Shown in pieces: positions 1 through 64,000 of a stretch of 64,000 nucleotides of DNA. Below the pieces are notes generated by a model that did no database searches, was not told the origin of the DNA, and saw only the letters and a list, made by a program, of their open reading frames with translations. The stretch covers positions 511 to 64,510 of the forward strand of contig JAVVFV010000003.1 in the NCBI GenBank assembly GCA_039889305.1. The letters are read 5' to 3'. Positions within the stretch are counted from its first letter, which is position 1. Every line of letters begins with the position of its first letter. This DNA comes from Candidatus Zestomicrobium tamdykulense. GTDB lineage: Archaea; Thermoproteota; Thermoprotei_A; Sulfolobales; NBVN01. A program made the translations under genes and the position numbers.

Positions 1-370
1 TGAAGATATCCTCTGTTATGCCTGGCATGGTCGCAACTCTCGCACCTCTCTCAGTAGCTTCCTTCCTAGCCACTGTATGTGTTATAGATTTTGAGGTTGG
101 TGCTATCACTACGTTCGATGCTTTCATAGCCTCGGCTACAGGTTTAGGAGGTTCTTCCCCATGTATGCTCCTGGGAATCATCTCGACGTAAATAGCCTCA
201 GCTCCTAGCTCCTTAGCCTTAATCCATAAGTGAAGACCTATGTTCCTCAGAGGCTCGTCAGTAACTACCAGCACGGACTCGCCCGCCTTAACACGTAAGC
301 AACGTGTCAGGGCGATTTCCGCTGCGTTAAGTAGTGACTCCTTAATCACAACGCCTAAGTAGTGACTCAT
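1..370 (-). CDS. Aminopeptidase, M29 / leucyl aminopeptidase (AmpS/PepS-like), N-terminal part; runs off the window start
   Basis: Not in the ORF track. Manual translation from ATG at 370 gives MSHYLGVVIKESLLNAAEIALTRCLRVKAGESVLVVTDEP...HGEEPPKPVAEAMKASNVVIAPTSKSITHTVARKEATERGARVATMPGITEDIF. The GEEPP, SITHT.ARK and ATMPGI motifs are typical of this family. Confidence 0.8.
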   Translation of the reverse strand, partial: MSHYLGVVIKESLLNAAEIALTRCLRVKAGESVLVVTDEPLRNIGLHLWIKAKELGAEAIYVEMIPRSIHGEEPPKPVAEAMKASNVVIAPTSKSITHTVARKEATERGARVATMPGITEDIF

Positions 371-373
371 TCC

Positions 374-1039
374 CTACACCTCTATCAACTCTCTCAAAAC
401 ACGTCCTAACAAAGTTCTCGGGATGAGGACAGGCTTCCCCGAAGCTGTAGCTACTACTCTTTTAGCCTCTATACTGAAGCCTATACAGTCTAATACTATC
501 AAGTCACGATCACTTAATTCTTTGGAAGCTTCCGCCAAGCTGTTCAGAGTTCCTGTATAGGGTGATACGCTGAGAATCTTAATATCTGATGATATTTTGC
601 TCCACTTCCTCCTCGTTAGTCCTAATTGCGCAGGATCCGGCACTACTACGCCCAGCTTACCTACCTTAAGAGACTCAACAACCTTCAGAAGAAGATCTGA
701 GGGCTCAATCAACAACTTCCTAGACTTAAGTTCAGGGAATTCACCCGTACAGAGCAGCCCCAGCACATCTACGGAGGGTTCAAGCGAGTTAATACACTTC
801 TGCATCAGTGGGAGTATTCTCTCACGCGCGACCTTAACCTCAGCACCATCTCTAAGTCTAGTTACTAACACATACTCGCCCTCCCTAGGTGTGAGAGCCT
901 CGATTTCTTCCCTGCTAAGCTTATCTAGCGCACCACACTCAACTATTTCCACATCAGCGCCCTCCAACACCATCCTAATCTCAGGAACTACATCCACTCT
1001 AGGAGACTGACCTATAGTGATAAGACCCACCTTTCTCAC
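374..1039 (-). CDS. AroM family protein (Asp/Glu racemase-like fold)
   Basis: N-terminal GLITIGQSPRVDV, EYVLVTRLRDG, and two conserved cysteines (LLCTGEF, LDCIGF). Confidence 0.85.
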   Translation of the reverse strand: MRKVGLITIGQSPRVDVVPEIRMVLEGADVEIVECGALDKLSREEIEALTPREGEYVLVTRLRDGAEVKVARERILPLMQKCINSLEPSVDVLGLLCTGEFPELKSRKLLIEPSDLLLKVVESLKVGKLGVVVPDPAQLGLTRRKWSKISSDIKILSVSPYTGTLNSLAEASKELSDRDLIVLDCIGFSIEAKRVVATASGKPVLIPRTLLGRVLRELIEV

Positions 1040-1045
1040 GGTGTC

Positions 1046-2119
1046 TCACCACATCTTCTTACCAACGATAACCTCGACCTGCTTCAAGATCTCGGGATCC
1101 TTAACGCCTGCACCAAGCGGCACGAATTCCTTAGGAATCACCATAACGAGTACTTCATCACCAAATTTAATTTCCGCAGATGTGAGTGGTAAGGACGTCT
1201 TAAGATCTAGGGTTACTATGAGGTCCGGGAAGGTAGCTAGCCTTACCCCTTTCGTGTCCTCCAGCGTCATATACTCATTCCAGAACGTTATCTCGTAAGA
1301 CTTGAAGCCTCCCTTAACTATTACTCTACCTATGTCATATCCGCCACGCGTCTCTAGTGAGACGCTATCGACAACCCTCTTATCCACCACATGCCCACCA
1401 CCAAGATATCTAATCACCTCAGTCGCGATGCTTTCAGCGTCGCCATAATGCTTCTGCATTATCTTACCAACTTCTATGGCCTTACTGAGTGCTCCGACCG
1501 CAGCGTTTTCCCTTAGATAGTTAGGACTGACAGGATTACGTGTTACGGCCACCATACCACCTGCCTGCACTGATGCTTCCCTAATTAACTTATCGGTCTT
1601 CGCTAGAGATCCACGTACAACTACCTCCACATAAGTCCCTGCTTCCTTACTCCCGCCAACAGCTGCCTGCACTGAGACGTATTCTTTAATTTTATGAAGC
1701 CCCATAGAGCCCATCACGCCGGTTGGGTGTGCTCTGCCGTCAGCAGGTGCATCAATCACCGGGATTTCTAGAGCTGCTGCCGGTACCCATCCGTTAGCTG
1801 TTGATGCCCCGCCATTCTCAGACGATATAAAGCCCCCTATGCGTATTCCGCCGTAATCCATCAGTAGCTCAGCAGATCTGATCATGTGGTTTGGCTTCAA
1901 ATACTTCTCTTTCGCTGCAGGTGCTCCAACTATAGATGCTGTAACCACGTAACTATCTTTTGGAACCTCATCCACACTAACTATGTATAGATCACCTAAC
2001 TCAACAGATAATCTAGCACTCAGTAATCCTGTCTTAAGGTCACCTCCACCGCCGCCACCAAAGAAGGATCCGCCGAGAACTGCAGCTTCAGCTATCTTAT
2101 CATCGACCTTAATCCTCAC
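1046..2119 (-). CDS. DUF917 family protein
   Basis: GGSFFGGGGGG N-terminal motif, VGAP, SSENGG, DAPADGRAHP, and ENEY-like FWNEY and TFPDLI motifs. Confidence 0.85.
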   Translation of the reverse strand: MRIKVDDKIAEAAVLGGSFFGGGGGGDLKTGLLSARLSVELGDLYIVSVDEVPKDSYVVTASIVGAPAAKEKYLKPNHMIRSAELLMDYGGIRIGGFISSENGGASTANGWVPAAALEIPVIDAPADGRAHPTGVMGSMGLHKIKEYVSVQAAVGGSKEAGTYVEVVVRGSLAKTDKLIREASVQAGGMVAVTRNPVSPNYLRENAAVGALSKAIEVGKIMQKHYGDAESIATEVIRYLGGGHVVDKRVVDSVSLETRGGYDIGRVIVKGGFKSYEITFWNEYMTLEDTKGVRLATFPDLIVTLDLKTSLPLTSAEIKFGDEVLVMVIPKEFVPLGAGVKDPEILKQVEVIVGKKMW

Positions 2120-2787
2120 TTCGTAACACCTCCTACGGTTCTCTGTTTTAAGAGACTCAGCGTCACTGCGCCAGCAGCTATTACTGGATCTACTACAGGG
2201 ACTCCAGTTATTTCCTCAGCTATTCTGGCAAACCCTATTGTGGAGTATCCAGTACATGCGAGCACGATCACATTAACATCATGCTTGAGTAGGTCCTTCA
2301 ACGCCTTCTTGGCTGATTCCCTACCCCAGTCAGTCATTAAGTCTAATGTACTTTTAACTCCCTCAGGCTTTCCCTCAGCCACTAGGTGAGAGCCTAGAAC
2401 TCTCTTAATAACTTCCGGAGTATCTTCAGTAAGGTTCAGCACACCGACCTTATCACCGTAGGCTAGAGCGAGAGAAGCTGCTGCCGAACCAGCTCCTATA
2501 ACAGGTACTCTCAATTTCTTCCTAGCTTCCTTAACGGCTGGATCTGCGGCACAACTAACTATGATTGCGTTGACCCCCTCCCTCTCGAATTCCCTTGCTA
2601 GTCTGAGGATCTTAGGCTTAGCCAATTCCTCTGACTCACGATCGTAGATACTCTTAGGTTGATCCTCGATACACCTACTCACAACTCTTAACTCCGGGAA
2701 CGCCGACTCAATAATCTTGCCATGAAGATTTAGTAGCTCCTCATCCCTCGTTGTTAAAACCCTTATTAGTCCTATAACGTACTTCAT
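2116..2787 (-). CDS. Aspartate/glutamate/hydantoin racemase family protein
   Basis: Two-cysteine signature (IIVSCAADP ... IVLACTG) plus VPVIG and VPVVDP. Its stop overlaps the DUF917 start by 4 nt. Confidence 0.85.
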   Translation of the reverse strand: MKYVIGLIRVLTTRDEELLNLHGKIIESAFPELRVVSRCIEDQPKSIYDRESEELAKPKILRLAREFEREGVNAIIVSCAADPAVKEARKKLRVPVIGAGSAAASLALAYGDKVGVLNLTEDTPEVIKRVLGSHLVAEGKPEGVKSTLDLMTDWGRESAKKALKDLLKHDVNVIVLACTGYSTIGFARIAEEITGVPVVDPVIAAGAVTLSLLKQRTVGGVTK

Positions 2788-2805
2788 CTTAATTACTTAT
2801 ACAAT

Positions 2806-3753
2806 CTATTCAGGTATGTTCTTTCTGAACAAATCTGCAATAGGACCGTGTATCTTAATTATGGTTTCCCACTCCTGTGGGTCGTAGAATCTCGCTCTAC
2901 CCATGGTGAAGTCCTTAGCAACCTCCACAACGTACCTAGTTGATTGCTCCAGAGCTATGAAGTTAGTAGGTCCTGTCCCTGACCCCGGTAACGCCATCCT
3001 AGCGGTTATGGCGACCCCGACTACTGGCGCTTTCGTGTAGAGCCACGGCTGCATCATACTATTTATATGGTAAACCGGAGTTGAGTATGGTGTTATGTCT
3101 TGCATAGTTATCGGAACTATCACAGGTGGTTCGCCAGTGACCCTCACATATATATCTGTCAGGTCAGGACTGACTCTCAGTATCCAGCCCTCCTTAACTG
3201 TTGGGGTTATCGCGAAGCCTGTGTGTTTTATGACCCAGTTAGCCTTAGTAGCGTCAACTGAGAGTACAGCATCCATCTCATCCCTAACCTCCTTCTTAAG
3301 CAAAGTGAATATGTTAACTGGAGAATCCATCATAGGGACGGGCTTGTGCGGACGTGTCGGTGCGTTAGGACAGATATGGGTAGTAACGATGACGTCGCCT
3401 GGCAGCACATCCCCACGACTCCTCATTTCAGCGATCTTGTATGCCGTGGCAAGCGCGACAATCGCGCCGTCAGCGTCAGAAACCATACCCAAGTATGCGG
3501 GTCTAGCACCAATCCCTCCCAGCCTACCTATGACTCCCAGCGTCGGGGACGAGCCTCCTGAGCTCCTACCACTCATCCCAGGAATAACTATAGTTATGAA
3601 GTCTGTTGAGCCCTTATCCCCGTGAATCGTCTCCACAGAGACTTGAATATCGCTAAAACCCTTACCTACGAAGAATTTCCTAACGACCTCACCATTAACT
3701 CTAGGATCATCTAAGAGATCTATTACTTCTAACACGTGTTTTAGGGTAGACAT
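2806..3753 (-). CDS. DUF1177 family protein
   Basis: TLGVIGRLGGIGARP, VSDADGA, LPGDVIVTTHICP, LSVDATK and GSGTG motifs. Confidence 0.85.
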   Translation of the reverse strand: MSTLKHVLEVIDLLDDPRVNGEVVRKFFVGKGFSDIQVSVETIHGDKGSTDFITIVIPGMSGRSSGGSSPTLGVIGRLGGIGARPAYLGMVSDADGAIVALATAYKIAEMRSRGDVLPGDVIVTTHICPNAPTRPHKPVPMMDSPVNIFTLLKKEVRDEMDAVLSVDATKANWVIKHTGFAITPTVKEGWILRVSPDLTDIYVRVTGEPPVIVPITMQDITPYSTPVYHINSMMQPWLYTKAPVVGVAITARMALPGSGTGPTNFIALEQSTRYVVEVAKDFTMGRARFYDPQEWETIIKIHGPIADLFRKNIPE

Positions 3754-3944
3754 GACTAATCACAATCTAGAATACCTTAATATCATTTAAATATTTCAGT
3801 ATTCTTCAATATTAATTAATTCATGTTAAAGGCCTATTACAGTACTTCTTTTAACTTCATTGAATTAATTAGAATTAATTAACTAGAATTATTGATTAAA
3901 TTTAAATACTTGTTTCAAGATTAGTATGGTGTGATGATATCATA

Positions 3945-5554
3945 ATGTCTGAATCTAATGAGTATCACCCGAAATTGTATGAGCCTATCGTCATAATTAT
4001 AGGGCTTGCTCTAGCACTCTTTGGTGCTATAATCGGTATGGAACTAATAAGCAGGGTTGGTATCAACCCGAACACCTCGATTATTGGCGCTCTCATAGCT
4101 ATAGCTTTCTCAACCATTTCGCTAAGAGGATGCGTAACGTTCACAGAATCAATCTAATGCAGACAGTAATATCGGGAGCGACGTTCCAGGCCGGGAACGT
4201 GTTCCTGCTTACGATAGCTGTACCATATCTTCTGGGACTTACGGGAGGTATGTATTTCTATGGGGTCATAGTAGGGGTCCTCATCGCGGGTGTAGTAGAT
4301 ATATTGTTTGCTTACTGGATATTTGACTCGCCGTTCTACTCTGCTAGGAATCCATGGCCGCCAGGCATAGCTACAGCTGAGGCTATCAAAGCTGCCTTAG
4401 GTAGGGGTAAGAGAGCGCTACTTCTGCTCTATGGCATGATTTTTGGTGGAGCACTCACATACCTCGGCTATCCAGGCGACGTGGTCGGCATTACCCTTAT
4501 AACTCAGATAGTAGCTATAACGTCTTTCGGTATTGGTTTATTGTTGAGGGCGTACGGACCGACGCTGGTAGGTATAGATTTTTACAAGATATATGCACCA
4601 TAAGGTATAATGGTTGGTGCTGGTATTGCAGCACTGATTCAGTTCCTTCTTCTCTACCTTAAAGTCAGGAGGAGACAAACTACTCAATCAGTAACGGAAT
4701 CCACATCCAGCATTCCACCGACGCTCATCAGTGCAAACGAGGCTATAAGGAAGTTAGTTATGTCTTTAATTATTTTTGTGGCTGGTGCGTTAGTAGCTGG
4801 TTTAATAACTGGTGTTAGTGGTATGATGAGTTCTGAGATGTTCTTGTTGTGGGTCGTCTATATAGGTTTCCAAGCATGGTTCACAACTCTTATTTGTGCT
4901 CTCTCAGGAATGTATGCTGGCTGGTTCCCAGCATTCGCTACAGCACTAGCGTCATTAGTTATAAGCCTGGTTTTAGGCTTTCCACCACTAGCGGCAGGAA
5001 TAGGTGTAGCATATGTTGCTGCTACTGGGCCCGGGATGGCGGACCTCAACTACGACCTGAAGACTGGGTGGATCCTCAGGGGCGAGGGGAAGGACCCGAA
5101 TTTCGAAAGGATAGGAAGGAGATGGCAATTCTACACTAAGATACTTTCTCTAGCAGTAGCATTAACTATGGTTATTATATTCTACAACACGTACTTCGCA
5201 ACTCTAAACCTATATCCACCAGCATCCAGAGCCCTAGCAGCTACCGCTAAGGCAGCAGCAGATCCTGAGTTAGCGAGATGGTTGCTAACTTGGGCACCCA
5301 TAGGCTTCATACTGCAACTCGTCGGAGGGCCTGAAAGACAAATAGGGATACTCCTAGCTACAGGACTAATGATCCCCAACCCACCAGCCGGCATAGCTGT
5401 GCTAGTTACCGTAGCTGCCAGGCTAGCACTAACTAAAGCTCTGGGAGCTGAAAGGTTGAGGGACGTGTTCTACGTGGGTGGAGCCGGAGCAGTCGGAGGC
5501 TCTGCGATAATTTCGTTCATAGTATATACCTTAAGAGCTTACTTAAGGTTTTAA
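3945..5554 (+). pseudogene. OPT-family oligopeptide transporter, interrupted by a frameshift and an in-frame stop
   Basis: Three hydrophobic ORF pieces form one OPT-like protein (NTSIIGAL, NLMQTVISGATF, PWPPGIATAEAI, GPGMADL.YDLKTG, QLVGG..RQIGILLATGL). A T is missing at 4117-4119 (ATTTC for ATT TTC). An in-frame TAA at 4601-4603 sits within YAP*GIMVGAG. Confidence 0.8.
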
Positions 5555-5925
5555 ATAAAATTTTTCCACTATTAAAACATGTAAGAAATTGTTTACAGTT
5601 TGTTCCTAGATGATCATTCCAATCATTATATATTTGTTTACGGTTACATCTAAGGATTTTCTTCTCACCCACTCATTAGTAGTACTACTTCTCTTGTGGG
5701 TTTACTGAATACTCGAAGTAACAGCACAACCTCCTCAAGAATTAAATATTTTCTCTTAATGTTTAATACTGCCGCGACATCCTACCCCACTCTGAAACTA
5801 CATGAGGGGGTATTTAATAGAGGTTCTTTTCAGGTTAATTCTAATGAGTAAGACTTTCTTCTCTTTGTACTTTTCATTAATAGCTTTCATAATGCCTAAC
5901 AATTTAAAAAACAGACTAGATCTGT

Positions 5926-6789
5926 TTATTCCTTCTCTAGGAACTCGCTAATCCTGATTAGGAATTTACTTACCTCCATCGGTATTAGTATTTTTGAGGA
6001 TGGTGCTACAGCTATTTTCTCGAGAGTTTCATAGTACTTGAGGAGTAGTGTGTTATGAGTTAATTGTCTGGCTGCTTCTTCAATCTCTAGTAAGGCTCTC
6101 TTCTTCCCTTCAGCTTCAAGTATTGCTGCCTGCATCTCACCTTCAGCTTTCTTTATCCTTGATTCTCTATAACCTTCAGCTTCAAGTATTGCTGACTGTT
6201 TCTTACCCTCAGCCTCAAGTATCATAGCTCTCTTAGTTCTCTCAGCAGCCATCTGCTTAATCATCGCTTCCTGAACCTCACTTGGTGGTTTTATCTCCTT
6301 GATTTCCACTGAAGTTATTTTTATCCCCCACCTGTCAGTTACTTCGTCTAGCTTAGCTCTAAGTGCTTGATTTATGTAGTCTCTACGTGCTAAGACATCA
6401 TCTAGTAGTAAGTCACCTACTATTGCTCTGAGGGTAGTCACAGCTATACCTGTAGACGCCATAACGAAATTCTGGACTGATTTGACCGCGAGCTCTGGAT
6501 CGAAAACCTTCATGTATATGAGTAAGTCTATGTTTACGGGCGCGTTATCCTTAGTAATACAGGTTTGGGGAGGTATATCAAGAACCATCTCCCTCAAATC
6601 AATCCAAGTTCCTGAGTCTATTATGGGTACTAGAAACACTAACCCAGGACCCTTAACTCCTATTATCTTACCTAACCTGAATACGACGAGTCTCTTATAC
6701 TCAGGCACTATCTTCAAGTGCGACAATATAACAGCAAGAACAATCACTAAGAACAAACCTAAAATAACAAGAGATACTATATCGATCAT
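5926..6789 (-). CDS. SPFH/band 7 (stomatin/QmcA-like) membrane protein
   Basis: N-terminal TM helix, GPGLVFLVP, ITKDN, TTLRAIVG, RWGIKIT and the AERTKRAMILEAEG coiled coil. Confidence 0.92.
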   Translation of the reverse strand: MIDIVSLVILGLFLVIVLAVILSHLKIVPEYKRLVVFRLGKIIGVKGPGLVFLVPIIDSGTWIDLREMVLDIPPQTCITKDNAPVNIDLLIYMKVFDPELAVKSVQNFVMASTGIAVTTLRAIVGDLLLDDVLARRDYINQALRAKLDEVTDRWGIKITSVEIKEIKPPSEVQEAMIKQMAAERTKRAMILEAEGKKQSAILEAEGYRESRIKKAEGEMQAAILEAEGKKRALLEIEEAARQLTHNTLLLKYYETLEKIAVAPSSKILIPMEVSKFLIRISEFLEKE

Positions 6790-6904
6790 ATTAAATCACT
6801 CAATTAACTTATGTCGTTTAAACCTAATAAATTGTAGTTGCAAAATGTAGGAATCCTGAATAAGAAACTCAGAGTTAGGATATACTAGGGTTATTCCTTG
6901 ACTC

Positions 6905-7402
6905 TTACTTAATAAGTTCTGGTCTTAAATAAAGCTTTAAGGAAGAACTACTTAAATCGGGATGTCTGACTTCAAGACACACTAAAGCGCCTGGACTTAA
7001 GTAGATTCTAAAACCACCTAATAATTCCTGAATGACGTCCTCAAGGCTTGGTGAGTGACCAACTAGTAGGATAGTGTCCTTGTCATCAAGACTCATCGAG
7101 TTAAGCAAGTATCTAAGATTATCTGAATCGAAATATTCTGGCAATAACTCATTCCTTTGAAGAATCTCACTAACTCCTAGGACCTCAGCAACTATTTCAG
7201 CAGTTTCTAGAGCTCTCTTAAGTGGGCTAGAAACTACGTATTTAGGTCTTAAACCAAAAACTCTAGCTACCTTAGCTACCTGGAGACGGCCCTCTTGAGT
7301 AAGAGGTCTCTCACTATCTGAAACCCCAGGCTCTTTGGATTCGGCTTCGCCGTGACGCATTAGGACGAGAAACATGTGTGCATACCTCAAGAATCTCTTC
7401 AT
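6905..7402 (-). CDS. sixA: SixA-type phosphohistidine phosphatase (histidine phosphatase superfamily)
   Basis: LMRHGEA, RPLT.EG, SSPLKRALETA and LLVGHSP. Confidence 0.8.
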   Translation of the reverse strand: MKRFLRYAHMFLVLMRHGEAESKEPGVSDSERPLTQEGRLQVAKVARVFGLRPKYVVSSPLKRALETAEIVAEVLGVSEILQRNELLPEYFDSDNLRYLLNSMSLDDKDTILLVGHSPSLEDVIQELLGGFRIYLSPGALVCLEVRHPDLSSSSLKLYLRPELIK

Positions 7403-7417
7403 ATGCTTCCTTAATTT

Positions 7418-8011
7418 TTATTTCTTTCTGAAAGCTCCCAGATACTTCATTATTTCCTCATACACAGCCCCGTTAAGCAATCCATCATTTTTCAAAGTAT
7501 TGAAGAGCTGGCGTGCAGTCATCACGTAATGATACTTCATCCCGAGAGCCCTCACTCTATCTTCAGCGCCTTGCTCTCTATCTACTATGACTAGAGCTCC
7601 TGTGGGGATGGCTCCTGAATTTCTTAGTATTTCGTATGTCTTCATTATTGAGTCTCCGGTCGTGGCTACGTCATCAACTATGAGTGAGGACCTACCTTCT
7701 ACTTCCCCCTCAACCTGACTAAGCATCCCGTGATCTTTTCTCTCAAGTCTGACGTAAGCCATCGGTTTATTGGTGGCGGCAGCTATGAAGGCTGCTAGAG
7801 CTACTCCTGAAGTAGCTACACCTACTAAAACTTCGTAGTGTGATAGGTTGATTTTCTTGGTTACTTCTTCTATTATTAGCTTCATTATTTTAGGGTAGCT
7901 ATATATTTTCCTCATATCTATGTAGAATGGTGAAGTTATTCCGGAGCTTAAGACGAATGACCCTATCTTGACGACTCCTACTTTATATAGTTCACGAATT
8001 AACTCCTGCAT
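7418..8011 (-). CDS. pyrE: Orotate phosphoribosyltransferase
   Basis: F.LSSG..SPFYIDMR, YVRLERKDHG and the PRPP loop IVDDVATTG.S. Confidence 0.95.
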   Translation of the reverse strand: MQELIRELYKVGVVKIGSFVLSSGITSPFYIDMRKIYSYPKIMKLIIEEVTKKINLSHYEVLVGVATSGVALAAFIAAATNKPMAYVRLERKDHGMLSQVEGEVEGRSSLIVDDVATTGDSIMKTYEILRNSGAIPTGALVIVDREQGAEDRVRALGMKYHYVMTARQLFNTLKNDGLLNGAVYEEIMKYLGAFRKK

Positions 8012-8679
8012 TCCCTAACCCTCTTTTCCTGCTCGTAAATAATTTTTTGAAGAGCTTCCCTAGGATTAGGAGAATTAGTTACGGCTCGCCCTACTATCTC
8101 GTAGTCGGCTCCGGAACATATAGCGCTGCCTGGTTCAGCACCTTGAGCTCCAACACCTGGTGAGAATATCCTTAACTCACTACCTGCTAATTCTCTAACC
8201 CTACCGATGACTTCCTTCCTAGTAGCTGGTGCTACAACACCCCAGACACGTAATTCTAGAGCAACGTTAACGAACTCACTCAAGTGCTTATCAATAAATT
8301 CTGTTGAGCCTTGATGACTCATAGAAACCACTAATATAGGCTTAATCCCTAATTCTTTAGACTTCATAACAAGAAGATCTAGCGCTCCACGCCTACCAAC
8401 AAAAGCGTGAGATATTACTGCATTCACACCTGCGTCAGCAAGAACCTCAACCACGTAAGACATAATATCTCCTATATCAGCTAGCTTGAGATCCGCTATC
8501 AGAGGCTTACTACACACACTAAATAAGTTCCTCAAACTACTTACTCCGGTTCTCAGTACTAGTGGGAGTCCTACCTTAAACGAGGAAACTAACTCACATA
8601 AGTAATTAACACGCTCTTTAACCCAACTCTCAGGTTCTACTTTAGGCGGAGGATCTAACGCTACTACTACTTTACTCAA
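7999..8679 (-). CDS. pyrF: Orotidine-5'-phosphate decarboxylase
   Basis: VALD, ADLKLADIG, SPGVGAQG and IVGRAV. Overlaps pyrE. Confidence 0.92.
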   Translation of the reverse strand: MSKVVVALDPPPKVEPESWVKERVNYLCELVSSFKVGLPLVLRTGVSSLRNLFSVCSKPLIADLKLADIGDIMSYVVEVLADAGVNAVISHAFVGRRGALDLLVMKSKELGIKPILVVSMSHQGSTEFIDKHLSEFVNVALELRVWGVVAPATRKEVIGRVRELAGSELRIFSPGVGAQGAEPGSAICSGADYEIVGRAVTNSPNPREALQKIIYEQEKRVRECRS

Positions 8680-8905
8680 ATGCCCGCTTAAAAAACCACA
8701 GAAAAGTTAATAAGCTTTACTATGTTTTGATTACCAACATAATATTTTCAAAACTAGCTTATAGTAGTTTCTACTAGTTCTTGTCTCAGAAATAATTATG
8801 GAAGTTAAGACAATAATCCGTATAACCAACACGAAAAGAACATTATGGAGGATTTTCTGGTACTCCTCGAATCACTACTTAATTTAAATAAGGAAGATAA
8901 TATTA

Positions 8906-10138
8906 TTGATGGTGTTTAATATGATATCACCTGTTCTTAACTACAGGGGTGTCATTGAAGAAATCTCTGGTGAGATCGCCTTCCAATATATATCTCGTGC
9001 TAAGGAGCTGGCTTCAAAAGGCTTTAGCGTGATATCGTTCGGGGTTGGTCAGCCTGACATTCCTACCCCACCACATATAATTGAGGAGGGTAAGAAAGCT
9101 CTTGACTTGAGATATACAGGCTACACTGAAACTGAAGGCATTAAGGAATTGAGAGAGTCGGTTGCTGAGTACTTAAACACTAGGTACGGTAGTGATGTCA
9201 GACCTGACGAAGTATTGATTACTATGGGAACGAAAGGTGCTGCTTACTTAGCTATGGCTGCTTACGTAAGACCTAATGATGAAGTCATAGTTACTGACCC
9301 AACATATCCAGTATACTCTGAGTTGCCTAAATTCTTCGGTGCGAGACCTGTTTACGTACCTTTAAAGTGGTTAGGTAGTGAAGAAGGCTTTGCACTTGAT
9401 CTCAACGCTATCCATGAATCAATAACTAAGAAGACTAGAGGAATCGCTATAGTAAACCCACATAACCCTACTGGTGCTGTCTTTAGTAGAAGAGAAATCG
9501 AGGGATTGATGGATCTTGCCAGAGATTACAAACTCCTCATATTTGCTGACGAGATATACGATAATTTCCTTTACGAGGACGCTGATTTTAAATCATTCAT
9601 GAGTTTTCCTGACTGGAGAGACTATATTCTTTACTGTAACGGTTTTTCGAAGACGTTCTCTATGACTGGCTGGAGACTCGGTTACTTAGTGGCGAGGAGA
9701 GAAGTCGCCAAGCTACTTATCAAGCTAGCTGTGAATACGTGGTCTTGCCCACCCTCAATCGCTCAGAAGGCAGGTATAACAGCTCTTAAAGGAGATTGGA
9801 CCCCTGTTAAGGAAATGGTGAGGTTATTTAATAAAAGAAGACTAACTCTCTACAACGAGTTAAAGAAAGTAAAGGGCTTTGAGGTCTGGAGAGGTAAGGG
9901 TGCCTTCTACTTATTCCCTAGGGTAGCTAAGCTGCTTGACTCAATAGGCCTTGACGTTGAGGCATTCGTTAACAAGCTAATAGACGAGAAATACGTTGTG
10001 ACTCTTCCCGGGACAGCCTTCCCGAGAGACTTCGGTAAGAACTATATCAGATTTAGTTACGCTGTAGATGAAGAGAAAATAATTGAGGGTGTTAGAAGGA
10101 TAAAAGAGCTTGTGGAGGAAATAACAGCGAAGACTTAA
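8906..10138 (+). CDS. PLP-dependent class I/II aminotransferase (aspartate aminotransferase-like)
   Basis: GVGQPD, NPHNPTG, DEIY, PLP lysine in FSKTFSMTGWRLG, GAFYLF and PGTAF. Confidence 0.92.
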   Translation: MMVFNMISPVLNYRGVIEEISGEIAFQYISRAKELASKGFSVISFGVGQPDIPTPPHIIEEGKKALDLRYTGYTETEGIKELRESVAEYLNTRYGSDVRPDEVLITMGTKGAAYLAMAAYVRPNDEVIVTDPTYPVYSELPKFFGARPVYVPLKWLGSEEGFALDLNAIHESITKKTRGIAIVNPHNPTGAVFSRREIEGLMDLARDYKLLIFADEIYDNFLYEDADFKSFMSFPDWRDYILYCNGFSKTFSMTGWRLGYLVARREVAKLLIKLAVNTWSCPPSIAQKAGITALKGDWTPVKEMVRLFNKRRLTLYNELKKVKGFEVWRGKGAFYLFPRVAKLLDSIGLDVEAFVNKLIDEKYVVTLPGTAFPRDFGKNYIRFSYAVDEEKIIEGVRRIKELVEEITAKT

Positions 10139-10343
10139 ACTTACCGCATAACCAAGCAACCTTAATGTAAGTGGTTAAGCGTAATTAATTTCTTCCTACA
10201 CTTATCTTAGCCTTCTTTAGCGTCAAGATTTACTAAGTCATGAAGACTACAAACTTCATTGTTTTGAATATGAGTGTTCTAAAATTGGAGAACAGTAAAA
10301 CATAAAATATAATAAAATATTTAGCGTGAGAAATTATGTTGTA

Positions 10344-11774
10344 CTATTTCTTTGTCTCACCTACTTCAAAGATGTACCTAGTGTAGAAGTCTTTAATAAG
10401 TCTGATGGCAACCGGCATTAAGTACGCTACTGCTACTAAGTTCGGTATGGCCATTAAACCATTCATAGTGTCTGAGAAGTCCCAGAATACCGCGAAGAGT
10501 TCTGGAGATATTGCTGCAGGGATTATTGGGACGATCCACATAAACCTCCATATCCATTTCAAGGGTTTCTCAGGCAGTTTAAGTGTCTTGTTCAAGAAGT
10601 ATAGCCAGTTAACCTCACCGTACCATTCCCAGCTCAGGAGTGTTGTAAATGCGAATAATCCTAAACCTAAACCAAGAACAATTGGTGCGTATATCCCGTA
10701 AGCTCTGTGGAAGGTCTCCATAGCTAGTGCTGCCCCGCTTAACTTAGGTCTCTCTATGTATGTTCTAGCCACTACATTAGCTACGCCGGTTACACTACAT
10801 ATGACGAGAGTATCCATGAATACTTCGAAAATGCCGTACATGGCTGCCCTACCCGGGTGGTCTATAGTCATGTAGGCGTATAGGTTTGGTGCGCTGCCTA
10901 AACCTGCCTCATTAGAGAATAATCCCCTGGCGAAGCCAAACCTTATCGCTGAGTAAACTACCCAGCCTGAGAGGCCTCCTGCCGCAGCCTGCGGAGTGAA
11001 TGCGTAAGTGAATATCTCTCTTATTGCTAACCCGAAATTGCCGGCATACATAACCCATATACCAACCCCGAATATTATGTACCAGGTAGCCATGAAGGGT
11101 ACCAAGTAGTTAGCAACGTCGGCAATCCTTCTAACACCACCAAGAACCACTAGCGCAGTAAAAATTGCCATTACCACACCTACAGCAAGTCTAAACGTGA
11201 AGACATCAAATTCGTAATGAGTCGCAATATACTCAGCCGCTAAAGCTACGTTATTAGCCTGAACCATGTTACCGATGCCGTAAGCTGCTATGAACGCAAA
11301 TATAGCGAAGAGTACGGCGAGCCCGGGCCCGACAACCGGCACTAACTTAATATAGTATGGTGTGCCTCCCTCAACCCTTCCATCCGGGAGAACTCTACGG
11401 GACCACACACCCAGGGTTGCCTCAAATCCTTTTAGACCCATACCAAGTATTCCGCATATCCACATCCAGAATAACGCACCAGCACCACCTAAGTTTAGAG
11501 CTGTCGAGACACCAGCTATGTTACCTACGCCAACCGTAGCACCCATCACAGCAAACCATATAGCGAGTGGTTTGGCTTCACCTTTACCTCTCTCACCTTT
11601 ATACCACATATTCTTAAGCACTATACCGAATCTCCTAATTTGATAGAACATTGTATAGATGCCTACTGCTAACCCACTTCCTGCAAGAATGATGATAGCA
11701 GGCAAACCCCATACTAGCCCATTAACTAAGTACATGAAGTCTATTAATGACTGAAGAGGTTCCACTAATGGCAC
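10344..11774 (-). CDS. Sodium:alanine/glycine symporter (AGCS family)
   Basis: ATVGVGNIAGV, GGAGALFWMW, GIGNMVQAN, RGLFSNEAGLGSAP, FEVFMDTLVIC and MAIPNL. Confidence 0.95.
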   Translation of the reverse strand: MPLVEPLQSLIDFMYLVNGLVWGLPAIIILAGSGLAVGIYTMFYQIRRFGIVLKNMWYKGERGKGEAKPLAIWFAVMGATVGVGNIAGVSTALNLGGAGALFWMWICGILGMGLKGFEATLGVWSRRVLPDGRVEGGTPYYIKLVPVVGPGLAVLFAIFAFIAAYGIGNMVQANNVALAAEYIATHYEFDVFTFRLAVGVVMAIFTALVVLGGVRRIADVANYLVPFMATWYIIFGVGIWVMYAGNFGLAIREIFTYAFTPQAAAGGLSGWVVYSAIRFGFARGLFSNEAGLGSAPNLYAYMTIDHPGRAAMYGIFEVFMDTLVICSVTGVANVVARTYIERPKLSGAALAMETFHRAYGIYAPIVLGLGLGLFAFTTLLSWEWYGEVNWLYFLNKTLKLPEKPLKWIWRFMWIVPIIPAAISPELFAVFWDFSDTMNGLMAIPNLVAVAYLMPVAIRLIKDFYTRYIFEVGETKK

Positions 11775-11807
11775 CTCAATAAAATATTATATTTATGAGG
11801 TGATTTT

Positions 11808-12047
11808 ATGACGGAATTTGAGGTTCATTCAAAAGATAAAGACATAGTGATTATGTTATGGATTATCGGCATATTGGTTGTAAGTTTACTCACGATGACT
11901 GTCGCTTGTAGCGAGAATATTAAAGACGTTATTAGGGACGTAGGAATACATATTGGGACTGTTTTAATAGTAATACTCTTAGGAGTTGCTGCATTGTTTA
12001 TAGGAAGGGGTAGAGTCGAGAGAATTAGTTTATGGAAATACACGTAA
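11808..12047 (+). CDS. Small two-TM membrane protein, unknown function
   Basis: GAGGTGA RBS 4 nt upstream of ATG. The 79 aa contain two hydrophobic segments. Confidence 0.55.
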   Translation: MTEFEVHSKDKDIVIMLWIIGILVVSLLTMTVACSENIKDVIRDVGIHIGTVLIVILLGVAALFIGRGRVERISLWKYT

Positions 12048-12197
12048 AAATAAAGTTATATTTTTACATATTTTCAACCTGATTTAACAGATTCTGACAT
12101 TCTTTCCATAAAATGAGTTAATTTATTGAATTAATTGTTTCCTGACTGTTTAGATAAAATATTAAAGCTCTTGTAAGTTTTAGCAATGGGGTGTTTA

Positions 12198-13582
12198 ATG
12201 ACATCGATTCATACACAAATCCCGACTACTAAAAAATTACAGAAAGCCTTAAGGTTGTTAGCAAGTATAAGGAGTATGTCTCTTCCAGTCAAGCTTTCAA
12301 GTACTTTCCGATAGCGATTTCGAAAGCTAAGAATGCTAAGCTATGGGATCTCGACGGTAATGAGTATATTGATTTCCTGTCAAGTGCTGCTACATATAAT
12401 GTTGGTCATAGTAATGAGAAAGTAATCAATGCTGTGAAGGAGCACCTAGATAAGTTCATTCATTACTGTCTTTACCTATATCACGAGCCTGTGGTAGAGC
12501 TCGCAGAGCTTCTTGTAAGAATAACGCCCGGAAATTACGAGAAGAAAGTAGTTATTGGGTTAAGTGGGGGAGACGCTAATGATACAGCCTTAAAAGCAGC
12601 GTTAGTATTCACGCGGAGACCGAATATAGCTTCGTTCACTTATTCTTACCACGGCACTACCGCACTCGATATAGCTGTGAGCGGGTCTTTTAGTCCTGAG
12701 TTAAGAAGCGTTATTCCGGTGCACGGTGTCTACTTTCTAGAATACCCAGATACATACAGATGTGCCGGAGGTATTGAGGATCCTGTTGAGTGCGGAGAAT
12801 ACTACCTAGATAAGGTAGAGAAGTTCTTTAAGAGAAACGTGGCTGGTGAGTCATTCGCGGCTTTAGTTATGGAGCCTGTGCAAGGTGATGGAGGAGTTCT
12901 CATACCACCTGAGAACTTCATGAAAGGTATTAGGAGGATAACTGAGGAGTATGGGATGATCCTTATAGACGATGAAGTACAGACAGGGTTGGGTAGGACT
13001 GGAAAGCTGTTCGCTATAGAGCACTACAGTATCGTACCGGATCTAGTAGTTCTAGGTAAGGCTCTTGGTGGGGGGATGCCGGTCTCGGCGATCGTTGGTA
13101 GAAAGGACGTGCTTGAGTCAGCACCTCCACAGACATTCTTTGCTACCTCAGCGGCGCATGCAGCCTCGGTTGCTGGGTCTATATCTGCTGTAAAGTATGT
13201 TCTAGAAAATAACCTACCTGATAGGGCTCAACATCTAGGTACCTACATGTTAAGAAGACTGAACGAGCTTAAGGAGAAATATGAAATAGTTGGGGATGTT
13301 AGAGGCGTCGGGTTAATGATTGGTGTCGATATAGTTAAGAACAAGAAAACTAAAGAACCAGACAGGATTACTGCTCTAAAAATCATATGGAGAGCTTGGG
13401 AGAGAGGACTTATCATGATGACTTACGGTAAATACGGTAATGTGTTAAGGATAGCTCCTCCACTAACAATACCTAAAGAAGACCTTGAGAAAGGGCTTGA
13501 AATAATAGAGAACTCGATACGTGACGTAATTCGCGGCGTCGTACCTGATGAGGTAATAAAATATATGACGGCATGGGAGTGA
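12198..13582 (+). pseudogene. Class III PLP enzyme resembling the Thermococcales broad-specificity amino-acid racemase; one frameshift near the 5' end
   Basis: The track ORF (12434) lacks the N-terminus. The same frame is open back to 12233 (KITESLK...FKYFPIAI...WDLDGNEYIDFLSSAA.YNVGH) and is closed by TAA at 12230. An ATG at 12198 with a GGGGTG RBS lies in another frame and joins at the A6 run 12231-12236. Core motifs: EPVQGDGG, DEVQTG.GRTG, PLP lysine in LGKALGGG, GNVLRIAPPL. Confidence 0.8.
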
Positions 13583-13851
13583 CTTAAACTCGCTTAAAGA
13601 TCAACAACATTTTTACGAAATGAAACACTATTCTTAGAGTGAAGAATAGTCAATAGAGCCACAATACTAATCTGCCTAGATTTGGCGTATTAAGTGATAA
13701 TAATATGATGACGCTCTAAATAATGGTGTAAAACTCTTCCAGCAATTAAGGTCAGATATGGTTTCTGCTGAGTCATTGCTAATCCTTAGCTTAGAGAAGC
13801 ATTTGTCTAATGTTTTAGGATTAAGGCTAGAAAACAAGCTTCGTAATATAT

Positions 13852-15177
13852 ATGCTTTCTGACGTAATTTTATTTGGGTCTATGATGAGCACTACTTCAA
13901 GATACTGTTTAGCTTTTTGGTTTGTTTTATTTATAGGTCTTATCATGGTTTCCGCAATAACGCTCATAGCATTACCACAGGGTAGGGTAGGCGTTGTTGC
14001 CGAGCTAACATCAACCATTGACGGGGGTGCTGTTGAGGTTGTTTCTCGTGCAGTGAGTGAGGCGGTTGGCAGGTCCTCTGTGTTAATACTGTATATAGAT
14101 AGTTATGGGGGGTATCTAACGGCAACAGATTCTATAATAAAGATAGTTATGGAGTCTGGTGTGGTGACTTACGTTTATATACCTCCCGGAGGTAAGGCAG
14201 CTTCTGCAGGGTCTTTAATAGCTTTGTTGGGTAGGAAGATCTTCATGGGTGAGGCGTCAACCATAGGTGCTGCGCAACCAAGCCCCTCAGACGAGAAAAC
14301 AATTAATTATGTTGTGGGTAGGTTTAGGTCTCTAGCTACCATAGCTTTCAAAGGTAATGAGACTTTAGTAAGAATTGCTGAGGAATTCGTAACTAAGAAT
14401 AGAGTTCTGAGCGCTGCTGAAGCTGTAGTGCTAGGTTTCGCAGAACCAGCTAACAGCTTAGAGGAAGTAAGACAAAAATTAGGACTTGACGAATTAGTTG
14501 TGGTTGGTTATACAGCTTGGAATCACTTAATATCTGTGTTCTCAGTACCCATAGTAAGTTCAATAGCTCTCATAGTAGGTATTGCTTTAATATTTATTGA
14601 ATTTGTTCAAGCAGGTTTTCAAGGGTACGCAATTGCTGGTATTGTCTTGATATTGCTTTCATTATACTCTATGTGGGTAGTTCCTGTAAGCCTCTTTGCT
14701 CTCTCACTACTCATAATGGGGTTAATTCTCCTTCTCATAGAGATACTGACTCCAGGATTCGGTGCTTTCGGAATAACCGGCCTAATACTCATGTTTGTTG
14801 GAGCTTACGAAACAATAACTAGAGAGTCTTTCGGAATTCCATCCATACTACCACTAGTTGTTGCAGCAGGTTTCGCGATGTTGGGAGGTTTGATGATTTA
14901 CGTTGGGTATGAGGCCGGGAAAGTCAGGAGACTTAAGACTAAGACGCTTCGTGAGAAACTAATTGGTGAGGTTGGGATAAGTAAAACCAGATTAACGCGT
15001 GAGACGCCGGGCGTGGTTCACGTGCTTGGTGAGGACTGGACAGCATACTCTGTTGACGAAGTAATAGAGCCTGGGACCAAGGTTAAAGTAACTGATGTTA
15101 AGGGTCTAACACTTTACGTCTCTAAAATCGGTGAATTCACTAATGAGTCAGGAAGGTCTAGATTACAGGAGAGTTAG
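13852..15177 (+). CDS. NfeD family membrane-bound serine protease (stomatin operon partner); likely start ATG 13882
   Basis: IDSYGG, KAASAG (catalytic Ser), STIGAAQP, TM block with EILTPGFG, and C-terminal OB domain GEDWTA. Confidence 0.9.
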   Translation: MLSDVILFGSMMSTTSRYCLAFWFVLFIGLIMVSAITLIALPQGRVGVVAELTSTIDGGAVEVVSRAVSEAVGRSSVLILYIDSYGGYLTATDSIIKIVMESGVVTYVYIPPGGKAASAGSLIALLGRKIFMGEASTIGAAQPSPSDEKTINYVVGRFRSLATIAFKGNETLVRIAEEFVTKNRVLSAAEAVVLGFAEPANSLEEVRQKLGLDELVVVGYTAWNHLISVFSVPIVSSIALIVGIALIFIEFVQAGFQGYAIAGIVLILLSLYSMWVVPVSLFALSLLIMGLILLLIEILTPGFGAFGITGLILMFVGAYETITRESFGIPSILPLVVAAGFAMLGGLMIYVGYEAGKVRRLKTKTLREKLIGEVGISKTRLTRETPGVVHVLGEDWTAYSVDEVIEPGTKVKVTDVKGLTLYVSKIGEFTNESGRSRLQES

Positions 15178-15886
15178 AGAAGAATTAAGAAAAAAGATAT
15201 GGGATTTGATGGAAACAACAAACATAGCTAGATTCCCAAGACCAGTACATGGTAGAATACCAAATTTTGTTGGTGCCGAACAATCCGCGTTAAACCTGCT
15301 TAAACACTACTTAATTAAGACCTCCAAAGTAGTTAAAGTAAATCCTGACGCACCACAGAGAGCTGTACGTGAGTTAATGCTTCATACACACAAAAAAGTT
15401 GTGATGCCAACACCAAGAATATCTGAAGGTTTCTTATTGTTAGATCCTGACAAAATACCTACGAACGCTTACGACGTAGCCTCAACGATACAAGGAGCTT
15501 TCAGGTACGGTGAGCACGTAGACCCGCAGAACTTACCAACTATAGACTTAATAGTGGCGGGATCCGTCGTTGTTGACGTATTCGGTGGGAGGTTAGGAAA
15601 AGGAGAAGGATACTCAGAACTCGAGTACGGGATTCTCGTAGAGTGCAAGAAAATCTCTCCTGATATCCCAATAATGACAACTGTTCACGATATTCAGGTA
15701 GTGACGGAGAGAATACCGCTAGAACCGTGGGACTTCACGGTCGACTGGATTATAACACCAACAAAAAACATTCAAGCTAGAGGTCCTAAAATAAGACCTA
15801 AAGGAATTTTATGGGAATACCTAGAAAAAGATAAGTTAGCGAAAATACCTGTGTTAGATACGTTACTAAGACGAGGAGGTTGCTAG
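15131..15886 (+). CDS. 5-formyltetrahydrofolate cyclo-ligase family protein (COG0212); likely start ATG 15143
   Basis: RFPRPVHGRIPNFVGA, KVNPDAPQ, MPTPR, GRLGKGEGYSELEY, TTVHDIQ and DFTVDWIITP. Confidence 0.88.
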   Translation: MNSLMSQEGLDYRRVREELRKKIWDLMETTNIARFPRPVHGRIPNFVGAEQSALNLLKHYLIKTSKVVKVNPDAPQRAVRELMLHTHKKVVMPTPRISEGFLLLDPDKIPTNAYDVASTIQGAFRYGEHVDPQNLPTIDLIVAGSVVVDVFGGRLGKGEGYSELEYGILVECKKISPDIPIMTTVHDIQVVTERIPLEPWDFTVDWIITPTKNIQARGPKIRPKGILWEYLEKDKLAKIPVLDTLLRRGGC

Positions 15887-15974
15887 AAGATCAACTAGCA
15901 CTAAAAGCAGCGAAACACACTAGTCTGTTCCCCCTAAGTAAAAGGATGACTAAAACTCGTAATACTTTTGAAAG

Positions 15975-17048
15975 TCATTGCTGGTTTTGTTTTATGAAGT
16001 CATCATTTCTTGGGAGTGCGAATCTTAAGAGAGCTACAATTCCTCCAAACCCTCTTAACTTAATAGCTAGCGGGGATTCTGCTGGAACTATCCTAATATT
16101 ACCTCCCTTCTCTTCAACCATATTAAGGATTTTCTCCACACGTACATATTCGTCAGAAGTAAGCAGGTCCTCGTTGACGAGAAGAGTGTCTACGGCGTTA
16201 TTGAGCGCTGCAAACTCAACGTCTTTTAAACCATAAGCAACTCTTTCAGGATTTGACATAAGTAATTTCAGGAATTTTTCTAGTATTTCCTCACCCTCAA
16301 CAATTACGTACTCTTGCAGTAGGTCTTTCACGGAGTCTCTCTTAAGTAGTTCATGTATTCCTGCTCTACCACCTATAGAAACAGAGTCCGCGAATATCTT
16401 TAGCTTATTCCCAACACGTGTTTTAAGCTTTTTAACTAAAGCTTCCCTAAGAACTGTAGGAGAACCGACTATTATGAAATCTATTTTCTCGGATTCTAAA
16501 TACTTAACTATTTCTTCAGTGATTTGAGTAGCTAAGTCCTCTATGGATGATTCGTCATCGCTTCTTATGCCAGGAAGTGTTAAATCATTTAAGAACCTCA
16601 CGCCTTGATTATAGAGAAGAGCTAAAGAAACCTCATCAAAATCAGCGGCTACTAGCAATGCTCTAAACCTCCTTCTATTCGAGAGAGACTCTAATCTCTT
16701 CAGTAATGCTTGACTTATTGATTCTTTAAATAGAGTTATTTCATTCCCCACGTCAACGTTTAGTGTGTGGTAAGAACCTCTTAATCCGTACTCTTCAGGT
16801 CCCTCAACTATGACTCCGTGTATTCTTAACCTACTCGCGAATGGCTGGAAATAAAGCTTCTCGACCTTAATAGCTAGAATCATAGGTAGTCTCTTTTTAC
16901 CCTCGCCATCTATCTTCACATCTCTTAAAGTTTTAGCTACTACGACATCTCCTGCTTTAATAATATTTTTCAGTACCCACAAATCATCAACATCTTCAAC
17001 CCTGACCTTTACCCAACCTTTTTTCAGATCCTTATCAATTACTTTCAA
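15975..17048 (-). CDS. pelA: Ribosome rescue factor aPelota (Dom34)
   Basis: DDLWVL..II..GD, RLRIHG.I, G.YHTL, eRF1-like domains and the C-terminal GFGGIVALLRF. Confidence 0.93.
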   Translation of the reverse strand: MKVIDKDLKKGWVKVRVEDVDDLWVLKNIIKAGDVVVAKTLRDVKIDGEGKKRLPMILAIKVEKLYFQPFASRLRIHGVIVEGPEEYGLRGSYHTLNVDVGNEITLFKESISQALLKRLESLSNRRRFRALLVAADFDEVSLALLYNQGVRFLNDLTLPGIRSDDESSIEDLATQITEEIVKYLESEKIDFIIVGSPTVLREALVKKLKTRVGNKLKIFADSVSIGGRAGIHELLKRDSVKDLLQEYVIVEGEEILEKFLKLLMSNPERVAYGLKDVEFAALNNAVDTLLVNEDLLTSDEYVRVEKILNMVEEKGGNIRIVPAESPLAIKLRGFGGIVALLRFALPRNDDFIKQNQQ

Positions 17049-17195
17049 TGACTACACGACACCAAGTCTAACTCAGCTTAGGCAGTATTAAGCAACAAAT
17101 AATGGTTAAGGATGAGAGACATAACGTATTAGAGAGAAATTCAAAACAAGTAGGAGGAGAATTACTTATAAGAGGCTCCATACTTTAAGTATGGG

Positions 17196-18650
17196 GTGCG
17201 TATAGTGAGTAAGAATCTTGATTACTTTTTCTTTCCCGAGAGTGTCGCTGTGGTTGGTGCGTCTAAAACTCCGGGTAAGGTAGGTTATGAACTTCTCAGG
17301 AATTTGACTGAGTTTTATAGGGGTAGGATCTATCCAGTCAATCCAACAGCTGACGAGATTCTTGGTCTTAAAGCTTACCCGTCAATTAGAGCAATACCTG
17401 ACAGAGTTGATGTAGCAGTTATATCAATTCCTGCTGAGAAGGTTCCTGAAGCTGCTGTTGATGCTGGTGAGGCAGGAGTTAAAGGACTCATAGTGATTTC
17501 TGGAGGGTTTAAGGAGGTTGGTCATGAGGGTGCTGAGAGAGAGGAGAAGTTAGTTAAGATTGTAAGTAAGTATGGGATGAGGTTAATAGGCCCGAACTGT
17601 GTAGGAGTTTACGTCCCTAAGTCCGGGATGAATACTCTCTTCCTGCCTAAGACGAGGCAGGGTTTCCCACCACACGGACATATAGCTTTCGTTTCCCAGT
17701 CAGGAGCGTTCGGGTCAGCAGTGTTAGATTGGGCAGCATTGAGAGGGCTTGGAATAAGTAAGTTTGTTAGTTACGGTAATAAAGCTGACGTAGATGATGA
17801 CGACCTTCTAGAGTATCTTAAGAAAGACCCTGATACCAGAGTAATAACGATGTATATTGAGGGAGTTGAGGATGGTAAGTCCTTCTTTAAAGCTCTAAAA
17901 GATACTACTCCAGTCAAGCCCGTAGTTATTCTTAAGTCAGGCAGGACTGAAGCTGGTGCTAGAGCTGCTTCATCACATACAGGAGCTCTTGCAGGTCAGG
18001 ATAAGGTGTATGCTGCTGCTTTTAAGCAAGCAGGAGTTTTGAGAGCTTACGGAATGGAGGAACTTTTTGATATGGCTTTAGCACTAGCTCTCCAACCACC
18101 ATCATACGGTCCAAGAGTTGCTGTTTTGACGGTAGGTGGAGGTTCCGGAGTAATGGCTACCGACGCTTTATCTGATTTAGGTCTTCAGGTATCTAGACTT
18201 AGTGATGAGACTGTCGAGAAGTTAAGGAGAGTCTTGCTACCTATAGCTTCTCCCTATAACCCCGTAGACGTGACTGGCTCAGCAAGAGACGAGCACTTAA
18301 TCCAGGCAGCAGAAATACTGATGAAGTCTGGTGAAGTAGACGTGATACTTTGGCTACCCTACTACATAGTTCCGGGCGTTACAGACAAACTAAACTCAGA
18401 ATTCATAAAATTAGTTAATGAGATTAATAACACACTCCAACACCCAATACCCATAGTAGGAGTAGCTACAGGAGGCTCCTACACAGCAAAATACTCTGCT
18501 GAAGCCGAAGCAATGGGCATACCAATGTATCTCTCACCCGAGAGAGCTGCCAAAGCCGTAAAAGCTTTAGTAGATTACGGTAACTGGCTAAAAACAATAG
18601 GAAAATTCGATGAGTACATAGAAAATATCAGAAAGAAGCCATTAAATTAA
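17196..18650 (+). CDS. acdA: Acetate/acyl-CoA ligase (ADP-forming) alpha subunit
   Basis: SVAVVGAS..PGKVG, GPNC.G, SQSGA, GNKAD, phospho-His in SSHTGALAG, NPVDVTG and PERA. Confidence 0.92.
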   Translation: MRIVSKNLDYFFFPESVAVVGASKTPGKVGYELLRNLTEFYRGRIYPVNPTADEILGLKAYPSIRAIPDRVDVAVISIPAEKVPEAAVDAGEAGVKGLIVISGGFKEVGHEGAEREEKLVKIVSKYGMRLIGPNCVGVYVPKSGMNTLFLPKTRQGFPPHGHIAFVSQSGAFGSAVLDWAALRGLGISKFVSYGNKADVDDDDLLEYLKKDPDTRVITMYIEGVEDGKSFFKALKDTTPVKPVVILKSGRTEAGARAASSHTGALAGQDKVYAAAFKQAGVLRAYGMEELFDMALALALQPPSYGPRVAVLTVGGGSGVMATDALSDLGLQVSRLSDETVEKLRRVLLPIASPYNPVDVTGSARDEHLIQAAEILMKSGEVDVILWLPYYIVPGVTDKLNSEFIKLVNEINNTLQHPIPIVGVATGGSYTAKYSAEAEAMGIPMYLSPERAAKAVKALVDYGNWLKTIGKFDEYIENIRKKPLN

Positions 18651-18753
18651 AACGTTTCCTCACTTCAAAACCTCTCCAGTTCTTAACTATACTATCAGAA
18701 ATAAGATTATTCATGCTTAAATTCCAGCTAGTCCACTGAATTCTTAAGGCAAC

Positions 18754-19160
18754 CTAGATACAAAACAAAGTACTTGGGTTCTTTCCGCTTTTAGTTTTAG
18801 TTATTTGAAACGCAATTAAGTCTTTGTTTTTGAGTCTTTTCAGGAGTTCTTCGTAGTACTTAAGGAATTCCTTAAACTTCTCGCTAGTGTAGAGTATTAA
18901 GCCCTCTGAAAGAGCATCGACTATAGTTGGGTCTCTCTTCCTAAGATCTCAATAGCTTCACTAAAGACGTATAGATAAGGTCCTACCATAGATAGGTTAC
19001 TCAACAAGTCTAAGATCTCCCTTATTCTACCTAAATATTTTGTCCTAAATATCAGAATATCGTAATCACTTCATGACATATTCTAATACTAGATCCAAAG
19101 AGTATTAAAACATCGATGCAATAATTACTCGCAAACTATAGTTTTAGAAGTTCCTCATGT
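18754..19160 (-). pseudogene. Decayed minimal nucleotidyltransferase (MNT, Pol-beta superfamily) gene
   Basis: Manual translation gives IDVLILFGS (FGS at 19091-19099), a frameshift at about 19070, SDYDILI...EAIEIL, a frameshift at about 18942, then RKRDPTIVDALSEGLILY...stop at 18754. An upstream in-frame TAG lies at 19136-19138. Confidence 0.72.
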
Positions 19161-19352
19161 TCTGGAGTTCAGAACTTCGTTTCTTAGAATTAGTTTACGG
19201 GATCTATTAAGGTTCTTATTGTTATTACGAACACTACGTATTATGTTTACTTAATGAGGCTTCTTATGCAATAATGAATGTAAGTAATTTATTAAGTAGT
19301 TTTTTATTAAGTAGTTTTCTTTTATTTATTGTGTGAGTGAGGTGATGTTAAA

Positions 19353-19820
19353 ATACCTCAGCAGCGAGATTCTGAATCTTTAAGAAAGTTTCTTGATGAC
19401 TTGGGCGTGTGGTATCGTTTTTATGAGTTTCCTGAACATACCATGACTGTAGAAGCATCTGTTAAACAGTTAGGTGTGAGTCCAGATAAAATCATTAAGA
19501 CGTTAGTAGTTGTTAATGAGAGAAACGAACCGTTCGTGGCGATTATACCTGGTGATAAAAAACTTGATTTAAACAAATTTTCTGCTATTCTTGGATGTAA
19601 AGTAAGGATGGCTAAAGCTAAAGAAGTGAGGGACTTAACAGGGTATCCTGTTGGTGCTTTACCACCAGTTGGGCACGAGATAACAACATACGTAGATAGG
19701 GATGTATTAAAACATGATAGAGTAGTAGGTGGAGGTGGCAGTACTCACACCTTAGTAGAACTAGAGACGAGAGATTTAATCAGACTTACTAAAGCTATGA
19801 TTAGCGATATTACTGAGTGA
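19353..19820 (+). CDS. ybaK: YbaK/ProX aminoacyl-tRNA deacylase
   Basis: IIKTLVV, IPGDKKLDL, TGYPVGALPP and VGGGG motifs. The conserved-looking N-terminus (ESLRKFLDDLG) precedes the track TTG at 19401. The first RBS-compatible codon is ATA at 19353. Confidence 0.85.
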   Translation: MPQQRDSESLRKFLDDLGVWYRFYEFPEHTMTVEASVKQLGVSPDKIIKTLVVVNERNEPFVAIIPGDKKLDLNKFSAILGCKVRMAKAKEVRDLTGYPVGALPPVGHEITTYVDRDVLKHDRVVGGGGSTHTLVELETRDLIRLTKAMISDITE

Positions 19821-19880
19821 TTACTGTGAATAATATCATGAACTTAATTTTAGGAATCTTAACGTATTTGGGTGACTAAG

Positions 19881-21692
19881 TTGGGTGGGATTTTCGGCAT
19901 AGTATGTGTTTCTCAAATACCTGCAGGCGTAATGAGGGAAGGATTGAAGAGATTAACGTATAGGGGTTTTGACGGGACTGGACTCGCTTATCTTGATGAG
20001 ACAGGTAATATAATCATACGTAAATCTCCTAAACCATTAAACGAAGCTCTTAAAGACATTAACTTAGATGAGATTCCAGCTAGCATAGCGTTAGGGCATG
20101 TGAGATATGCTAATAGAGGTAGGCCCGTTTATGAGAACACACACCCATTAACTGATTGCAGAAATGAAATAGTTGTTGTAGGAGATGGAGTAATAGAAAA
20201 TTTTGAGGAATTCAAAGAAGTATTAGAGAAGAAAGGTCATGTGTTCGTTTCGAGAACAGATACCGAAGTTTTCGCACACTTAGTAGAAGATTTCATGAAA
20301 GAAGGAGGTAATCTCTTAGAAGCGATTGCTAGAGCTACTAGAGAGTTGAGAGGTGTTTATTCTATAGCTTTACTGATTAGAGGTACTCAAAAAATATACG
20401 TAGTCAATAATGAGCAATCAATAATGATTGGTAAGGGAGATAAGTGCTACTACATCTCGAGTGATATACCGAGTCTTTACGGTTTTTCTGAAGACGCTCT
20501 CCTACTAGGAGACGACACCTTAGCTGAGGTAGGGAGTGATGTAGTAAGAGTTTTTGATGTGAAGACATTAAGTGAGGTTAAAGAACTCACACGTAAGAGG
20601 ATCAAGTATTCTCCAGGAACGTTTGAGAAAGCTGGATACCCTCACTACATGCTGAAAGAAATCTATGAAATACCTGAAGCTTTAGTAAAGACTACATACA
20701 CCCTCATGGATAAGTACCTTAGGCTAGCTTCTATGGTAATTTATGGAGCTAAAAATACCTACGTAATAGGTACGGGTACTAGTCTTCACGCCGGTCTTGT
20801 GTCTGCTTACTACTTTAGTGAGATGTCAGACATATTTGTTAACGTGATTAGTGCTGCTGAGTTCCCGTATTACGCGTTAGACAACATATCCACAGGAACT
20901 GTAATCATAGCTATAAGTCAGAGTGGTGAGACCAGCGACGTTATTAAGAGTATCAGGTTAGCTAAGCAGAGAGGAGCCGTCGTAGTTGGAATTACTAACG
21001 TGGTTGGTTCAAGACTTTCTCTAGAGTCTAACGTGTACTTACCTATCGGTGCAGGTCCGGAGATAGCTGTGCCGGCAACAAAGACATTCACTTCGACTCT
21101 AGCTACTTTAGCTATACTCGCTACCTACACGGGACTCCACACAGGCTTGGCAGAGAAAAAAGACTTAGAAAACCTATACGATAAGTTAAGAAATTTTGCT
21201 AAAGACTTGTCAAGCAGGCTACCCTTAATCGACAATAACGTTTCTGCAATTGCAGACGAACTAATAGGTTGGGAAAGTGTCTACGTCTCTAGTAGTGGCA
21301 TAAATTACCCTATAGCTCTTGAAGGAGCTCTAAAACTTAAAGAGACAGCCTTAATACATGCTGAGGGGCTACAGCTAGGGGAGGTCAGGCACGGTCCCAT
21401 GGTCTTAATTAAGGAAGGTTACCCAATAATACTCATAAAACCTGTTGAGGAAACAGCGCTAGACCTCTATAATAAGGTAGCTAAAGAAGCTCTATCTAAG
21501 GAAGCTAAAGTAATTACTATAACTTCTGATAGGGAAGGAATTGGGAACTTAATAGATGTGCCTCACGTTGATAAAGAATTATCACCTATCGCAACAGTCG
21601 TAGCTCTTCAATTACTATCATATAGGTTAGGAAGCAAGCTTGGAAAACCTATAGATACTCCTCCAGGACTTGTCAAAGCTCTAACTATCTAG
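19881..21692 (+). CDS. glmS: GlmS-like glucosamine-6-phosphate synthase (Ntn + two SIS domains) with a degenerate glutaminase site
   Basis: GGIFG, RG.D, N.HP, TDTEV, YPHYMLKEIYE, SQSGETSD, ALEGALKLKE and HGP. The start is TTG 19881, 5 nt after GGTGA, giving MGGIFG instead of MCGI.G. Confidence 0.88.
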   Translation: MGGIFGIVCVSQIPAGVMREGLKRLTYRGFDGTGLAYLDETGNIIIRKSPKPLNEALKDINLDEIPASIALGHVRYANRGRPVYENTHPLTDCRNEIVVVGDGVIENFEEFKEVLEKKGHVFVSRTDTEVFAHLVEDFMKEGGNLLEAIARATRELRGVYSIALLIRGTQKIYVVNNEQSIMIGKGDKCYYISSDIPSLYGFSEDALLLGDDTLAEVGSDVVRVFDVKTLSEVKELTRKRIKYSPGTFEKAGYPHYMLKEIYEIPEALVKTTYTLMDKYLRLASMVIYGAKNTYVIGTGTSLHAGLVSAYYFSEMSDIFVNVISAAEFPYYALDNISTGTVIIAISQSGETSDVIKSIRLAKQRGAVVVGITNVVGSRLSLESNVYLPIGAGPEIAVPATKTFTSTLATLAILATYTGLHTGLAEKKDLENLYDKLRNFAKDLSSRLPLIDNNVSAIADELIGWESVYVSSSGINYPIALEGALKLKETALIHAEGLQLGEVRHGPMVLIKEGYPIILIKPVEETALDLYNKVAKEALSKEAKVITITSDREGIGNLIDVPHVDKELSPIATVVALQLLSYRLGSKLGKPIDTPPGLVKALTI

Positions 21693-23156
21693 AGAGTAGG
21701 TATGACCACAGCGAAGCCACAACTATTTGCAGCGTCGTTAAGAAAACTATCCTGAGCCAGTAAGACCACTCTAGACTTATTTTAGCTCTTTCACACATTC
21801 CTAGAGCTACTATGTTGGCTGTGGAACCTATTGATGTGTAGTTACCGCCCAGAGTTCCTCCATACAAGAGTACCCAGAATACTGACTTAGAGTTTGCTAA
21901 ACTACTCACTCTCTTAGCTACTGGGGTCATCGCTACTATGACAGACAATTATCAAGTAATGAACTAAATGTTGCTGCCAAAGATAGGAAGATTATGTTTA
22001 AAAGGTTGTAGTTTATGCTAGAACCACTAGTAACTGTTTTTAGACTTAAGAAGGCTATCTTAGGTGCAGCATCACTCCAAAACATAGAATGACCTAACAT
22101 AAATAACGCTATAAAAATAATATAGAGGACCCTCAACACCTCTAGTTATGAAAACCTTTAATTCTTCAGCCCTAATTTGAGTCAGTGACAAAAGTATGAA
22201 GACGTAAGGAATAAGAGGAGAGAGTGAGGATCTACGCAAGAACCGCTTAACAACGATACTAATTCCAAGAGTGGGCTGTTTAATGCTATTACTACTAGGA
22301 AGCCTACAAGTAAAGCGATGCCAGACCTAATAGCTCTACGTTCCTGTAATGTTAGATCAGCAAATGACTTAGTTCTCATGGTCTCTATATATCTTTAGTT
22401 AGCTTTGAGGATAGTATTAACAAGTAATTCCTAAGTAAAATGTATGCTGATATCAACATCACTAATAAGGTGATGAATGAGAGAGGTAATGCTCTGTAGA
22501 GAAACTCACTCACAGTTAATTAAGCTTCATAAGACACATATATTCCTATAGGATTATCTATCGGTAGCGCCATACTGCCAGTGTTAGTAGCTAGAACAAC
22601 AAGTATTACAAGAGGTCTCACGTCATGCCTAGTATTTTTCTTATGTCGAAAACCAACATGGTCACGTAAACTATGCTGGTTACTTCATCTACTGTTAAAG
22701 CTAGAAACCAAGCAAAGAAAGATAAATACATTAGTAGGTAAGGTGAGCTCCCACTTAAACTTAAGATACTAATTGCTATATACTCGAGGACTCTTAGCTT
22801 GCGTAGTATGTAAGTGAAGGTCATGCTACCTATTAAAAAGAGAACTAGCCTCCATTCAGCACCAGATATGAGTTCTTGAGGAGGAACCACACAGCAAAAA
22901 CTAGTAAGGCTACCGAAAGGAAAGCAGCAAAATACCGCAACTTTGTAGAGGTTATCGTGAGACTCACTACTAGCAAGAAAAGACCAAGTGATAAAATCTG
23001 ACGATAAATACTGCTTGAGGAATCTAGCATCTCTCCACACATAGCTAAAGTATAATTACTTCTTATAGTGCGAGGTATTGAGGATATGCTCATAAGTAGG
23101 TACGAGAAGAGAAATAAACCAACAACAAGTACAAGCACCTTAAAGGCAGGCCTCAT
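21685..23156 (-). pseudogene. Fragmented ArsB/NhaD (SLC13/P-protein-like) ion transporter
   Basis: Five or more hydrophobic fragments in different frames run from MRPAFK (ATG 23156) through LVLFLIGSM and VDEVTSIVY to GGTLGGNYTSIGSTANIV. Confidence 0.78.
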
Positions 23157-23181
23157 TTTAAAAAACGCAGTATACTGAGTT

Positions 23182-23691
23182 TTACTTGGGTGGAGGCCAC
23201 CTTCTATCAAAATATATGTTCTTAGACGTGGCTGAGAGAGGTATTCCGAAAACATAGTCAGCTTTAATTAGACCTAATTCTTGAGCGGCTACACCAACCG
23301 TGAACATCACTCTATTATCTACGTTATGTAGTGATGATGTTTTAACAGCTGATCCTATTGCTATACCTAAGTTTACTAAGGAGGATACTATATTAGCGTC
23401 AAGTTCCCAATTTCTAGGGTTCTTGAGTCCCAGATCTACTATCTTACTACCTATTAACACTACTGCAATACTGTTTCTCACGTTTTGAGCGTCTCTAAGG
23501 AAGAAGTCCCCGAACTCTTTTGAGAGCTCTTCCATCTTGCTAGCTAGTAACTCGAGTTCTTCCCTAGTATTAAGGATTTTAACCTCGATGTTATCTACGC
23601 CTCTGGCCTTAGGAGCTGTTCTAGCAGAGAGTGCCATCATCTTGGCAACCTCAAGAACACTTTCTCTCAAGGCTTCCTCAAACTCTATCAT
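23182..23691 (-). CDS. DUF2148 ('ferredoxin domain-containing') family protein
   Basis: SARTAPKARGVD, NLGIAIGSAVK and DNRVMFTVG.A motifs. The protein has no cysteine. Confidence 0.75.
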   Translation of the reverse strand: MIEFEEALRESVLEVAKMMALSARTAPKARGVDNIEVKILNTREELELLASKMEELSKEFGDFFLRDAQNVRNSIAVVLIGSKIVDLGLKNPRNWELDANIVSSLVNLGIAIGSAVKTSSLHNVDNRVMFTVGVAAQELGLIKADYVFGIPLSATSKNIYFDRRWPPPK

Positions 23692-23865
23692 TTAATTACA
23701 CCATATTTAGTTCGATATCCATTTAAAATTTGATCTAAACATACAGTATCCTCGTAGTTACGTATTTTTGTTCCTCTCATCTTAACTGGAGTAACTAACT
23801 ATCCACAAAGTATCGTAAGTTAAAAGATCTCTCACTATTTTTTCACGGGGTCTTGATTTAATGCT

Positions 23866-24891
23866 ATGATTGAAGGTAAATTATATCAATCGTGTGTTGA
23901 CCAAGAATCTGTCGTATGCTTAGTGTGTGAGAGGAGATGTTTGTTAAGAAAAAATATGAAAGGTCTTTGCGGGAATTATGTTAACATAATCGGCAAACTA
24001 TACTCGATAGGTTATGGCAGATTAAGCGCTGTTGAGAGCAGACCTATAGAGATAAAACCCTTCTTTCATTACTGGCCTAACAGTACAGCACTAACATTTT
24101 CTGGTCTAGGATGTAATTTCTACTGTCCTTGGTGTCAGAATTACTTTCTGAGTTTTAGGCATCCTAGTGATGAGCCTCTAATACAGCCTTCATACCTAGT
24201 TAAGTTAGCTAAATCTTTAGGAGATGAGGGACTTTCAGCAAGTTTTAATGAACCTACAATTAACTACGAATACTTACTAGATGTTGCTGCGCTAGCTAGA
24301 CGTGAAGGCCTTTACTTAACCATAGTATCTAACGGCTACCAAACCCCGGAAGCTTTGAATGAATTAGTGGAAGCTGGGTTTGATGGTTGGAGCATAGACA
24401 TAAAAGGGTGTCCCAACATGAAGAGAGCACTACTTAACATAGATCATAATAAGGTCTTCAGGAACGCTAAACTAGTTCTTAATGCTGGAGGACACGTAGA
24501 GATGGTTTACTTAGTAGTAACTAAGACTAACGATAGTGACGAGTGTGTGGAATGGATTATAAACAAGCACATAAATGAGTTAGGATCTGAAGTTCCCTTA
24601 CACGTGAATAGATACTACCCAGCACATAAATGGAGAGAAGAACAAACCTCATTAAAGAAGCTTTTAGAAATACGTGATAAAGCTAAGAAAGAAGGGATAG
24701 AGTATGTGTATGTAGGTAATGTAGGAATTCCTGAGTTCGAAGCAACTAAATGCCCTAAATGCGGTAAAACCCTTATAACACGCTATAATTACAGAGTAGT
24801 TGAATTCAACCTACTGAAAGACGGAGGTATTTATAAGTGTCCTCGATGCAGTACACAGATACCGATTAGAGGTAACTATGTAGCCAAATAA
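23866..24891 (+). CDS. AmmeMemoRadiSam-type / PFL-activating-like radical SAM enzyme
   Basis: N-terminal CxxCxxxC, PIEIKPFFH, radical SAM GCNFYCPWCQN, NEP, YVYVGN and C-terminal CPKC/CPRC. Confidence 0.88.
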   Translation: MIEGKLYQSCVDQESVVCLVCERRCLLRKNMKGLCGNYVNIIGKLYSIGYGRLSAVESRPIEIKPFFHYWPNSTALTFSGLGCNFYCPWCQNYFLSFRHPSDEPLIQPSYLVKLAKSLGDEGLSASFNEPTINYEYLLDVAALARREGLYLTIVSNGYQTPEALNELVEAGFDGWSIDIKGCPNMKRALLNIDHNKVFRNAKLVLNAGGHVEMVYLVVTKTNDSDECVEWIINKHINELGSEVPLHVNRYYPAHKWREEQTSLKKLLEIRDKAKKEGIEYVYVGNVGIPEFEATKCPKCGKTLITRYNYRVVEFNLLKDGGIYKCPRCSTQIPIRGNYVAK

Positions 24892-24941
24892 TTATGTTTT
24901 CACTAAGCACGATAAGTGTAGGTAAGTAAGGTGGTGAAGAA

Positions 24942-25880
24942 GTGATTAATGTAGTAGTTTTGGATAAGGGGGTTTCCTTCGGACCTTCCCCAACCAACAC
25001 TGAGCTCAGCAGGCTGAGTAAGGAGTATACGCATGTGGTTGTTCTAACATATCCTCACGAGGTTAAGTATGATGTAAATTCACTAAAAAACTTCGGTATC
25101 GAGATATTGGAGGTTCCGGTTCCTGACTTTAGATCCCCACCATTACTTGACCTAGTATTCATAGTTGAGTGGATTTTAGATAAGGTTGCTGCGGGCGGTA
25201 GGGTATATGTTCACTGTGCTGGAGGTTATGGGAGATCTGCGACAGTAGCTGCGGCATATCTTATTCGTAGGTATAGGAAGAACTGGTTAGAATCCATGGA
25301 TCGAGTAAGGAAACTTAGGAAAGGGTCTCTAGAATCTGTTGAGCAGCTCTCTGTATTAAGAGCTTATGATGTCCTACTAAGGTACTTGAGCCCTGTTGAG
25401 CTTCTGAAGTCATTTAAATGCACAGATAAGCAAACTAAAAACCACGTATCGAAGATACTACAAATAGGTCTCAAAAATTCTGAGACCATAGCATCACTCA
25501 CTAAAATACCTCAAAACTTACTTATTCAAGAACTATTTAATAGCGTTAATCACTACCTCAATTCTCAAAAACTAGAATGTATTTTTACGAGACTCCCAAT
25601 ACTATGTAACGTAAATAAACCAGTAAGTGATGATTTAGTGAGTCTCCTTAAAACATATGCTGAATTATCTATAGCTACTGATGAGCCAAGAAACCAATGT
25701 GTTGAGGATCTAGAAATAAGACATAGGGAAAACAATTTAGTAGAAGTAGTACTCTACTGTAATATTAATCTCATGTCTTCATGTGGTGTGGTTAAGAAGC
25801 GTGTGGAGAACTTACTATCTAAAATGTGTGAAATGCTTAACTGTAGTGTTAAGACTGTGATGCTGGACTTCCTCTCCTAA
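24942..25880 (+). CDS. Dual-specificity protein phosphatase with a C-terminal extension
   Basis: VPDFRSP (general-acid loop), P-loop VHCAGGYGRS and ESVEQ, followed by about 160 extra residues. Confidence 0.82.
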   Translation: MINVVVLDKGVSFGPSPTNTELSRLSKEYTHVVVLTYPHEVKYDVNSLKNFGIEILEVPVPDFRSPPLLDLVFIVEWILDKVAAGGRVYVHCAGGYGRSATVAAAYLIRRYRKNWLESMDRVRKLRKGSLESVEQLSVLRAYDVLLRYLSPVELLKSFKCTDKQTKNHVSKILQIGLKNSETIASLTKIPQNLLIQELFNSVNHYLNSQKLECIFTRLPILCNVNKPVSDDLVSLLKTYAELSIATDEPRNQCVEDLEIRHRENNLVEVVLYCNINLMSSCGVVKKRVENLLSKMCEMLNCSVKTVMLDFLS

Positions 25881-27312
25881 GCCCTTCAGCTCCATTAAGG
25901 AATGAATAAGCCTTAAATCCTTTCTCACGCAGTTTTAAAGCTTCTACGTAGCTTCTATTCCCTTTATCACAGTATAGGATTAATGTTTTATCTCTTAACT
26001 CCTCTAAGTTGATTTTCTCGTAATGTAGAGCTCCCGGATAGTGCCATTCAAGATATTCATCTAAATCACGAAGATCTATTACTACAGCATCATCAGGTAT
26101 GTAATCAATAACGATAGACTTATCAGGTACTACATCATCAAGACTAGAAGCTCTAACTTCGAAAACCTTAAGGGTATTCAGTACTTTAGTCATTAGGTCT
26201 TCAGGAAGCTTCATGAATTCACTACGTAATTCTTCAACAGACACTTTAGTTCTGACACGTGAAGGAGCTATTGAACAAGGCTCACCTACCATAGATGATG
26301 TCTCGTAAGTACCTATCCTTCTAGCAAGACTAACTATCTCTTCTTTATCAAGACCTATTAGAGGTCTTAAGACAGGAAGCTGTAAGCCAGATACTAACTG
26401 AGCAGCGCTTAAGTTAACTAACGTCTGACTTGATGTTTGGCCAATAGACTCACCCGTTACCACAGCATCATAGTTTCCTGCAGCTATTTTAGACGCTAAG
26501 TAATACATTAACGTTTTCAGAACTACCTGTCTAAACTCCCACCTCACGTTAGTCCTAATGTAGTTTAGTGCGTGAGTTAAGTCAATTACATAAAATCTTG
26601 GGTTGTGACCATAAAACCAATTATAGGTGAGTGTCTTAGCTACTGTGAAAGCTAAGCGAGTTGCGCTGGGAGAACCCATAAAGAAGTGAAGAAAATCTAT
26701 TTTGATCCCCCTCTTAGCGACGAGCCATGTAGCTACGGGCGAATCTATCCCTCCAGAAAACAATGAGAGTGCATGTCCTTCAGTACCTATGGGTAGTCCT
26801 CCTACACCACTAATTAATTTCTTATAGAAGTATGCTGTGGGGCCCCTAATCTCTACATGAATCTCGACCTCAGGCTTCTCGAGATCAACTCCTGCTGAGT
26901 AAGGTTTCAGGAAAGCACCTAATTCTCTAGCCACATCAAGTGATGTAAACTCGTGAGTACCGAATCTCTTAACTCTAACAGCAAACTTCTTATTAGTAAC
27001 TAGGCTTACTGCTTTTTCACCAACCTTACTAACAAGGTCTTTTAGATCATTAAAGTTTATTAAATCAACCTCACCTATCTTCATCACACCGAAAACTCTA
27101 CTCAGGTCTTCTAATACGTCTATATCAGACTCCAGGAATATTTTAGCGTTGATAATTTTGAAACTATAATTGGTGGAACCATACTCTTGAAGAACTTCAC
27201 TTATGTTCTTAATTAAGACTCTATAGAATTTTGGTCTACTGCGCCAGGACTTAAAAGGGAGTTCCCCGGAAACAGTTATTAGGTATTTATACGTCATTAT
27301 CTTTATTCCCAA
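25849..27312 (-). CDS. thiI: tRNA 4-thiouridine sulfurtransferase ThiI (THUMP + PP-loop + rhodanese); likely start ATG 27297
   Basis: SGEL...S, THUMP domain, GVGGLP.G, SGGIDS, TGESIGQ.SSQ, RPLIG.DK and rhodanese YCDKGNRS. Confidence 0.93.
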   Translation of the reverse strand: MGIKIMTYKYLITVSGELPFKSWRSRPKFYRVLIKNISEVLQEYGSTNYSFKIINAKIFLESDIDVLEDLSRVFGVMKIGEVDLINFNDLKDLVSKVGEKAVSLVTNKKFAVRVKRFGTHEFTSLDVARELGAFLKPYSAGVDLEKPEVEIHVEIRGPTAYFYKKLISGVGGLPIGTEGHALSLFSGGIDSPVATWLVAKRGIKIDFLHFFMGSPSATRLAFTVAKTLTYNWFYGHNPRFYVIDLTHALNYIRTNVRWEFRQVVLKTLMYYLASKIAAGNYDAVVTGESIGQTSSQTLVNLSAAQLVSGLQLPVLRPLIGLDKEEIVSLARRIGTYETSSMVGEPCSIAPSRVRTKVSVEELRSEFMKLPEDLMTKVLNTLKVFEVRASSLDDVVPDKSIVIDYIPDDAVVIDLRDLDEYLEWHYPGALHYEKINLEELRDKTLILYCDKGNRSYVEALKLREKGFKAYSFLNGAEGLRRGSPASQS

Positions 27313-27324
27313 CGAATTAGTGAA

Positions 27325-28251
27325 TTAAACACCTAAAACTTCTTTAAGTAGTGCTGCTCTGATATACATGCCGTTCTTAGCTTGCTCAAAATACTTAGCT
27401 TGCGGTAATACGTCGACATCAGTTGTTATTTCCCATACTCTAGGGAGGGGATGCATTATTATCGGGATCTTTCCATGTTTTTCTAGTAAGTTTCTTGTAA
27501 TTACGTAGGAGCCCTTAAGTCTCTCGTACTCTTGCGGGTCTTCAAACCTTTCTTTCTGTAATCTAGTAACGTAGAGTACGTTAAGCTTCTCTATCACTTC
27601 CTCAACATTCTCGACTAAGTAATAGTTAAGCTTACCCTCGATCTTCTTAATTATTTCTTCCCTAACCTGAAGTTGTTTTGGTGCTATGTAGTAAATCGTT
27701 ATGTCGTTAAATCTCGTGAGTATGTATGAGAGTGAAGGTATTGTCCTGCCGTACTTTAAGTCTCCCATGATCCCTACAGTAAGACCGTCTACCCTACCGA
27801 ATTCTCTCCACATAGTGTAGATATCTAGCAACGCTTGTGTTGGATGCTCGTTTGTTCCGTCACCACCGCTTATTATGGGTGCTTTAACAAAGTCTTTGAC
27901 GCTATGCGGGAAGAAGGGTTTGCTATGTCTTATTATTATGACGTCGGGTCCGTAACCATCCAGTATCCGCATAGTGTCTTCTTCAGTTTCTCCTTTTTTG
28001 AGGCTAGAGACTTCTTCTATGAAATCTATCACTGACCCTCCTAACCTAGTCATAGCGAACTGAAAACTTATTTTGGTTCTCGTACTAGGCTCAAAAAATG
28101 CTGTAATCATTACTTTACCTTTAGCGTAATCTAAGGTGCCCTTACTAGCTATTTCTTTCCTAAGTCCCTCCGCAAGCTCAAATAACCTGAAGAGATCACT
28201 CCTCTCAAAATCGAAAGCTGAAACTATGTCTTTTCCTCTTAAGGAACTCAC
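27325..28251 (-). CDS. pyrB: Aspartate carbamoyltransferase catalytic subunit
   Basis: FFEPSTRT, HPTQ.LLD, GDLKYGRT, YVTRLQKERF and MHPLPR. Confidence 0.96.
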   Translation of the reverse strand: MSSLRGKDIVSAFDFERSDLFRLFELAEGLRKEIASKGTLDYAKGKVMITAFFEPSTRTKISFQFAMTRLGGSVIDFIEEVSSLKKGETEEDTMRILDGYGPDVIIIRHSKPFFPHSVKDFVKAPIISGGDGTNEHPTQALLDIYTMWREFGRVDGLTVGIMGDLKYGRTIPSLSYILTRFNDITIYYIAPKQLQVREEIIKKIEGKLNYYLVENVEEVIEKLNVLYVTRLQKERFEDPQEYERLKGSYVITRNLLEKHGKIPIIMHPLPRVWEITTDVDVLPQAKYFEQAKNGMYIRAALLKEVLGV

Positions 28252-28324
28252 GACTCATCACATAATAGATTCTTTTACTCAGAATTAAAATAAGTCCTAG
28301 CTAATTAGCTAATAGGTACCCTAC

Positions 28325-29701
28325 CTAAGGTATGTGGAAGTACTTTACGTAGGATATGTAGTAGCCAGCAACTATGGCTGTCCCTATCACTCCAGCAACG
28401 TTCGGTGCTAGTGCGTGGAAGAGCACGTAAGTAGTGGGGTCTACCGACTGAGCTTCTCTCTGAGCTACTCTAGCAGATATGGGTACAGCAGAAACACCTG
28501 CACAACCTATAACAGGGTTTACTTTACCTTTAGTTACTATGTTGAGTAACCACGCGAAAGCTATGCCGCCCACCGTAGATACTGCGAAAGCTACTAGACC
28601 GAGACCGAGAATAATGAATGCCTTACTTATGAAGGCTAAGTACGCTTCAGCTGTCTGAACCTCCACGAATTGACCTAAGAAATCGTAGGAGAGGGTTGAC
28701 CCAACACCAATCATTGTTAATATGGTTGCTGTATCTAGGAGTGGATCTGCTATGGTTTTGCCATACCTTGCGACAACCTCACTAATTCCTGATTCTTTCA
28801 CGATATTACCTAAAGCTAGAGCAGCTACTAGAGGCAACGCTGCAGGCACTAAGAACGCGATCACTAGGAGAACTATGATCCAGAAAATTATTATCTCGTT
28901 TGAAGACACTTCCCTAGGCTTAGGCATCTTCATACCTCTAACTCTACGAGGCACGAGTACTCTAATTATGGGTGGCTGTATTATAGGTACTAAAGCTATG
29001 TAGCTGTAAACAGCTATGGTTAGAGGCCCTATAAGGTTGGGAGCTATGTTTATTGCTGTGTATATGGTTGTCGGGCCGTCAGCACCACCCACAACACCGA
29101 TAGCCATAGATTCTGGTAGTGTGAAAAGACCTGTAGTTAGAGCTATTAAGGTCACGACAGTAATGCCTAACTGTGCAGCTGAACCTATTAAAGCACCTAC
29201 CGGGTAGGAAAGCAATGGTCTAAAATCTGACAGAGCTCCTATACCAACGAATATGAGTATAGGTCCTATTTCTGTCCTAACGATCAGGTGGTAAATCCAT
29301 GCTAAAAGAGCTGTTGAGTCAGGTGTGCAGACCCTAATTATGGGACCCGTGCTTGTTGAGATATTGAATACTTGAACAAGTCCTGAAAAACTGCTTAAGC
29401 CGCTACTCATGAACTCATTAGTTGTGAAAGACTCACACACATACTTAGCTAGATGTAGGGCTGGAGCATTAGCTAATATCATCCCAATACCTAATGGAAT
29501 CATTAGTAAGGGCTCCACCTTCTTAAGACCTAGAATAAGGAGGGTAAACCCCCACACCATGAATAACAATCTAATAAAGAGCTCTACAGGATCTCCTAAC
29601 TGGAGACCTGGCAGGATGAGCGAAAGATCTATACTCATATGACTCACTAAGTAGAAGTTAATCATTAAGCTTATAAAAACGTAAGTCCTTACATAGAACA
29701 A
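28325..29701 (-). CDS. Na+-translocating carboxylic acid decarboxylase, beta subunit (OadB/MmdB/GcdB); likely start ATG 29638
   Basis: EPLLMIP.GIG, IFVGIGA.SDF, GVVGGADGPT, AVYSYIALVPIIQPP, AGVSAVP..ARV and APNVAGVIG. Confidence 0.92.
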   Translation of the reverse strand: MFYVRTYVFISLMINFYLVSHMSIDLSLILPGLQLGDPVELFIRLLFMVWGFTLLILGLKKVEPLLMIPLGIGMILANAPALHLAKYVCESFTTNEFMSSGLSSFSGLVQVFNISTSTGPIIRVCTPDSTALLAWIYHLIVRTEIGPILIFVGIGALSDFRPLLSYPVGALIGSAAQLGITVVTLIALTTGLFTLPESMAIGVVGGADGPTTIYTAINIAPNLIGPLTIAVYSYIALVPIIQPPIIRVLVPRRVRGMKMPKPREVSSNEIIIFWIIVLLVIAFLVPAALPLVAALALGNIVKESGISEVVARYGKTIADPLLDTATILTMIGVGSTLSYDFLGQFVEVQTAEAYLAFISKAFIILGLGLVAFAVSTVGGIAFAWLLNIVTKGKVNPVIGCAGVSAVPISARVAQREAQSVDPTTYVLFHALAPNVAGVIGTAIVAGYYISYVKYFHIP

Positions 29702-29759
29702 GAACTAAAGAAGACCATATCTATGCGTGATAAATTATCCTAAAAGTGATCTCTTACAT

Positions 29760-30956
29760 TTATGAGCTAGTCTTAATTATGGCTCTAGAAGAAACTAGTG
29801 TTGTTACTAATATAGAGGCTAGAGTTGTTGGTAAGCCTCCTAAAGCTATTAAATAACCAGATGTTAAAGCACCTACCATGCTTGAGAACTCAGATACTAT
29901 AGAGTAAGTTGATGGGTTACTAGCTAGTGAAGCTTCTATATATAGAGAATAAAACTTAGCATCTAAAGCTACGTTGAATAAGTAAGTTAATGTTAAAGTA
30001 ATTATTAGTTCATAGCTATGTGTTAGGAGGGAACCCACGAAGAAAGCCATAACCAAGAGCCTAAACATTAACACTGTTACGGCTAGTCTCCTGCTAAAGT
30101 AGCTAGGAAAGAAATACAAAGAAATAGAAGCCGCTATCTTCGCAAGACCGTAAATAGCTAGTACAGACTCACTACTCAATCCTAAGATTCTGAGAAGTAT
30201 GAATGCTAATGGAGTAAAAAAGAAAGAATTACTTAATCTAAAACCAGCAACAGACACCAACACCTCACTAACAGTTAGGGTCTGCCGAGTCTCTAACATA
30301 TGCGAAAGTATTCTTGCTTTAGAAGGAACGTAAAGTGGTTCATAACCTATAGACGAAAGAATACTGACTGATGAAAGCGATAAATTAAGGTTTTTCTCTA
30401 TCCTAAAGAGGTCTCTAGAAAAAGATAATTTGCCAGAGGGCATGAATAGAAATAGAAGAATACCTGTTGCGAGGAAAATAACAGAAAAAACAGTTCTTGA
30501 GTTAATCAGGGATACTAACGAAAATAAGGAAGTCCCGTAAAGAAAAATCCCCTCAAAAAACATAGAAAACTGAAAGAACATTCTGTTGGTGTTATCCCAT
30601 CCCTCGCTCTCCAAGCTATTAAGTATAGTTATTGAGATACTATTCCTAATTAAAGCTACACTAAGTGAGTGAAGTATTTGAGATATAACAAGATAATAGA
30701 AGTTTCCGGGCGTGAATAAGAAAGTGAAAAGCAGTAACGTAGCTAATATAGAGATAATTACTAGAGATCTAGAACCTTTATTCTCAGCTATTCTTGAAGC
30801 AAGCCTTGAAGCTACTATATACACAAAAATCCACAAACTATTAAGTAGCCCTAAAGTAACAGCATCGACTCTGTAATAATTAACAGCTATTAAATCAATA
30901 ACTATGTCAGTAAGCCCTAGAAACGCGACATACATTGATGAGAGCAGTAACCACAC
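29760..30956 (-). CDS. MFS-type transporter (divergent)
   Basis: 398 aa with about 12 hydrophobic segments in a 6+6 arrangement around a hydrophilic central loop. Confidence 0.65.
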   Translation of the reverse strand: MWLLLSSMYVAFLGLTDIVIDLIAVNYYRVDAVTLGLLNSLWIFVYIVASRLASRIAENKGSRSLVIISILATLLLFTFLFTPGNFYYLVISQILHSLSVALIRNSISITILNSLESEGWDNTNRMFFQFSMFFEGIFLYGTSLFSLVSLINSRTVFSVIFLATGILLFLFMPSGKLSFSRDLFRIEKNLNLSLSSVSILSSIGYEPLYVPSKARILSHMLETRQTLTVSEVLVSVAGFRLSNSFFFTPLAFILLRILGLSSESVLAIYGLAKIAASISLYFFPSYFSRRLAVTVLMFRLLVMAFFVGSLLTHSYELIITLTLTYLFNVALDAKFYSLYIEASLASNPSTYSIVSEFSSMVGALTSGYLIALGGLPTTLASILVTTLVSSRAIIKTSS

Positions 30957-31047
30957 TAGTTATTACTCCCCCTTAATAGATCTGGAAATCCCAAACCTTT
31001 TTAAGAGTTTTCCTTGATGAAAATTTCTACTAAACGAATAATGTGAA

Positions 31048-31317
31048 TCAACCGCCTTCGTATAATGGCGGCATTAACGTGACTTTATCGTTATCTTTTA
31101 AGATCTTACTTAATGAAGCTTCCTCATCATTTACGAAGACCTGTATTAGAGGAACAGAACCAGCGAATTCTTTGAAGGATGGTTTCGTAGAACTTAAGAA
31201 CTTAATCAGTTCCTCTACGGTAGTATTATCTGAAGGTACCTCAATAACTTCGGTGTGAAGACCAACTAAATCAGCTAAAAACCCTATATAAGTTACTCTT
31301 ACCTTAACCATATTCAA
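31048..31317 (-). CDS. MoaD/ThiS/SAMP ubiquitin-like sulfur carrier
   Basis: 89-aa beta-grasp pattern (VRVTY, VFVND, LKDNDKVTLMPP) ending in Gly-Gly. Confidence 0.88.
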   Translation of the reverse strand: MNMVKVRVTYIGFLADLVGLHTEVIEVPSDNTTVEELIKFLSSTKPSFKEFAGSVPLIQVFVNDEEASLSKILKDNDKVTLMPPLYEGG

Positions 31318-31506
31318 TCCCTCACTAACAACACGTAACTCTCTACGCGAAAAAGATTATTCTCTAGGTGATTCAGGAAGTTGCTTCCATCACCACCCAG
31401 AACTACTGTGAAAATTAATCCATCACCTAAAACTAAAATAAATCAAAAACTTATAAAACTCACAATACGATATTGCGCTTGAGTTTATATTAATTAGCGG
31501 GTCTTA

Positions 31507-31565
31507 CACGCTCAGTGCTCGAGTCCCCAATCATTCTTCAGCGGAGTTCAACTCATCATAGCATG
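31507..31565 (-). ncRNA. C/D-box methylation guide sRNA
   Basis: On the minus strand: C box ATGATGA (31559-31553), 11-nt guide, D' CTGA (31541-31538), C' AATGATT (31535-31529), 13-nt guide and D CTGA (31515-31512). A 5-bp terminal stem CAUGC/GCGUG closes it. It is intergenic. Confidence 0.88.
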
Positions 31566-31621
31566 AAGTTATTTCTTTTTAAAATTAATATTTGTTAAAG
31601 ATTAAGCTAACTTATGCGGGT

Positions 31622-32950
31622 TTATATTCCGGCTATCTTAACTCCCCTAAACTTCAGGGAGGGTGCTGAGGCCCCATATTCTGTCCTTAGATCTTTTCCT
31701 ACAGCTTCTATGCGGTGTTTAAGTAACTCGTAAATATTCGCAGTGATTACTGCACCTTTAATAGGCTTAATTATCCTTCCTTTACGAATTAGATAAGCGT
31801 GTGTTATAGTAGCGTTTAAGTGACCGCTTACTGGGTTAGAAAGCCATTCACCTATAGTATTCATCACTAATACACCTTCTTTCGTCTCACTAATTAACTC
31901 GTCTAGTAGTGCCTCGCCAGACATTAGGCGTAGGTGATGAGGTTGTGGTGCAGGAACTGTTGAGAATGTTCTTGAAGCATTGCCTGTAGATTCCTTACCT
32001 TCTTTAAAGGCTGTGTAGGTGTCGTAGAGATATGTTTTAAGAATGCCTTTCTCGAAAACAACAGTGTTTCTTGTTGGGTGACCCTCATCATCGAAAGGTT
32101 TAGAACCTAGTGCTTCAGGCGAAGCCCCTAAATCTACTATACTCACGGATTCAGAAACTACTTCCTCTTCTAGTTTCCCACTAAGTGGAGATCTGCCTTG
32201 CTGGACATTCAGAGCTGAAATCGCTGGAGCAATCATAACAGGTAGTATAGAACTCACTACATGATTGAGTAAGATCAGTTCGTAAGTACCGCTTGGAAGT
32301 CCCTCCGCGTTAAGAAATTCCTTGGCTTTACTTCCTGCCTCAAAACCAACATCCCTGGCTCTTAGCTTTCTAAAACTTCTCTGTACATCGTGTTCGTCGT
32401 ACGTTCCCGTCTTACCCCCTTCATCAACTCTAGCATAGACGTAAAGACTTGACACAGTTTCAGCCCTGGTTAGAGGACCTCCATAGCAGTTCATGTAAGT
32501 GATCTCTACAGACCTAGCTGACACAGCACCTCTAACAGGTCTTGCGTTCCAATATCCCTCCTTAACGGAGTCTAGAAGTTCCTTAGCCACATGACTCAAA
32601 TCCTCGGGTGTTGCGTACGCTGTATCTTTATCGAATAGGTTGTCTAATTGAGTTTGTGAAATCTTCTTATTCATGCTAACCCAGCCAGGGTCTGGAGAAC
32701 TAACTCTCGCGATAGATATAGCTGAACTTAAAGTTTTCTCAATACCTTCGTCACTTAGGTCTTGAGTACCCACGAAAGCAACAGACTTGTTAATAGTTAC
32801 TCTTAAACCTAGTGAGGAGAGCTTAGTGGATTTAGAAGCTTCAATAACGTCTGATAAAGTGAGTGAGGTTTCAGAGACTCTCGCTAAGTATACTTCCACC
32901 TCAGAAACTCCTAAACTAATAGCTCTTCTAACTATTTTTTCTAGATCCAT
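31622..32950 (-). CDS. pmbA: PmbA/TldE family protein (pair 1)
   Basis: EVEVY, SPLSGKL...V, PFDDEG.P, LYDTYTA...STGNA. No HExxxH motif. Confidence 0.88.
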   Translation of the reverse strand: MDLEKIVRRAISLGVSEVEVYLARVSETSLTLSDVIEASKSTKLSSLGLRVTINKSVAFVGTQDLSDEGIEKTLSSAISIARVSSPDPGWVSMNKKISQTQLDNLFDKDTAYATPEDLSHVAKELLDSVKEGYWNARPVRGAVSARSVEITYMNCYGGPLTRAETVSSLYVYARVDEGGKTGTYDEHDVQRSFRKLRARDVGFEAGSKAKEFLNAEGLPSGTYELILLNHVVSSILPVMIAPAISALNVQQGRSPLSGKLEEEVVSESVSIVDLGASPEALGSKPFDDEGHPTRNTVVFEKGILKTYLYDTYTAFKEGKESTGNASRTFSTVPAPQPHHLRLMSGEALLDELISETKEGVLVMNTIGEWLSNPVSGHLNATITHAYLIRKGRIIKPIKGAVITANIYELLKHRIEAVGKDLRTEYGASAPSLKFRGVKIAGI

Positions 32951-32952
32951 AA

Positions 32953-34341
32953 TTAATCACCACCCACTATTAGCTCCTTAACAAGGATATGAGGTCCTCC
33001 ATCACCTACCCTCACCATTTGAAAGTCTTTACCGCATCCCCCGAAAACTGACGTAGTTATTCTTAAGACTTTACCTACAGCCTCTACACCTCTCAAAGTA
33101 TCAAGTATAGAACCAGACACAACGACTCCTCTTACAAGTCCTCCTAACTCACCATTCCTTATGATTCTTGAAGGTCCTGCTGAGAAAGTGAAAGTGCCTG
33201 CACCAGTATCTACCTGACCTCCACTACTTCCTCTACCAACTAGGTATAAGCCCTCCTTAACTTCTCTAATCATTTCCTCAAGACTCCAGTCACCTGGCAT
33301 CATGAAGAAGTTTGTTTGTCTTACTATAGGTATGTGTGAGAAGTCTTGAGCCCTTCCGTTACCTGATACTGGTAGGTTGAGTCGTGCTGCACTTTCTCTG
33401 TTGGTTAGGAAAGACTTAAGCAATCCCTTCTCAACTACTACGGTCCTTGTCTTGAAGCTGCCTTCATCATCAAATGGAACATAATAACCTCCATCAACAA
33501 CCCCGTCATCGACTATGGTTACTAATGGTGAAGCTACTTCCTCGCCGAGTCTGTTCTTGAGTATTGAGGTACCTGAAGCTACTAAGTCACCTTCTGTTGC
33601 GTGCCCGAAAGCTTCGTGAAGTATTAACCCAACCATCTCAGGATCAGCAATAACTTTCATTTTCCCTGCGGGTGGTAATGGGGCTTTAACTGCTTCTTTA
33701 GCAAGTTTACTGACTTCTCGAGTGAATTCTTCCCAGTCTTTCTTCTCAGCGAACTCCCATCCTGCTACTGAGGATTCTTGGTTAGAAACTCTCTCCATAG
33801 AACCTGACTCAACAGCAACACTAAGGTGTGCTACTCCGATCAGGTAGGACTCATACTCTAGCTCTGCACCATCAGTACTTACCACATATCTCCAGTCATG
33901 CTGAATACCAAGCCTACTCACAGAAGATTTTATTCCTTCAATACTTAATCCTGCCTTATTAGCTCTACTTACTAACTCTCTTTTTGTTTCGTCCGAGACG
34001 TCTTCCGGTCTAATTTTCCATGAGGATGCATACCTGCCCCTCTCAGGCTTTCTCTCACCCAGAGTTCCTACCTTCTTAGAAACACGTGCTGCTGTGATAG
34101 CTCTAGAAACAGTCTCCCTAATACTGTCTCTACTTAACTCGTTAGTAGAGGAAAAACCAAAACTACCGTTGTAGAGAACCCTAATACCTAGTCCTGCCCT
34201 GTAAGTTTTCGAGAACTCTCTTAAAACACCATTATCGACAGTAACTAACTCGTACGAGATTAACTGCGTCCTAACTTCAGCGTATGAAGCTCCTAGAACC
34301 TCAGCTATTCTCAACGCTTCCAGAGCTACATCCTTTAACAC
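32953..34341 (-). CDS. tldD: TldD family metalloprotease (pair 1)
   Basis: LHEAFGH..EGD, FDDEG, GNGRA, RQTN and the C-terminal CGKD...VG.GGPH. Confidence 0.92.
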   Translation of the reverse strand: MLKDVALEALRIAEVLGASYAEVRTQLISYELVTVDNGVLREFSKTYRAGLGIRVLYNGSFGFSSTNELSRDSIRETVSRAITAARVSKKVGTLGERKPERGRYASSWKIRPEDVSDETKRELVSRANKAGLSIEGIKSSVSRLGIQHDWRYVVSTDGAELEYESYLIGVAHLSVAVESGSMERVSNQESSVAGWEFAEKKDWEEFTREVSKLAKEAVKAPLPPAGKMKVIADPEMVGLILHEAFGHATEGDLVASGTSILKNRLGEEVASPLVTIVDDGVVDGGYYVPFDDEGSFKTRTVVVEKGLLKSFLTNRESAARLNLPVSGNGRAQDFSHIPIVRQTNFFMMPGDWSLEEMIREVKEGLYLVGRGSSGGQVDTGAGTFTFSAGPSRIIRNGELGGLVRGVVVSGSILDTLRGVEAVGKVLRITTSVFGGCGKDFQMVRVGDGGPHILVKELIVGGD

Positions 34342-34399
34342 TAATTACACCATAAAAACTATTTGCTTAACTCAAATAAATTTAATTTTAGTGTAAAAA

Positions 34400-34855
34400 T
34401 TATATAGAGAAACCATAATTATTAACGTACACGTAGTATGCCACAACACCTAAGACAAGAAATATTGTGTTAACCGCGTTACTACTAGACCTAAACAATC
34501 TGAGAGCTACTGGTGTCTTGATGATTGGGTATAAAGGTTTGAAAGGCATCTTAGTTAGTAAATCACATAGTAGATGATTAATGAAAGCAATCAAAAACGA
34601 AAAAGTTACTACTCTAAAGCTGAAACCTAGGTAGCTTGCTAGGTAGCCAGCTGCTAGAGAGATTATTAAGCCGAAAAAGATATTGTGAGTTATTTTCCTG
34701 TGTGGTAATTCAAGCCTTAAATCTATGTCTGGTAGGGAAGAAAGAACTGACGATATGATCAGGATTCTGTTGATCTCTACTCCCGATAAGCCTGTCAAGT
34801 AGAAGAGAGTTGATGTGATAAGAAGATTAAAACCTAAGTGACCTCTCCAATCCAA
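34400..34855 (-). CDS. Membrane-bound metal-dependent hydrolase (YdjM/DUF457-like)
   Basis: GHLG, SSLPDID, HRKITHN and NHLLCD..T motifs, with TM segments. Confidence 0.85.
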   Translation of the reverse strand: MDWRGHLGFNLLITSTLFYLTGLSGVEINRILIISSVLSSLPDIDLRLELPHRKITHNIFFGLIISLAAGYLASYLGFSFRVVTFSFLIAFINHLLCDLLTKMPFKPLYPIIKTPVALRLFRSSSNAVNTIFLVLGVVAYYVYVNNYGFSI

Positions 34856-34858
34856 TCC

Positions 34859-35212
34859 TTATACCTCACCTTCTCGGTATTCGGGAAAGGAAGGAACTAG
34901 CTCACCTCTCAAATACTTCTCAAGCCCTTCTTTGATAGTACCCTTAAACCCCTGAATAACTTCAATACCTAGAACCAGTAAATACGCTTTGTTGAAGTCA
35001 TCAATTAAATCACAGATTACTATGTTCCCACCCTTCCTTCTTACTACGGACGCAGGAGACTCGTACTCCTTTAAGTAAACGTAGCTTGACTCATTAATAC
35101 TTCCCTCATCAGCAACCTCAACAAAGACTAAATAACGTGCTTCTTTGAAGCTCTCACTAACCAATGATTGCAGACCTTCATACCTACTAACCGGGAATAC
35201 TATCCTCAACAA
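34859..35212 (-). CDS. NifB/NifX (FeMo-cofactor biosynthesis-like) domain protein, divergent
   Basis: RIVFP...EGL.S.VS..F..A.Y.VFVEV, V.C and GIEVIQG pattern. Confidence 0.65.
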   Translation of the reverse strand: MLRIVFPVSRYEGLQSLVSESFKEARYLVFVEVADEGSINESSYVYLKEYESPASVVRRKGGNIVICDLIDDFNKAYLLVLGIEVIQGFKGTIKEGLEKYLRGELVPSFPEYREGEV

Positions 35213-35315
35213 TTCTCTTAACCTCTAATATAGGTGTGAGGTAGTAAATTTTAATTTAAACTACCATATAATAGGTGTTTTTAATTTCTTACTCCCTACA
35301 TGCTTAGGGATGTAA

Positions 35316-36104
35316 GTGAAGATATTGGTGTCAAATGATGATGGGTATTTAAGTCCTGGACTCTATATCCTTGCTGAGTCTGTTAAGGATTTAGGTGAGG
35401 TAGTCATAACGTCTACAGAGTTTCCTAGATCAGCTACTGGTCGAGAAATAACTTTTAATAGACCGCTCCGCTTATCAAAGAAGAAGTGGCTCAACTGGTA
35501 TGTTTACGTGAGTGATGGAACACCTATAGATTCGCTTCACTTAGTTATTGAGGTACTTAAGTTCAAGCCTGATCTGGTTTTATCAGGTATTAACGTTGGT
35601 GATAATTTATCACTTCAACACATATTCTATAGTGGTACTGTAGCTATAGCTATTGAAGCAGCGCTTATAGGTATACCCGCTATAGCTTTCTCATCAGACG
35701 TGGAAAGTTTCGAAGACTTTGAGCAAGAAGCTTTCAAGAAGACGAGCACAGTAATAGCTAGAAAGATAGCTGAGTACGTTGCTAGGAAGGGACTACCTAT
35801 AGGTGTAGACATCTTATCAATCAATATCCCGGTTAAATTCAGGAACTGTATACACGTAGCAAAAGCTACTAAGATTAGGTGGGAAGCCTCATACAAGAAA
35901 AGCATTGACCCGAAAGGCAGAGAATACTACTGGCTATCAGGCATAAGAAGTGTTGTAGAACCTGAAAGTGATGTAAGCTTATTTGAAGAAGGTTGCGTCA
36001 CAATAACTCCCCTAAAAATAAATCTAAACGTAGATCAGGAAACCCTAGAAAAACTAAGTGAACTCAAAAACTTATTCGAGAGATTAGACACTAGTGAGCA
36101 CTGA
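35316..36104 (+). CDS. surE: 5'/3'-nucleotidase SurE
   Basis: ILVSNDDG, GTP.D, LSGINVGDN, YSGTV..AIE and DP.GREYYW. Confidence 0.95.
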   Translation: MKILVSNDDGYLSPGLYILAESVKDLGEVVITSTEFPRSATGREITFNRPLRLSKKKWLNWYVYVSDGTPIDSLHLVIEVLKFKPDLVLSGINVGDNLSLQHIFYSGTVAIAIEAALIGIPAIAFSSDVESFEDFEQEAFKKTSTVIARKIAEYVARKGLPIGVDILSINIPVKFRNCIHVAKATKIRWEASYKKSIDPKGREYYWLSGIRSVVEPESDVSLFEEGCVTITPLKINLNVDQETLEKLSELKNLFERLDTSEH

Positions 36105-36171
36105 AGACCTGCAGTGTAGTGAGTTACGTTAAATATTTAGGTTAGTCACTATAGTAATATGGGTTTCATAA

Positions 36172-37071
36172 ATGTTTAGAGGAATAATAACCCCGATGAT
36201 AACGCCCTTCGGTAAGAACTACAAGATAGATTACACGGCTGTTGAATGGTTAATTAATCACTTAATTAGGGGTGGCGTAAACGGTGTTTTCCCAAACTCA
36301 ACTACAGGGGAATCAGCTAGTCTTTCGTTAGAGGAGAAGAAAGAGTTAATAAAGAAAGTAGTTGAGTTAGTTGATGGGAGGGTTAAGGTTCTGCCAGGTA
36401 TTGGCGGTAACACCACGTTAGAGGTCGTAGAGCTTGGTAGGTTTGCTAAAGACTTGGGTGCTGATGGTGGCATAGTAATAACGCCTTACTTCTTTAAGCC
36501 AACACCGGAAGAACTCAAAAAACATTATGGGAAGGTTGCTGAATCACTAGATTTTCCTCTCTTCATATACCACTTCCCAGCATTAACTGGGGTTTCCCTC
36601 CCGGTACAGGTAGTTAAGGAGCTAGTTCGCGAGTACAGCAATTTAGTAGGGATTAAGATAACTCATGATAGCCTTACCTACCTCAAACAAATAATATGGG
36701 AAGTCAAGGAAGTTAGGAAAGACTTCTCAGTGTTTTCAGGCCTAGATCAGTATCTCTTAATTAATTTAATGATTGGTGGTGACGGGGGTGTTGTAGCGTT
36801 ATCTAACTTAGCTCCCAAGCTACATAAGAGTATTTACGATGCTTGGGTTTCGGGAGATATAGTTAAATCGTATAGCCTCTACCTGAAGCTCCTGAAACTT
36901 TCTAAACTAATAGAGTCAGGAACCTCAACTATAGCTGCAGTTAAGGCATCACTCTCAATAGTGGGAGCACCTATAGAACCTGTCCTCAGACCACCATTAA
37001 GTGAGGAGAAAGCAGAGTTTATGATGCTTGCGAAAGAATTATTAAATGAGTTCATTAACTATATTTTTTAA
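36172..37071 (+). CDS. DapA/dihydrodipicolinate synthase family class I aldolase
   Basis: GIITPMITPF, STTGE, PYFFKP, IYHFP and Schiff-base lysine GIKITHDS. Substrate is unresolved. Confidence 0.88.
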   Translation: MFRGIITPMITPFGKNYKIDYTAVEWLINHLIRGGVNGVFPNSTTGESASLSLEEKKELIKKVVELVDGRVKVLPGIGGNTTLEVVELGRFAKDLGADGGIVITPYFFKPTPEELKKHYGKVAESLDFPLFIYHFPALTGVSLPVQVVKELVREYSNLVGIKITHDSLTYLKQIIWEVKEVRKDFSVFSGLDQYLLINLMIGGDGGVVALSNLAPKLHKSIYDAWVSGDIVKSYSLYLKLLKLSKLIESGTSTIAAVKASLSIVGAPIEPVLRPPLSEEKAEFMMLAKELLNEFINYIF

Positions 37072-37093
37072 GACAGTCCTCCGAATTACTTAC

Positions 37094-38020
37094 TTAAGTC
37101 TTGACTTTCCTAACATAGAGCTCGTTGTCCGAGATTGTTAGTTCTATGAAGTCTTCGTTAACTAGCCACGCTATATAAGACTTAAGAGCTGAAACAATCA
37201 AAAGATAGTTAATTGTTGTTTGAGGAACTAAAGCTAAGTCTTTAAAAACACGCTTAATTAACTCGTTTAAGGAGAGCACACCATCAGCATTCCTTGAAAT
37301 CACGTTCTTTATATTGATTATTGTTTTAATATTATTACTTACTAATTGCTGAGCCTCTTCACTCTTAAGTATTTTCCCGTGTGAAGGAACTACTACCTCA
37401 TAATTTTTCAGTATATCAACATTAAGTTTCTCGAGAGTCTTTAAAGCTTCTTGGACGTTAAAGTGGTAGGGAACTACATACTTCCTTATAACTTCATCAG
37501 GAAAGAATGCGTCAGCAGAGAATAACACATTACCAATACCTACACCTATCATCCCGATACTGTGACCTGGTAATTCCTCAATCCTCAAAAAATATTCTTT
37601 AATTAACTTACTCACATCATCGACTGGAACCCCCTCAGCTTCGATTAAGTGCTTCCTCAAGATTTCTGGCGGGTATGCTCCATAAAGATATATTACCTCA
37701 GTTAAAGGTAACTCAATGAAAGGTTTCTCAAGAACTGATGAGTAGAAAACTACGTTACTCCTCTCTAGAATTATTTTATTACCGCCTATGTGGTCGGCAT
37801 GAGAATGCGTATTTATTACAGCTCTGATCTTCAAACCCATATCTTTAAGTATATTGAATAATTTTCTTCCATGATCTCTACTAACCCCAGTATCAACTAC
37901 GAGGCATTCTCTACCCTCAGTCGTGATTACACCTATGTTAGTACGTCCTTCTAAAACATACACATTCCCAGAAACTCTGGTAAGACTCATAAGCATGCTA
38001 CCACTTAATATTGTGGGCAT
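37094..38020 (-). CDS. Metallo-beta-lactamase fold hydrolase
   Basis: THSHADHIGG, LPGHS.G, SAD and PSHG. Confidence 0.9.
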   Translation of the reverse strand: MPTILSGSMLMSLTRVSGNVYVLEGRTNIGVITTEGRECLVVDTGVSRDHGRKLFNILKDMGLKIRAVINTHSHADHIGGNKIILERSNVVFYSSVLEKPFIELPLTEVIYLYGAYPPEILRKHLIEAEGVPVDDVSKLIKEYFLRIEELPGHSIGMIGVGIGNVLFSADAFFPDEVIRKYVVPYHFNVQEALKTLEKLNVDILKNYEVVVPSHGKILKSEEAQQLVSNNIKTIINIKNVISRNADGVLSLNELIKRVFKDLALVPQTTINYLLIVSALKSYIAWLVNEDFIELTISDNELYVRKVKT

Positions 38021-38124
38021 AGAGCTATAAAATAGAGCATTAGAATGTAAAGAAAAATTCTGTATGTAGGTTGTATGAGTCTTGAGTAATTAAAGCACGC
38101 GAAAATTTTTATTTAAAAAAGAAT

Positions 38125-39501
38125 TTAGCAGGTTGTGTTGCTTAAGTACGTGTTAATATCGTTCAATAAGTTGTTGAGTCTAGCTCTGAGCATGTACATT
38201 GTTTGAGGAACGGCATCTAGTAATTCCTCAACGAATGCTTTCATAGCTTCCAGTATGTTTAGGTATGTCTGGCAAGGTATTCTCCCTCTATTGTACAAAG
38301 TATTTAAGATGATTAACGACTCACCAAGAATTCTTATTCTCAACTCAAGCTTGGTTGAAGACGCTATGTAGGTTCCGATCATTCTTCGTACACGCTCTCT
38401 GACACGTTCTCTAATTCTCCAAATCATCTCTTTAACTTCCTCTAACTCACTTAATTTCCACTTAGCTAAACTCTTTAGCTGCTCGAAGAGAGGCTGCACC
38501 TCTTCTAACGCGTTGGAAAGTATTAGGAGAGCTGTATCTGGATCATTATTTTCTAGAGCAGTTCTAGCATCATCAACACTATTCTTCAGTATTGTGGCGA
38601 TCTCCTCACTCAGGTCTAGGATCTGAGAATATGTTGTGTTATCGCTTACGTAAGGTCTTAAACGCTCAATCAAGACCAGTATGACTTCTGCTTTCCTAGA
38701 AGCTGCGTTGAAGTGTTCTATCGCGTTCTCGTAGTCTGATGCTTCTATAGCTTCAGCCGATTCATTAACTATGTGTATCAATGCGTTAACTTGACCTACC
38801 AAGGATACTAAAACTTTCTCAGTGCATACCACAATAACCCACTTAGCTCTTAATTCTATCCTTAGTGCTTTATTAACGTTCTTAATAATAGTATTAATCT
38901 CTTTAATGATCTCCTTAGCTATCGTTACATTGCCTTCAGCGAGTGCTTGCTTACCTTCCTCAATTAATTCGAAGGCTCTAGATATGTTGCTCAGTATCCA
39001 TTCAGGAACTTCTACACCTCTATTAATCAACCACTCTATCGTAGCGTTTAACGATAGCAAAATTCTTTCTCTTACACGGAACTGAGCCTCAGTTCTTCTT
39101 ACAGCGAAGTCGTCCTTAACTGTTGGAGGTAGGTTCTGAATCACGTAAACATATACTGGGATTACTAGTCTAGATGCCTGAAGTACCTTACTTAAAGCTT
39201 CGGTTAGGTTAGTGTTTTTGAGTTCTTTCGCCTCATTTACTAGATTCTCTACTTCCTCAATTAGTGATGTCATGTTATCATCTAGAAATATATTGTAGGC
39301 CTCAACGAAACTCCTGATTCTACTTATTAGTAACTCAACCCTAGATATCAAGACTTCTACAGCGTGTTCAGAGCCTCTACGAGTTTCCCCAATTGTTTGC
39401 GGGATTTGAGCATTTACTATCGTTGAGAAGGCTGGAATAACTGAAGCTCCGATAGCTACTAACAGAACGAGAGCCAAGAGCTTATTCCTACTAGTATTCA
39501 T
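38125..39501 (-). CDS. Exported alpha-helical (coiled-coil/helical bundle) protein of unknown function
   Basis: Signal peptide (MNTSRNKLLALVLLVAIGA...VNA), then a long amphipathic heptad-rich sequence with N-x-S/T sequons. Confidence 0.7.
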   Translation of the reverse strand: MNTSRNKLLALVLLVAIGASVIPAFSTIVNAQIPQTIGETRRGSEHAVEVLISRVELLISRIRSFVEAYNIFLDDNMTSLIEEVENLVNEAKELKNTNLTEALSKVLQASRLVIPVYVYVIQNLPPTVKDDFAVRRTEAQFRVRERILLSLNATIEWLINRGVEVPEWILSNISRAFELIEEGKQALAEGNVTIAKEIIKEINTIIKNVNKALRIELRAKWVIVVCTEKVLVSLVGQVNALIHIVNESAEAIEASDYENAIEHFNAASRKAEVILVLIERLRPYVSDNTTYSQILDLSEEIATILKNSVDDARTALENNDPDTALLILSNALEEVQPLFEQLKSLAKWKLSELEEVKEMIWRIRERVRERVRRMIGTYIASSTKLELRIRILGESLIILNTLYNRGRIPCQTYLNILEAMKAFVEELLDAVPQTMYMLRARLNNLLNDINTYLSNTTC

Positions 39502-39587
39502 TCGGTCTCACCTCACTAAAGTTCTCTACGGTATTTAATATTAGTAATACTGTGAAACACTACTGCAACGCGTTGCAACGCACGGTT

Positions 39588-39866
39588 CTAACTCTTAGAA
39601 CTCCTTAACTCACTAATCCTTTCTTCTATCTTCTTTATTCGCTGGCGGAGGAGACTCAAGAGTTCCTCAAGATATTTTATCTCTTCTTCACTTGAAGGCT
39701 CAGGTATTTTGGGAGCTAACCACCTCCAGTAACAACCCCTGAAAATCCATTCTGATTTTTCGTAAAGAAATTCCTGAACCGGGATAAGAGTTTTGGGCCA
39801 ATAACTATATTTTCTCCAACTCAAAACATTCACCTCTAAAACATTTATTGAAGCATCCTGAACCAC
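39588..39866 (-). CDS. Small protein with a C-terminal coiled coil, possibly a divergent DUF5320-like protein
   Basis: EWIFRGCYWRW followed by EEEIKYLEELLSLLRQRIKKIEERISEL. The start is uncertain. Confidence 0.5.
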   Translation of the reverse strand: MVQDASINVLEVNVLSWRKYSYWPKTLIPVQEFLYEKSEWIFRGCYWRWLAPKIPEPSSEEEIKYLEELLSLLRQRIKKIEERISELRSSKS

Positions 39867-39986
39867 ACACTGCTGACAGAGACCCCTACTTCTGTATTAT
39901 TGGTGTTCTTTTTATATGTTACAGTTGTTACAGTACTGATTAGGTAACGTATTGCTTTAAAAAATACCCGCAACAAGTATATATAG

Positions 39987-40721
39987 GTGCAACGAATGAA
40001 TAAAGTGTGTGTATTCTTAAGTTTGTTCTTGCTAACTAATCTTTTATTAGCTAGTACCTACTACGCTACCACGCAACCAAACATAACTAACTATTACCTG
40101 AATCCAGACGGGTCAGTATTAGTTGAATTAATGTTCTTGAATGTCTCGCAACAAACGATAGAAGTCTCGCTAGAGCAGGGTTTTGATGCGTCAACTCTTC
40201 ACGCTGTAGACTCGGACGGTGTGTCCTTACCGATTGATGTGGTTGGGGATAAAGTTCTCATTAATGTAGTAAGTAGTGTTAAGTGGGTTAAGCTCACATA
40301 CCTCATTCCTGAGAATGCTGAAGTAAGCGACGGTATTGTTTTTAAGTTTGTGTTGAGACCACAAGGAGATTGCACTATACACGTGTCCGAAGATTTCATG
40401 CTACTGACGTTCACAGGTAGTCCGGTGATAGATCTAGTTGATGAAACTTTATTGTTGGAGTATAAAGGTATTGATGTAGTGGAAGTCACTGTTGTAATGC
40501 TTCAACCAGTTACACAGATTACCACTAACCAAACTACTATTAATACTACTACCAACATTACCACTAACATTACTACTGACCAGACTGCTACTAACCAAAC
40601 TACTACTAGCTTACCTCCAAGCCAGCCCGGAATTGAAGGCAGTTTCATAATTGCTATAGTAGCTGCAACAGTAATCATTCTGGTCTTGGTTATGGTTCTC
40701 TTCTACAGGAAGCATAAGTAG
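39987..40721 (+). CDS. Membrane-anchored surface protein (COG2512-like ectodomain, Thr-rich stalk, C-terminal TM); likely start ATG 39996
   Basis: Signal peptide, a beta-rich domain (YYLNPDGSVLV), Thr/Asn repeats, a TM helix and the basic tail RKHK. Confidence 0.7.
   Translation: MQRMNKVCVFLSLFLLTNLLLASTYYATTQPNITNYYLNPDGSVLVELMFLNVSQQTIEVSLEQGFDASTLHAVDSDGVSLPIDVVGDKVLINVVSSVKWVKLTYLIPENAEVSDGIVFKFVLRPQGDCTIHVSEDFMLLTFTGSPVIDLVDETLLLEYKGIDVVEVTVVMLQPVTQITTNQTTINTTTNITTNITTDQTATNQTTTSLPPSQPGIEGSFIIAIVAATVIILVLVMVLFYRKHK
40518..40610 (+). repeat. Coding low-complexity tandem repeat (ATTACCACTAAC-like units) encoding a Thr/Asn-rich stalk
   Basis: Encodes ITTNQTTINTTTNITTNITTDQTATNQTTT, with repeated N-x-T sequons. 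Confidence 0.8.
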
Positions 40722-40831
40722 GATTTTATTAAAGAAGTTTGTTTTCTTAACATGAGAACGGAGTATGATTCTAAGTCCTCTTTTTTGATGGTAGATCCTG
40801 AAGAAAAGAGTTAGGCACCGACGGCCACTAG

Positions 40832-41257
40832 TTAGGAGATCTTAAGCTTAGATCTCATGTTTAAGCCCTCGAGAAAGAAGAGAGTGAAAGCTACTATACT
40901 CAGAATCAGCAATAACAACTTATCCGAGGTTACGGACCTACTAACAATGATCACGTATGCTTGGCTTAAGCTAATACCAAAGAAAAACAACGAGTATATT
41001 AAGAGTCTAGGTGTTAGTCTCCCACCTAAAAATACGTAACCCTCTAAAGGGATTATTTTAGTGACTGTGTAGCCGTCTCCCCTCTTACCAATAACACCTA
41101 AATCCTCTAGTTTCTTAAGATGATAATACACACTACTTACAGGTATGTCTAGCGCTCTAGCGATGTCTCTAACCCCTTTAGGGTCTTTAGATTCTAGGAG
41201 ATACACGTATATCTTGAGAGCAGTCCTACTTAAGTCTTCGGCTTGAGTTACCATCAA
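40832..41257 (-). CDS. Winged-HTH transcriptional regulator with two C-terminal TM helices
   Basis: ALKIYVYLL...GVRDIARALDIPVSSVYYHLKKLEDLG followed by two hydrophobic helices. Confidence 0.82.
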   Translation of the reverse strand: MMVTQAEDLSRTALKIYVYLLESKDPKGVRDIARALDIPVSSVYYHLKKLEDLGVIGKRGDGYTVTKIIPLEGYVFLGGRLTPRLLIYSLFFFGISLSQAYVIIVSRSVTSDKLLLLILSIVAFTLFFLEGLNMRSKLKIS

Positions 41258-41388
41258 CTAGCCACTAATACTGTTACGTAACTCACACTAAAAAACTAAA
41301 GAATTTTTAGTGTTCTAGTATTCGAACAATACTGTTCTAGGTATAGAGTTATCTAAGCTTAAATCGAGAAGTTTTGTGAGGTGACTTA

Positions 41389-43557
41389 ATGAGGCGAGAA
41401 GTCTTCGTAGTACTAGCTATTATGTCTCTAGTTATTGGTGCGTCTCTACCACTAATTATGAGTAATATTCTTAGCGAGACTTACAAACCTGTAGGAACTA
41501 GTGTCACACCAACGTATGAGTTGAGTAGTCCTTATGAGGAGCAGCAAGTAAATATTTCTCTAATTAACTTGGGTGATTTAAGGAAGTTTAGTAGTTATGA
41601 GGAACTAGCTCAGTACTTGAGGTCTTTAATGAGTCTTAATACCCTGGTTAATCAGCTAGTTCGTTTACACAGCTCACGGCTCGACGTACTTAAGGAGATT
41701 ACCGGGGAAGGTTACGTCACCCCACAGCAAGAAGTAACTACCTTAACTTCTAAAACTAACGTTCAGGTTGAAGGTATTGATGAGCCAGATATAGTGAAGA
41801 ACAATGCTGAGTTAATAGTTGTTGCGTCAGGCGATAAAGTATTTATTGTGGGTGTTCCGAGAAAAACAGTCTTGAGTGTACTTATTCTGAATGAGTATGT
41901 TAGTGGCTTATTCCTACACAAAAACAAGCTAGTAGTTATTACTGAAACATACGTTAGGTACCCGATAACACCCGACATAGAGTGTAGGTGTTTCGTAGTA
42001 CCTCCCGGAACCCCTAACGTGAATACGTACGTGTACGACATTAGTAACGCCAGTAATCCAGTCTTACTAAGCAGGATTTCCGTAACTGGTAGTATGCTGA
42101 GTTCCAGGCTTTCAGGAAATTACCTATATGTAATAACTAATACATTACTTAATGAGTCAATAATACCTCTAATTAATGATGAACCTGCACCACTAGAAAC
42201 CCTTGTAGTGGTAGACATTATCCCTAACTCATACACTCTTATATTAGCATTAAATCTCGATAAACTAGATTACACGACCTACACTTTCTTGACTGGTGGT
42301 GGTAGCTGGCTTTACATGTCTCTTAATAACCTATACGTGGCTCGCGAAACCAGATTTAGTTTTCTTGACGCGTACATACAAACACTAAAAACCTTCACTA
42401 ATCACCTACCTAACGAGACAGCAAGCAAAATAATTGAGTTGATAAATAAAGGTTGGTTAGACATAGCTCGTGAGAAAATAGAAGACTATCTCTTAAGCAT
42501 GGATGAAGAGAGTCGTAAAGAGCTGCTTAGTAAGGTTATTAATGAAGTTAATAAAGAACCTAAATACGACTCAACAACGTTTTACGTATTCTCTATTGAT
42601 GGACTCACAATAAGTTTGAGAGGTTCCTTCAACGTCTCAGGACATCTCCTCGACCAGTTTGCTATGGAGGAAGCAGGCAATTACTTCATAACCGCCACAA
42701 CAGGAAACAACTACTCAGTAGTGGTTTCGTTTGAGTCTCTAGTTAAGGTATACGCCATAGTAGGTAAGGAAACAGAAACACACGAGATAGTTATTCAGGA
42801 ATGCTCTGCTAGTGGGTGTGTGTCGAAGAAAATTCCAGTAGTGATTAACCGGAGTATGCCGCAAGTCCCCTACGAGTATACGAGACCCACACTAACAATA
42901 TACATGTCCGTCGTTGGCGAGACAAGTAATAACGTGTTCGTGATTGACTTAACAAGTCTTCAAATAGTAGGTTCATTAATAGGTCTTGCTCGCGAAGAGA
43001 GAATATATTCGGCTAGATTAATAGGCAACATATTCTTCTTAGTTACTTTCAGGCAGGTGGATCCCTTATTCGCTATAGATATCTCAGACCCAAGTAACCC
43101 CCGTGTTCTAGGATTTCTTAAAATCCCTGGTTTTAGTGAGTACTTACACCCATTACCTGAGAACATGTTGTTAGGTATAGGTGTTGAGGGATCTAACCTA
43201 AAAATATCGTTATTTAATGTCTCAGACCCAACTAACATGAATGAAGTCTCGAAGGTTATAGTATATTCAGCGTGGTCTCAAGCTCTTCACGACTATCACG
43301 CAGTAACGGTATATCCGGAGAAAGAAATCATCATGATCCCACTCACTAGTTACGTAATGTATCATGTACCTAACGGAGCACTAGTAGTGAGCTACAGAAA
43401 CAATACATTAAGAGTTGAGACAATACTTCCTCACGAGTACTGCTTACGCATAACCTACGTAGATAAGGAACTCTTCACGATTTCACTAAACCTCATAAAA
43501 ATATTCGATGCTAATACTTACGAGGAATTAGGTCAGATAATTCTTGAAAAAAGCTAG
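41389..43557 (+). CDS. Secreted beta-propeller domain protein (COG4880-like)
   Basis: Signal/TM anchor, SKTNVQVEGIDEPDIVK, G.LLDQFAM.E, ERIYSARL, LVTFRQVDPLFAID, LKIPGFSEYLHP and LKISLF.V.DP. Confidence 0.88.
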   Translation: MRREVFVVLAIMSLVIGASLPLIMSNILSETYKPVGTSVTPTYELSSPYEEQQVNISLINLGDLRKFSSYEELAQYLRSLMSLNTLVNQLVRLHSSRLDVLKEITGEGYVTPQQEVTTLTSKTNVQVEGIDEPDIVKNNAELIVVASGDKVFIVGVPRKTVLSVLILNEYVSGLFLHKNKLVVITETYVRYPITPDIECRCFVVPPGTPNVNTYVYDISNASNPVLLSRISVTGSMLSSRLSGNYLYVITNTLLNESIIPLINDEPAPLETLVVVDIIPNSYTLILALNLDKLDYTTYTFLTGGGSWLYMSLNNLYVARETRFSFLDAYIQTLKTFTNHLPNETASKIIELINKGWLDIAREKIEDYLLSMDEESRKELLSKVINEVNKEPKYDSTTFYVFSIDGLTISLRGSFNVSGHLLDQFAMEEAGNYFITATTGNNYSVVVSFESLVKVYAIVGKETETHEIVIQECSASGCVSKKIPVVINRSMPQVPYEYTRPTLTIYMSVVGETSNNVFVIDLTSLQIVGSLIGLAREERIYSARLIGNIFFLVTFRQVDPLFAIDISDPSNPRVLGFLKIPGFSEYLHPLPENMLLGIGVEGSNLKISLFNVSDPTNMNEVSKVIVYSAWSQALHDYHAVTVYPEKEIIMIPLTSYVMYHVPNGALVVSYRNNTLRVETILPHEYCLRITYVDKELFTISLNLIKIFDANTYEELGQIILEKS

Positions 43558-43584
43558 TTTTTATTTAATTTAAGATCTCTTCCT

Positions 43585-45357
43585 TCAAGGATAATTAGGT
43601 ACTACTGGAGGTAACTTAGTTATTTTTGAGTAAATCTTATTCAATATGATGTGGATTATTATTAGTAGTACTATCCCGACAGGCAATAGTATTAGCGGGC
43701 TTGTCACACCTAAAGCTAGGAGGGCGTAGAGTACTGCACTTAAGAGTCCCGCGGTTAATGCGTAAGGTAGTTGTGTTGAGACATGATCTATGTGGTCTGA
43801 AGCAGAGAACATAGATGACATTATGGTCGTGTCACTTATTGGTGAGCAATGATCCCCGAAAATACCGCCTCCAAACACAGCTCCTATAGAAGCAAAAGTA
43901 ATTACGTATGCGATACCTACGTTATCTGGATATTGGAGTAGAGCTAGCTGCCAAGCCATGGGCACAGCTATAGGCATCATGACTCCGAAAGTTCCCCAGC
44001 TAGTACCAGTACTGAATGATATGAACATTGAGACTAAGTATATTATTAGTGGAACGAGAAACACTGAAAGCCCTGCTACTACTGCCCCGTGAATCACGTA
44101 CTCAGCAGTACCTACAGCATCAGTTGCTGACTTGATGCACCAAGCATGAAGCAAGATAGTGTTAGGCAGAACCATTAAGTACATGCCCTTAATTGTCTGC
44201 TTCATTACCTCCCTGAAACTCATTATCCGCCCTAACAATATCCAAGCAAACGTGACTAAGTATGTCGCTATACCTCCCCAGAAGAGGGCTTTAGCTGAGT
44301 CAGCCTCCATTAAGGCGTCCATGAAGGATGTTTCCCAGAACCTACTGAGTTCTTCAGCACCTGTAGCCCACATACTTAACAAAGTAACAAGTACTAGAAC
44401 TATCATGGCTATCGCGAATAACCATCCTGAAGCTTGCTTCTTAGATGTTGGTTCCGCGCCCAAGACCTCCTCCGTAGGTAAGAGTGGAACAGCACCGTCT
44501 CTGATTACTTTCCCTTCCTTCAGCACTCTCCATTCTGCTTGAAGCATAGGTCCGTAATGCCTTCTAGTAAGCACGACCAAGAACACTAGTATTATGGCTA
44601 ATATGGAGTAGAAGTGGTAGGGAACGGAGTTTAACCACATTAAGTACGCTTCATATACGGGTGCCGCACTTATTGCTCCTATTTCGGCTTGTGCTCTTAA
44701 GGTATCTATAGAGTTTTTTATTAGTCCTACCTCATGCCCTATCCAAGACGAGACCAGTGCTATACCAGCTACTGGTGCGGCAGTGGAGTCTACTATATAG
44801 CTTAGCAACTCTCTACTAACCCTAAGTCTATCAGTTACCGGCCTTGTAGAATTACCTACTATAACGGTGTTGCCGTAATCATCAAAGAATACTGCAATAC
44901 CTAAGAGTGAAGCTACAAAACTAGCCCCCCTAGCACTCTTAATCTTCTTAGAAATTGATTTAGCGGCTGAGTGCACAGCTCCAGACGCGTAGAGTAGCCC
45001 CATGAACGCTCCTAAGACAAAGTCGTACAAAAGTATCGCGGCATTCCAAGGGTCTGTCGCGTTTTCTATATACCAATCAATCACTTGTATCGTACCACCT
45101 GCCGGGTTATATCCAGCAACCATTAAAGCACCTACCCACACGCCAGCAAATAAGGCAGGAATGACTTCCCCGGTAGCCATAGCTAAAGCTATTGCGAGTA
45201 GTGGTGGTAGTAACGGGAAAGTCACGTAGGGGAACCTCTTATCTTCAGGCATGAACTCTGCTTGAGGTGGTGTAAAAGTAATTAAAGCGATTGCTATTAT
45301 CACCAAGACTGTAGCCAACTTAAGGATTTTTCGAATTTCTTTATCCATACATAACAC
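43585..45357 (-). CDS. NhaC-family (COG1757) Na+/H+ antiporter / amino-acid transporter
   Basis: LPPLLAI.LA, FFDDY.N, DSTAAP, FSTGTSWGTFG, GDHCSPISDTTIMSS and HIDHV.TQLPYA. Confidence 0.92.
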   Translation of the reverse strand: MLCMDKEIRKILKLATVLVIIAIALITFTPPQAEFMPEDKRFPYVTFPLLPPLLAIALAMATGEVIPALFAGVWVGALMVAGYNPAGGTIQVIDWYIENATDPWNAAILLYDFVLGAFMGLLYASGAVHSAAKSISKKIKSARGASFVASLLGIAVFFDDYGNTVIVGNSTRPVTDRLRVSRELLSYIVDSTAAPVAGIALVSSWIGHEVGLIKNSIDTLRAQAEIGAISAAPVYEAYLMWLNSVPYHFYSILAIILVFLVVLTRRHYGPMLQAEWRVLKEGKVIRDGAVPLLPTEEVLGAEPTSKKQASGWLFAIAMIVLVLVTLLSMWATGAEELSRFWETSFMDALMEADSAKALFWGGIATYLVTFAWILLGRIMSFREVMKQTIKGMYLMVLPNTILLHAWCIKSATDAVGTAEYVIHGAVVAGLSVFLVPLIIYLVSMFISFSTGTSWGTFGVMMPIAVPMAWQLALLQYPDNVGIAYVITFASIGAVFGGGIFGDHCSPISDTTIMSSMFSASDHIDHVSTQLPYALTAGLLSAVLYALLALGVTSPLILLPVGIVLLIIIHIILNKIYSKITKLPPVVPNYP

Positions 45358-45415
45358 CTGATTTGAGTACCACTATTAAAGTTATGTAGTAAGCATTTAA
45401 AAAGTTTTGATAGTT

Positions 45416-46213
45416 CTAGACCTCATAGAACGGAAGGCTTAAGCAAGTTACACCGCCATCACATTTCCTAAACTCAGAAACATTTACTTCAATAACCTTA
45501 TAGCCTTCACTTCTCATTTTCTCAACAGTCTTAGGATGTCCTTCAGGAATAAGCACCTTATTATCGCCTAAGTATAACATATTTGCTGCGTAAGCCTCCT
45601 CCAAAACAACGCGGATAAGTTTGAAACCATTAAAATATGAGGGATCAACATACTCAGGCACTATAACCAGGGTTTTATTGCCTACGTAATTAACGGCTGA
45701 GAGTAGATGAAACACCTTATCATTAGGTACTGCAACAACTTTTAAGTCTTTGAAGAAATTCCTTAAAAACTTAACACCGTTGGAGTTCGTTCTGCTAGTA
45801 ATCCCAGCAAATACTATACCTTCACCAGTAATTAAGACATCTCCACCTTCTAGCGTGGCTGGCTCAACAACATTCGTGATAGCAAACCCTATCTTACTTA
45901 AAAACTCACGGATGCTTGATTCCTCCTCCCTTCTACTAGGTGCTCCGAACCTAGAAATTAAGGCACGCTTAACAGAAGACCTCACAACAGTAGTGTCCTG
46001 AATAAACACGGAGTCCGGAAAACCCTCAAGTTGCGGCAACTTATAAACCTTAATACCCTCCTCTTGAAGAATCCTTACATAATTCTCATGTTGTTTAAGA
46101 GCTAACCTATAATCTACGGTATCCCTTAATGGATGTGTTGACACACATCTAGTAAGCTCCTTACCAGGAGGTCTCACTACGACAGAGTCATATAATCTGT
46201 CCTGACTACCCAT
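45416..46213 (-). CDS. Amidinotransferase / dimethylarginine dimethylaminohydrolase (DDAH)-like enzyme
   Basis: PDSVFIQD, LEGGDV, SRTN..G, FHLLS and catalytic EF.KCDGGVTCLS. Confidence 0.88.
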   Translation of the reverse strand: MGSQDRLYDSVVVRPPGKELTRCVSTHPLRDTVDYRLALKQHENYVRILQEEGIKVYKLPQLEGFPDSVFIQDTTVVRSSVKRALISRFGAPSRREEESSIREFLSKIGFAITNVVEPATLEGGDVLITGEGIVFAGITSRTNSNGVKFLRNFFKDLKVVAVPNDKVFHLLSAVNYVGNKTLVIVPEYVDPSYFNGFKLIRVVLEEAYAANMLYLGDNKVLIPEGHPKTVEKMRSEGYKVIEVNVSEFRKCDGGVTCLSLPFYEV

Positions 46214-46401
46214 GTTCTACCTTAAGAACTTACTAAGACAATAATATTTTAATATTTCATGTTAGAACAGGTTAGAAGACTATGTAATCAAAAACATAAT
46301 GTGCTGGCTCCTCTTTCAGTAATTCAGACGTTTATAGAGAGGTTTAGGGTGTGCTCTCTTAACAAAACCTGATAGCTCCTATGAATGCTTTCGTCAAGTA
46401 T

Positions 46402-46959
46402 TTACTTGATGTTTATGCCTATATTTCTTAACATATTTCTTAATATGTGGCTGCAATCTTTAGGTAATCCAGAATTAACCATTTCTTCTATGGTGTTTTT
46501 AATGTTTAGCACTATTTCTCTCACGTCCTCATAGCCTGCTTTGAGGTAGCGTATGCCTTGAAGATATGTTGCTACAGCATCTGAGAGTCTTACTAGTTTC
46601 GCTTCGTTCGTGAGTTCCTTATTTAGGTCTTTCAACAAATCTTCGTACTTACTTAGGTTGAGCTGATTCATAGCTTCTAACTCTGCCTCAGCAAAGAGTT
46701 CGGGAGCTTTGGTCTTAACTAATCTTACAACATCTCCTATAACTGCTTCAGGTACGTCGTGCAGTAAGCTCATCTTCAGAACTTTCTCTACATTAACTTC
46801 AAGACAACTATTTTTCAGCGTGTCTGCTAGGTACATGCTAACTAACATTACCTCGAAGGTATGGCTAGCCACTGTTTCAGCGATAGAGTTTGGTATCCCT
46901 CTTATTACCCATCCACTCCTAACAACGTATTTTAGATTCGAGATTCTCTCTAGGTTCAT
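46402..46959 (-). CDS. HD-domain hydrolase (YfbR/HDDC2 5'-deoxynucleotidase-like)
   Basis: LKYVVRSGW, ETVASH, LLHDVPEA.IGD and SD..A.YLQ. Confidence 0.88.
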   Translation of the reverse strand: MNLERISNLKYVVRSGWVIRGIPNSIAETVASHTFEVMLVSMYLADTLKNSCLEVNVEKVLKMSLLHDVPEAVIGDVVRLVKTKAPELFAEAELEAMNQLNLSKYEDLLKDLNKELTNEAKLVRLSDAVATYLQGIRYLKAGYEDVREIVLNIKNTIEEMVNSGLPKDCSHILRNMLRNIGINIK

Positions 46960-46985
46960 TCACCCACCTATACAGAATACCTCAG

Positions 46986-47070
46986 ATATATTAATTAAAG
47001 CTGAGCTCTTAAACGATGAGGTATGAAGTACAGAATGAGATAAGTATGGTTATATATTAATTAAAGCTGA
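46986..47070. repeat. Perfect 19-bp direct repeat ATATATTAATTAAAGCTGA (46986-47004 and 47052-47070)
   Basis: Two identical copies 66 nt apart in the intergenic region upstream of the HD hydrolase. Confidence 0.85.
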
Positions 47071-47300
47071 ATAAGTATGATTAGCATGAGGTAAGCGCAC
47101 ACTACAATAAGCACCTCCCTAAGTGTTGTTGATATTTTCTTACCTAAAGGATTTAACTCTAGTTCTTGACGCCTCGGATAATTCGTCGTGAGCACGCAGT
47201 CAGGAACAAAACCAAGCATCCGATTATTAACTAATCTAACGATTTCTATTGATGAGTATACTAGAGCTAGTAGGGAAAGCAATAAGAAACTTACAGGCAC
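47061..47300 (-). CDS. Possible small two-TM protein or gene remnant
   Basis: 79-aa ORF with hydrophobic ends and no recognised motif. It ends inside the direct repeat. Confidence 0.3.
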   Translation of the reverse strand: MPVSFLLLSLLALVYSSIEIVRLVNNRMLGFVPDCVLTTNYPRRQELELNPLGKKISTTLREVLIVVCAYLMLIILIQL

Positions 47301-47424
47301 TAATAAGCTTGTACTTACTTAAACAATCATCAAAACCAAAACACATAAACAAGAATAAAGAATGATGGACACTTAAAATGTTTTTTTAACTATTCCTCGA
47401 AAATATATGTGAGAGGTGTCTTGA

Positions 47425-48867
47425 TTGAGTTTTAGTGAGGAACTCTTAACTAGGTTGATTGATGAGGGGGCCGCTGCTGGGGCTTCTTACGTGGAGGTAC
47501 GTTACCAAAACGATTACGGTTCCTCAGTTTCTATGAGGAATGGTAAGGTGTTAGGGGTTAGGTCCTTTAAAGAGGAGGGTGTTGGGATTAGAGTCTTAGC
47601 TAACGGGTCTCTTGGGTTTGCAGCAACAAACGACTTAAGTAGGGAAGGTCTTAGTAAGGCTCTTGAGTATGCTATTAGTAGAGCTAGGTCGGTAGCTCAA
47701 CTGAGGAGGGGCCCTATTCAATTTACTGAGGAGAAGGTTGGTAGAGCTTCTTACGAGGTTGTGCCAAAAATAAAATTAGAGGACGTGAGTATGGAGGGTT
47801 TAATGGGTTTAGGTAGGGAGGTATTTAAAGTCTTAACAGAGTCTGTTAGCCAGGTTAAGCTTCCGGTCTGTGTATTCAGTGCTGAAACTCATACTCAAGA
47901 AAAACTAATTATTACGTCAGACGGCGCTTACGCCAGGTCTAGAATTCCCAGAATGTATGTCTCAGCTAATCTAGTACTTTTCCACCCACAGAAAGGCACC
48001 CTGCAAAGAATGAAAGAATTCGGTAGTTCTGGTGGCGGTGAATTACTTGATGCGTGGAGGCCTATTGATGTTTTGGTGGAAGAAGCTAAGAAGCTTGAGG
48101 TAGTCTTGGTAAGCGGTGTTGAGCCTCCTAAAGAACCTGTTGATGTGGTTGTAGGGTCTGAGATAGTAGGGTTGTTAGTTCATGAATCAGCTGGACATCC
48201 TATGGAGGCCGACAGAATATTAGGGCGTGAAGCTGCGCAAGCCGGGGAATCGTATGTTAAGCGGGAAATGATCGGTAAATTTAGGATAGGTAATGAGTTA
48301 GCTACCGTGATTGAGGACCCCACAATACCTGGTAGTAATGGCTTCTACCTATACGATGATGAAGGAGTGCCTGCAAGACCTAGATATCTCTACAAGGAAG
48401 GCATAATAAACGAAGCTCTCCATAACAGACACACAGCAAATATCTTCGGCGTTAAGAGTAATGCTGCAGCCAGAGCGATGAATTACGCGTCAGAACCCAT
48501 AATACGTATGAGTAACACTTACTTCAAACCAGGAACAATGAGTTTCGATGAACTCATAGAAGACATTAGTACTGGTGTCTTTATTAAGTCCTACATGGAG
48601 TGGAACATCGATGACATAAGATGGAATCAAAGATACGTGGGTTTAGAAGCTTACGTTATAAGGAACGGTGAGTTAGTTGAACCTATTAGAAACCCTGTAC
48701 TAGAGATAACTACTCAGGGATTCTACAGTAACATAGTAGCTGCTGATAAAGAATTAAAGTTCTATCCTGGTACTTGTGGTAAGGGGGAGCCTTCTCAGGG
48801 GGTTCCTGTATGGTTTGGTGGTCCAAATGTTAGGATCTCCAAGATTAGGCTGGGGGTGACGGCGTGA
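47425..48867 (+). CDS. tldD: TldD family metalloprotease (pair 2)
   Basis: VHESAGHPMEADR, YDDEG, RMSNT and TCGKGEP.Q..PVW.GGP. Confidence 0.92.
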   Translation: MSFSEELLTRLIDEGAAAGASYVEVRYQNDYGSSVSMRNGKVLGVRSFKEEGVGIRVLANGSLGFAATNDLSREGLSKALEYAISRARSVAQLRRGPIQFTEEKVGRASYEVVPKIKLEDVSMEGLMGLGREVFKVLTESVSQVKLPVCVFSAETHTQEKLIITSDGAYARSRIPRMYVSANLVLFHPQKGTLQRMKEFGSSGGGELLDAWRPIDVLVEEAKKLEVVLVSGVEPPKEPVDVVVGSEIVGLLVHESAGHPMEADRILGREAAQAGESYVKREMIGKFRIGNELATVIEDPTIPGSNGFYLYDDEGVPARPRYLYKEGIINEALHNRHTANIFGVKSNAAARAMNYASEPIIRMSNTYFKPGTMSFDELIEDISTGVFIKSYMEWNIDDIRWNQRYVGLEAYVIRNGELVEPIRNPVLEITTQGFYSNIVAADKELKFYPGTCGKGEPSQGVPVWFGGPNVRISKIRLGVTA

Positions 48868-50198
48868 TGACCAAGATTATTGAGTTAGGGAGAGAAGTAG
48901 TTAATAAGTTGAGAGGAAACTACGATGATGTTGCTGTTGTTATAAAGGTTCATGATAGAGTTATGGTTAAGCTCTGGAATACTGAGCCATCAGTAGCTCA
49001 GAGTTGGTTAACTACGAATGTAGCTTTATTACTAACAAAAGCAAGAAAGGTTTTAATACTAGAATTCTCTGTTGGTAAGCCTGAGGAAGTTCTTAGGGCT
49101 GTTGAGAGAATCTCAAGCGTTGTTGAGAGGGTTGAGGAGTCAGAGCTTTACGCTCCCTTACCGGAGCCGCAGGAAGTGAAGCTGGTTGATGGTTCTTTTG
49201 ACACGAACGTAATTAACGCGATGAAAGACCCGAGCACATTGACTAAATTAATAGTTGATGCTGCTTTATCTGAAGGAGCTGAGAGAGTTGCGGGCACATT
49301 AGTTTTAAGTAGTGATGAGAGAACACTAATTACTAGTAAAGGGTTTGAGGGTAGTGAGAAGAAAACATTAATTGAGGCGTACCTAAGAGCATTTAAGAAC
49401 GAGTTTAGCGGTCACTGGGCTTATGGATCAACACACGTGAGAGAAGAAGAGATTAAGGAGATCGGCAGGAAGGCCGGTATGTATGCATCAATAACTAGTA
49501 ATAAGGTAGACCTACAACCAGGCAAATACAATGTAGTCCTCTCTCCACTCGTGGTCGGTAATCTAATGAATTACGTGTCTTTCATGTCGTCAGCACTAGC
49601 AGTATTAATGGGTTATTCAATGTTCATGAAATTCAAACCTGGAGATAAGGTAGCCTCAGAAAAACTCACGTTAATAGACGCACCGAGAGATCCCACCCTA
49701 CCCAACGTAGCGTCTTTCGATGATGAGGGAGTACCTACATACAATAAACCCATAATAGAGAAAGGAGTATTCCGTAACCTACTCCATAATTCAGGTACAG
49801 CAACCAAACTTGGAGTTAAATCAACAGGTAATGCTGGTTGGATAATGCCTAGTCCCTGGAACCTGCATATGGAGCCTGGAGACCTCAGGGAAGAAGAGTT
49901 AATTAGTGAGTTAAGAAATGGAGTAGTAATAACAAATAATTGGTATACCAGATTACAGAATTACGTTGAAGGAGTCTTCTCCACGGTTGCACGTGACGCG
50001 GCGTTACTAGTTAAAGACGGAGAGATAGTAGGTAATGTTGGTAGAGTAAGAATAGCAGCAAGCTTTCCAGAACTACTCAATAGTATTGAGGGATTAACCA
50101 GACAAACATACGATATCATGTGGTGGGAGGTCCGAACACCTATTAGAGCACCCTACGTGCTGGCGAGAAATGTTAACTTAACTAAACCTTACATATAA
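48864..50198 (+). CDS. pmbA: PmbA/TldE family protein (pair 2)
   Basis: FDDEG.PT, STGNAG and NNWYTR. No HExxxH. Overlaps tldD by 4 nt. Confidence 0.88.
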   Translation: MMTKIIELGREVVNKLRGNYDDVAVVIKVHDRVMVKLWNTEPSVAQSWLTTNVALLLTKARKVLILEFSVGKPEEVLRAVERISSVVERVEESELYAPLPEPQEVKLVDGSFDTNVINAMKDPSTLTKLIVDAALSEGAERVAGTLVLSSDERTLITSKGFEGSEKKTLIEAYLRAFKNEFSGHWAYGSTHVREEEIKEIGRKAGMYASITSNKVDLQPGKYNVVLSPLVVGNLMNYVSFMSSALAVLMGYSMFMKFKPGDKVASEKLTLIDAPRDPTLPNVASFDDEGVPTYNKPIIEKGVFRNLLHNSGTATKLGVKSTGNAGWIMPSPWNLHMEPGDLREEELISELRNGVVITNNWYTRLQNYVEGVFSTVARDAALLVKDGEIVGNVGRVRIAASFPELLNSIEGLTRQTYDIMWWEVRTPIRAPYVLARNVNLTKPYI

Positions 50199-50204
50199 TT
50201 TTTC

Positions 50205-51275
50205 TCAGAACTCGGTTGCTCCATACTCACCCGAGAATTCATCACCTACTTCCTCAGTTTTCCAAGCTTCAGGACATCCCTTACCATATCTTATTACAGG
50301 ACCTGCAAGCCTCGTTAGTAACGCGACTCTCGACGGCACAGAATACGACGCTACTTTATAGCTCGTCTCAGCAGCTAGTCTCTCTGCGAAGTCTAAGACC
50401 TCACTCATCGAGGGCATGTTATCCCTGCCTAACCTCTCGGTAGAGCCGCCAACATGCATGTAAGCTTTCGGTTCTACGTAGGTTGGTGATGCTTTATCTA
50501 TTAGCTTAGCGAAACCTCTGACATCTTTTTCACTCATGTTAAATCCTTTAATTAACGTTATTCTTAGGACCGTAGGTGATGAGAAAGACGGCAACATCTC
50601 TAAGGTCTCTAAAGTCTTCTCCCAACCCCTACTCACTAGAGGTCTATCAAAGAAATCATACATTTCTTTATTCCAGGCTTCTAAAGACACGTATAGTTGG
50701 GTAGGTTCCTCCTCAAGTGATGCTAGAACTTCAGGTCTTATACCCCTAGTCACTAAAAACGTAGTTAGCCCCTTACCATGAAACACCTTAATTAACTCAC
50801 CTAATCTGGGATACAGTGTGGGCTCACCAGTAAGTGAGATAGCTACGTGTACAGGGTTCATCGCTTCTTCCCACATCTTTTTAGGGGCTATGTTTCTGTA
50901 ACCACTGACTGTTCTTCGATGCTCTTCTATAGCTAAATCAGCTATTACTTCAGGATCATCTACACTAGGTAGCCTCATTAAGTCTTCATCCCTTAACCCG
51001 AGATCTTGCGGTCTCACTCTCCAGCAGTGGAGGCACGCGTTCCAGCACCAGAGAGTAGCTGGGGTGAACTGTATACACCTGTGTGATTCAATTCCGTAAA
51101 ACTTACACTTATAACAAAACCTACCCTGAGTTAAGGCGTTATGAACCCACAAACACTTCTTAACAGCTGAGTGAGAACCTACTAAGTGGTATTTCTGTTT
51201 TTTCAGTCTACTCATAACTAGGGTGAGAGGCTCTACTTTCTCAGCATCGAGAGGTAGTCTTACGGTTCTCCTTAT
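50205..51275 (-). CDS. taw1: 4-demethylwyosine synthase Taw1 (TYW1), radical SAM
   Basis: HSAVKKCLW, CYKCKFYGIESHRC, CWNACLHCWR, AISLTGEP and EPKAYM. The frame is open upstream of the track ATG (51215) to an ATA at 51275 behind GGTGA. Confidence 0.92.
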   Translation of the reverse strand: MRRTVRLPLDAEKVEPLTLVMSRLKKQKYHLVGSHSAVKKCLWVHNALTQGRFCYKCKFYGIESHRCIQFTPATLWCWNACLHCWRVRPQDLGLRDEDLMRLPSVDDPEVIADLAIEEHRRTVSGYRNIAPKKMWEEAMNPVHVAISLTGEPTLYPRLGELIKVFHGKGLTTFLVTRGIRPEVLASLEEEPTQLYVSLEAWNKEMYDFFDRPLVSRGWEKTLETLEMLPSFSSPTVLRITLIKGFNMSEKDVRGFAKLIDKASPTYVEPKAYMHVGGSTERLGRDNMPSMSEVLDFAERLAAETSYKVASYSVPSRVALLTRLAGPVIRYGKGCPEAWKTEEVGDEFSGEYGATEF

Positions 51276-51321
51276 TACTACTCACCAAAAACTTTGTGAC
51301 TAAGTAACTAATATTTTGTTT

Positions 51322-53542
<2,221 letters not shown>

Positions 53543-53652
53543 TAATAAATATTCTATTTCAGCACGCGTAACGATTTCTGTAAATTAACATGATTAAATT
53601 AATTAGAATATACGAGATACTACCACCTCTTAACAAAACCTAGTAAATATTT

Positions 53653-55077
53653 CTAGAAGCTCTGGAGAATAGCTCTACCAGCAATAACTCCTGTAGCCGC
53701 AGCTATGTTTAAGCCTCTTGAGAGTCCCGCGCCATCACCAGCTACGAAAATGCCTTCAGCGCTGGTCTGTAAGTTCTTGTTGGTCTTGACTCTTAAACTG
53801 TAGTACTTAATCTCTGGCGCGTAAAGTATTGTTTGTGGTGAGTAAAGTCCTGGATAGATGATGTTTAGTCTTTCGATAGCTTCAAGTAAGTTAATTACGA
53901 CTCTATAGGGGAGAACAACTCCTATGTCTCCAGGCACTACGTTCTTTAGAGTAGGTGTTACAATACTCTTTTCTATTCTTTCCCAAGTACTCCTCCTGCC
54001 TTTTTCTAAGTCACCTAACCTCTGAATTATTGGCTTGCCTACACCTACTCGGGTAGCTATCTTAGCTATAGACTTACCTAGTTCTGTGGCATCAGAATAA
54101 GGATCAGTGAGTTTTAACGTGACTAGCAAGGCGAAGTTAGTATTTCTGGATTTTAGGTTCCTATAACTAACTCCGTTAACTCCAATAGTACCGTCTTCAT
54201 ATTTTTCCTGCACTACAAACCCTTGTGGGTTAGTGCAGAAAGTTCTGACTTTATCGTCATAGAATTTCGTGTAGAGTATTATTTTGGGATCTGGATTTAT
54301 GGTTGTGACGTCTTCTGTCACGTATGACGGAACCTCTACTCTAACACCAACGTCTAGAGGTCCTGGTTCATACTCTATGTTCAAGCTCTTAAGTATTCCC
54401 TGAAACCACGTGGTTCCTCCCCTACCTGGTGCTAGGAGAATCCTGCTTGTCGTGAACTCTCCTCGACTAGTACTTAACTTAAAGCCGTTACCACACCTCA
54501 TTATATCAATAACACTAGTTTCTGTAAGTATTCGTACACCCTTCTTTTCTAGGTATGTACTCAAGTTATCAATAACCTTAATCATTATGTCGGTCCCCAC
54601 GATTCTCTGAGGTGTTGGTATGTACTTAGCACCAGCCTTAGCAGCGAGTCTCTCAAGAAAAGTTATTTTTTCTTTGTCCGGCACGTAGAGGGTGTCTTCC
54701 GGCATACCGAAAGACATGAATACTTTGTCAACATACTTCACTAGTTCTTCAGCATAGTTCCAGTCATTAACTAGCTTGTCTAAATCTCCCCCCACATCAG
54801 GTCTTAAGTTAAGTGTTCCGCTACTTAACGCGCCAGCACCCCCTATCCCGTAGGTCACGTTACATACTTTGCAGTTAAGGCATTCTGCTCTATTGTTTGA
54901 TACGTGTGAGTTCCAGTTATTTGTTTTAATAGCTAGCGGGCATGTCCTATCAGTTACTTTCTTCCCTTTATCGAAAATCACTATTCTCAAATTACTTTCT
55001 GCATTATTCACTATTTCTAGGGCGGCCATGAGTCCTGCAGGTCCTCCACCAACTATCGCTACGTCGAAGTTTCTCAT
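53653..55077 (-). CDS. Uncharacterised FAD-dependent oxidoreductase (COG2509)
   Basis: IVGGGPAG, a Cys cluster CP...CxxCxxC, GGAG..S.G.L, GVRVE, VRTFC.NP.G.V, NFALL, YAPEIKYY and GDGAG.SRG. Confidence 0.85.
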   Translation of the reverse strand: MRNFDVAIVGGGPAGLMAALEIVNNAESNLRIVIFDKGKKVTDRTCPLAIKTNNWNSHVSNNRAECLNCKVCNVTYGIGGAGALSSGTLNLRPDVGGDLDKLVNDWNYAEELVKYVDKVFMSFGMPEDTLYVPDKEKITFLERLAAKAGAKYIPTPQRIVGTDIMIKVIDNLSTYLEKKGVRILTETSVIDIMRCGNGFKLSTSRGEFTTSRILLAPGRGGTTWFQGILKSLNIEYEPGPLDVGVRVEVPSYVTEDVTTINPDPKIILYTKFYDDKVRTFCTNPQGFVVQEKYEDGTIGVNGVSYRNLKSRNTNFALLVTLKLTDPYSDATELGKSIAKIATRVGVGKPIIQRLGDLEKGRRSTWERIEKSIVTPTLKNVVPGDIGVVLPYRVVINLLEAIERLNIIYPGLYSPQTILYAPEIKYYSLRVKTNKNLQTSAEGIFVAGDGAGLSRGLNIAAATGVIAGRAILQSF

Positions 55078-56090
55078 CGCATAACACCTAAATCTTTTCT
55101 CCTATCTATCATGTGAGTAACGTCATCTCCAGTACCTATGAGTGTTACCGGTGTCCTCAACAAGTCCTCTAAATCTTCCACCCACTTCCTGGCTTCAGGA
55201 GGTAACTTACCCCATTCCTTAACTCTAGCTGATGTCGGAAAGGTTTTGTCGAGGCACGTGAGCGCTACTTGAGTAGCTGAATTAAGCATTACTGCTCTCT
55301 TAGCTAGGTAGTAATCAAAAGGAGCAGCCCTCCTTATCCTACCCGTAACGGAAGCTTTCTCTATCCAACCCCTATTAATGACTTCATCAATAGATAGCTC
55401 ACCAGGTAGAGGACCGCCCCCAACTCTAGTAACGTAAGACTTGAAAACTATGATTACTTCATCAACGTACTTAGGTCCTAAACCAACTTCTGATAAAATG
55501 CCTGAGGCGGTAGTGTCTCTGCTGGTTACGTAGGGGTATGTACCGTGATATAGTGATAAGTAAGTGCCTTGAGTTCCCTCAATCAAGATATTATCCCCTG
55601 AATCAATAATTCTCCATATCTCATCAACTAAGTCTACCAGGTACGTCCTTAACTCAGGAAAATCTTGAGCAAGTTTTAGTTTACGCATTACTCTGTCAAC
55701 CATAGCAGCTCCAACACCCTGAAGAGTAGAGCCTATAGAATTCCTAAGATACTCATCTCTTGCTTCAGTCTCTACATGTTTATCTTCTATGATTCCAGCA
55801 TTCTTATCAACGAAAACCCTCCCAGCAACACCTAATGTAGTAACTTCCCTGAAGAACACGTCAAGCCTGACTAAAGACCCTGCAGCAATATAAAGCTTAC
55901 AACTACCGTTAACAAACGCGGAAGGAATTATCCTTAACTTGAACTCCTTACCACCCCAAAATACTGTGTGACCCGCATTAACAGAACCAACTCTCACAGC
56001 CGCACTTATTTCGTCGTTAAGAGCTAAGTAAGCAACTACCTTGCCCTTACCTTCATCACCAAAGAACCCTCCGACAACAACACTTAACAT
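55074..56090 (-). CDS. purA: Adenylosuccinate synthetase (short archaeal form)
   Basis: GGFFGDEGKGK, NAGHT, IGSTLQG.G, EGTQG..LSLYHGTYPYVTS and VTGR.RR. Confidence 0.96.
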   Translation of the reverse strand: MLSVVVGGFFGDEGKGKVVAYLALNDEISAAVRVGSVNAGHTVFWGGKEFKLRIIPSAFVNGSCKLYIAAGSLVRLDVFFREVTTLGVAGRVFVDKNAGIIEDKHVETEARDEYLRNSIGSTLQGVGAAMVDRVMRKLKLAQDFPELRTYLVDLVDEIWRIIDSGDNILIEGTQGTYLSLYHGTYPYVTSRDTTASGILSEVGLGPKYVDEVIIVFKSYVTRVGGGPLPGELSIDEVINRGWIEKASVTGRIRRAAPFDYYLAKRAVMLNSATQVALTCLDKTFPTSARVKEWGKLPPEARKWVEDLEDLLRTPVTLIGTGDDVTHMIDRRKDLGVMR

Positions 56091-56260
56091 CTTATTCCCT
56101 GAATTAATTTATATCAGTCAATATAAATATTATTGTCAATCACGCTAAGACTACTTAAAAAATTTCAATAAATAATATAAAAATAAAACTACCACTAAGA
56201 AAACTATTCTCGCTGTTAAGTTAAAAACCCATACCATACTAAAGTTTAGGATAGTCAGTA

Positions 56261-57997
56261 ATGAATGTCGAGCGAATAACTAGAAGGTACTACAAACGTT
56301 TGAGTCTACTACCTCGGAGGAGATTTCTAGTAGTCATATATGTATTCTTGGTTTCTCTGATAGGCATTATTAACTCGGAAAGCTTCGTAGTAAGAGATAT
56401 ACTTGCTTCTATAGGTACTTACTTCCTTTTAGGTGTTATACTGACTCTTATGTACCTACCTCTAATGCTTACTAAATTATTCAATACTAAGAGGGTTCTC
56501 GGACTCTCCCTAGTCACTTTCGCCATGTCCTTCATTGCAGAACTAATCTTTTATAGACTTACCGGTCTTAAAGGATTAGGTCTGGTAGTTACTTCAGGCT
56601 TCATACTTGTAGTTTTATCTGCTTTCACCACGGTACGTCAGGCTTTAGCAATCTCTCTTACAATACCGGTCTTGACATTCATTTTGTTTAATATTATTCT
56701 ACTTGGGTACGTACTAAGTCAAACACAATTAATCAATGTTTTAATAATCGCACTAATCTCCGTAGTTTTAGGGGTTCTGCTTATTCGTTATATTGACAGT
56801 ATGGGTAGGCAGTTAAGTGGTGTCTCACCTATAGTAGCCTTAAGAGCTTTCCTTAACACGTGGTTTACTGGCGAGCCTAAAAGTCTTGAAGCACTCTTTA
56901 CTCATATAGGATCTCAAGAAAGCATAGAAATCAAGACTATAATTATTAAACGTGAGTCAAAACCTGGCATAATATTGGTGTTTCCGCGAATTCATTTCGG
57001 ACCATTCAATAACATAGGTTCTTCCAGCTTCATACATTACGTTGATAGCTTCTCAGAACCTGAGTTCAGAACATTCACCTTCCATACGGCGGGATCACAC
57101 GAACATAATCTAGTCAGCAGTAAAGACGCTGAAAGAATCGCTCGCGAGATACTCACTAAAGTGAGAAGTTCTTTAGATTCCTCATTTGAAGAACGCGTGT
57201 GCGAACCCTACAGGATCAGATTAGGTGACGGCTGGGAAGCTCTCACTCTTCAGGGCAGAGACTTCATAGCACCACTAATACTAAACAAGTTATTAGGTAA
57301 TGACGACATACCGTACGACGCGTGGGATTACTTAAGCAAACACCCTAAAACTCCTCCAAACACTATGATAGTTGACACACACTCCTGCAAAGGAAACAAA
57401 ATCAGAGAACTCAATAAACTTAAAAACCTGCTAGATAAGGTAGCTGAAGCTTACGAGTGCCTAGAACCTAGCGATTTTTCAGTAGGTTATGGAGAAACCA
57501 AGGTTCCTAACGCTTGCGTAGAATTATGCGACACTAGAATAAAGACATTAACTATACGAGTAAAGAATAAGAGGTATGGAATTATTTATCTCTACGGAAA
57601 TAATGTTGATAAGGAATTTCGAGCCAAGCTAGATAGCATAATTAAAGAAAAAGCAGACCTAACAGATTTTGAGGTAGTAACACCGGACGATCATTCATGC
57701 GCAGCCTCATTAAAAGAGTCTCCGTACGAGGTAGTTAGAGAGTGTGATGGACTTACTGAAGCAATACTAAACTCGCTTAATGAGGCATTAGAAGATGAAG
57801 CGCCTGCTTCTTACAAGATAGTGAGTCTCAAACTAGATAACGAGAGAGTAGTAGGAGATAAGGTCTTCACGTTAATTGAGAGTCTTCATGTGCTTGCTAA
57901 AAAGACAGAAGCAGGTTTACTTCTAATCTTTACAGTCATCAACACTTTATTGCCTTTAGTATACGTAATCTTATCATCATATTCTGCTCAGTTTTGA
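56261..57997 (+). CDS. DUF2070 (COG3356) membrane protein
   Basis: N-terminal TM block, then P.IHFGPF..IGSS, H...SHE.N, VDTHS and TPDDH motifs. Confidence 0.82.
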   Translation: MNVERITRRYYKRLSLLPRRRFLVVIYVFLVSLIGIINSESFVVRDILASIGTYFLLGVILTLMYLPLMLTKLFNTKRVLGLSLVTFAMSFIAELIFYRLTGLKGLGLVVTSGFILVVLSAFTTVRQALAISLTIPVLTFILFNIILLGYVLSQTQLINVLIIALISVVLGVLLIRYIDSMGRQLSGVSPIVALRAFLNTWFTGEPKSLEALFTHIGSQESIEIKTIIIKRESKPGIILVFPRIHFGPFNNIGSSSFIHYVDSFSEPEFRTFTFHTAGSHEHNLVSSKDAERIAREILTKVRSSLDSSFEERVCEPYRIRLGDGWEALTLQGRDFIAPLILNKLLGNDDIPYDAWDYLSKHPKTPPNTMIVDTHSCKGNKIRELNKLKNLLDKVAEAYECLEPSDFSVGYGETKVPNACVELCDTRIKTLTIRVKNKRYGIIYLYGNNVDKEFRAKLDSIIKEKADLTDFEVVTPDDHSCAASLKESPYEVVRECDGLTEAILNSLNEALEDEAPASYKIVSLKLDNERVVGDKVFTLIESLHVLAKKTEAGLLLIFTVINTLLPLVYVILSSYSAQF

Positions 57998-58026
57998 TTT
58001 TCTCAGAAAGTCGTGACGCGCTTTGA

Positions 58027-58773
58027 TCAGGTTTCTAAAGTAATATCTCTTCTTCTGACTATTTTGTCTGGGTATATTATTATTCCCTTATCTGATATTT
58101 CGAAGAGATGTCTTCTCATGTCATGCTTAGTTCCTCGCATCTTCCATATCAGTATTGATCTAGTTAAAACACCATCTAGCTCATCTAGATCTAGCCTTAT
58201 TATCCCATCAACCGCGTGCTCAACTCCCGGACCTCCAAACCCTCTATCTGTGACGCTCACCTGAGATACTAGGAAAGTCGTTACGCCAAGCCCTGAGAGA
58301 ACTCTCTTCAGTTGGATTAACACACTCCTAGCTATAGAAGGCTTAGTTAGGTATAGTGTTGAGACGGAATCTACTGCAGCTCTCTGAGCTTTCGTATCTC
58401 TCAACGCCTGCCTAACTACGTCCAGGAACTCACCTAGGTCATCAACACTCTTAACCACGTATTTTTCCCTCTTAGCTGCCTCACCTACCCCGCCCGTAAA
58501 AGCATCTACTATAGCGAAAAGTCCTTCATCCTCATACTTTCTCACATCCCAACCAAACTCACTCATTTCTCTCCTAACTTGAACAGGGTGTTCCTCCAAA
58601 GTCACTAGAACTCCGGGTTCGCTGTAAGTCAGTCCAGAATAAAGGAATTGATGACTCATGATGGTCTTCCCAGTTCCTGGGCCTCCTGAAATCAAGACTA
58701 TATTTCTTTTCGGGATTCCTCCAAAAAGTAACTCATCTAGACCTGGAATACCACTCTTTATTTTTTCAACCAT
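58027..58773 (-). CDS. KaiC-like single-domain RecA-superfamily ATPase
   Basis: [12 protein letters not shown], Walker [31 protein letters not shown] and KMRGT.H. Confidence 0.92.
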
Positions 58774-58854
58774 ATTTATTCCCTAACATAAATATTGTTG
58801 AATATTTATTTGTTATTAGAAATATGTTGTGTAATAATCAATCAATAACATAAT

Positions 58855-60234
58855 TTACTTTATTATTGGTTTCGCCCAATCTCCAAACCTTATCCAGGCA
58901 ACACTCCCTAGTCCGCCTACTACATTGCTTAAGGCCATGGCGAGCCATATCCCGTAAGACTGCAAACCAATCATGTAAGCGAGGAGGTAACCCAAACCTA
59001 TTCTAAATCCCCACAACCTAATCACACCTAGGATTGTAGGTATGGTTGTGTGGCCCGATCCTCTCCCCACAGACATACCTACGAAGAACATAGTGAAGAA
59101 CGGTAAGCTAAAAATGAAAGTCTCAAGAAATATTAAAGCTTCATTAAAGATCACTGTATCAGACGTGAATACGGAGATTAGCTGACTCCTCACCAGGAAA
59201 ACTAATAAAGCGCCGAGAGCCGTAAGTGAAGCTATCGTCAGTAGTGATTTGTAAGCTACCTCACGAGACCTCCTAATATTGCCAGCACCTAAATTCTGCC
59301 CAACCATTATAGCTACCGGCATAGTCAGTCCCCACATGATAGCGTCAGCAATATCCATTACTATAAACCCTATAGCGAAAGCAGCTGCTACTATTACGCC
59401 AAACGAATTTATGAGAGCGTTCTGGAGCATGAAAGCCAAGCTATTAGAAGCATGAAACACAAACACAGGACCCCCTATACGAATATTCCTTAACACCCAC
59501 AATTTATCAATATTCTTTGTAGGGAGTACCTTCAACTCAGGAAACCTACGCTTAGTCAAGTAAATTAGCGCGACCACACCACCAAGTCTTGATATTACTG
59601 TAGCGAGAGCAGCGCCAGCCACCCCCATCCTAGGGAAGGGAGGTATACCGAGTATTAGGAAAGGATCCCAAACAATGTTTAGTAGGGCTGAGAAACCCCC
59701 TACTACTGCCGGGGTTCTAGTATCTCCTACGGACTGAAGTATTGTTGAGTAAGTTATTAAGAGACCGGAAAGCATTAAATCAACTGATATTATACCTGAG
59801 TAACTCATCACCTCATCAAATATTTCTGGCGGGGTCCTAATAACGTAGTAAAACAGTAGATGCCTCAGCGAGAAATATGTTAAGCCGAAAGCAAAACTAG
59901 TTATTAAAGCTACAGTAAAAAACTTGGAAGCAACATTGCTAGCTTCCTCATACCTTCTAGCACCCACGTACTGGGAAAGGAGCGCCATATTAGCTGTTGA
60001 GATAGCCATGTTGAAAGCATTAAAAAACATGTAGGGAGGCCACGCCTGCCTAGGTACTGCCATAGCAACATTATTATATCTGCTTAACCAGAACGCGTCA
60101 GCTACGTTGTAAGACACATTAACTAACTGAACCAGCATAAGCGGAAATCCTAACCATAGTAGAGTCTTAATTATGGATCCATTAATTATCTCGTTCCTGT
60201 ACCTGTCTATGACCGCCACCGTATGGCGAACCAA
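58855..60234 (-). CDS. MATE family efflux transporter
   Basis: SQYVGA, GDTRTP, NIVWDPFLI.G...MGVAGAALAT and VGQNLGAG. Confidence 0.93.
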   Translation of the reverse strand: MVRHTVAVIDRYRNEIINGSIIKTLLWLGFPLMLVQLVNVSYNVADAFWLSRYNNVAMAVPRQAWPPYMFFNAFNMAISTANMALLSQYVGARRYEEASNVASKFFTVALITSFAFGLTYFSLRHLLFYYVIRTPPEIFDEVMSYSGIISVDLMLSGLLITYSTILQSVGDTRTPAVVGGFSALLNIVWDPFLILGIPPFPRMGVAGAALATVISRLGGVVALIYLTKRRFPELKVLPTKNIDKLWVLRNIRIGGPVFVFHASNSLAFMLQNALINSFGVIVAAAFAIGFIVMDIADAIMWGLTMPVAIMVGQNLGAGNIRRSREVAYKSLLTIASLTALGALLVFLVRSQLISVFTSDTVIFNEALIFLETFIFSLPFFTMFFVGMSVGRGSGHTTIPTILGVIRLWGFRIGLGYLLAYMIGLQSYGIWLAMALSNVVGGLGSVAWIRFGDWAKPIIK

Positions 60235-60366
60235 TCACAACACCTATTACCTGCGATACTACTATATTCTTTAGAAATATAGTTATAAGCTTATAAGCAA
60301 GAATCATTGAGGATATCTTACCATAAATACTTAGTTTCAGATTATTTAATGTAGAGAGGTGCTAGT

Positions 60367-60783
60367 GTGGTTAGAAGAAAAAGAACGCAAGTACTCAGGT
60401 ATTTGATTCTGGCAGTCTTAGCTACTAACCCACAACTTCATGGTTACGGTATCTACAAGAGAATAGTATATGTCACACAAGCTGTGTGGAAGCCCTCCAT
60501 CGGGACTCTCTACAGAACATTAAATGAAATGGTTAATGAAGGTCTTGTTAAGAAGAAGAGTAGCGGTTATAGGAGATTAGAGTACGAAATAACTAGTACA
60601 GGTCTCGAGATCTTTATTAAGGAAACACTACCACACGCCACAAAATCTGCAGGAATACTCACAGAGTTTCTGGAAGCTTACAAAGAAATACGTAAGAGAG
60701 GGAACCTTCCTAAAATACCTGACGAGCTAGTAGAGAGACTACACCGCCTACATAAAGCGTTAGAAGAATTAACGAGTAGTTAG
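60367..60783 (+). CDS. PadR family transcriptional regulator, divergent from the MATE gene
   Basis: ILAVL...LHGYGI, PSIGTLY..L....GLV and Y.IT..G. Confidence 0.88.
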   Translation: MVRRKRTQVLRYLILAVLATNPQLHGYGIYKRIVYVTQAVWKPSIGTLYRTLNEMVNEGLVKKKSSGYRRLEYEITSTGLEIFIKETLPHATKSAGILTEFLEAYKEIRKRGNLPKIPDELVERLHRLHKALEELTSS

Positions 60784-60813
60784 CTATCAAAAATTAAGGT
60801 AAGATTTAAGAAA

Positions 60814-61785
60814 TTAAAGCTCTAGCTCAATACCCATACCCTTACTTTTAGCGAGTCTATAAGCTAGTGCTGCAGCAGCCGCGTCCTGTATAGCTAGACC
60901 CACGCTCTTAAATAGTGTTAACTCATCGCTTTCTCTACCTTTCCTGAACCCAGCAGAAACTTCTCCTAGCTCAGCTATATCTTCCTGCTTAATTAAGCCC
61001 TTCTCAAGCGGTATTCTTATATCGCCTGTCTCGTCAAGCACTGCTCTCCTAGAATCAACCACTATTTTACTAAACTTAATTATTGCCTCATCATTTAAGG
61101 CTCTATAGTCTTTAGCGTGAGCACCTATGCTTATCACGTGCTGGTCTCTACTCAACCACTTACCTAGAATCACGGGTTCCTTAGTAGTTGATGCTTCTAT
61201 CACTATCTTAGACTTCTTAACTAAATCTTCGTTTGACGCAGCCTCAATAACTCTGAAGCCCGCGCTCTCCGCCCAAGCTCTAAACGATTTCATTTGATCA
61301 GACCTTATATCGTATATCACGACCTCATCAGTCTTATACACGGAAGATACGAACCTTAACTGATACCTTGCTTGATAGCCAGTCCCTATAATGCCTATAG
61401 GACCTATATCTCTGGGAGCTAAGTACTTAGCTGATACAGCGCTGGCAGCTCCGGTCCTCAGAGCTGTCAAGATACCGCCCTCCATAACCGCGAGAGGAGA
61501 GCCGTTCAATCCATCAAACAAAGTTACTAAGGCTTGAATAGTTGGGAGACCTCTGCTAGGATTCTGCGGTATTAAGCTAACCACCTTCACACCAACTCCG
61601 CAATTAGGCACGTAAGACTGCATAATACCCCACCAATTACCCTCAACCCACATAACGGTCCTCGGCGGTGTCACGGTCTCGTTCCTGGAATACTTGATGA
61701 ATACATTCTCAATCTCAGGTATTAAAACCTCAGGCTTTAATAACTCTTCTAATTCTTTACTTCTGAGAATAAGGATCTTGGACAC
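60814..61785 (-). CDS. Ornithine cyclodeaminase / mu-crystallin family enzyme (archaeal alanine dehydrogenase-like)
   Basis: GVKVVS..P.N, LTALRTGAAS, IIGTG.QA, HV..IGA and FKSVGLAIQD. Confidence 0.9.
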   Translation of the reverse strand: MSKILILRSKELEELLKPEVLIPEIENVFIKYSRNETVTPPRTVMWVEGNWWGIMQSYVPNCGVGVKVVSLIPQNPSRGLPTIQALVTLFDGLNGSPLAVMEGGILTALRTGAASAVSAKYLAPRDIGPIGIIGTGYQARYQLRFVSSVYKTDEVVIYDIRSDQMKSFRAWAESAGFRVIEAASNEDLVKKSKIVIEASTTKEPVILGKWLSRDQHVISIGAHAKDYRALNDEAIIKFSKIVVDSRRAVLDETGDIRIPLEKGLIKQEDIAELGEVSAGFRKGRESDELTLFKSVGLAIQDAAAAALAYRLAKSKGMGIELEL

Positions 61786-61868
61786 TCTATTAAATCCCTC
61801 TAAATTAACTTAACTTAGAATTATTTAAACCTCAATTACTTCTTAGCTGTTGCTTTACCTAGTTAATA

Positions 61869-62921
61869 CTAGTAGTGTAGTATGTTCAGTAACTTCCTAG
61901 GATTGGTTGGGTAAGCTTCAACCACCTTAATTTGCTGGTCTGCAGGGATTACATTCTTTAATTTCTTGAATAATCTTATGCTTGAATATATTACTTCACC
62001 TTTCTTTAAGGCGAGACCAGATAACACTAAATAATTGATTAGCTGGTCGTCCTTATAGGGTGCTTCAACCCATTTCACCACGCCTTCTCTGCTTAAGGTC
62101 TCGTAAGGTAGTCTTGTTTTCTTAAATCTTTTTATGAGTCTCCTTCTATACTGGTATTTATCCTTGAATCTTGCTGGGCAGTAATGAATGTTTATGGTGA
62201 GACCCTTTTCTAACACCCAGTTCATTGCTTGCAGTGCTGCTTCTCTCGAACCACGAACTGTGAGTCCGTCGGGATTTACTTTAAACCCTTTACTTAAGAT
62301 CCCAGCATAATTAGATTCACTAACTTCCATCTCGTTTAGGTTTATGAAATGAACACCAAGCTTGTATCCTTCTTCAATAAGATCTCTTAGCTTATTGAAG
62401 TCTGGTATTGCCGGGTTCTCTATACCTACGTCAAAATCGTAATCTAGCGCGTGCTTTAAAGCAATCCATGAGTGAGGTCCCGTGACATGTATTCTTAATT
62501 CATCAAGTCCTGCATTACTCAACCTATCTAAGTATTCTGTCTTAAGATTTCTCCCAGTAGTATACATGTGTATGTGGAAACTTCCTCCTAAGACCTCCTT
62601 CAGAGTTCTTAGAACCTTAATCACGTTATCTATAGTGAGGAGAGGGTCACCCCCAGTTATGCCGACACCCCTAGACCCGGAAGCCAATACTTCTAAAATA
62701 ATATCGTTCTCCCTACTCACGAGAACTTCGTTAATATATGCGTCAGTCATTCCTCTCCTGTAGCTTGATATAGGGCAATAGAAACACTTCTCGTTACATA
62801 CTCCAGTCACGAAAAATACACTTTTTAGGCCTTTGATACATAGATCACATCCTCTTGGTAGTCTGCCTATCCAGCAACCTAAGTCGTTACATTTACTTAT
62901 TTCCAACACGTAACTCATCAA
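61869..62921 (-). CDS. Uncharacterised radical SAM protein (COG2108-like)
   Basis: LP.GC.LC.KG.KSVFFVTG.C...CFYCP, TGGDP, GLDE.R.H, NLNEME and HYCP. Confidence 0.85.
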   Translation of the reverse strand: MMSYVLEISKCNDLGCWIGRLPRGCDLCIKGLKSVFFVTGVCNEKCFYCPISSYRRGMTDAYINEVLVSRENDIILEVLASGSRGVGITGGDPLLTIDNVIKVLRTLKEVLGGSFHIHMYTTGRNLKTEYLDRLSNAGLDELRIHVTGPHSWIALKHALDYDFDVGIENPAIPDFNKLRDLIEEGYKLGVHFINLNEMEVSESNYAGILSKGFKVNPDGLTVRGSREAALQAMNWVLEKGLTINIHYCPARFKDKYQYRRRLIKRFKKTRLPYETLSREGVVKWVEAPYKDDQLINYLVLSGLALKKGEVIYSSIRLFKKLKNVIPADQQIKVVEAYPTNPRKLLNILHY

Positions 62922-62945
62922 CTAGACCCTATAGCTATGTTTCCC

Positions 62946-64000
62946 CTAAATAACTAGGAAGATACCTTCAGCTAGCTTCGTGGCGTTAGCTATGTCAGCG
63001 GGAGAACCTATAACGACGGACTTAATTTTATGGAGGTCCTTAATATCGTGTGCTATTGCTTTATATTCTTCTGAAAGATACAGCGTACCCTCTAGTGATT
63101 CAGCAAACGATATATTCTTTTCTTTCTTATATTTCCATATAGCTGAATTAGCTGTTATTAAGTACTCTATCAACTTCTCATCACCGCCTAAGTCTCTCAA
63201 GTCATCCTCAGTTATTGTGACATTCCTTAACCCATCACCAGAATACATACACCTCCACACATAGTCTGTAACGAAAGGCATTACTGGATGTAGAGTCTTC
63301 AGTATAAGCTTAAATACTCTATGTAGAACATACCTAGCACCGTTCACGTACTTAATATCGTAATCACCTAAACCGTAAGCTCTCAACTTAACACTCTCAA
63401 GATAGTTTGATGCAAAAACATCCCACGCTAGTGCATATAACTCGCTTATCGGTCTGAAAACATCGAATTCCTCATAATACTTGAGTACTCTCTTAATTAC
63501 TGAAACAGCGTACTTAAGCATAGCTCTATCTAGATCCTTTAAAACAGAATCTCTTAAGGGAGGTTCCTTAAAGGATGAGATAAATCTCCCTATATTGACT
63601 AACTTAGTCACGAAAGCTAGTCCACTCCTAACTGTGTCTTCCGACCACCTATAATCACTACCGAGCATGCCGGAGATCGCTGCCCAATACCTGAACGCAT
63701 CAGCGCCATACTTCTCAATATACGGTAATGGTGGAACAATATTACCGAGAGACTTATGCATTGCCCTACCCTTAGGATCTAGACCCATGCCAGAAATCCT
63801 AACCCACTTGAAAGGTGGTTTACCAGTAAGTAACCAAACACGTAGTGTGGAGTAGTAGAGCCAAGTTCTTATTATGTCGTACCCCTGAGGTCTAAGCGAG
63901 TGATCTAACGCCTTGAGAGCTGCTTCCTTATTATCAAGCCATCTAGTCACATACAAAACACTGACCGAAGAATCGAACCACGTATCGAAAGTTCTAGTTT
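62946..64000 (-). CDS. valS: Valyl-tRNA synthetase, C-terminal part; runs off the window end
   Basis: The frame continues past the track start (TFDTWFDSS at the window edge). Contains RPQGYDIIRTW, KMSKS-equivalent AMHKSLGN, GADAFR and the anticodon-binding helical domain. Confidence 0.9.
   Translation of the reverse strand, partial: TRTFDTWFDSSVSVLYVTRWLDNKEAALKALDHSLRPQGYDIIRTWLYYSTLRVWLLTGKPPFKWVRISGMGLDPKGRAMHKSLGNIVPPLPYIEKYGADAFRYWAAISGMLGSDYRWSEDTVRSGLAFVTKLVNIGRFISSFKEPPLRDSVLKDLDRAMLKYAVSVIKRVLKYYEEFDVFRPISELYALAWDVFASNYLESVKLRAYGLGDYDIKYVNGARYVLHRVFKLILKTLHPVMPFVTDYVWRCMYSGDGLRNVTITEDDLRDLGGDEKLIEYLITANSAIWKYKKEKNISFAESLEGTLYLSEEYKAIAHDIKDLHKIKSVVIGSPADIANATKLAEGIFLVI

Follow-up and report, generated by a model that had tools for sequence, protein, structure and literature searches.

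We propose that a five-gene operon of Candidatus Zestomicrobium tamdykulense breaks down or salvages cyclic amides derived from peptides, a reading to which we assign a probability of about 0.4. The likeliest substrates would be 2,5-diketopiperazines (cyclic dipeptides), with hydantoin- or succinimide-type rings less likely. The operon lies at the left edge of the window, the 64,000-nt stretch of DNA analysed here (contig JAVVFV010000003.1, positions 511 to 64,510 of the forward strand), and is one copy of a widespread gene cluster type, already noted in a 2024 paper (PMC11055893). The substrate class, and which hydrolase takes which step, we infer; the analysis itself established the gene content, its co-conservation and pairing, the cysteine dyads, the fold class of DUF1177 and lesions in an adjoining importer gene.

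All five genes are on the minus strand. The first encodes a DUF1177 protein (3753..2806, 315 aa; PF06675, E 1e-122) and is followed by a two-cysteine racemase of the hydantoin/allantoin subfamily (2787..2116, 223 aa; PF01177), a DUF917 or S-Me-THD-like protein with S-Me-THD_N and S-Me-THD_C domains (2119..1046, 357 aa, GTG start; PF06032 and PF20906), an AroM family protein (1039..374, 221 aa, GTG start; PF07302, E 4.7e-73) and the start of an M29/NicX-like peptidase gene (370..1, start codon at 370-368). Here the operon leaves the window, which covers the first 123 codons of the fifth gene, the remainder lying beyond the edge. The intergenic gaps along the operon are 18, -4, 6 and 3 nt, the negative value reflecting a GTGA overlap in which the DUF917 start codon lies over the racemase stop codon. 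An earlier sequence-only reading had described this tight arrangement, with gaps of 18 nt or less and one 4-nt overlap, and the open reading frames were found as it described. As far as they are visible in the window, all five enzyme genes are intact.

The operon diverges from a gene for an OPT-family transporter (3945..5554, plus strand) across an AT-rich intergenic region of 191 nt (3754..3944). This spacer has a GC content of 21.5%, compared with 40.7% for the whole window, and contains two TATA-like TTTAAA boxes, at distances of 38 nt from the DUF1177 ATG and 44 nt from the OPT ATG, on the upstream side in each case. An Rfam search of the spacer returned no match. The divergent AT-rich promoter region proposed earlier is thus present, but the transporter gene opposite the operon is a pseudogene. 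It is broken into three open reading frames (3945-4157, 4130-4603 and 4610-5554), and no single intact frame encodes the full carrier when intact orthologues of 537-540 aa are taken as the reference. Nucleotide alignment with five orthologues located a frameshifting 10-nt deletion at ~4117/4118. The second lesion is an in-frame TAA at 4601-4603, a CAA>TAA change at a codon that reads CAA or CAG (Gln) in close orthologues and CAT in L010 (L numbers are our own handles for related loci). A tblastn search with the intact 539-aa L002 orthologue read two frames and an internal stop, with 83% identity in the main frame (404/485) and 70% in the N-terminal piece (43/61). The pieces in the window gave no significant Pfam match, the best being OPT below the cut-off (E 0.014, 14.5 bits); they match the orthologues at E 3e-27 to 7e-170, and we apply the OPT label because the full-length orthologues carry PF03169 (47.8-90 bits against a cut-off of 25.8). 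The importer gene is therefore inactivated in this genome, and its dN/dS of 0.03-0.10 suggests that the lesions are recent. It follows that the five enzymes must use either a substrate formed inside the cell or another importer.

The racemase passes PF01177 at 94.1 bits (gathering cut-off 31), and its closest solved relative is PH1054 of P. horikoshii (2eq5, E 5e-91), which is annotated as a hydantoin racemase. Its cysteine pair, C79 (VSCAADP) and C178 (LACTGYS), is invariant in 18/18 orthologues and aligns with Cys79/Cys184 of KpAllR and Cys90/Cys199 of OpaE. In the comparison with 3qvj the N-terminal 29 residues were unaligned; the substrate contacts of allantoin racemase are Asn12, Thr118 and Thr119. 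Judged by sequence, the protein is a predicted member of the hydantoin/allantoin subfamily, whose known substrates are free rings, diketopiperazines among them (PMC12661438). The subfamily includes OpaE and NozR, the latter an epimerase with which the diketopiperazine cyclo-D-Trp-D-Trp is made (PMC12661438). Both act on diketopiperazine-type rings and serve biosynthesis in actinomycetes and fungi; their similarity to the racemase of the operon is weak (E 1e-5). AroM appears to be a second racemase-type protein with the same two-cysteine arrangement. The PF07302 match spans the entire profile (1-219 of 219), NCBIfam PRK10481 is passed at 222.7 bits (cut-off 198), and C97 and C185 are found in 38/38 and 36/38 sequences, respectively, so that the cysteine pairs previously remarked upon in both proteins are indeed conserved.

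The DUF917 protein matches PDB entry 2o3i (E 6e-11), which was also the sole structural match of its AF2 model (pLDDT 92.8); comparison of this fold gave no mechanistic clue. Relatives named in NCBIfam are enzymes acting on thiohydantoin rings, and to our knowledge thiohydantoin desulfuration is the sole DUF917 chemistry on record. Thiohydantoin desulfurases catalyse steps in ergothioneine catabolism. They belong to the same two-domain family and align with the window protein over its full length, but the latter falls below the NCBIfam equivalog cut-offs for both the thiohydantoin and the S-methyl thiohydantoin desulfurase (NF058529 and NF058532; 307 versus 440 bits and 272 versus 450 bits, respectively), and there are no ergothionase- or urocanase-like genes near it. 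The window protein is probably a paralogue of these desulfurases with a different ring substrate.

DUF1177 itself is a well-populated family (>7000 homologues found), to which the first gene product clearly belongs (PF06675, 408 bits against a gathering cut-off of 25). The sequence-only reading had raised the question of a Zn-peptidase fold, and would have counted the lack of a metal-hydrolase fold against itself; the AF2 model (pLDDT 80, pTM 0.87) points to a fold of this type: Foldseek matched it to M17, M28 and M20 peptidases, glutaminyl cyclase and GCPII (E 5e-8 to ~1e-4), and all of the top 50 matches belong to the co-catalytic metallo-exopeptidase group (clans MH and MF), at a TM of ~0.5 and sequence identities of 7-16%. 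The model shares its alpha/beta fold with glutaminyl cyclase and with co-catalytic Zn exopeptidases (M28 SGAP/AAP, M17 LAP, M20 DapE). DUF1177 shows no detectable sequence homology to these enzymes and no recognisable canonical ligand set. Neither single-sequence nor profile searches matched it to the PDB, hhalign against E. coli PepA gave a probability of 0.1%, and no HMM or profile linked it to any metallopeptidase. Invariant residues in the homologue alignment include D93, D95, D167, D219, H229 and E277, among which the canonical H-D-E-D/E-H pattern is not recognisable from sequence. We regard DUF1177 as a putative metallohydrolase with a Zn-exopeptidase-type fold.

The 123-aa fragment of the fifth protein has no Pfam match of its own. 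It matches a 330-aa orthologue in L002 (phmmer E 2e-62) that passes Pfam Peptidase_M29 (PF02073) at 47.5 bits, and the L081 orthologue carries precomputed Pfam assignments to NicX and Peptidase_M29; the M29 label is given because these full-length orthologues match that family. The orthologues display PSGEAY, GEFGIG, HIALG and HLDG motifs, which may correspond to the M29 Glu/Glu/His/His/Asp metal ligands, and the catalytic part lies beyond the window. The gene had been called an M29 aminopeptidase, but the best solved relative is NicX, which is not an aminopeptidase.

To find how these genes are associated elsewhere, we surveyed the neighbourhoods of 65 DUF1177 lineages from Archaea and Bacteria, 29 of which were fully sampled (5 kb or more to either side). 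AroM was a neighbour in 37 of the 65, DUF917 in 26 and the racemase in 25, followed by OPT (16), Opp/Dpp components (14) and M29-like genes (12). Among the fully sampled lineages the frequencies were 69% for AroM, 62% for a transporter, 45% for the racemase and 41% for DUF917; exopeptidases (45%) and peptide transporters (55%) outnumbered NCS1 permeases (7%), and OPT and Opp/Dpp peptide importers were the commonest transporters. This co-occurrence is far above chance and bears out the co-conservation on which the earlier interpretation had been made to depend. All six genes form a single operon in Pyrococcus horikoshii OT3 and are clustered in Thermoanaerobacter, there with a PucR-family regulator. 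The module extends through Thermoproteota, Thermococcales, Nitrososphaeria, Bathyarchaeia and Asgard archaea to Bacillota, Actinomycetota, Proteobacteria and Chloroflexota, with gene order shuffled and pairs kept. Racemase and DUF917 are adjacent at 16/18 loci that have both, and DUF1177 and AroM at 26/38, while racemase and AroM adjoin at only 1/20, which defines two epimerase-hydrolase pairs, racemase with DUF917 and AroM with DUF1177.

Accessory genes vary between lineages. Streptomyces has a minimal set of NCS1 permease, DUF1177, PepE-like S51 peptidase and IclR, and NCS1 permeases also adjoin DUF1177 in Caldivirga, Vulcanisaeta and a Eubacteriales MAG. PepE-like S51 genes likewise flank it in Prauserella and Janthinobacterium, and a true pepE orthologue (Asp-Xaa dipeptidase) lies within the cluster in Erwinia, Serratia and Enterobacter, lending some support to an Asp-containing substrate. 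A sister operon with 90% identity ends with genes for a nitroreductase and a DUF6092 protein, the cyclodipeptide oxidase (CDO) pair CDOA/CDOB. Such a pair (PF00881 and PF19585) is present in L081, L001, L010, L012 and L041 and absent from L002.

These features resemble those of known gene clusters. A published CDO survey reports that CDO clusters lacking a CDPS show an enrichment for hydantoin racemase, DUF917 and AroM as well as for peptidases and peptide transporters of the OPT and ABC types, and that they occur in Thermoproteota too (Nat Commun 2024, PMC11055893; bioRxiv 10.1101/2023.09.25.559410). The DUF1177 module has the same racemase family (PF01177), DUF917, AroM, peptide transporters and peptidases, and a CDOA/CDOB-like pair is found in the L081 and L010 sister operons. 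Unlike those clusters, DUF1177 lineages have CDO-like genes nearby in only 4/65 cases, and DUF1177 is not named in the relevant preprint passage or in the supplementary files of the published version (PMC11055893). A further likeness is to hyu operons, whose racemase shares the subfamily and the cysteine dyad of the one in the module; the logic of a permease, a racemase and two hydrolases is common to both, and some module lineages have an NCS1 permease. Such operons combine an NCS1 permease, a hydantoin racemase, a hydantoinase and an N-carbamoyl-amino-acid amidohydrolase (M20 carbamoylase). Unlike them, the module has DUF917 and DUF1177 in the hydantoinase and carbamoylase positions and has, in addition, AroM as a further racemase-fold protein, importers of the peptide type and an exopeptidase; by Pfam, the window operon encodes neither a hydantoinase of the amidohydrolase superfamily nor a carbamoylase of the M20 or nitrilase type.

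In the pathway that we propose, the cyclic amide would enter through OPT, a task that Opp/Dpp ABC or NCS1 transporters would have in other lineages. The hydantoin-type racemase, which is translationally coupled to DUF917 through the 4-nt overlap, and AroM, paired with DUF1177, may invert the C-alpha centres of the ring by two-base proton transfer and so, we suggest, funnel all stereoisomers into one. DUF917 and/or DUF1177 would then open a ring that resists ordinary peptidases, and the M29-like exopeptidase would release amino acids from the linear product, a role that PepE, M20 or M24 peptidases may fill in other lineages. Ordinary peptidases do not cleave diketopiperazines, cyclo(Asp-Phe) is degraded inducibly by a Streptomyces strain, and hydantoin-hydrolysing strains degrade diketopiperazines too (PMC3852281). 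Ring substrates are further favoured by the thiohydantoin enzymes among the DUF917 relatives and by the gene families enriched in the CDO survey. Several observations count against the proposal: established OPT substrates are linear tetra- and pentapeptides, the DUF917 chemistry on record is thiohydantoin desulfuration, for which the window protein scores too low, few DUF1177 lineages have CDO-like genes and some have no partner gene at all, and DUF1177 lacks a sequence link to metallopeptidases and matches their fold at a TM of only ~0.5.

Ring opening, epimerisation and hydrolysis had already been suggested, for peptides with D-, iso- or succinimide/hydantoin-type residues, and remain the best frame. 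A repair or salvage route for linear peptides, in which D-Asp, isoAsp or succinimide residues are epimerised, the isopeptide or imide is resolved by DUF917 or DUF1177 and an exopeptidase finishes, would fit the pepE and PepE-like genes and the prevalence of peptide importers, and the five-membered imide ring of an aminosuccinimide would resemble a hydantoin. However, no IadA-, IaaA- or PIMT-type gene was found among recurrent neighbours, the racemase subfamily acts on free rings and not on residues of linear peptides (PMC12661438), and CDO-like genes and NCS1 permeases suit small heterocycles better. The subfamily's ring substrates, together with the CDO-like genes of sister operons, favour free cyclic compounds over damaged residues, and we consider the linear-peptide route unlikely. 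Nor is its rationale of rapid damage at high temperature needed, because mesophiles commonly carry the module too, Streptomyces, Serratia, Erwinia and Bacillus among them. Four points weaken or change the earlier reading: the dead importer, the spread among mesophiles, the ring-type racemase with the CDO-like genes, and DUF1177 metal ligands that are putative.

Somewhat less probable again is a non-canonical use of hydantoins or ureides, in which the racemase would equilibrate a 5-substituted hydantoin or allantoin-like ureide, DUF917 would stand in for the hydantoinase and DUF1177, with its M20/M28-like fold, for the N-carbamoyl-amino-acid amidohydrolase, yielding an amino acid, NH3 and CO2. 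The one-to-one formal analogy with hyu operons argues for it, as do the NCS1 permeases beside DUF1177, the PucR-family regulator of Thermoanaerobacter, the thiohydantoin enzymes among DUF917 relatives and the annotation of the closest solved racemase. It leaves the more frequent peptide transporters and exopeptidases, and the second racemase-fold protein, without a role, and other ureide-pathway genes were absent among recurrent neighbours. The CDO-like genes in some versions could instead indicate a cassette that, like CDPS/CDO clusters, makes or tailors a secondary metabolite, either a modified cyclic dipeptide or another peptide-like compound; the epimerases NozR and OpaE are themselves biosynthetic (PMC12661438), and the CDO survey raises the possibility that its clusters produce novel peptide-based metabolites (PMC11055893). 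We hold this to be quite improbable: no CDPS, NRPS or other synthetase was found in the neighbourhoods examined, and the module also occurs in hyperthermophiles that ferment peptides and have small genomes. Its partner genes encode exopeptidases, regulators of catabolic type (IclR, AsnC and PucR) and importers with their solute-binding proteins, which, with the missing synthetase, we count as evidence for catabolism, as we do the minimal set of Streptomyces and the pepE gene embedded in enterobacterial clusters. Chance adjacency or annotation noise deserves almost no credence. Five of the 29 fully sampled lineages (17%) do have DUF1177 without any partner gene, but the same rare families recur beside it across archaeal and bacterial phyla with their pairs preserved, the window reading frames overlap or nearly abut, and dN/dS is 0.04-0.14; the neighbourhood survey refutes this explanation.

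Returning to cyclic-amide salvage, a bolder and rather doubtful form of it is that the module represents the first genetically defined pathway for diketopiperazine degradation, with DUF1177 and/or DUF917 as the long-sought ring openers and the racemase and AroM providing one epimerase per stereocentre. If this were true, the LL, LD, DL and DD isomers would all be converted to cleavable dipeptides.

Surveying gene neighbourhoods, as the sequence-only reading had suggested, we found the module genes to be co-conserved in both Archaea and Bacteria. More than 580 DUF1177 loci were found (one genome per GTDB species), of which 80 were analysed, representing 65 lineages with Streptomyces collapsed. 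Neighbourhoods were clustered on greedy gene calls, because shadow ORFs from GC-rich loci overwhelm a clustering of all ORFs. AroM lay within 6 kb of DUF1177 in 37 of the 65 lineages, DUF917 in 26, the racemase in 25, OPT in 16, an Opp/Dpp ATPase in 14 and an M29-like gene in 12. For the fully sampled subset (29 lineages with at least 5 kb either side of DUF1177), AroM was nearby in 69 %, any transporter in 62 %, the racemase and an exopeptidase in 45 % each, and DUF917 and OPT in 41 % each, with DUF1177 standing alone in 17 %. The archaeal lineages covered were Thermoproteota, Nitrososphaeria, Bathyarchaeia, Methanomethylicia and an Asgard MAG, and the bacterial ones Bacillota, Actinomycetota, Proteobacteria, Chloroflexota and Bipolaricaulota. 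Independent gene calls for Pyrococcus horikoshii OT3 place racemase (PH1054), DUF917, DUF1177, AroM, M29/NicX and OPT genes in a single operon with AsnC regulators on its flanks, and those for Thermoanaerobacter give the same six-gene set plus a PucR regulator.

The order of the module genes is shuffled among lineages, with two pairs kept: the racemase adjoins DUF917 in 16/18 loci and DUF1177 adjoins AroM in 26/38, while the racemase adjoins AroM in just 1/20. We read these as two epimerase-hydrolase pairs, racemase with DUF917 and AroM with DUF1177. DUF1177 itself has more than 7000 clusters in databases; its identity is 67-91 % inside the sampled archaeal groups and 51-58 % to bacterial proteins, with 53-57 % as the general figure for Archaea against Bacteria. 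The module is genuine; it is either ancient or highly mobile, and purifying selection on it is strong.

In the window the module takes the form of a tight minus-strand operon, as first described, in which five reading frames abut. DUF1177 (3753..2806, 315 aa; Pfam DUF1177, E 1e-122) is followed by the PF01177 racemase (2787..2116, 223 aa; Pfam Asp_Glu_race, 94 bits), DUF917 (2119..1046, 357 aa; Pfam S-Me-THD_N and S-Me-THD_C), AroM (1039..374, 221 aa; Pfam AroM, E 5e-73) and a fifth gene that runs from 370 past the window edge, with 123 codons in the window. The spacing also held, with gaps of at most 18 nt and one 4-nt overlap (18 nt, then -4 where start and stop codons share GTGA, then 6 and 3 nt), as did divergence from the plus-strand OPT gene across an AT-rich promoter region. 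This spacer (3754-3944) is 191 nt long with 21.5 % GC, and carries one TTTAAA box 38 nt upstream of the DUF1177 start codon and another 44 nt upstream of that of OPT, a placement that would fit archaeal promoters. The module (1-5554) has 44-48 % GC in 2-kb windows, with single 500-bp coding windows up to 50 %, and the remainder (6000-64000) is lower at 37-43 %; horizontal acquisition could explain this, as could a Gly/Ala/Pro-rich makeup of these highly conserved proteins. Beside the module, 5926-10138 holds ordinary housekeeping genes encoding an SPFH/Band-7 protein, a histidine-phosphatase-family protein, a phosphoribosyltransferase and an OMP decarboxylase (genes overlapping by 13 nt, probably pyrE and pyrF) and a class I/II aminotransferase. 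The nearest relatives of the window proteins, 89-91 % identical, come from MAGs of Zestosphaera and Desulfurococcales.

The OPT assignment stands as to family, full-length orthologues passing Pfam OPT (47.8-90 bits), but not as to an intact gene, which is split into three plus-strand ORFs whose pieces gave no significant Pfam match on their own. When it is compared with the intact orthologue (539 aa) from a Zestosphaera MAG, 404 of 485 residues (83 %) agree in the main frame and 43 of 61 (70 %) in the N-terminal piece, and the alignment requires two frames and one internal stop. Nucleotide alignment with five orthologues places a 10-nt deletion between ~4117 and 4118, and shows that positions 4601-4603 read TAA, the four closest orthologues having CAA/CAG (Gln) there and a further one (L010) CAT; neither lesion resembles a homopolymer sequencing error. 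Because dN/dS of the pieces (0.03-0.10) does not exceed the 0.04-0.14 of the intact enzyme genes, rough values with dS near saturation, inactivation appears recent. Judged by its sequence, the importer of this genome is dead, a seemingly recent loss, with the enzyme genes still under strong purifying selection. Another carrier would then supply the pathway, or the pathway would act on rings made inside the cell. Since the window OPT is dead, it is relevant that the closest relative bearing cyclodipeptide oxidase (CDO) genes, a 90 %-identical sister operon (L001/L081), lacks OPT and instead has an ABC importer of SBP_bac_1/6/8 type divergent from DUF1177, a possible alternative uptake route (L001:6476-9573 / L081:4266-8573). 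OPT is also in pieces in a Sulfolobales MAG (L007:8888-9895) and a Bacillus (L052:7289-8904), and the racemase is present as two ORFs in Thermoanaerobacter (L086:7332-7981) and a Nitrososphaeria MAG (L017:2-732); these may represent recurrent decay or assembly error.

We then consider the enzymes. A Zn-peptidase fold had been raised for DUF1177, and its AlphaFold model (pLDDT 80, pTM 0.87) is predicted to resemble only Zn-dependent exopeptidases and glutaminyl cyclases, with Foldseek matches to M17, M28 and M20 catalytic domains and to glutaminyl cyclases (E 5e-8 to 1e-5, TM ~0.5). Searches of PDB sequences with the single sequence and with a 36-sequence profile returned nothing meaningful, and neither these nor hhalign linked DUF1177 to the M17, M28, M20 or glutaminyl cyclase families at the sequence level. 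Equating its 'VSDADGA' with the M17 'NTDAEGR' motif was rejected (hhalign profile against E. coli PepA, probability 0.1 %). Residues D93, D95, D167, D219, H229 and E277 are invariant, H126 is found in at least 90 % and C128 is not invariant; the invariant acidic and histidine residues could form a putative metal site.

Orthologue alignments bore out the paired cysteines ascribed to the racemase and AroM. Racemase residues 2-218 match the structure 2eq5 from P. horikoshii very closely (E 5e-91), and C79 and C178, invariant across 18 orthologues, align with the experimentally defined catalytic Cys79/Cys184 of allantoin racemase and Cys90/Cys199 of OpaE. AroM, which scores above the NCBIfam PRK10481 cut-off, has C97 in 38/38 sequences and C185 in 36/38; a PDB sequence search with it gave no meaningful match. 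DUF917 falls under both NCBIfam thiohydantoin-desulfurase cut-offs (307 vs 440 and 272 vs 450 bits). Its confident model (pLDDT 92.8) had a sole fold match, the structural-genomics member 2o3i of its own family, so that the fold search gave no mechanistic clue.

The M29 label of the fifth gene is upheld by a full-length orthologue, which passes Peptidase_M29 (47.5 bits), but not by the 123-aa window fragment, which lacks Pfam significance alone. The best solved relative of the protein is the dioxygenase NicX (E 1e-10), with the aminopeptidase PepS behind. The orthologue has Glu in a GEFGIG motif at the position of NicX's His and retains HIALG and HLDG motifs, a pattern that looks peptidase-like when set against the M29 ligand motifs. 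After the P. horikoshii cluster lies a second, more divergent NicX/M29-like paralogue (L085:13253-14305), bracketed by two AsnC/Lrp-type regulators (L085:6690-7178, 14241-14822), with an SSF permease and an M20 peptidase just downstream. In Thermoanaerobacter (L086:11007-11867) and Tissierella (L055:12570-13421), next after the M29-like gene comes one for a protein of ~285 aa that matches no Pfam family; the two copies are 46 % identical (BLASTP E 1e-73) and may be an extra module component in Bacillota.

Other lineages vary the partners. The transporter may be an Opp/Dpp ABC system or an NCS1 permease, the peptidase M20, M24 or S51, and the regulator IclR. A minimal set in Streptomyces comprises S51, IclR, DUF1177 and NCS1; apparent M20 matches there overlap the NCS1 gene and were discounted as shadow ORFs. 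Erwinia and Serratia have the order IclR-OPT-DUF1177-AroM-S51-racemase, the S51 gene being a true pepE orthologue that shares ~72 % of its nucleotides with pepE of E. coli. This Asp-Xaa dipeptidase gene lies within the OPT-DUF1177-AroM cluster at L037:11630-12322, L060:11631-12323 and L039:11631-12323 (Erwinia, Serratia, Enterobacter); among 5426 E. coli genomes, pepE is in all and the other genes of the enterobacterial cluster in none. In the sister operon and an Ignisphaera operon, the M29-like gene is followed by a nitroreductase-family gene and a DUF6092 gene, the two families that form CDO. Rfam scans detected no riboswitch associated with the module, either in the window or in nine bacterial loci; a purine riboswitch in Brevibacillus thermoruber (L080:14454-14553, 65.6 bits), ~1.8 kb downstream of the module and before the next gene but one, appears not to control it.

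The module keeps company with importers and their binding proteins, with regulators of a catabolic type and with exopeptidases, whereas synthetases are absent; this indicates that it catabolises or salvages some small, peptide-like nitrogen compound. A free cyclic amide is a better fit than damaged residues within linear peptides on three counts: the racemase belongs to a subfamily specialised for rings, relatives of DUF917 carry out thiohydantoin chemistry, and links to CDO and NCS1 recur. The original rationale of high-temperature damage is not required and was set aside, since many mesophiles carry the module. Diketopiperazines are the leading candidate substrate because their two stereocentres match two epimerases and because they resist peptidases; one hydrolase would open the ring and one would cleave the product, the assignment of each being a matter of inference. 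An Asp-containing substrate is also in play, either cyclo(Asp-X) or the isoAsp/succinimide species of the sequence-only reading, and draws some support from the pepE link. A hydantoin or ureide pathway would be a formal analogue, after the hyu operons.

Diketopiperazines resist ordinary peptidases, yet some bacteria degrade them; a Streptomyces strain degrades cyclo(Asp-Phe) inducibly, and several hydantoin-hydrolysing strains degrade diketopiperazines too, with no genes assigned (PMC3852281). S. flavovirens DSM 40062 and Paenibacillus chibensis DSM 329 are among the known degraders. According to the relevant passage of the CDO filament paper, CDO clusters lacking a cyclodipeptide synthase, Thermoproteota included, are enriched in hydantoin racemase, DUF917, AroM, OPT/ABC peptide transporters and peptidases, their role being left open (PMC11055893); DUF1177 is not mentioned in the preprint's passage or the published version's supplementary files. 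Our literature search found no paper naming a diketopiperazine-degrading gene and no functional study of DUF1177, DUF917, thiohydantoin desulfurase, AroM or PH1053-PH1058, returning only this CDO survey and the OpaE paper.

Since every module family is already on record and earlier work describes the cluster type without giving it a function, the window copy is one more member. Its own added value is small, being notable mainly for recent importer loss with enzyme genes under strong purifying selection. DUF1177, AroM and the non-ergothioneine DUF917 proteins are widespread families without an assigned function, and from Pyrococcus to Serratia and Streptomyces they travel with peptide importers and exopeptidases. 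The cluster is a concrete, testable candidate for diketopiperazine degradation, carried by genetically tractable hosts.

Follow-up and report, generated by a model that had tools for sequence, protein, structure and literature searches.

The segment 10344–13582 of the window (the whole 64,000-nucleotide stretch of DNA that was analysed, from a genome of the hyperthermophilic archaeon Zestosphaera) contains three genes: an AGCS symporter gene on the reverse strand and, on the forward strand, a gene for a 79-aa membrane protein and a gene for a PLP enzyme of the class III fold. This layout agrees with the original prediction, in which a Na+/alanine-type symporter gene diverges from the PLP gene across a small membrane gene. 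The symporter matches PF01235 and TIGR00835, and the 79-aa ORF lies between the two larger genes. A class I/II aminotransferase gene (8906–10138; Pfam) adjoins the symporter gene. The features of the segment are as follows.

10344–11774, reverse strand: AGCS symporter (alanine/glycine:cation symporter, TC 2.A.25), 476 aa, intact; PF01235 and TIGR00835 matches
11808–12047, forward strand: small two-helix membrane protein, 79 aa; two hydrophobic helices in the ORF
12159–12193, forward strand: putative promoter and ribosome-binding region of the PLP gene; TATA-like ATATTAAAG at 12159–12167 and GGGGTG at 12188–12193
12198–12236, forward strand: 5´ end of the PLP gene, read in the frame of ATG 12198 (MTSIHTQIPTTKK), up to and including an A6 run at 12231–12236; orthologue alignment
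12233–13582, forward strand: body of the PLP enzyme gene, 449 codons, clade A, otherwise intact; PF00202, PDB and fold matches

Judged by position, 12159–12167 is a putative TATA-like promoter element and GGGGTG a putative ribosome-binding site of the PLP gene. The elements ATATT(A/T)AAG and (G)GGG(T/A)TG are kept in four Zestosphaera loci, and the spacer around them diverges. The PLP motifs quoted in the original prediction are all real, as the single forward frame 12233–13582 encodes FKYFPIAI, IDFLSSAATYNVGH, LYHEPVVELAELLVRITPGNYEKKV, IWRAWERGLIMMTYGKYGNVLRIAPPL and PDEVIKYMTAWE.

This frame has no ATG, GTG or TTG upstream of GTG 12434. The conserved N-terminus MTSIHTQIPTTKK, which begins at ATG 12198 and is preceded by GGGGTG, is encoded in a different frame, and the two frames, which differ by one base, meet at the A6 run. 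Three congeneric genomes carry an A7 run at this position, through which the PLP orthologues read MSSTPTQIPTTKKI(T/A)ESL; with A6, the start frame continues to a stop at 12312–12314. The PLP gene has no intact reading frame from a start codon and is disabled at codon 13 in this assembly by the loss of one base in the A7 run, so the frame repair foreseen in the original prediction is indeed needed.

Either the strain has no such enzyme activity or the missing base is a sequencing artefact. A real frameshift, by which the enzyme gene was recently inactivated in this strain while the module decays as a dispensable accessory trait, is a serious possibility that we place just short of probable. Besides the shortened run itself, the sole in-frame restart (GTG 12434) would cost 67 main-frame residues (~80 of the full length), including the active-site motif, and in a second congener (G001) the start ATG is replaced by ACG, with no alternative start in frame. 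Three further genomes (G175, a one-contig genome, G027 and G032) have an AGCS partner gene with a frameshift or with stops, which, together with the out-of-frame PLP gene here, indicates that the module is dispensable. In a genome-wide scan, 19 mid-gene frame breaks fall at homopolymers versus 26 at random sites, which speaks only against pervasive assembly error, as the scan is blind to N-terminal breaks like that of the PLP gene. However, the source genome is a 48-contig MAG, in which a lone homopolymer miscall may occur, and the PLP body is under strong purifying selection: its dN/dS against three orthologues is 0.05–0.06, with pairs that include this copy no higher than intact pairs. Since dN/dS is not raised and the other 449 codons are flawless, any inactivation must be very recent.

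We regard as very improbable a third reading, in which the A run is a built-in switch: occasional slippage on AAA AAA, either in transcription or as a −1 shift of the ribosome, would bring the gene back into frame and give low or variable expression. Restoration would take a −1 shift within successive lysine codons, and at codons 12–13, the site of the run, a slip has no cost in protein sequence; the strong selection on the body and the weakened start in the second congener would both fit such a device. However, the in-frame A7 of the three congeners indicates that the ancestral state is an ordinary gene, and the zero-frame heptamer T AAA AAA is not a canonical X XXY YYZ site. Programmed −1 frameshifting is ranked low because of these congeners and because the more distant orthologues, Thermosphaera among them, lack the run.

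The PLP protein matches PF00202 (Aminotran_3; Pfam) over residues 24–427 with an E value of 1e-99. Its best PDB sequence match is the broad-specificity racemase PH0138 of P. horikoshii (BAR, 9wrf; 526 bits, ~51% identity over the full length), followed by the Ala/Ser racemase (ASR, 9wqz; 343 bits) and isoleucine 2-epimerase (ILEP; 322 bits), whereas the aminotransferases score lower (ornithine aminotransferase 7vno, 301 bits; E. coli GabT, 272 bits). The five best distinct PDB sequence matches are all racemases and represent these three proteins. The AlphaFold model (pLDDT 80) gives the same order, with 9wrf as the best fold match (TM 0.86) and racemases as all ten best structural chain matches. 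The Schiff-base lysine is K276 in VVLGKALGGG; this lysine is invariant in our alignment and matches K291 of ASR, K280 of ILEP and the BAR lysine. The original prediction had proposed a check of the second catalytic base, and this residue is of the racemase type: D219 in EPVQGDGG aligns with D234 of ASR and D222 of ILEP, in contrast to the Glu in EPIQGEGG of an aminotransferase-type paralogue in the same genome (own_L004) and of the PH1423 OAT. Another paralogue in the same genome (own_L005) has EPILGAGG at this loop. The catalytic Lys/Asp pair was established by mutagenesis in ASR and ILEP, and the alanine mutants of ASR K291 and D234 are inactive (PMC6047364).

That this enzyme is instead an aminotransferase, which acts for example on alanine or an omega-amino acid with 2-oxoglutarate and passes the imported amino acid straight into catabolism, is unlikely. 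This function is implied by the database labels of its relatives, which are called 'aspartate aminotransferase family protein' or '4-aminobutyrate aminotransferase', the kind of label that the original prediction expected of automated pipelines. The class III aminotransferase fold and the class I/II aminotransferase gene beside the symporter would agree with it, and true aminotransferases are close in the family, such as 7vno and TK2101 (PMC9986279). The aminotransferases PH1423 and TK2101 are interleaved with the racemases, and the racemase activity of PH1501 is only slight (PMC6047364, PMC9986279). Against this reading, no NCBIfam aminotransferase model scores the protein above its own cut-off; the GABA aminotransferase model TIGR00700 gives 341 bits versus a cut-off of 507, and the other GABA aminotransferase models are also far under theirs. 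The GabT- and OAT-type enzymes have Glu where this protein has the Asp that every characterised racemase of the group shares (PMC6047364); the best sequence and structural matches in the PDB are racemases; and in our trees the clade of the protein forms the sister group of BAR and lies among lineages that carry the Asp. The specific assignment as 4-aminobutyrate aminotransferase (EC 2.6.1.19) was rejected on the TIGR00700 score and on the Asp at the position of GabT E211. PRK08360 was also rejected as a marker of the BAR group, as it is the top-scoring model of the query (500 bits), of PH0138 (533 bits) and of an unrelated paralogue (579 bits) alike and all three fall below its cut-off of 608, and the NCBIfam equivalogs gave no classification of the PLP protein. 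Racemase activity is what the sequence and the predicted fold suggest for this enzyme.

The trees resolve a monophyletic clade A (support 99) and a monophyletic clade B that contains PH0138 (95–98), with A and B united at 99. The relation of both to ASR, ILEP, TK1211 and E. coli GabT, which are outside the trees, is given by PDB bit scores and alignments. The PLP protein is located inside clade A, the sister of clade B, which comprises PH0138, Thermococcus sequences and the second copies of two Zestosphaera genomes (G005 and G006). Clade A occurs widely in Desulfurococcales and also in some Bathyarchaeota, and it coexists with PH0138-type genes in the same two Zestosphaera genomes and in Fervidicoccus. 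The sister-clade placement and this coexistence rule out that the PLP protein is the PH0138 orthologue. The original prediction of a PH0138-type racemase rather than a GABA aminotransferase thus holds in that PH0138 is the closest characterised protein by sequence and predicted fold, and the phylogeny it called for supports the kinship with BAR; orthology and a place within the PH0138 clade do not stand. 'Broad specificity' is therefore not transferable to this protein. Our literature search found no characterised or assayed member of clade A, and the search for residues that separate clades A and B returned only five positions, none of them a clear specificity determinant. The protein shares with BAR the fold-type I, class III-fold PLP architecture, the Schiff-base lysine, the Asp of QGD(G/A)G and the C-terminal GNVLRIAPPL. 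In contrast, it belongs to a paralogous sister clade, lacks the 'GY' insert, differs at three otherwise clade-conserved positions and is frameshifted here. Compared with ASR (PH0782 of P. horikoshii) and ILEP (from L. buchneri), the fold and the catalytic Lys/Asp pair are alike, and ASR provides a precedent for an archaeal alanine racemase with the class III fold; however, the two reach only the 343 and 322 bits given above (~37–39% identity). The N-terminal, substrate-side active-site motif SSAATYNVGH is nearer to that of BAR (TSAAVFNVGH) than to that of ASR (AGAAAASTGY).

The symporter, which is encoded by the sole AGCS gene in the source genome, matches PF01235 with an E value of 1e-96 (325 bits), exceeds the TIGR00835 cut-off (341 versus 272.65 bits) and aligns with M. 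maripaludis AgcS (6cse) at 243 bits. In AgcS (structure 6cse/6csf), I165, F273, T366 and W370 restrict the transporter to glycine and D/L-alanine (bioRxiv 10.1101/293811). N80, I165, Q170, F273, S274, E276, D308, T366 and W370 of AgcS are all conserved in the window protein. The pocket (I165/F273/T366/W370) and the Na+ and substrate ligands (N80/S274/E276/D308) are identical in the window symporter and 10 linked orthologues, and the pocket residues differ in local paralogues. Of 109 diverse representatives of the family, 50 share the IFTW signature of the pocket, which is thus common and only moderately specific. Because the AgcS-type pocket is wholly kept, alanine is the likeliest candidate cargo of the symporter, rather than a broad range of D-amino acids; it is also the predicted substrate of the enzyme. 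The D-amino-acid uptake unit of the original prediction is supported by the evolutionarily conserved link to the symporter, but the Gly/Ala-restricted pocket argues for alanine and not for D-amino acids in general. BAR prefers large hydrophobic substrates. With a BAR-like motif in the active site, the predictions for enzyme and transporter are thus not obviously in agreement.

The 79-aa protein has no Pfam or NCBIfam match, and an Atlas search returned only generic membrane-helix look-alikes. Homologues from loci of Zestosphaera, Thermosphaera and other Desulfurococcaceae contain two hydrophobic segments, carry a G(I/L)WKY-type motif at the C-terminus and adjoin the AGCS gene; where a PLP gene is missing, the small gene is still found beside AGCS. 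By this gene context, the protein is a conserved companion of this AGCS lineage and is probably a partner of the symporter.

Among 351 genomes of the class, clade A is present in 23; 22 of these also carry the AGCS orthologue, which lies next to the clade-A gene in 16. The three genes of the module stand side by side in three Zestosphaera genomes (G001, G005 and G006) and in Thermosphaera, while Thermogladius, Desulfurococcus and other MAGs have AGCS next to the PLP gene, with divergent, convergent and co-directional gene orders. Both genes are present but non-adjacent in one family (f15), and the AGCS orthologue also occurs in some genomes that lack clade A. Further clade-A and clade-B genes adjoin amino-acid transporters of other types: a LIV ABC system, an APC permease, or a YkvI-like gene with Lrp. 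A Thermococcus locus (L043), for example, has a 377-aa YkvI-like gene and an Lrp gene beside a clade-B gene.

The module in the window resembles the BAR cluster of P. horikoshii, PH0137 (YkvI-type transporter)–PH0138–PH0140 (the FFRP 'DARP'), which is induced by D-allo-Ile (PMC13628549). The window locus and this cluster share the pairing of a membrane transporter gene with a BAR-family gene and the use of exogenous D-amino acids, which at the window locus is a prediction. They differ in that the window transporter is AGCS and not YkvI, with a predicted cargo of Gly/Ala rather than branched-chain D-amino acids; a small membrane protein is added; the orientation is divergent instead of co-directional; and an adjacent Lrp/AsnC (FFRP) regulator gene is lacking. 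No Lrp/FFRP gene was found on the contig of the window, and each of the genome's eight PF01037 matches lies on a different contig from this one. A second parallel is the ald-alr-agcS gene set of M. maripaludis, cited in PMC3475374 as alanine utilisation genes (Moore and Leigh 2005). There, as is proposed here, D- and L-alanine are used through an AGCS symporter paired with an alanine racemase, and the substrate, Na+ and pocket residues of AgcS are all common to the window symporter. In contrast to M. maripaludis, which has the classical alr, the window locus has a fold-type I, BAR-like candidate, lacks an alanine dehydrogenase gene in the module and has the added small membrane protein.

Taken together, we consider it fairly probable that the module is a conserved accessory unit of Desulfurococcales for the uptake of small amino acids and the interconversion of their enantiomers, with a two-base racemase and alanine as the substrate. 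The AGCS symporter, probably partnered by the two-helix protein, would import glycine and D/L-alanine coupled to Na+, and the fold-type I PLP enzyme would most likely racemise the imported amino acid. It would employ a two-base mechanism as in BAR, ASR and ILEP, in which the Schiff-base lysine and the Asp of the QGDGG loop act on opposite faces. D-alanine, which debris of bacterial cell walls might supply, may in this way enter L-amino-acid catabolism, the proposed direction of flux. The classical alanine racemase alr is a fold-type III enzyme, and no fold-type III alanine racemase was found in the 94%-complete source genome. A more far-reaching version appears doubtful as a whole: a system in hyperthermophilic Desulfurococcales devoted to D-alanine salvage, with the clade-A enzyme as the only alanine racemase, the 79-aa protein as an AGCS subunit and the poly-A codons 12–13 as a possible slippage switch.

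To our knowledge, fold-type I racemases that carry 'GABA/aspartate aminotransferase' labels are the only known D-amino-acid route in hyperthermophilic archaea, and we know of studies of such enzymes in Thermococcales only. The present locus corrects an annotation and extends this known theme, and it overturns nothing. It makes alanine the predicted substrate, draws attention to a small membrane protein that accompanies AGCS symporters and points to the orthologues of Thermosphaera and Desulfurococcus amylolyticus as cultivable assay targets. For the family, it defines a sister clade of BAR with a different, conserved transporter partner.

The source genome (1.30 Mb in 48 contigs, 94% complete) has the Zestosphaera MAGs (Desulfurococcaceae) as its closest named relatives, and the window lies on its contig C15. 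The interval contains three genes:

10344–11774, reverse strand: AGCS symporter, 476 aa (PF01235, E 1e-96; TIGR00835, 341 bits against a cut-off of 273)
11808–12047, forward strand: small membrane gene, 79 aa, two hydrophobic helices (no family match)
12233–13582, forward strand: body of a class III-fold PLP enzyme, 449 codons (PF00202, E 1e-99)

All the PLP motifs quoted in the original prediction are located in the 449-codon body. The divergent AGCS start (GTG 11774) and the ATG of the small gene (11808) are separated by only 33 bp (11775–11807), and therefore the promoters of these two genes must overlap coding sequence or each other.

The best PDB match of the enzyme is the P. horikoshii broad-specificity racemase PH0138 (BAR, 9wrf; 526 bits, ~51% identity), followed by the Ala/Ser racemase (ASR, 9wqz; 343 bits) and L. 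buchneri isoleucine 2-epimerase (ILEP; 322 bits). The first aminotransferases, ornithine aminotransferase 7vno and E. coli GabT, score 301 and 272 bits. A fold search with the AlphaFold model (pLDDT 80) returns the same order, with 9wrf at the top (TM 0.86) and racemases as all ten of the best chains. ILEP K280 and ASR K291 are the Schiff-base lysines, ILEP D222 and ASR D234 are the acids nearest Cα on the opposite face, and the Ala mutants of all four are inactive (PMC6047364). Alignment to ASR identifies K276 and D219 (motif EPVQGDGG) as the equivalents of K291 and D234. The position of the second catalytic base, to which the original prediction had drawn attention, is occupied by D219. Glu stands there (EPIQGEGG) in the ornithine aminotransferase PH1423 and in the orthologue of PH1423 encoded by the source genome; another class III paralogue has EPILGAGG. 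None of the NCBIfam aminotransferase models reaches its cut-off with the enzyme (TIGR00700, 341 against 507). PRK08360 is no diagnostic model for BAR, because PH0138 itself scores below its cut-off.

FastTree (202 sequences) and IQ-TREE (55 sequences) phylogenies both resolve two sister clades (A, support 99; B, 95–98; A+B, 99). Clade A contains the window enzyme, Desulfurococcaceae, Thermogladius, Thermosphaera, Desulfurococcus, two Fervidicoccus copies and some Bathyarchaeota; clade B contains PH0138, Thermococcus, one Fervidicoccus copy, Synergistota and second copies of two Zestosphaera genomes (G005 and G006). The two clades coexist in the same genomes, so they are paralogues, and the proposed kinship with PH0138 does not extend to orthology. 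Only five positions are fixed within each clade and different between them, and the active-site-proximal motif of the window enzyme is like that of BAR and unlike that of ASR. No characterised clade A member was found in the literature; the enzymes in Table 3 of PMC9986279 are from Thermococcales only. The source genome carries four further class III paralogues and no clade B gene. At G000:C44:75177–79099, an Lrp/AsnC-domain gene (C44:77169–77366) sits between paralogues L002 and L006, both also of class III fold, and the three may form a regulated amino-acid module. The presence of clade B in Synergistota and Thermoanaerobacter implies inter-domain transfer. In Thermococcus (L043:9350–10468) and a bacterial MAG grouping with Synergistota (L051:9350–10438), a gene resembling class I/II aminotransferases (confirmed by Pfam in the former, a weak tblastn match in the latter) lies directly downstream of the clade B gene with overlapping stop and start codons, which suggests a racemase-to-transaminase catabolic pair.

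The pairing of symporter and enzyme put forward in the original prediction is borne out. A clade A gene (≥62% identity) is present in 23 of 351 genomes of the class; the AGCS orthologue accompanies it in 22 of these and lies next to it in 16, although the genomes are related and the counts are not an independent-sample statistic. In three Zestosphaera congeners (G001, G005 and G006) the PLP gene has the AGCS orthologue and the small gene beside it, and the Thermosphaera gene order is that of the window. Adjacency extends to Thermogladius, Desulfurococcus and several Desulfurococcaceae MAGs in divergent, convergent and co-directional (AGCS-small-PLP) arrangements. Compared with window 7999–15886, the G001 locus (L025) has the three-gene block inverted between the same flanks (an orotidine-5'-phosphate-decarboxylase-like gene and NfeD) and lacks the class I/II aminotransferase gene of window 8906–10138; the three genes act like a movable cassette. 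Linkage that outlasts rearrangement indicates functional coupling, and retention of the small gene with AGCS where the PLP gene is absent suggests that the two-helix protein is a transporter partner. In Thermogladius-type loci, HEPN-like and nucleotidyltransferase-like ORFs, judged from sequence motifs alone, lie between the PLP and convergent AGCS genes (L033:2854–3187, L035:9544–10306).

In the M. maripaludis AgcS structures, a pocket of I165, F273, T366 and W370 restricts the substrates to Gly and the two enantiomers of alanine, and the I165A and F273A mutants let in Val and Leu (bioRxiv 10.1101/293811). These four residues, together with N80, Q170, S274, E276 and D308, are identical in the window symporter and ten linked orthologues, whereas AGCS paralogues of related genomes deviate (F273Y, Q170M/K, W370G). 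The four-residue signature occurs in 50 of 109 diverse family representatives, so the match is informative but not unique. M. maripaludis is described as coupling agcS with an alanine racemase (PMC3475374, in a passage citing Moore and Leigh 2005), as AGCS is paired here with a candidate racemase, and no fold-type III alanine racemase was seen in the source genome. Together these observations point to predicted alanine uptake and racemisation rather than the general D-amino-acid uptake proposed originally, which the Gly/Ala-restricted pocket residues disfavour. However, the enzyme motifs are BAR-like and BAR favours large hydrophobic substrates, which is in tension with alanine. Elsewhere, clade A and B genes have different amino-acid transporters as neighbours, such as a LIV-type ABC system (Bathyarchaeota) or an APC permease (Fervidicoccus). 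A YkvI-like membrane gene and Lrp adjoin the Thermococcus clade B gene, matching the P. horikoshii PH0137-PH0138-PH0140 cluster, which D-allo-Ile induces (PMC13628549); contig C15 has no Lrp/FFRP gene.

The enzyme gene is broken in the assembly. The first ATG, GTG or TTG in the body frame is GTG 12434; upstream, in a different frame, GGGGTG precedes ATG 12198 and MTSIHTQIPTTKK, and the N-terminus of the 89% identical orthologue P0004 is MSSTPTQIPTTKKITESL. Window 12231–12236 is A6 where the DNA of three congeners has A7 (...ACT AAA AAA ATC...), so exactly one A is missing. The assembled frame from ATG 12198 stops after ~38 codons, and the only in-frame restart costs 67 N-terminal main-frame residues (~80 when counted on the full-length protein), and the DFLSSAATYNVGH motif with them. 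Beyond the A6 run the gene is flawless, and its dN/dS against three orthologues (0.05–0.06 at dS 0.86–0.97) is no higher than that of intact pairs; therefore, either the lesion arose very recently or it is an assembly error. Across the whole genome, mid-gene frame breaks are no commoner at homopolymers than at random sites (19 versus 26), which argues against pervasive homopolymer error, a single site being beyond the reach of such a scan. A/T homopolymers in the genome (1.3 Mb, ~40% G+C) stop abruptly, with 539 runs of six, 56 of seven and none of eight or more.

The G001 orthologue (L025/L010, G001:C7) has ACG in place of the start ATG, two extra bases just upstream and no in-frame ATG, GTG or TTG ahead of the internal GTG. 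Lesions at the 5' end thus affect two of the four copies in Zestosphaera, while purifying selection on the gene body is strong. The AGCS partner is split by a frameshift in the single-contig genome G175 (L118, G175:C1) and split, with a TAG, in G027 (L026, G027:C7), each beside an intact PLP gene; in G032 it contains two TAG codons (G032:C1:95446–96219), and the sole PLP match is a clade-B-type gene on a different contig. Hence the module really decays in some lineages and has been struck repeatedly. The locus is a real and conserved variation on the known pairing of a transporter with a fold-type I racemase, and its predicted function is plausible.

Follow-up and report, generated by a model that had tools for sequence, protein, structure and literature searches.

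What reaction does a GlmS-type protein catalyze once the cysteine that attacks glutamine has been replaced? In the glutaminase domain of GlmS, Cys1 is the only catalytic residue (PMC9272926), and the N-terminal cysteine is imperative for function (PMC11822699). The window analysed here, a stretch of 64,000 nucleotides from contig JAVVFV010000003.1 of the archaeon Candidatus Zestomicrobium tamdykulense, encodes a GlmS paralogue with glycine at this position. We compared the protein with canonical GlmS and with its relatives, and followed its distribution relative to enzymes of amino-sugar metabolism.

Coding sequence and overall architecture

The gene is spanned by a single open frame (19872..21692, + strand). 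Its coding sequence (19881..21692, +) starts at TTG and encodes 603 amino acids followed by a TAG stop, the product beginning with M-G-G-I-F-G. Inspection of the upstream sequence reveals a Shine-Dalgarno-like GGGTGA (19870..19875, +) located 5 nt upstream of TTG 19881, and the alternative start, GTG 19872, falls within this motif. In addition, each of the ten genus genomes has TTG or GTG as the start codon preceding G-G-I-F, and other genera have ATG. TTG 19881 is therefore the best start, in line with a sequence-only reading of this DNA, which had placed the start by its ribosome-binding site. The nucleophile position lacks cysteine under both starts.

The protein matches the GlmS profile TIGR01135 over model positions 2-606 with 486.5 bits, above the cut-off of 418.05. 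HMMER aligns residues 3-603 with the E. coli GlmS structures (4amv/3ooj; E 3e-88), and the two are collinear from end to end. The AlphaFold2 model of the 603-residue protein has a pLDDT of 92.6 and a pTM of 0.90. The C-terminal tail is its only low-confidence part, with pLDDT below 50 at residues 600-603.

Loss of the hydrolytic site and retention of the glutamine pocket

Residues 2 to ~240 form a class-II (Ntn) glutamine amidotransferase-like domain (19884..20600, +; Pfam GATase_6/7/4) with an inactivated hydrolytic site, modelled with pLDDT 87-96 per block. Alignment with E. coli GlmS, combined with the codons in the window, places a Gly codon, GGT, at the catalytic Cys1 position (19884..19886, +), a Tyr where the channel-gate residue Trp74 would be (20106..20108, +), and an Asp where the oxyanion-hole residue Asn98 would be (20184..20186, +). 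We compared these positions in 162 relatives of the Gly1 paralogue and 16 canonical GlmS copies. Position 1 is Gly in 161 of the 162 clade members and Cys in all 16 canonical copies. Position 74 is Tyr in 155 clade members versus Trp in every canonical copy, and position 98 is Asp throughout the clade (162/162) versus Asn in 16/16 canonical copies, with the adjacent Gly99 kept. The sequence-only reading had listed several motif changes, and the alignment, the codons and the canonical copy of the same genome reproduce them: Gly for Cys1, HTRWATHG to HVRYANRG, YRGYDSAG to YRGFDGTG and, at the C-terminus, PRNLAKSVT to PPGLVKALT. The change from HNG to GDG, which it had also reported, corresponds to V-G-D-G in place of V-H-N-G. 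Absent from that reading are the glutamine-pocket residues Arg26, Arg73, His86 and Asp123, which are kept here and, together with Asp98, are invariant or nearly so in the 162 sequences.

That the protein has remained a glutamine-dependent GlmS, its Gly being due to a sequencing error or a wrongly assigned start, or its nucleophile being replaced by another residue, is extremely improbable. The codon GGT is one base from TGT, the TIGR01135 score lies above the cut-off, and one relative, G081, carries Ser at position 1. However, the Gly recurs in 161 of 162 sequences of independent assemblies, always accompanied by Asp98, and no Cys lies at or near the N-terminus with either start. Moreover, G081 is the sole relative with Ser1, and it has also lost Arg73 and His86.

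The isomerase half

The isomerase half (residues ~245-603; 20613..21689, +) comprises two SIS domains, matched by Pfam SIS with 143.5 bits in two stretches. Isomerase catalysis in GlmS relies on Glu488, His504 and Lys603 (PMC9272926). The equivalents of these three residues, as well as those of Ser303, Ser347, Gln348, Ser349, Thr352 and Lys485, all occur here and do not vary among the 162 clade members, and the SQSGET motif is also retained. The earlier statement that ALEGALKLKE, HGP and the terminal Lys are kept thus holds for the equivalents of Lys485, Glu488, His504 and Lys603. The protein ends with the altered tail P-P-G-L-V-K-A-L-T-I (21663..21689, +), in which Arg599 is replaced by Pro and Asn600 by Gly, and the Lys603 equivalent is encoded at 21675-21677. 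Taken together, the gene product is predicted to be unable to hydrolyse glutamine and to retain the sugar chemistry.

Close to the sugar site, the clade shows specific, invariant changes, namely Ala400 to Pro beside Val399 and an E-G-x-Q-L-G-E loop preceding His504; in addition, Lys503 is replaced by Arg or Leu. These changes would suit a deaminase, an isomerase or a deglycase for another phosphorylated amino sugar or ketosamine (compare AgaS and FrlB), as would the fact that the FrlB and NagB-II models match weakly and the uninformative gene context in lineages that lack nagA. We nevertheless regard such a substrate as unlikely: the phosphate-binding residues and the catalytic residues of the GlmS reaction are all invariant, the recurrent neighbour NagA yields GlcN-6-P, and the neighbourhoods examined contain no aga or frl genes.

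A conserved crenarchaeal branch of GlmS

The gene belongs to a crenarchaeal GlmS branch that is old and conserved, termed here the Gly1/Asp98 clade. In a tree calculated with the N-terminal columns removed, the Gly1 and Cys1 sequences part in a single split with a support of 100. Among the best 150 representatives at 50% identity, Gly occupies position 1 in 11 sequences besides the query (12 with it), and 7, including the query, combine Gly1 with Asp98. Across the ten genus members, the whole gene has a dN/dS of 0.077, the N-domain one of 0.093 and the SIS half one of 0.068. Elsewhere in the same genome, on another contig (G000:C41), lies a canonical Cys1 GlmS that scores 716 bits against TIGR01135.

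These data answer two questions posed by the sequence-only reading, as Gly1 is a conserved feature of a large clade of archaea and a Cys1 paralogue does exist in the genome. Strain-specific decay or sequencing error, which that reading had still allowed for, is ruled out because the protein is conserved in 162 relatives and evolves at a low dN/dS of ~0.08. All clade members are publicly annotated as 'glutamine--fructose-6-phosphate transaminase'. A literature search for a characterised Cys-less GlmS paralogue, or for a paper on the clade, found none.

The selection data also bear on whether the protein could be a non-catalytic or regulatory pseudoenzyme, serving as a glutamine or amino-sugar sensor or as a heterodimer partner of canonical GlmS. 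Arg73 and Asp123, which bind glutamine, are kept without the nucleophile, and most genomes with the paralogue also have canonical GlmS, both of which would fit such a role. Yet the invariant isomerase residues in 162 sequences and the lowest dN/dS in the SIS half argue for catalysis, and the supposed partner is missing in three genomes. We consider a pseudoenzyme very unlikely.

Identity with a known Sulfolobales enzyme was considered as well. S. tokodaii ST2245 is reported by Dadashipour et al. (2018) to be a GlcN-6-P 4-epimerase (EC 5.1.3.42), and the idea that ST2245 might be GlmS-like is the one point in favour of orthology with the present gene. In S. tokodaii (G339, 100% identical to P0146), canonical GlmS lies at 2,185.6 kb, in agreement with the reported GlmS, ST2186, if the ST number approximates the kilobase position. 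By this rule, inferred from that one pair, the Gly1 paralogue of S. tokodaii, BAK54820.1, at 2,553.9 kb (2,553,850-2,555,592) is far from 2,245 kb, and the identity was rejected as scarcely credible. A SIS or GATase gene was sought between 2,238 and 2,252 kb and none was found, a 267-aa short-chain dehydrogenase being among the genes there; no mention of ST2245 was found in the literature searched.

NagA, NagB and the distribution of the paralogue

We surveyed 351 genomes of the host's class, using raw genome counts that ignore kinship. The paralogue occurs in 122 genomes and NagA in 108. Both are present in 80 genomes, the paralogue without NagA in 42, NagA without the paralogue in 28, and neither in 201. 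Coordinate comparison places nagA within 1.3 kb of the paralogue in 31 genomes from seven families, and these nagA neighbours exceed the TIGR00221 cut-off. Not one of the 351 genomes contains NagB-I (PF01182); the control search matched 8 known genomes. Genomes with NagA only possess other GlmS-type isomerase modules, including a NagA::2xSIS fusion of 775-786 aa, which shows that modules of this type are linked to NagA in this class.

The host genus differs, as nagA is missing in all ten of its genomes (this one and nine others) although each has the paralogue. A PIG-L deacetylase was looked for in the present genome and not found, and the genes around the paralogue are non-sugar genes, with a YbaK-like gene upstream and a decayed transporter downstream. 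A catabolic source of GlcN-6-P is therefore not visible in this genome. In nagA-less genera, the paralogue is kept in housekeeping-like contexts. Canonical GlmS accompanies the paralogue in nearly all carriers. Three genomes of 97-99% completeness (G191, G201 and G203) carry the paralogue and a SIS-only protein without canonical GlmS, and each has two nagA copies; a congener, G189, has both the paralogue and canonical GlmS.

The GlmD model matches only the two GlmS paralogues in the present genome. Across the class, Thermococcus-type GlmD gave zero matches at E <= 1e-45, a threshold at which the control search likewise returned zero matches, so that this result is no argument for GlmD being missing. 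A GlmA-like GHL6/GH42M glycosidase was considered as the partner in a Thermococcus-type GlcN route and rejected, as its distribution does not track the paralogue: it occurs in this genome, in 104 of the 351 genomes and in five of the nine other genus genomes, and in none of 47 Sulfolobaceae-type genomes.

Proposed function

On balance, and with modest confidence, the protein would most likely be a glutamine-independent GlcN-6-P deaminase of a class without NagB, acting reversibly and hence also as an NH3-dependent synthase. The reaction would be GlcN-6-P + H2O <-> Fru-6-P + NH3, with Lys603 forming the Schiff base, Glu488 acting as the base and His504 promoting ring opening. The paralogue would stand in for the missing NagB and act directly after NagA in most lineages. 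The sequence-only reading had named an ammonia-dependent synthase, a GlcN-6-P deaminase and a sugar-phosphate isomerase. Comparative genomics favours the first two, which would be one reversible reaction, through the nagA linkage and because the class lacks NagB.

Several observations weaken the deaminase assignment, namely the genus without nagA, the carriers without GlmS and the invariant glutamine-binding residues. Because of the nagA-less genus, the function is not explained only as the step after NagA, and 42 of the 122 carriers lack NagA. Moreover, plain deaminases of the GlmD and NagB-II types manage without an N-domain.

The paralogue without canonical GlmS in three near-complete genomes would fit an anabolic role. 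Here, the protein would be an NH4+-dependent GlcN-6-P synthase whose Gly1 and Asp98 site captures NH4+ and passes NH3 through the retained channel to Fru-6-P, backing up or replacing GlmS. The chemistry is that of the deaminase, reversed. The congener G189, with both proteins, and the housekeeping-like contexts in nagA-less genera are consistent with this role, as are the acidic residue that is invariant where the amide/oxyanion site used to be and the strong selection on the N-domain. UDP-GlcNAc is also needed, as crenarchaeal N-glycans begin at a chitobiose core (PMC8993221). On the other hand, nearly all carriers also have canonical GlmS, the close nagA adjacency in 31 genomes favours catabolism, and each GlmS-less genome could salvage GlcNAc with its two nagA copies. 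In addition, canonical GlmS is the one amidotransferase unable to use free ammonia (PMC9272926). The present genome encodes glutamine synthetase, so that a shortage of glutamine is no obvious reason for an NH3 route. A dedicated synthase is possible in our view, and clearly less probable than the reversible deaminase.

The N-domain is not a relic: it is under purifying selection, its amino-acid-binding residues are kept, and the former oxyanion position holds a new, invariant Asp. The domain is probably a module that binds a ligand, handles ammonia or regulates activity without hydrolysis. Both the invariant Asp98 and the preserved ligand-binding residues agree with the repurposed Ntn domain suggested by the sequence-only reading. 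We infer the role of the N-domain, as well as the direction of the reaction in the nagA-less genus. More tentatively, the dead glutaminase domain may have been rebuilt as a new site that either captures NH4+ to feed the channel or senses an amino acid to gate the sugar site, a view to which we give rather low probability. In such a site, Gly1 would provide room, Asp98 would place a negative charge where the glutamine amide formerly lay, and Arg73 and Asp123 would hold an amino-acid backbone. If NH4+ is captured, this would be the first GlmS-type enzyme on free ammonia able to replace GlmS, as the three GlmS-less genomes might illustrate. If glutamine or another amino acid is sensed, the protein would be a nitrogen-controlled allosteric switch between GlcN-6-P deaminase and synthase.

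Because the clade is annotated as GlmS, metabolic reconstructions of Sulfolobales and Desulfurococcales list two GlmS enzymes and lack a GlcN-6-P deaminase. Recognising the clade would close a gap in GlcNAc catabolism, as NagB is absent class-wide, yet NagA is found in about a third of the genomes. Gly1, Tyr74 and Asp98 provide a rule for re-annotation from sequence. The clade also represents a natural experiment on an Ntn amidotransferase that lost its nucleophile more than one family-level divergence ago, and in which strong selection still acts on the glutaminase fold, the ligand-binding residues and the partners of the inter-domain channel. It thereby bears on the evolution of ammonia channelling, domain communication and pseudo-active sites.

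Comparison with known systems

The closest known system is GlmS/GFAT (EC 2.6.1.16; TIGR01135; E. coli 1jxa, 2j6h and 4amv), which has the same architecture of one Ntn and two SIS domains and is collinear with the clade protein over 600 residues. All isomerase residues and Arg26, Arg73, His86 and Asp123 are common to both, whereas the clade protein differs in Cys1 to Gly, Asn98 to Asp and Trp74 to Tyr. The crown group to which the present protein belongs further shows His77 to Arg, Arg599 to Pro, Asn600 to Gly and Lys503 to Arg. Canonical GlmS copies from the same genomes lie apart from the clade.

GlmD and NagB-II are SIS-only GlcN-6-P deaminases, which act after GlcNAc-6-P deacetylation or GlcN phosphorylation. 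GlmD of the Thermococcus kodakarensis type (NF041128) and NagB-II of the Shewanella SO3506 type (NF046059) are homologous to the isomerase half of GlmS and have the Glu, the His and the C-terminal Lys in common with it. They are stand-alone proteins of ~330 aa without an amidotransferase domain, whereas the present protein has 603 aa and a well-folded N-domain. Its scores against these models are 91.4 bits for GlmD (cut-off 580) and 115.6 bits for NagB-II (cut-off 430), both far below the cut-offs. The SIS-only and NagA-fused forms of the class fall outside the Gly1 clade. NagB-I (PF01182) resembles the clade protein in its proposed role and in its typical nagA neighbourhood, whereas its fold is unrelated.

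The NagA::2xSIS fusions, found in another family of the same class (G012, G016 and G017), join a GlmS-type isomerase module to NagA. In these proteins NagA takes the place of the dead amidotransferase domain, and the isomerase part comes from a separate lineage. Like the Gly1/Asp98 clade, the fusions have Gly in place of the Ala after His493/Glu495 and have lost Lys503.

Glutaminase site and gene start of the Gly1 paralogue

In comparison with E. coli GlmS, whose residue numbering is used here, and with the canonical GlmS of the same genome, P0001 (the Gly1 paralogue) has Gly in place of Cys1, H-V-R-Y-A-N-R-G in place of H-T-R-W-A-T-H-G, V-G-D-G in place of the oxyanion motif V-H-N-G, and P-P-G-L-V-K in place of the C-terminal P-R-N-L-A-K. 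Both references thus bear out the substitutions described in the sequence-only reading, as well as the isomerase residues that it listed as kept, namely Lys485, Glu488, His504, and the Lys603 equivalent; the phosphate-binding S-Q-S-G-E-T is likewise conserved. In GlmS, the glutaminase domain has Cys1 as its sole catalytic residue, and isomerase catalysis depends on Glu488, His504, and Lys603 (PMC9272926); the N-terminal Cys is imperative for function (PMC11822699). The Cys1 paralogue whose existence that reading had left to be checked is present on contig C41 of the source genome (716 bits), with the motifs C-G-I-V-G, H-T-R-W-A-T-H-G, H-N-G, and P-R-N-L-A-K.

A frame scan gives a single long open frame (window 19872..21692, + strand), and translation from TTG 19881 yields the 603-residue P0001. 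A GGGTGA motif is located 5 nt upstream of this TTG on the + strand, and the alternative start GTG 19872 falls within it. In addition, G-G-I-F is preceded by a TTG or GTG codon in all 10 genomes of the genus, and that codon is ATG in other genera. TTG 19881 is therefore the best-supported start, in agreement with the earlier RBS-based choice; from either start, the nucleophile position carries no Cys. P0001 contains class-II amidotransferase domains and two SIS stretches (Pfam), scores 486.5 bits against the glmS equivalog TIGR01135 (cut-off 418), and aligns through residues 3-603 with E. coli GlmS structures (E 3e-88). Both domains are confident in an AlphaFold2 model built on 38 relatives (pLDDT 92.6, pTM 0.90), and uncertainty is confined to the hinge and the four C-terminal residues.

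Conservation of the Gly1 clade

The nearest relatives belong to Zestosphaera (Desulfurococcaceae, 89% identity) and more distant ones to Desulfurococcales, Acidilobaceae, Sulfolobaceae, Thermoproteus, and Tardisphaera, all labeled as ordinary GlmS in the database. We counted residues in an alignment of 162 Gly1-clade sequences and 16 canonical GlmS of the same class. Position 1 is Gly in 161 clade members and Ser in one (Cys in all 16 canonical sequences), position 98 is Asp in all 162 (Asn in 16), position 74 is Tyr in 155 and Phe in six (Trp in 16), and position 77 is Arg in 151 (His in 16). Arg26, Gly99, Asp123, and Glu125 are found in 162/162, Arg73 (161/162) and His86 (159/162) are near-invariant, and the isomerase residues do not vary (n=162). 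In a tree computed after removal of the N-terminal columns, one branch with support 100 separates Gly1 from Cys1 sequences. Comparison within the genus gives a dN/dS of 0.077 over the complete gene, with 0.093 in the N-domain and 0.068 in the SIS half. The Gly1 state, whose conservation the sequence-only reading had put forward as a check, is a clade character and not decay. Moreover, about ten Cys-less clusters occur among the 150 best matches in a library of 1.8 billion representatives (50% identity).

Thr76, His77, and Arg599 persist in deep sub-branches of the clade, so that C1G, W74Y, and N98D are the founding changes; H77R, R599P, and N600G are later additions in the crown group of the window's protein. 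Clade-specific invariant changes are also located by the sugar site of the isomerase half (Ala400 to Pro, adjoining Val399, and an E-G-x-Q-L-G-E loop); a different amino-sugar substrate is considered a minor alternative.

The only clade member with Ser at position 1 (M-S-G-I-F-G; L035, G081:C6:59355-61145) also lacks Arg73, His86, and Pro506, which suggests a relaxed outlier and not an enzyme with a Ser nucleophile. P0272, a Gly1 GlmS from the representative library, retains canonical Trp74, His77, Asn98, Arg599, and Asn600; its Gly1 may reflect recent loss of the Cys, a wrongly called start, or an error in sequencing.

Linkage with nagA and predicted activity

Among 351 genomes of the class, 122 carry the Gly1 paralogue and 108 carry NagA, the GlcNAc-6-P deacetylase that produces GlcN-6-P (both, 80; paralogue only, 42; NagA only, 28; neither, 201). 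By coordinate comparison, at least 31 genomes, spread over seven families, have nagA no more than 1.3 kb from the paralogue, and at least five others have it within 12 kb, these counts being lower bounds drawn from the places listed. The neighbor genes in S. marinus and S. tokodaii exceed the nagA model cut-off, and the S. marinus cluster additionally contains a ROK kinase, a glycosidase, a GH130 enzyme, and a glycosylasparaginase-type gene. None of the 351 genomes has NagB (PF01182), the classical deaminase; a control search was positive in eight known genomes.

NagA-only genomes possess other GlmS-type isomerase modules. One other family of the class encodes a predicted deacetylase-deaminase, a NagA::2xSIS fusion 775-786 aa long (L071:646-3003, G016:C4; L072:772-3096, - strand; L073:515-2872, - strand); its NagA part scores 240.6 bits to TIGR00221, above cut-off, and the remainder corresponds to glmS model positions 246-604, the two-SIS isomerase half. 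Two genera encode SIS-only proteins of about 350-390 aa matching this half. Such proteins (G191:C62:446-1399, G201:C2:95181-96194, G203:C7:44605-45573; L074, L075, L076) occur in some genomes with NagA and without the Gly1 paralogue, and also in three near-complete genomes that lack canonical GlmS. Both module types are placed outside the Gly1 clade; like the clade, they have Gly for Ala following the H-A-E motif and have lost Lys503. The nagA linkage, the absence of NagB, and the alternative modules together argue for non-orthologous replacement, in which GlmS-type isomerase modules, most commonly the Gly1 paralogue, are predicted to perform the post-NagA step in the class.

The most likely activity, predicted with good confidence when both directions are counted together, is the reversible glutamine-independent conversion GlcN-6-P <-> Fru-6-P + NH3. 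For the clade, a mainly catabolic, NagB-like role is predicted with moderate confidence. A mere deaminase does not need the N-domain, and this fits poorly with the strong selection on that domain, its retained amino-acid-binding residues, and its new invariant Asp. Little weight is given to a purely regulatory role or to residual dependence on glutamine.

A mainly anabolic, NH4+-dependent role appears unlikely for the clade. Three genomes of one genus (97-99% complete) contain the Gly1 paralogue and a SIS-only protein and lack canonical GlmS; a congener carries both paralogue and canonical GlmS. UDP-GlcNAc is required for crenarchaeal N-glycans (PMC8993221). The three genomes must therefore obtain GlcN-6-P either through Fru-6-P amination by one of their Cys-less enzymes, which would fit the anabolic role, or through salvage, for which each has two nagA copies.

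The genus without nagA

In the genus of the window, which lacks nagA, the anabolic role gains in relative plausibility. In the source genome (G000, 94% complete), the best TIGR00221 match reaches 29.6 bits and S. marinus NagA gives only weak partial matches of 29 bits or less; genome searches found no NagB, separate GlmD-like protein, or PIG-L deacetylase. None of the nine further genomes from the genus has NagA either, and the paralogue gene is intact in all ten despite this. All ten share the order YbaK-like gene, paralogue, CitMHS-type transporter, and DUF2148, the transporter being decayed in the window. It is fragmented at 21685-23156 (- strand), downstream of the paralogue; in two other Zestosphaera assemblies, the CitMHS-family gene at this place is intact and encodes 506 aa (L022 and L023, 9884-11404). 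Contexts are also uninformative in nagA-less Thermosphaera, Desulfurococcus, and an Acidilobaceae genus.

A ROK kinase is encoded in G000, as is a GlmA-like glycosidase; the latter is rejected as a partner since its distribution does not co-vary with the paralogue. On G000 contig C10 (L061:5727-7875), a ROK-family sugar kinase gene is followed immediately downstream by one for a sugar-1-phosphate nucleotidyltransferase (GlmU/ST0452-like) whose tail is of the hexapeptide-repeat, acetyltransferase-like type, which suggests a salvage-to-UDP-sugar pair. A glycosylasparaginase-type gene (Asparaginase_2) lies just past the window end (G000:C15:67298-68200), and the GlmA-like glycosidase, a GHL6/GH42M enzyme of 738 aa whose second domain resembles GlmA weakly, is encoded on C46 (L060:3363-5579); homologues of both occur in the S. 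marinus paralogue/nagA cluster.

Relation to known enzymes

S. tokodaii ST2245 is reportedly a GlcN-6-P 4-epimerase and ST2186 a GlmS, and we presumed that ST2245 might be the Gly1 paralogue. In the S. tokodaii genome (G339, 100% match), canonical GlmS at 2,185.6 kb fits ST2186, which indicates that ST numbers follow kilobases. On these coordinates the identification is rejected, as the Gly1 paralogue is located at 2,553.9 kb and no GlmS-like gene was found at 2,238-2,252 kb. A 267-aa short-chain dehydrogenase/reductase at 2,246.5 kb (L013:8474-9277; G339:C1:2246473-2247276) is a candidate for ST2245 if the numbers do follow kilobases.

The Gly1 paralogue is alike in appearance to GlmS but fails its defining glutaminase features. 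It has the same predicted working as GlmD/NagB-II, the SIS-type GlcN-6-P deaminases, but fails their cut-offs and architecture. It is best seen as representing a subfamily that is uncharacterised and mis-annotated.

Follow-up and report, generated by a model that had tools for sequence, protein, structure and literature searches.

A predicted box C/D sRNA gene with tRNA T-arm-like guides in Candidatus Zestomicrobium tamdykulense and its candidate targets

C/D sRNAs number in the dozens to hundreds in hyperthermophilic archaea, and most metagenome-assembled genomes (MAGs) come without annotated ones. One more C/D sRNA gene is routine, and the interest of such a gene lies in its target. A short locus in a contig of Candidatus Zestomicrobium tamdykulense raises exactly this question. 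The original prediction, made from the sequence, described it as an unannotated C/D-box sRNA with two guides which both resemble complements of the tRNA T arm, the D guide pointing to C56 and the D' guide to G53. Two points were addressed: whether the locus encodes a functional guide RNA, and on which RNA its guides act. The window, i.e. the whole stretch of 64 kb that was analysed, has a G+C content of about 40% and contains ordinary archaeal housekeeping genes.

Architecture of the sRNA gene

The predicted box C/D sRNA gene measures about 59 nt (31507..31565, minus strand) and was delimited by its sequence, an architecture scan, a conserved locus and sub-threshold Rfam similarity. Read on the minus strand, the sRNA starts with CAUGC-U (31565-31560), followed by the C box AUGAUGA (31553..31559; RUGAUGA), the D' guide GUUGAACUCCG of 11 nt (31542..31552), the D' box CUGA (31538..31541), the D'/C' spacer AGA of 3 nt (31535..31537), the C' box AUGAUUG (31528..31534), the D guide GGGACUCGAGCA (31516..31527), the D box CUGA (31512..31515) and the 3' end GCGUG (31511-31507). 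A C box of the form RUGAUGA and a D box CUGA, internal D' and C' boxes around a short spacer, guides of about 10-13 nt and a length of about 50-70 nt, all features by which C/D sRNAs are recognised, are thus present together. The four boxes were all found as predicted, except that the C' box is degenerate, with UGAUUG for UGAUGA, a form that is identical in the homologues. The 13 nt originally given for the D guide count the final G of the C' box as well; without it the guide has 12 nt, and it reaches 13 only if this last C' base also pairs.

A regular expression that describes the complete box architecture returned one site in the 64-kb window and no match in any of 200 first-order Markov shuffles of the window. 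Across the window, no Rfam family was matched at its gathering score. Six archaeal C/D families (sR17, sR14, sR60, sR3, sR1 and sR44) could be aligned end to end with positions 31510-31563 (minus strand) below threshold, scoring 14.6-23.7 bits against gathering thresholds of 36-50 bits (best 23.7 against 36). This likeness lies in the boxes and not in the guides, which indicates that the sRNA belongs to none of the six families. The D guide (31516-31527, minus strand) holds the palindrome CUCGAG. In the minimum free energy fold, CUCC from the 3' part of the D' guide pairs with GGGG where the C' box meets the D guide; in stability the fold does not exceed shuffled sequences (z = −0.9).

Conservation, locus and transcription

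The sRNA is preceded on the same strand by a PmbA/TldD-family gene (31622..32950, minus strand; Pfam PF19289/PF01523), which served as synteny anchor and ends with its stop codon 57 nt before the sRNA. A ThiS-like gene, also on the minus strand, follows about 190 nt downstream. The nearest PmbA homologues (77-90% identity), with the sRNA immediately 3' of them, belong to MAGs labelled Zestosphaera, Desulfurococcaceae or Sulfolobales, and the fragment of valyl-tRNA synthetase (ValRS) in the window shares 91% identity with its counterpart in a Zestosphaera sp. MAG. Copies of the sRNA directly downstream of PmbA were found in four MAG loci (L001, L002, L003 and L011) and six metagenome contigs (L017-L020, L023 and L025). 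Together with the window they comprise nine distinct sequences (eight further ones) from Zestosphaera-like Desulfurococcaceae MAGs and hot-spring metagenomes. The window contains two separate TldD/PmbA pairs, at 47425-50198 (plus strand) and 31622-34341 (minus strand), and the sRNA follows the latter.

The alignment of the nine sequences shows no variation from UGAUGA of the C box to the GC that follows the D box, except at the R of the C' box and within the spacer of 3 nt. Both guides, both CUGA boxes and UGAUUG of the C' box are accordingly the same in all homologues; the first base of the C box is A or G. The spacer, which reads AAA, AAG or GAG in the homologues, is the variable stretch inside the sRNA, as expected for an unconstrained k-loop spacer. 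Mean pairwise identity over the nine loci amounts to 95% in the core, 64% in the upstream flank and 51% in the downstream flank. The 5-bp terminal stem of the original prediction is present in the window, with conservation restricted to the inner 3 bp; the fourth pair is A-U, G-C or a mismatch among the homologues. The covariation score of the stem was reached by 86 of 500 shuffles and is not significant, as expected for so short a stem.

A TATA-like element, AAATATTAATTT (31582..31593, minus strand), lies upstream of the C box, its centre about 28 nt away. The corresponding block, AAATATTA(A/G)TTT, has 11 of its 12 bases invariant in 9/9 homologues, in a surrounding flank that is 64% identical. 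Because the element sits at the usual archaeal distance between TATA box and start, the sRNA gene probably has its own promoter and, judging by the sequence, is probably transcribed independently. In metatranscriptome data, one unitig of 151 nt was found for the relative L025, which spans the body of the sRNA and continues for about 105 nt beyond the D box; it is a weak sign of transcription of the sRNA, and not one of a discrete small RNA.

Could the site be non-functional, either a motif arisen by chance or an element conserved as part of the 3'-UTR or terminator of the PmbA gene? Its place 57 nt past a same-strand stop codon and the sole RNA unitig, which runs through it, would suit an element of the latter kind. 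Yet the architecture is absent from all 200 shuffles, conservation tracks the layout of boxes and guides with variable bases only in the spacer and at the R positions, the locus has a conserved TATA-like box of its own, and the fold stability is unremarkable, unlike that of a terminator. A non-functional element is thus very improbable, and the stretch 31507..31565 almost certainly encodes a functional C/D sRNA. It is a genuine, previously unlisted and otherwise ordinary archaeal box C/D methylation-guide RNA outside Rfam; architecture and the nine conserved loci bear out the original identification.

A second conserved A/T-rich block lies between the sRNA and the ThiS-like gene (31443-31506, minus strand). 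It reads TTTTATAAG in the window and has a counterpart, GATTTAAGAC, in L002, L003, L011, L020 and L025; it is probably the promoter of the ThiS-like gene. A search of viral contigs gave no match to the sRNA and none to a crenarchaeal 16S signature.

The D guide and tRNA C56

In a box C/D sRNP, as established for the family, L7Ae binds the C/D k-turn and the C'/D' k-loop, after which Nop5 and fibrillarin assemble on the sRNA; the sRNA described here would be expected to do the same. Each guide would then pair with its substrate, and fibrillarin would 2'-O-methylate the nucleotide opposite the fifth guide base upstream of the D or D' box (N+5).

The perfect target of the D guide is 5'-UGCUCGAGUCCC(C), in which N+5 is the C directly before GAG in GCUCGAG. 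Placed in the register of a tRNA T arm, the guide has C56 at N+5, provided that a G.U pair is formed at U54 and that the loop is UUCGAGU. The perfect D target agrees with seven of eight T-loop consensus constraints at positions 53-61 in a fixed register, for which the chance is estimated at about 1 in 1000. For the D' guide the perfect target is 5'-CGGAGUUCAAC, with N+5 at the G before UUCAAC. Given the odds for the D target and the presence of GUUCAA in the D' target, the T-loop likeness of both guides is real. The original prediction was right that both guides are antisense to T-loop-like sequences, and its N+5 arithmetic (D to C56, D' to G53, given tRNA T-arm targets) is correct as well.

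With a UUCGAGU T arm, the D guide forms 9-10 consecutive Watson-Crick pairs that span N+5, and the duplex reaches −24.2 kcal/mol, against −26.8 kcal/mol for the perfect complement. With a UUCAAAU T arm the value is −12.4 kcal/mol. All three Thermoprotei tRNAs that were read (tRNA-Pro and tRNA-Gly in L010, tRNA-Leu in L034) have the T loop UUCAAAU. The original prediction had looked to a tRNA carrying GUUCGAGUCCC; no such tRNA was among these three. Reads placed on the tRNA-Pro of L010 showed the UUCAAAU T arm to be hugely abundant in the hot-spring runs in which the lineage occurs.

The closest known relative of the D guide is that of PCAsR35 from Pyrobaculum calidifontis (Dennis et al. 2015). 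The guide of PCAsR35, GGGGAUUUGAACG directly followed by CUGA, is antisense to GUUCAAAUCCCC and has C56 at N+5. The guide of the present sRNA, GGGGACUCGAGCA followed by CUGA, is identical to it at 10 of 13 positions and stands in the same register, antisense to the T loop and the 3' strand of the T stem. The two differ in the loop they recognise: the PCAsR35 guide, with A opposite U54, is Watson-Crick complementary to the commonest T loop, UUCAAAU, whereas the guide described here, with an invariant G facing the near-universal U54, is suited to UUCGAGU alone. This invariant G suggests that the true target has a C at that position (GCUC), unlike a tRNA T loop. The D' guide of PCAsR35, CAGGCAGACGG, is unrelated to the D' guide here; the likeness is confined to the D guide and the boxes. 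Moreover, PCAsR35 belongs to the Thermoproteaceae and the present sRNA to the Desulfurococcaceae, and it is the absence of trm56 that defines the Pyrobaculum case. From the sequences, the likeness of the two D guides may have come about by convergence as easily as by homology.

A P. aerophilum C/D sRNP that guides Cm56 was reportedly described by Renalier and colleagues in 2005. Reviews attribute Cm56 to Trm56 in archaea generally and to a C/D sRNP in P. aerophilum, in agreement with what the original prediction had put forward. As Trm56 is reported to be the general archaeal enzyme for Cm56 outside Pyrobaculum, a C56 guide would be redundant unless the lineage is without Trm56. A Pfam scan was carried out on 50 ORFs of the 64-kb window, namely 49 of its 62 ORFs of at least 100 aa and one ORF of 89 aa; among these 50, no match was found to Trm56 (PF01994/COG1303), fibrillarin, Nop5 or integrase. 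The window does encode ThiI (s4U8; 25849-27312, minus strand), a Taw1-like, wyosine-forming radical-SAM enzyme (50205-51215, minus strand), a free-standing aminoacyl-tRNA editing domain (19401-19820, plus strand) and ValRS (62946-64000, minus strand), which is cut by the window end.

Other T-arm guides have been predicted in the Pyrobaculum literature, for instance that for G51 by sR64. In the same genus, about 80% of the tRNA-targeting sRNAs have a target for one guide only, which makes a double T-arm guide unusual. A guide of TtesR113 from Thermoproteus tenax (supplement of Dennis et al. 2015) contains ACUUGAACCCGG, antisense to the T arm CCGGGUUCAAGU, so T-arm-like guides recur in sRNA sets of Thermoprotei.

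On balance we favour, with a probability of roughly 0.4 for all parts taken jointly, a genuine C/D sRNA whose D guide is directed at C56 in some tRNAs and whose D' guide is directed at a 23S hairpin or at G53. The D guide would act on a minority of tRNAs, those in which the T loop is UUCGAGU and the 3' T stem CCC(C), and the G.U pair at U54 would be tolerated. The D' guide would act on the G that directly precedes UUCAAC in a GG(A/G)GUUCAAC hairpin, its substrate being either a 23S hairpin (in the helix-68 region or in domain II, E. coli ~608-616) or G53 of a tRNA. We know of no report that documents Gm53, the product of the D' guide on a tRNA T arm. Taken by itself, guidance of Cm56 in tRNAs by the D guide is a tentative assignment with odds somewhat below even. 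If it holds, the switch from Trm56 to an RNA guide would have happened, or both would coexist, outside Pyrobaculum, which bears on how guide RNAs take over from stand-alone modification enzymes or back them up. A wider proposal appears rather unlikely: that the Zestosphaera-like Desulfurococcaceae are a second lineage, independent of Pyrobaculum, with a C/D sRNP acting on the tRNA T arm, which would make Cm56 in UUCGAGU tRNAs and possibly Gm53, perhaps within a loop-specific set of guides that replaces or supplements Trm56.

Candidate targets in rRNA and other RNAs

Neither the window nor the Zestosphaera-lineage loci (L001-L005, L011, L017-L020, L023 and L025) contain a tRNA or rRNA gene, and the contigs reached through ValRS homologues beyond the window end are short and without tRNA. 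rRNA targets were sought, with G.U pairs allowed, in the 16S and 23S alignments from the supplement of Dennis et al. (2015) and in 13 fetched rRNA loci (L026-L029 and L032-L040). These loci were reached through antisense 23S 'proteins', and none is tied to the Zestosphaera lineage. No perfect target for either guide occurs in the 16S and 23S rRNAs of Ignicoccus, Sulfolobus and Pyrobaculum or in the further Thermoprotei loci; perfect complements of at least 10 nt in rRNA, which the original prediction had named as an argument against tRNA, are absent from all related rRNAs scanned. In the same set no site better than 10/12 was found for the D guide, and 16S held no close site for either guide.

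In Desulfurococcales-type 23S rRNA, two GGGGUUCAAC hairpins match the D' guide with a quality similar to that of tRNA T arms. In the helix-68 region, the hairpin CGGGGUUCAAC of Ignicoccus, L027 and L032-L036 is matched at 11/11 positions (10 Watson-Crick pairs and one G.U). In domain II, the hairpin AGGGGUUCAAC (E. coli ~608-616) of Pyrobaculum, L032, L033 and L035 is matched at 10/11. The tRNA T arm CGGGGUUCAAA is also among the best partners of the D' guide in related RNAs. Of the T-arm reading in the original prediction, the register of the D guide, shared with PCAsR35, holds up; the G opposite U54 speaks against it, as does a D' guide that fits 23S hairpins equally well or better.

The best rRNA site of the D guide is always CGCUCGUG(U/C)CCC, aligned to E. 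coli 2394-2405. It is matched at 10/12 positions in Ignicoccus (CGCUCGUGUCCC) and at 9/12 elsewhere, with a scan background of 9/12, and has a U.U mismatch two positions off the target nucleotide. This site is covered by about 75 antisense ORFs, among which GHERSL (= GAACGCUCGUGNCC) is the reading of nearly all those of Ignicoccus-, Sulfolobus- and Pyrobaculum-like type; the variant needed for a perfect match to the D guide was seen in none of the roughly 75. With the site near-invariant across archaea, the lineage most likely shares the mismatch.

These matches permit another reading, in which both guides act on 23S rRNA, the D' guide on one of the GGGGUUCAAC hairpins and the D guide on the 5' strand of the E. 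coli 2394-2405 hairpin (GCUCGUGUCCC). The sRNA would be a long-range double guide or chaperone, and the T-arm likeness would reflect T-loop-like rRNA hairpins. Most archaeal guides target rRNA (in Pyrobaculum 56%, against 16% for tRNA), helices 68-71 of 23S are methylation hot spots, and sRNAs have been discussed as long-range double guides or folding chaperones (Dennis et al. 2015). The top match of the D guide is moreover the same site in every Thermoprotei 23S. IHOsR52, an expressed C/D sRNA of the Desulfurococcales species Ignicoccus hospitalis, has a D' guide, GACACGAGCGUG, complementary to 23S AACGCUCGUGUC, the best rRNA match of our D guide. The correspondence is partial: N+5 is offset by 2 nt, the guide concerned is D' and not D, and the other guide is unrelated. 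IHOsR52 pairs with the rRNA of its own species over 10 nt in Watson-Crick fashion; the D guide here was matched at 10/12, and to foreign rRNAs.

For the D' guide, PCAsR37 of Pyrobaculum and TtesR145 of Thermoproteus offer a comparable case. Their D' guides, directly after the C box, start with GUUGAACCC, antisense to GGGUUCAAC, as does GUUGAACUCCG here, and a P37 mark stands over the region of the domain II hairpin, at the end of the alignment block that contains it. The guides continue differently (CACGC...), and both sRNAs are longer, with atypical internal boxes and unrelated D guides.

Several observations tell against 23S as the target of both guides. The D site, at 9-10/12, is barely above background, its mismatch lies near the target nucleotide and, given how little the site varies, is probably shared by the lineage. 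The pairing of the D' guide with the helix-68 region places the G.U beside the target nucleotide and leaves only seven consecutive Watson-Crick pairs, against the nine usually taken as the criterion for a guide-target duplex. The D and D' sites are more than 500 nt apart. Metagenomes were also scanned for both perfect targets 10-30 nt apart, in the order D target then D' target (pattern GCTCGAGTCCC N{10,30} CGGAGTTCAA). This yielded six new copies of the sRNA gene, on its own antisense strand, and four chance matches, none of them in rRNA genes. We regard action of both guides on 23S as rather unlikely; if it is right, the locus is an example of target prediction being readily misled by T-arm likeness when no genome is at hand. 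In the E. coli operon, the best matches of the two guides lie at 23S positions 1105-1117 and 1135-1145, 30 nt apart, and were rejected since the archaeal counterparts, CACCCGCCGAGGC...GGUCGGGGCUCAAGCC, mismatch.

Alternatively, the target may be another RNA (5S rRNA, SRP RNA, RNase P RNA, a pre-rRNA spacer or an mRNA), or one or both guides may be orphans in an RNP that serves as a chaperone. Across seven archaea, roughly a third of the sRNAs are without an rRNA target, and Pyrobaculum has conserved families in which both guides are orphans. No perfect partner for either guide was present among the sequences examined, and invariant guide bases form G.U pairs with all candidates, as if a perfect partner had yet to be seen. 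In the D' guide this concerns the U at position 4, which forms a G.U with every rRNA or tRNA candidate and hints at a partner of the type CGGAG.... Within the window, mRNA targets were absent beyond the antisense strand of the sRNA gene itself, and a literature search for the guide sequences returned nothing relevant. Against such a target stands the T-loop signature of both guides (GUUCAA; G-UCGAGUC in the C56 register), which by our estimate would arise by chance in about 1 in 10^4 to 10^5 cases and thus points to tRNA or to T-loop-like rRNA hairpins. An RNA outside these two classes is accordingly doubtful, and the preferred reading remains a D guide for C56 in some tRNAs with a D' guide for a 23S hairpin or G53.

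The fetched rRNA loci gave some further observations. The search with antisense proteins returned three matches for the helix-68 ORF and 152 for the domain V ORF. At least 150 antisense translations of archaeal 23S (domains IV-V) are present in the protein collection (P0001-P0003 and P0084-P0203). PF27657 is matched by four of them and most have no Pfam match; as gene calls they are spurious, yet usable as handles for rRNA contigs. In the Thermoprotei MAG contig L028, a ValRS gene (386-2809) is located about 7 kb from an rRNA operon (about 9300-16700). If synteny holds, an rRNA operon could therefore adjoin the right end of the window, although the two ValRS are only 46% identical. L029 (CAZZLT010000016.1) carries a tRNA-Ala(UGC) in its 16S-23S spacer, has flanks of about 40% G+C and a 23S that is 76% identical to that of Ignicoccus. 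The tRNA-Ala in the spacer indicates that this contig is not from Thermoprotei, and with only 76% identity in 23S the operon is not crenarchaeal, though it matches the query ORF. Thermoprotei-type 23S genes in L026, L027, L028, L029, L034, L036 and L037 are interrupted by introns, several of which contain ORFs for LAGLIDADG homing endonucleases, up to three in L034.
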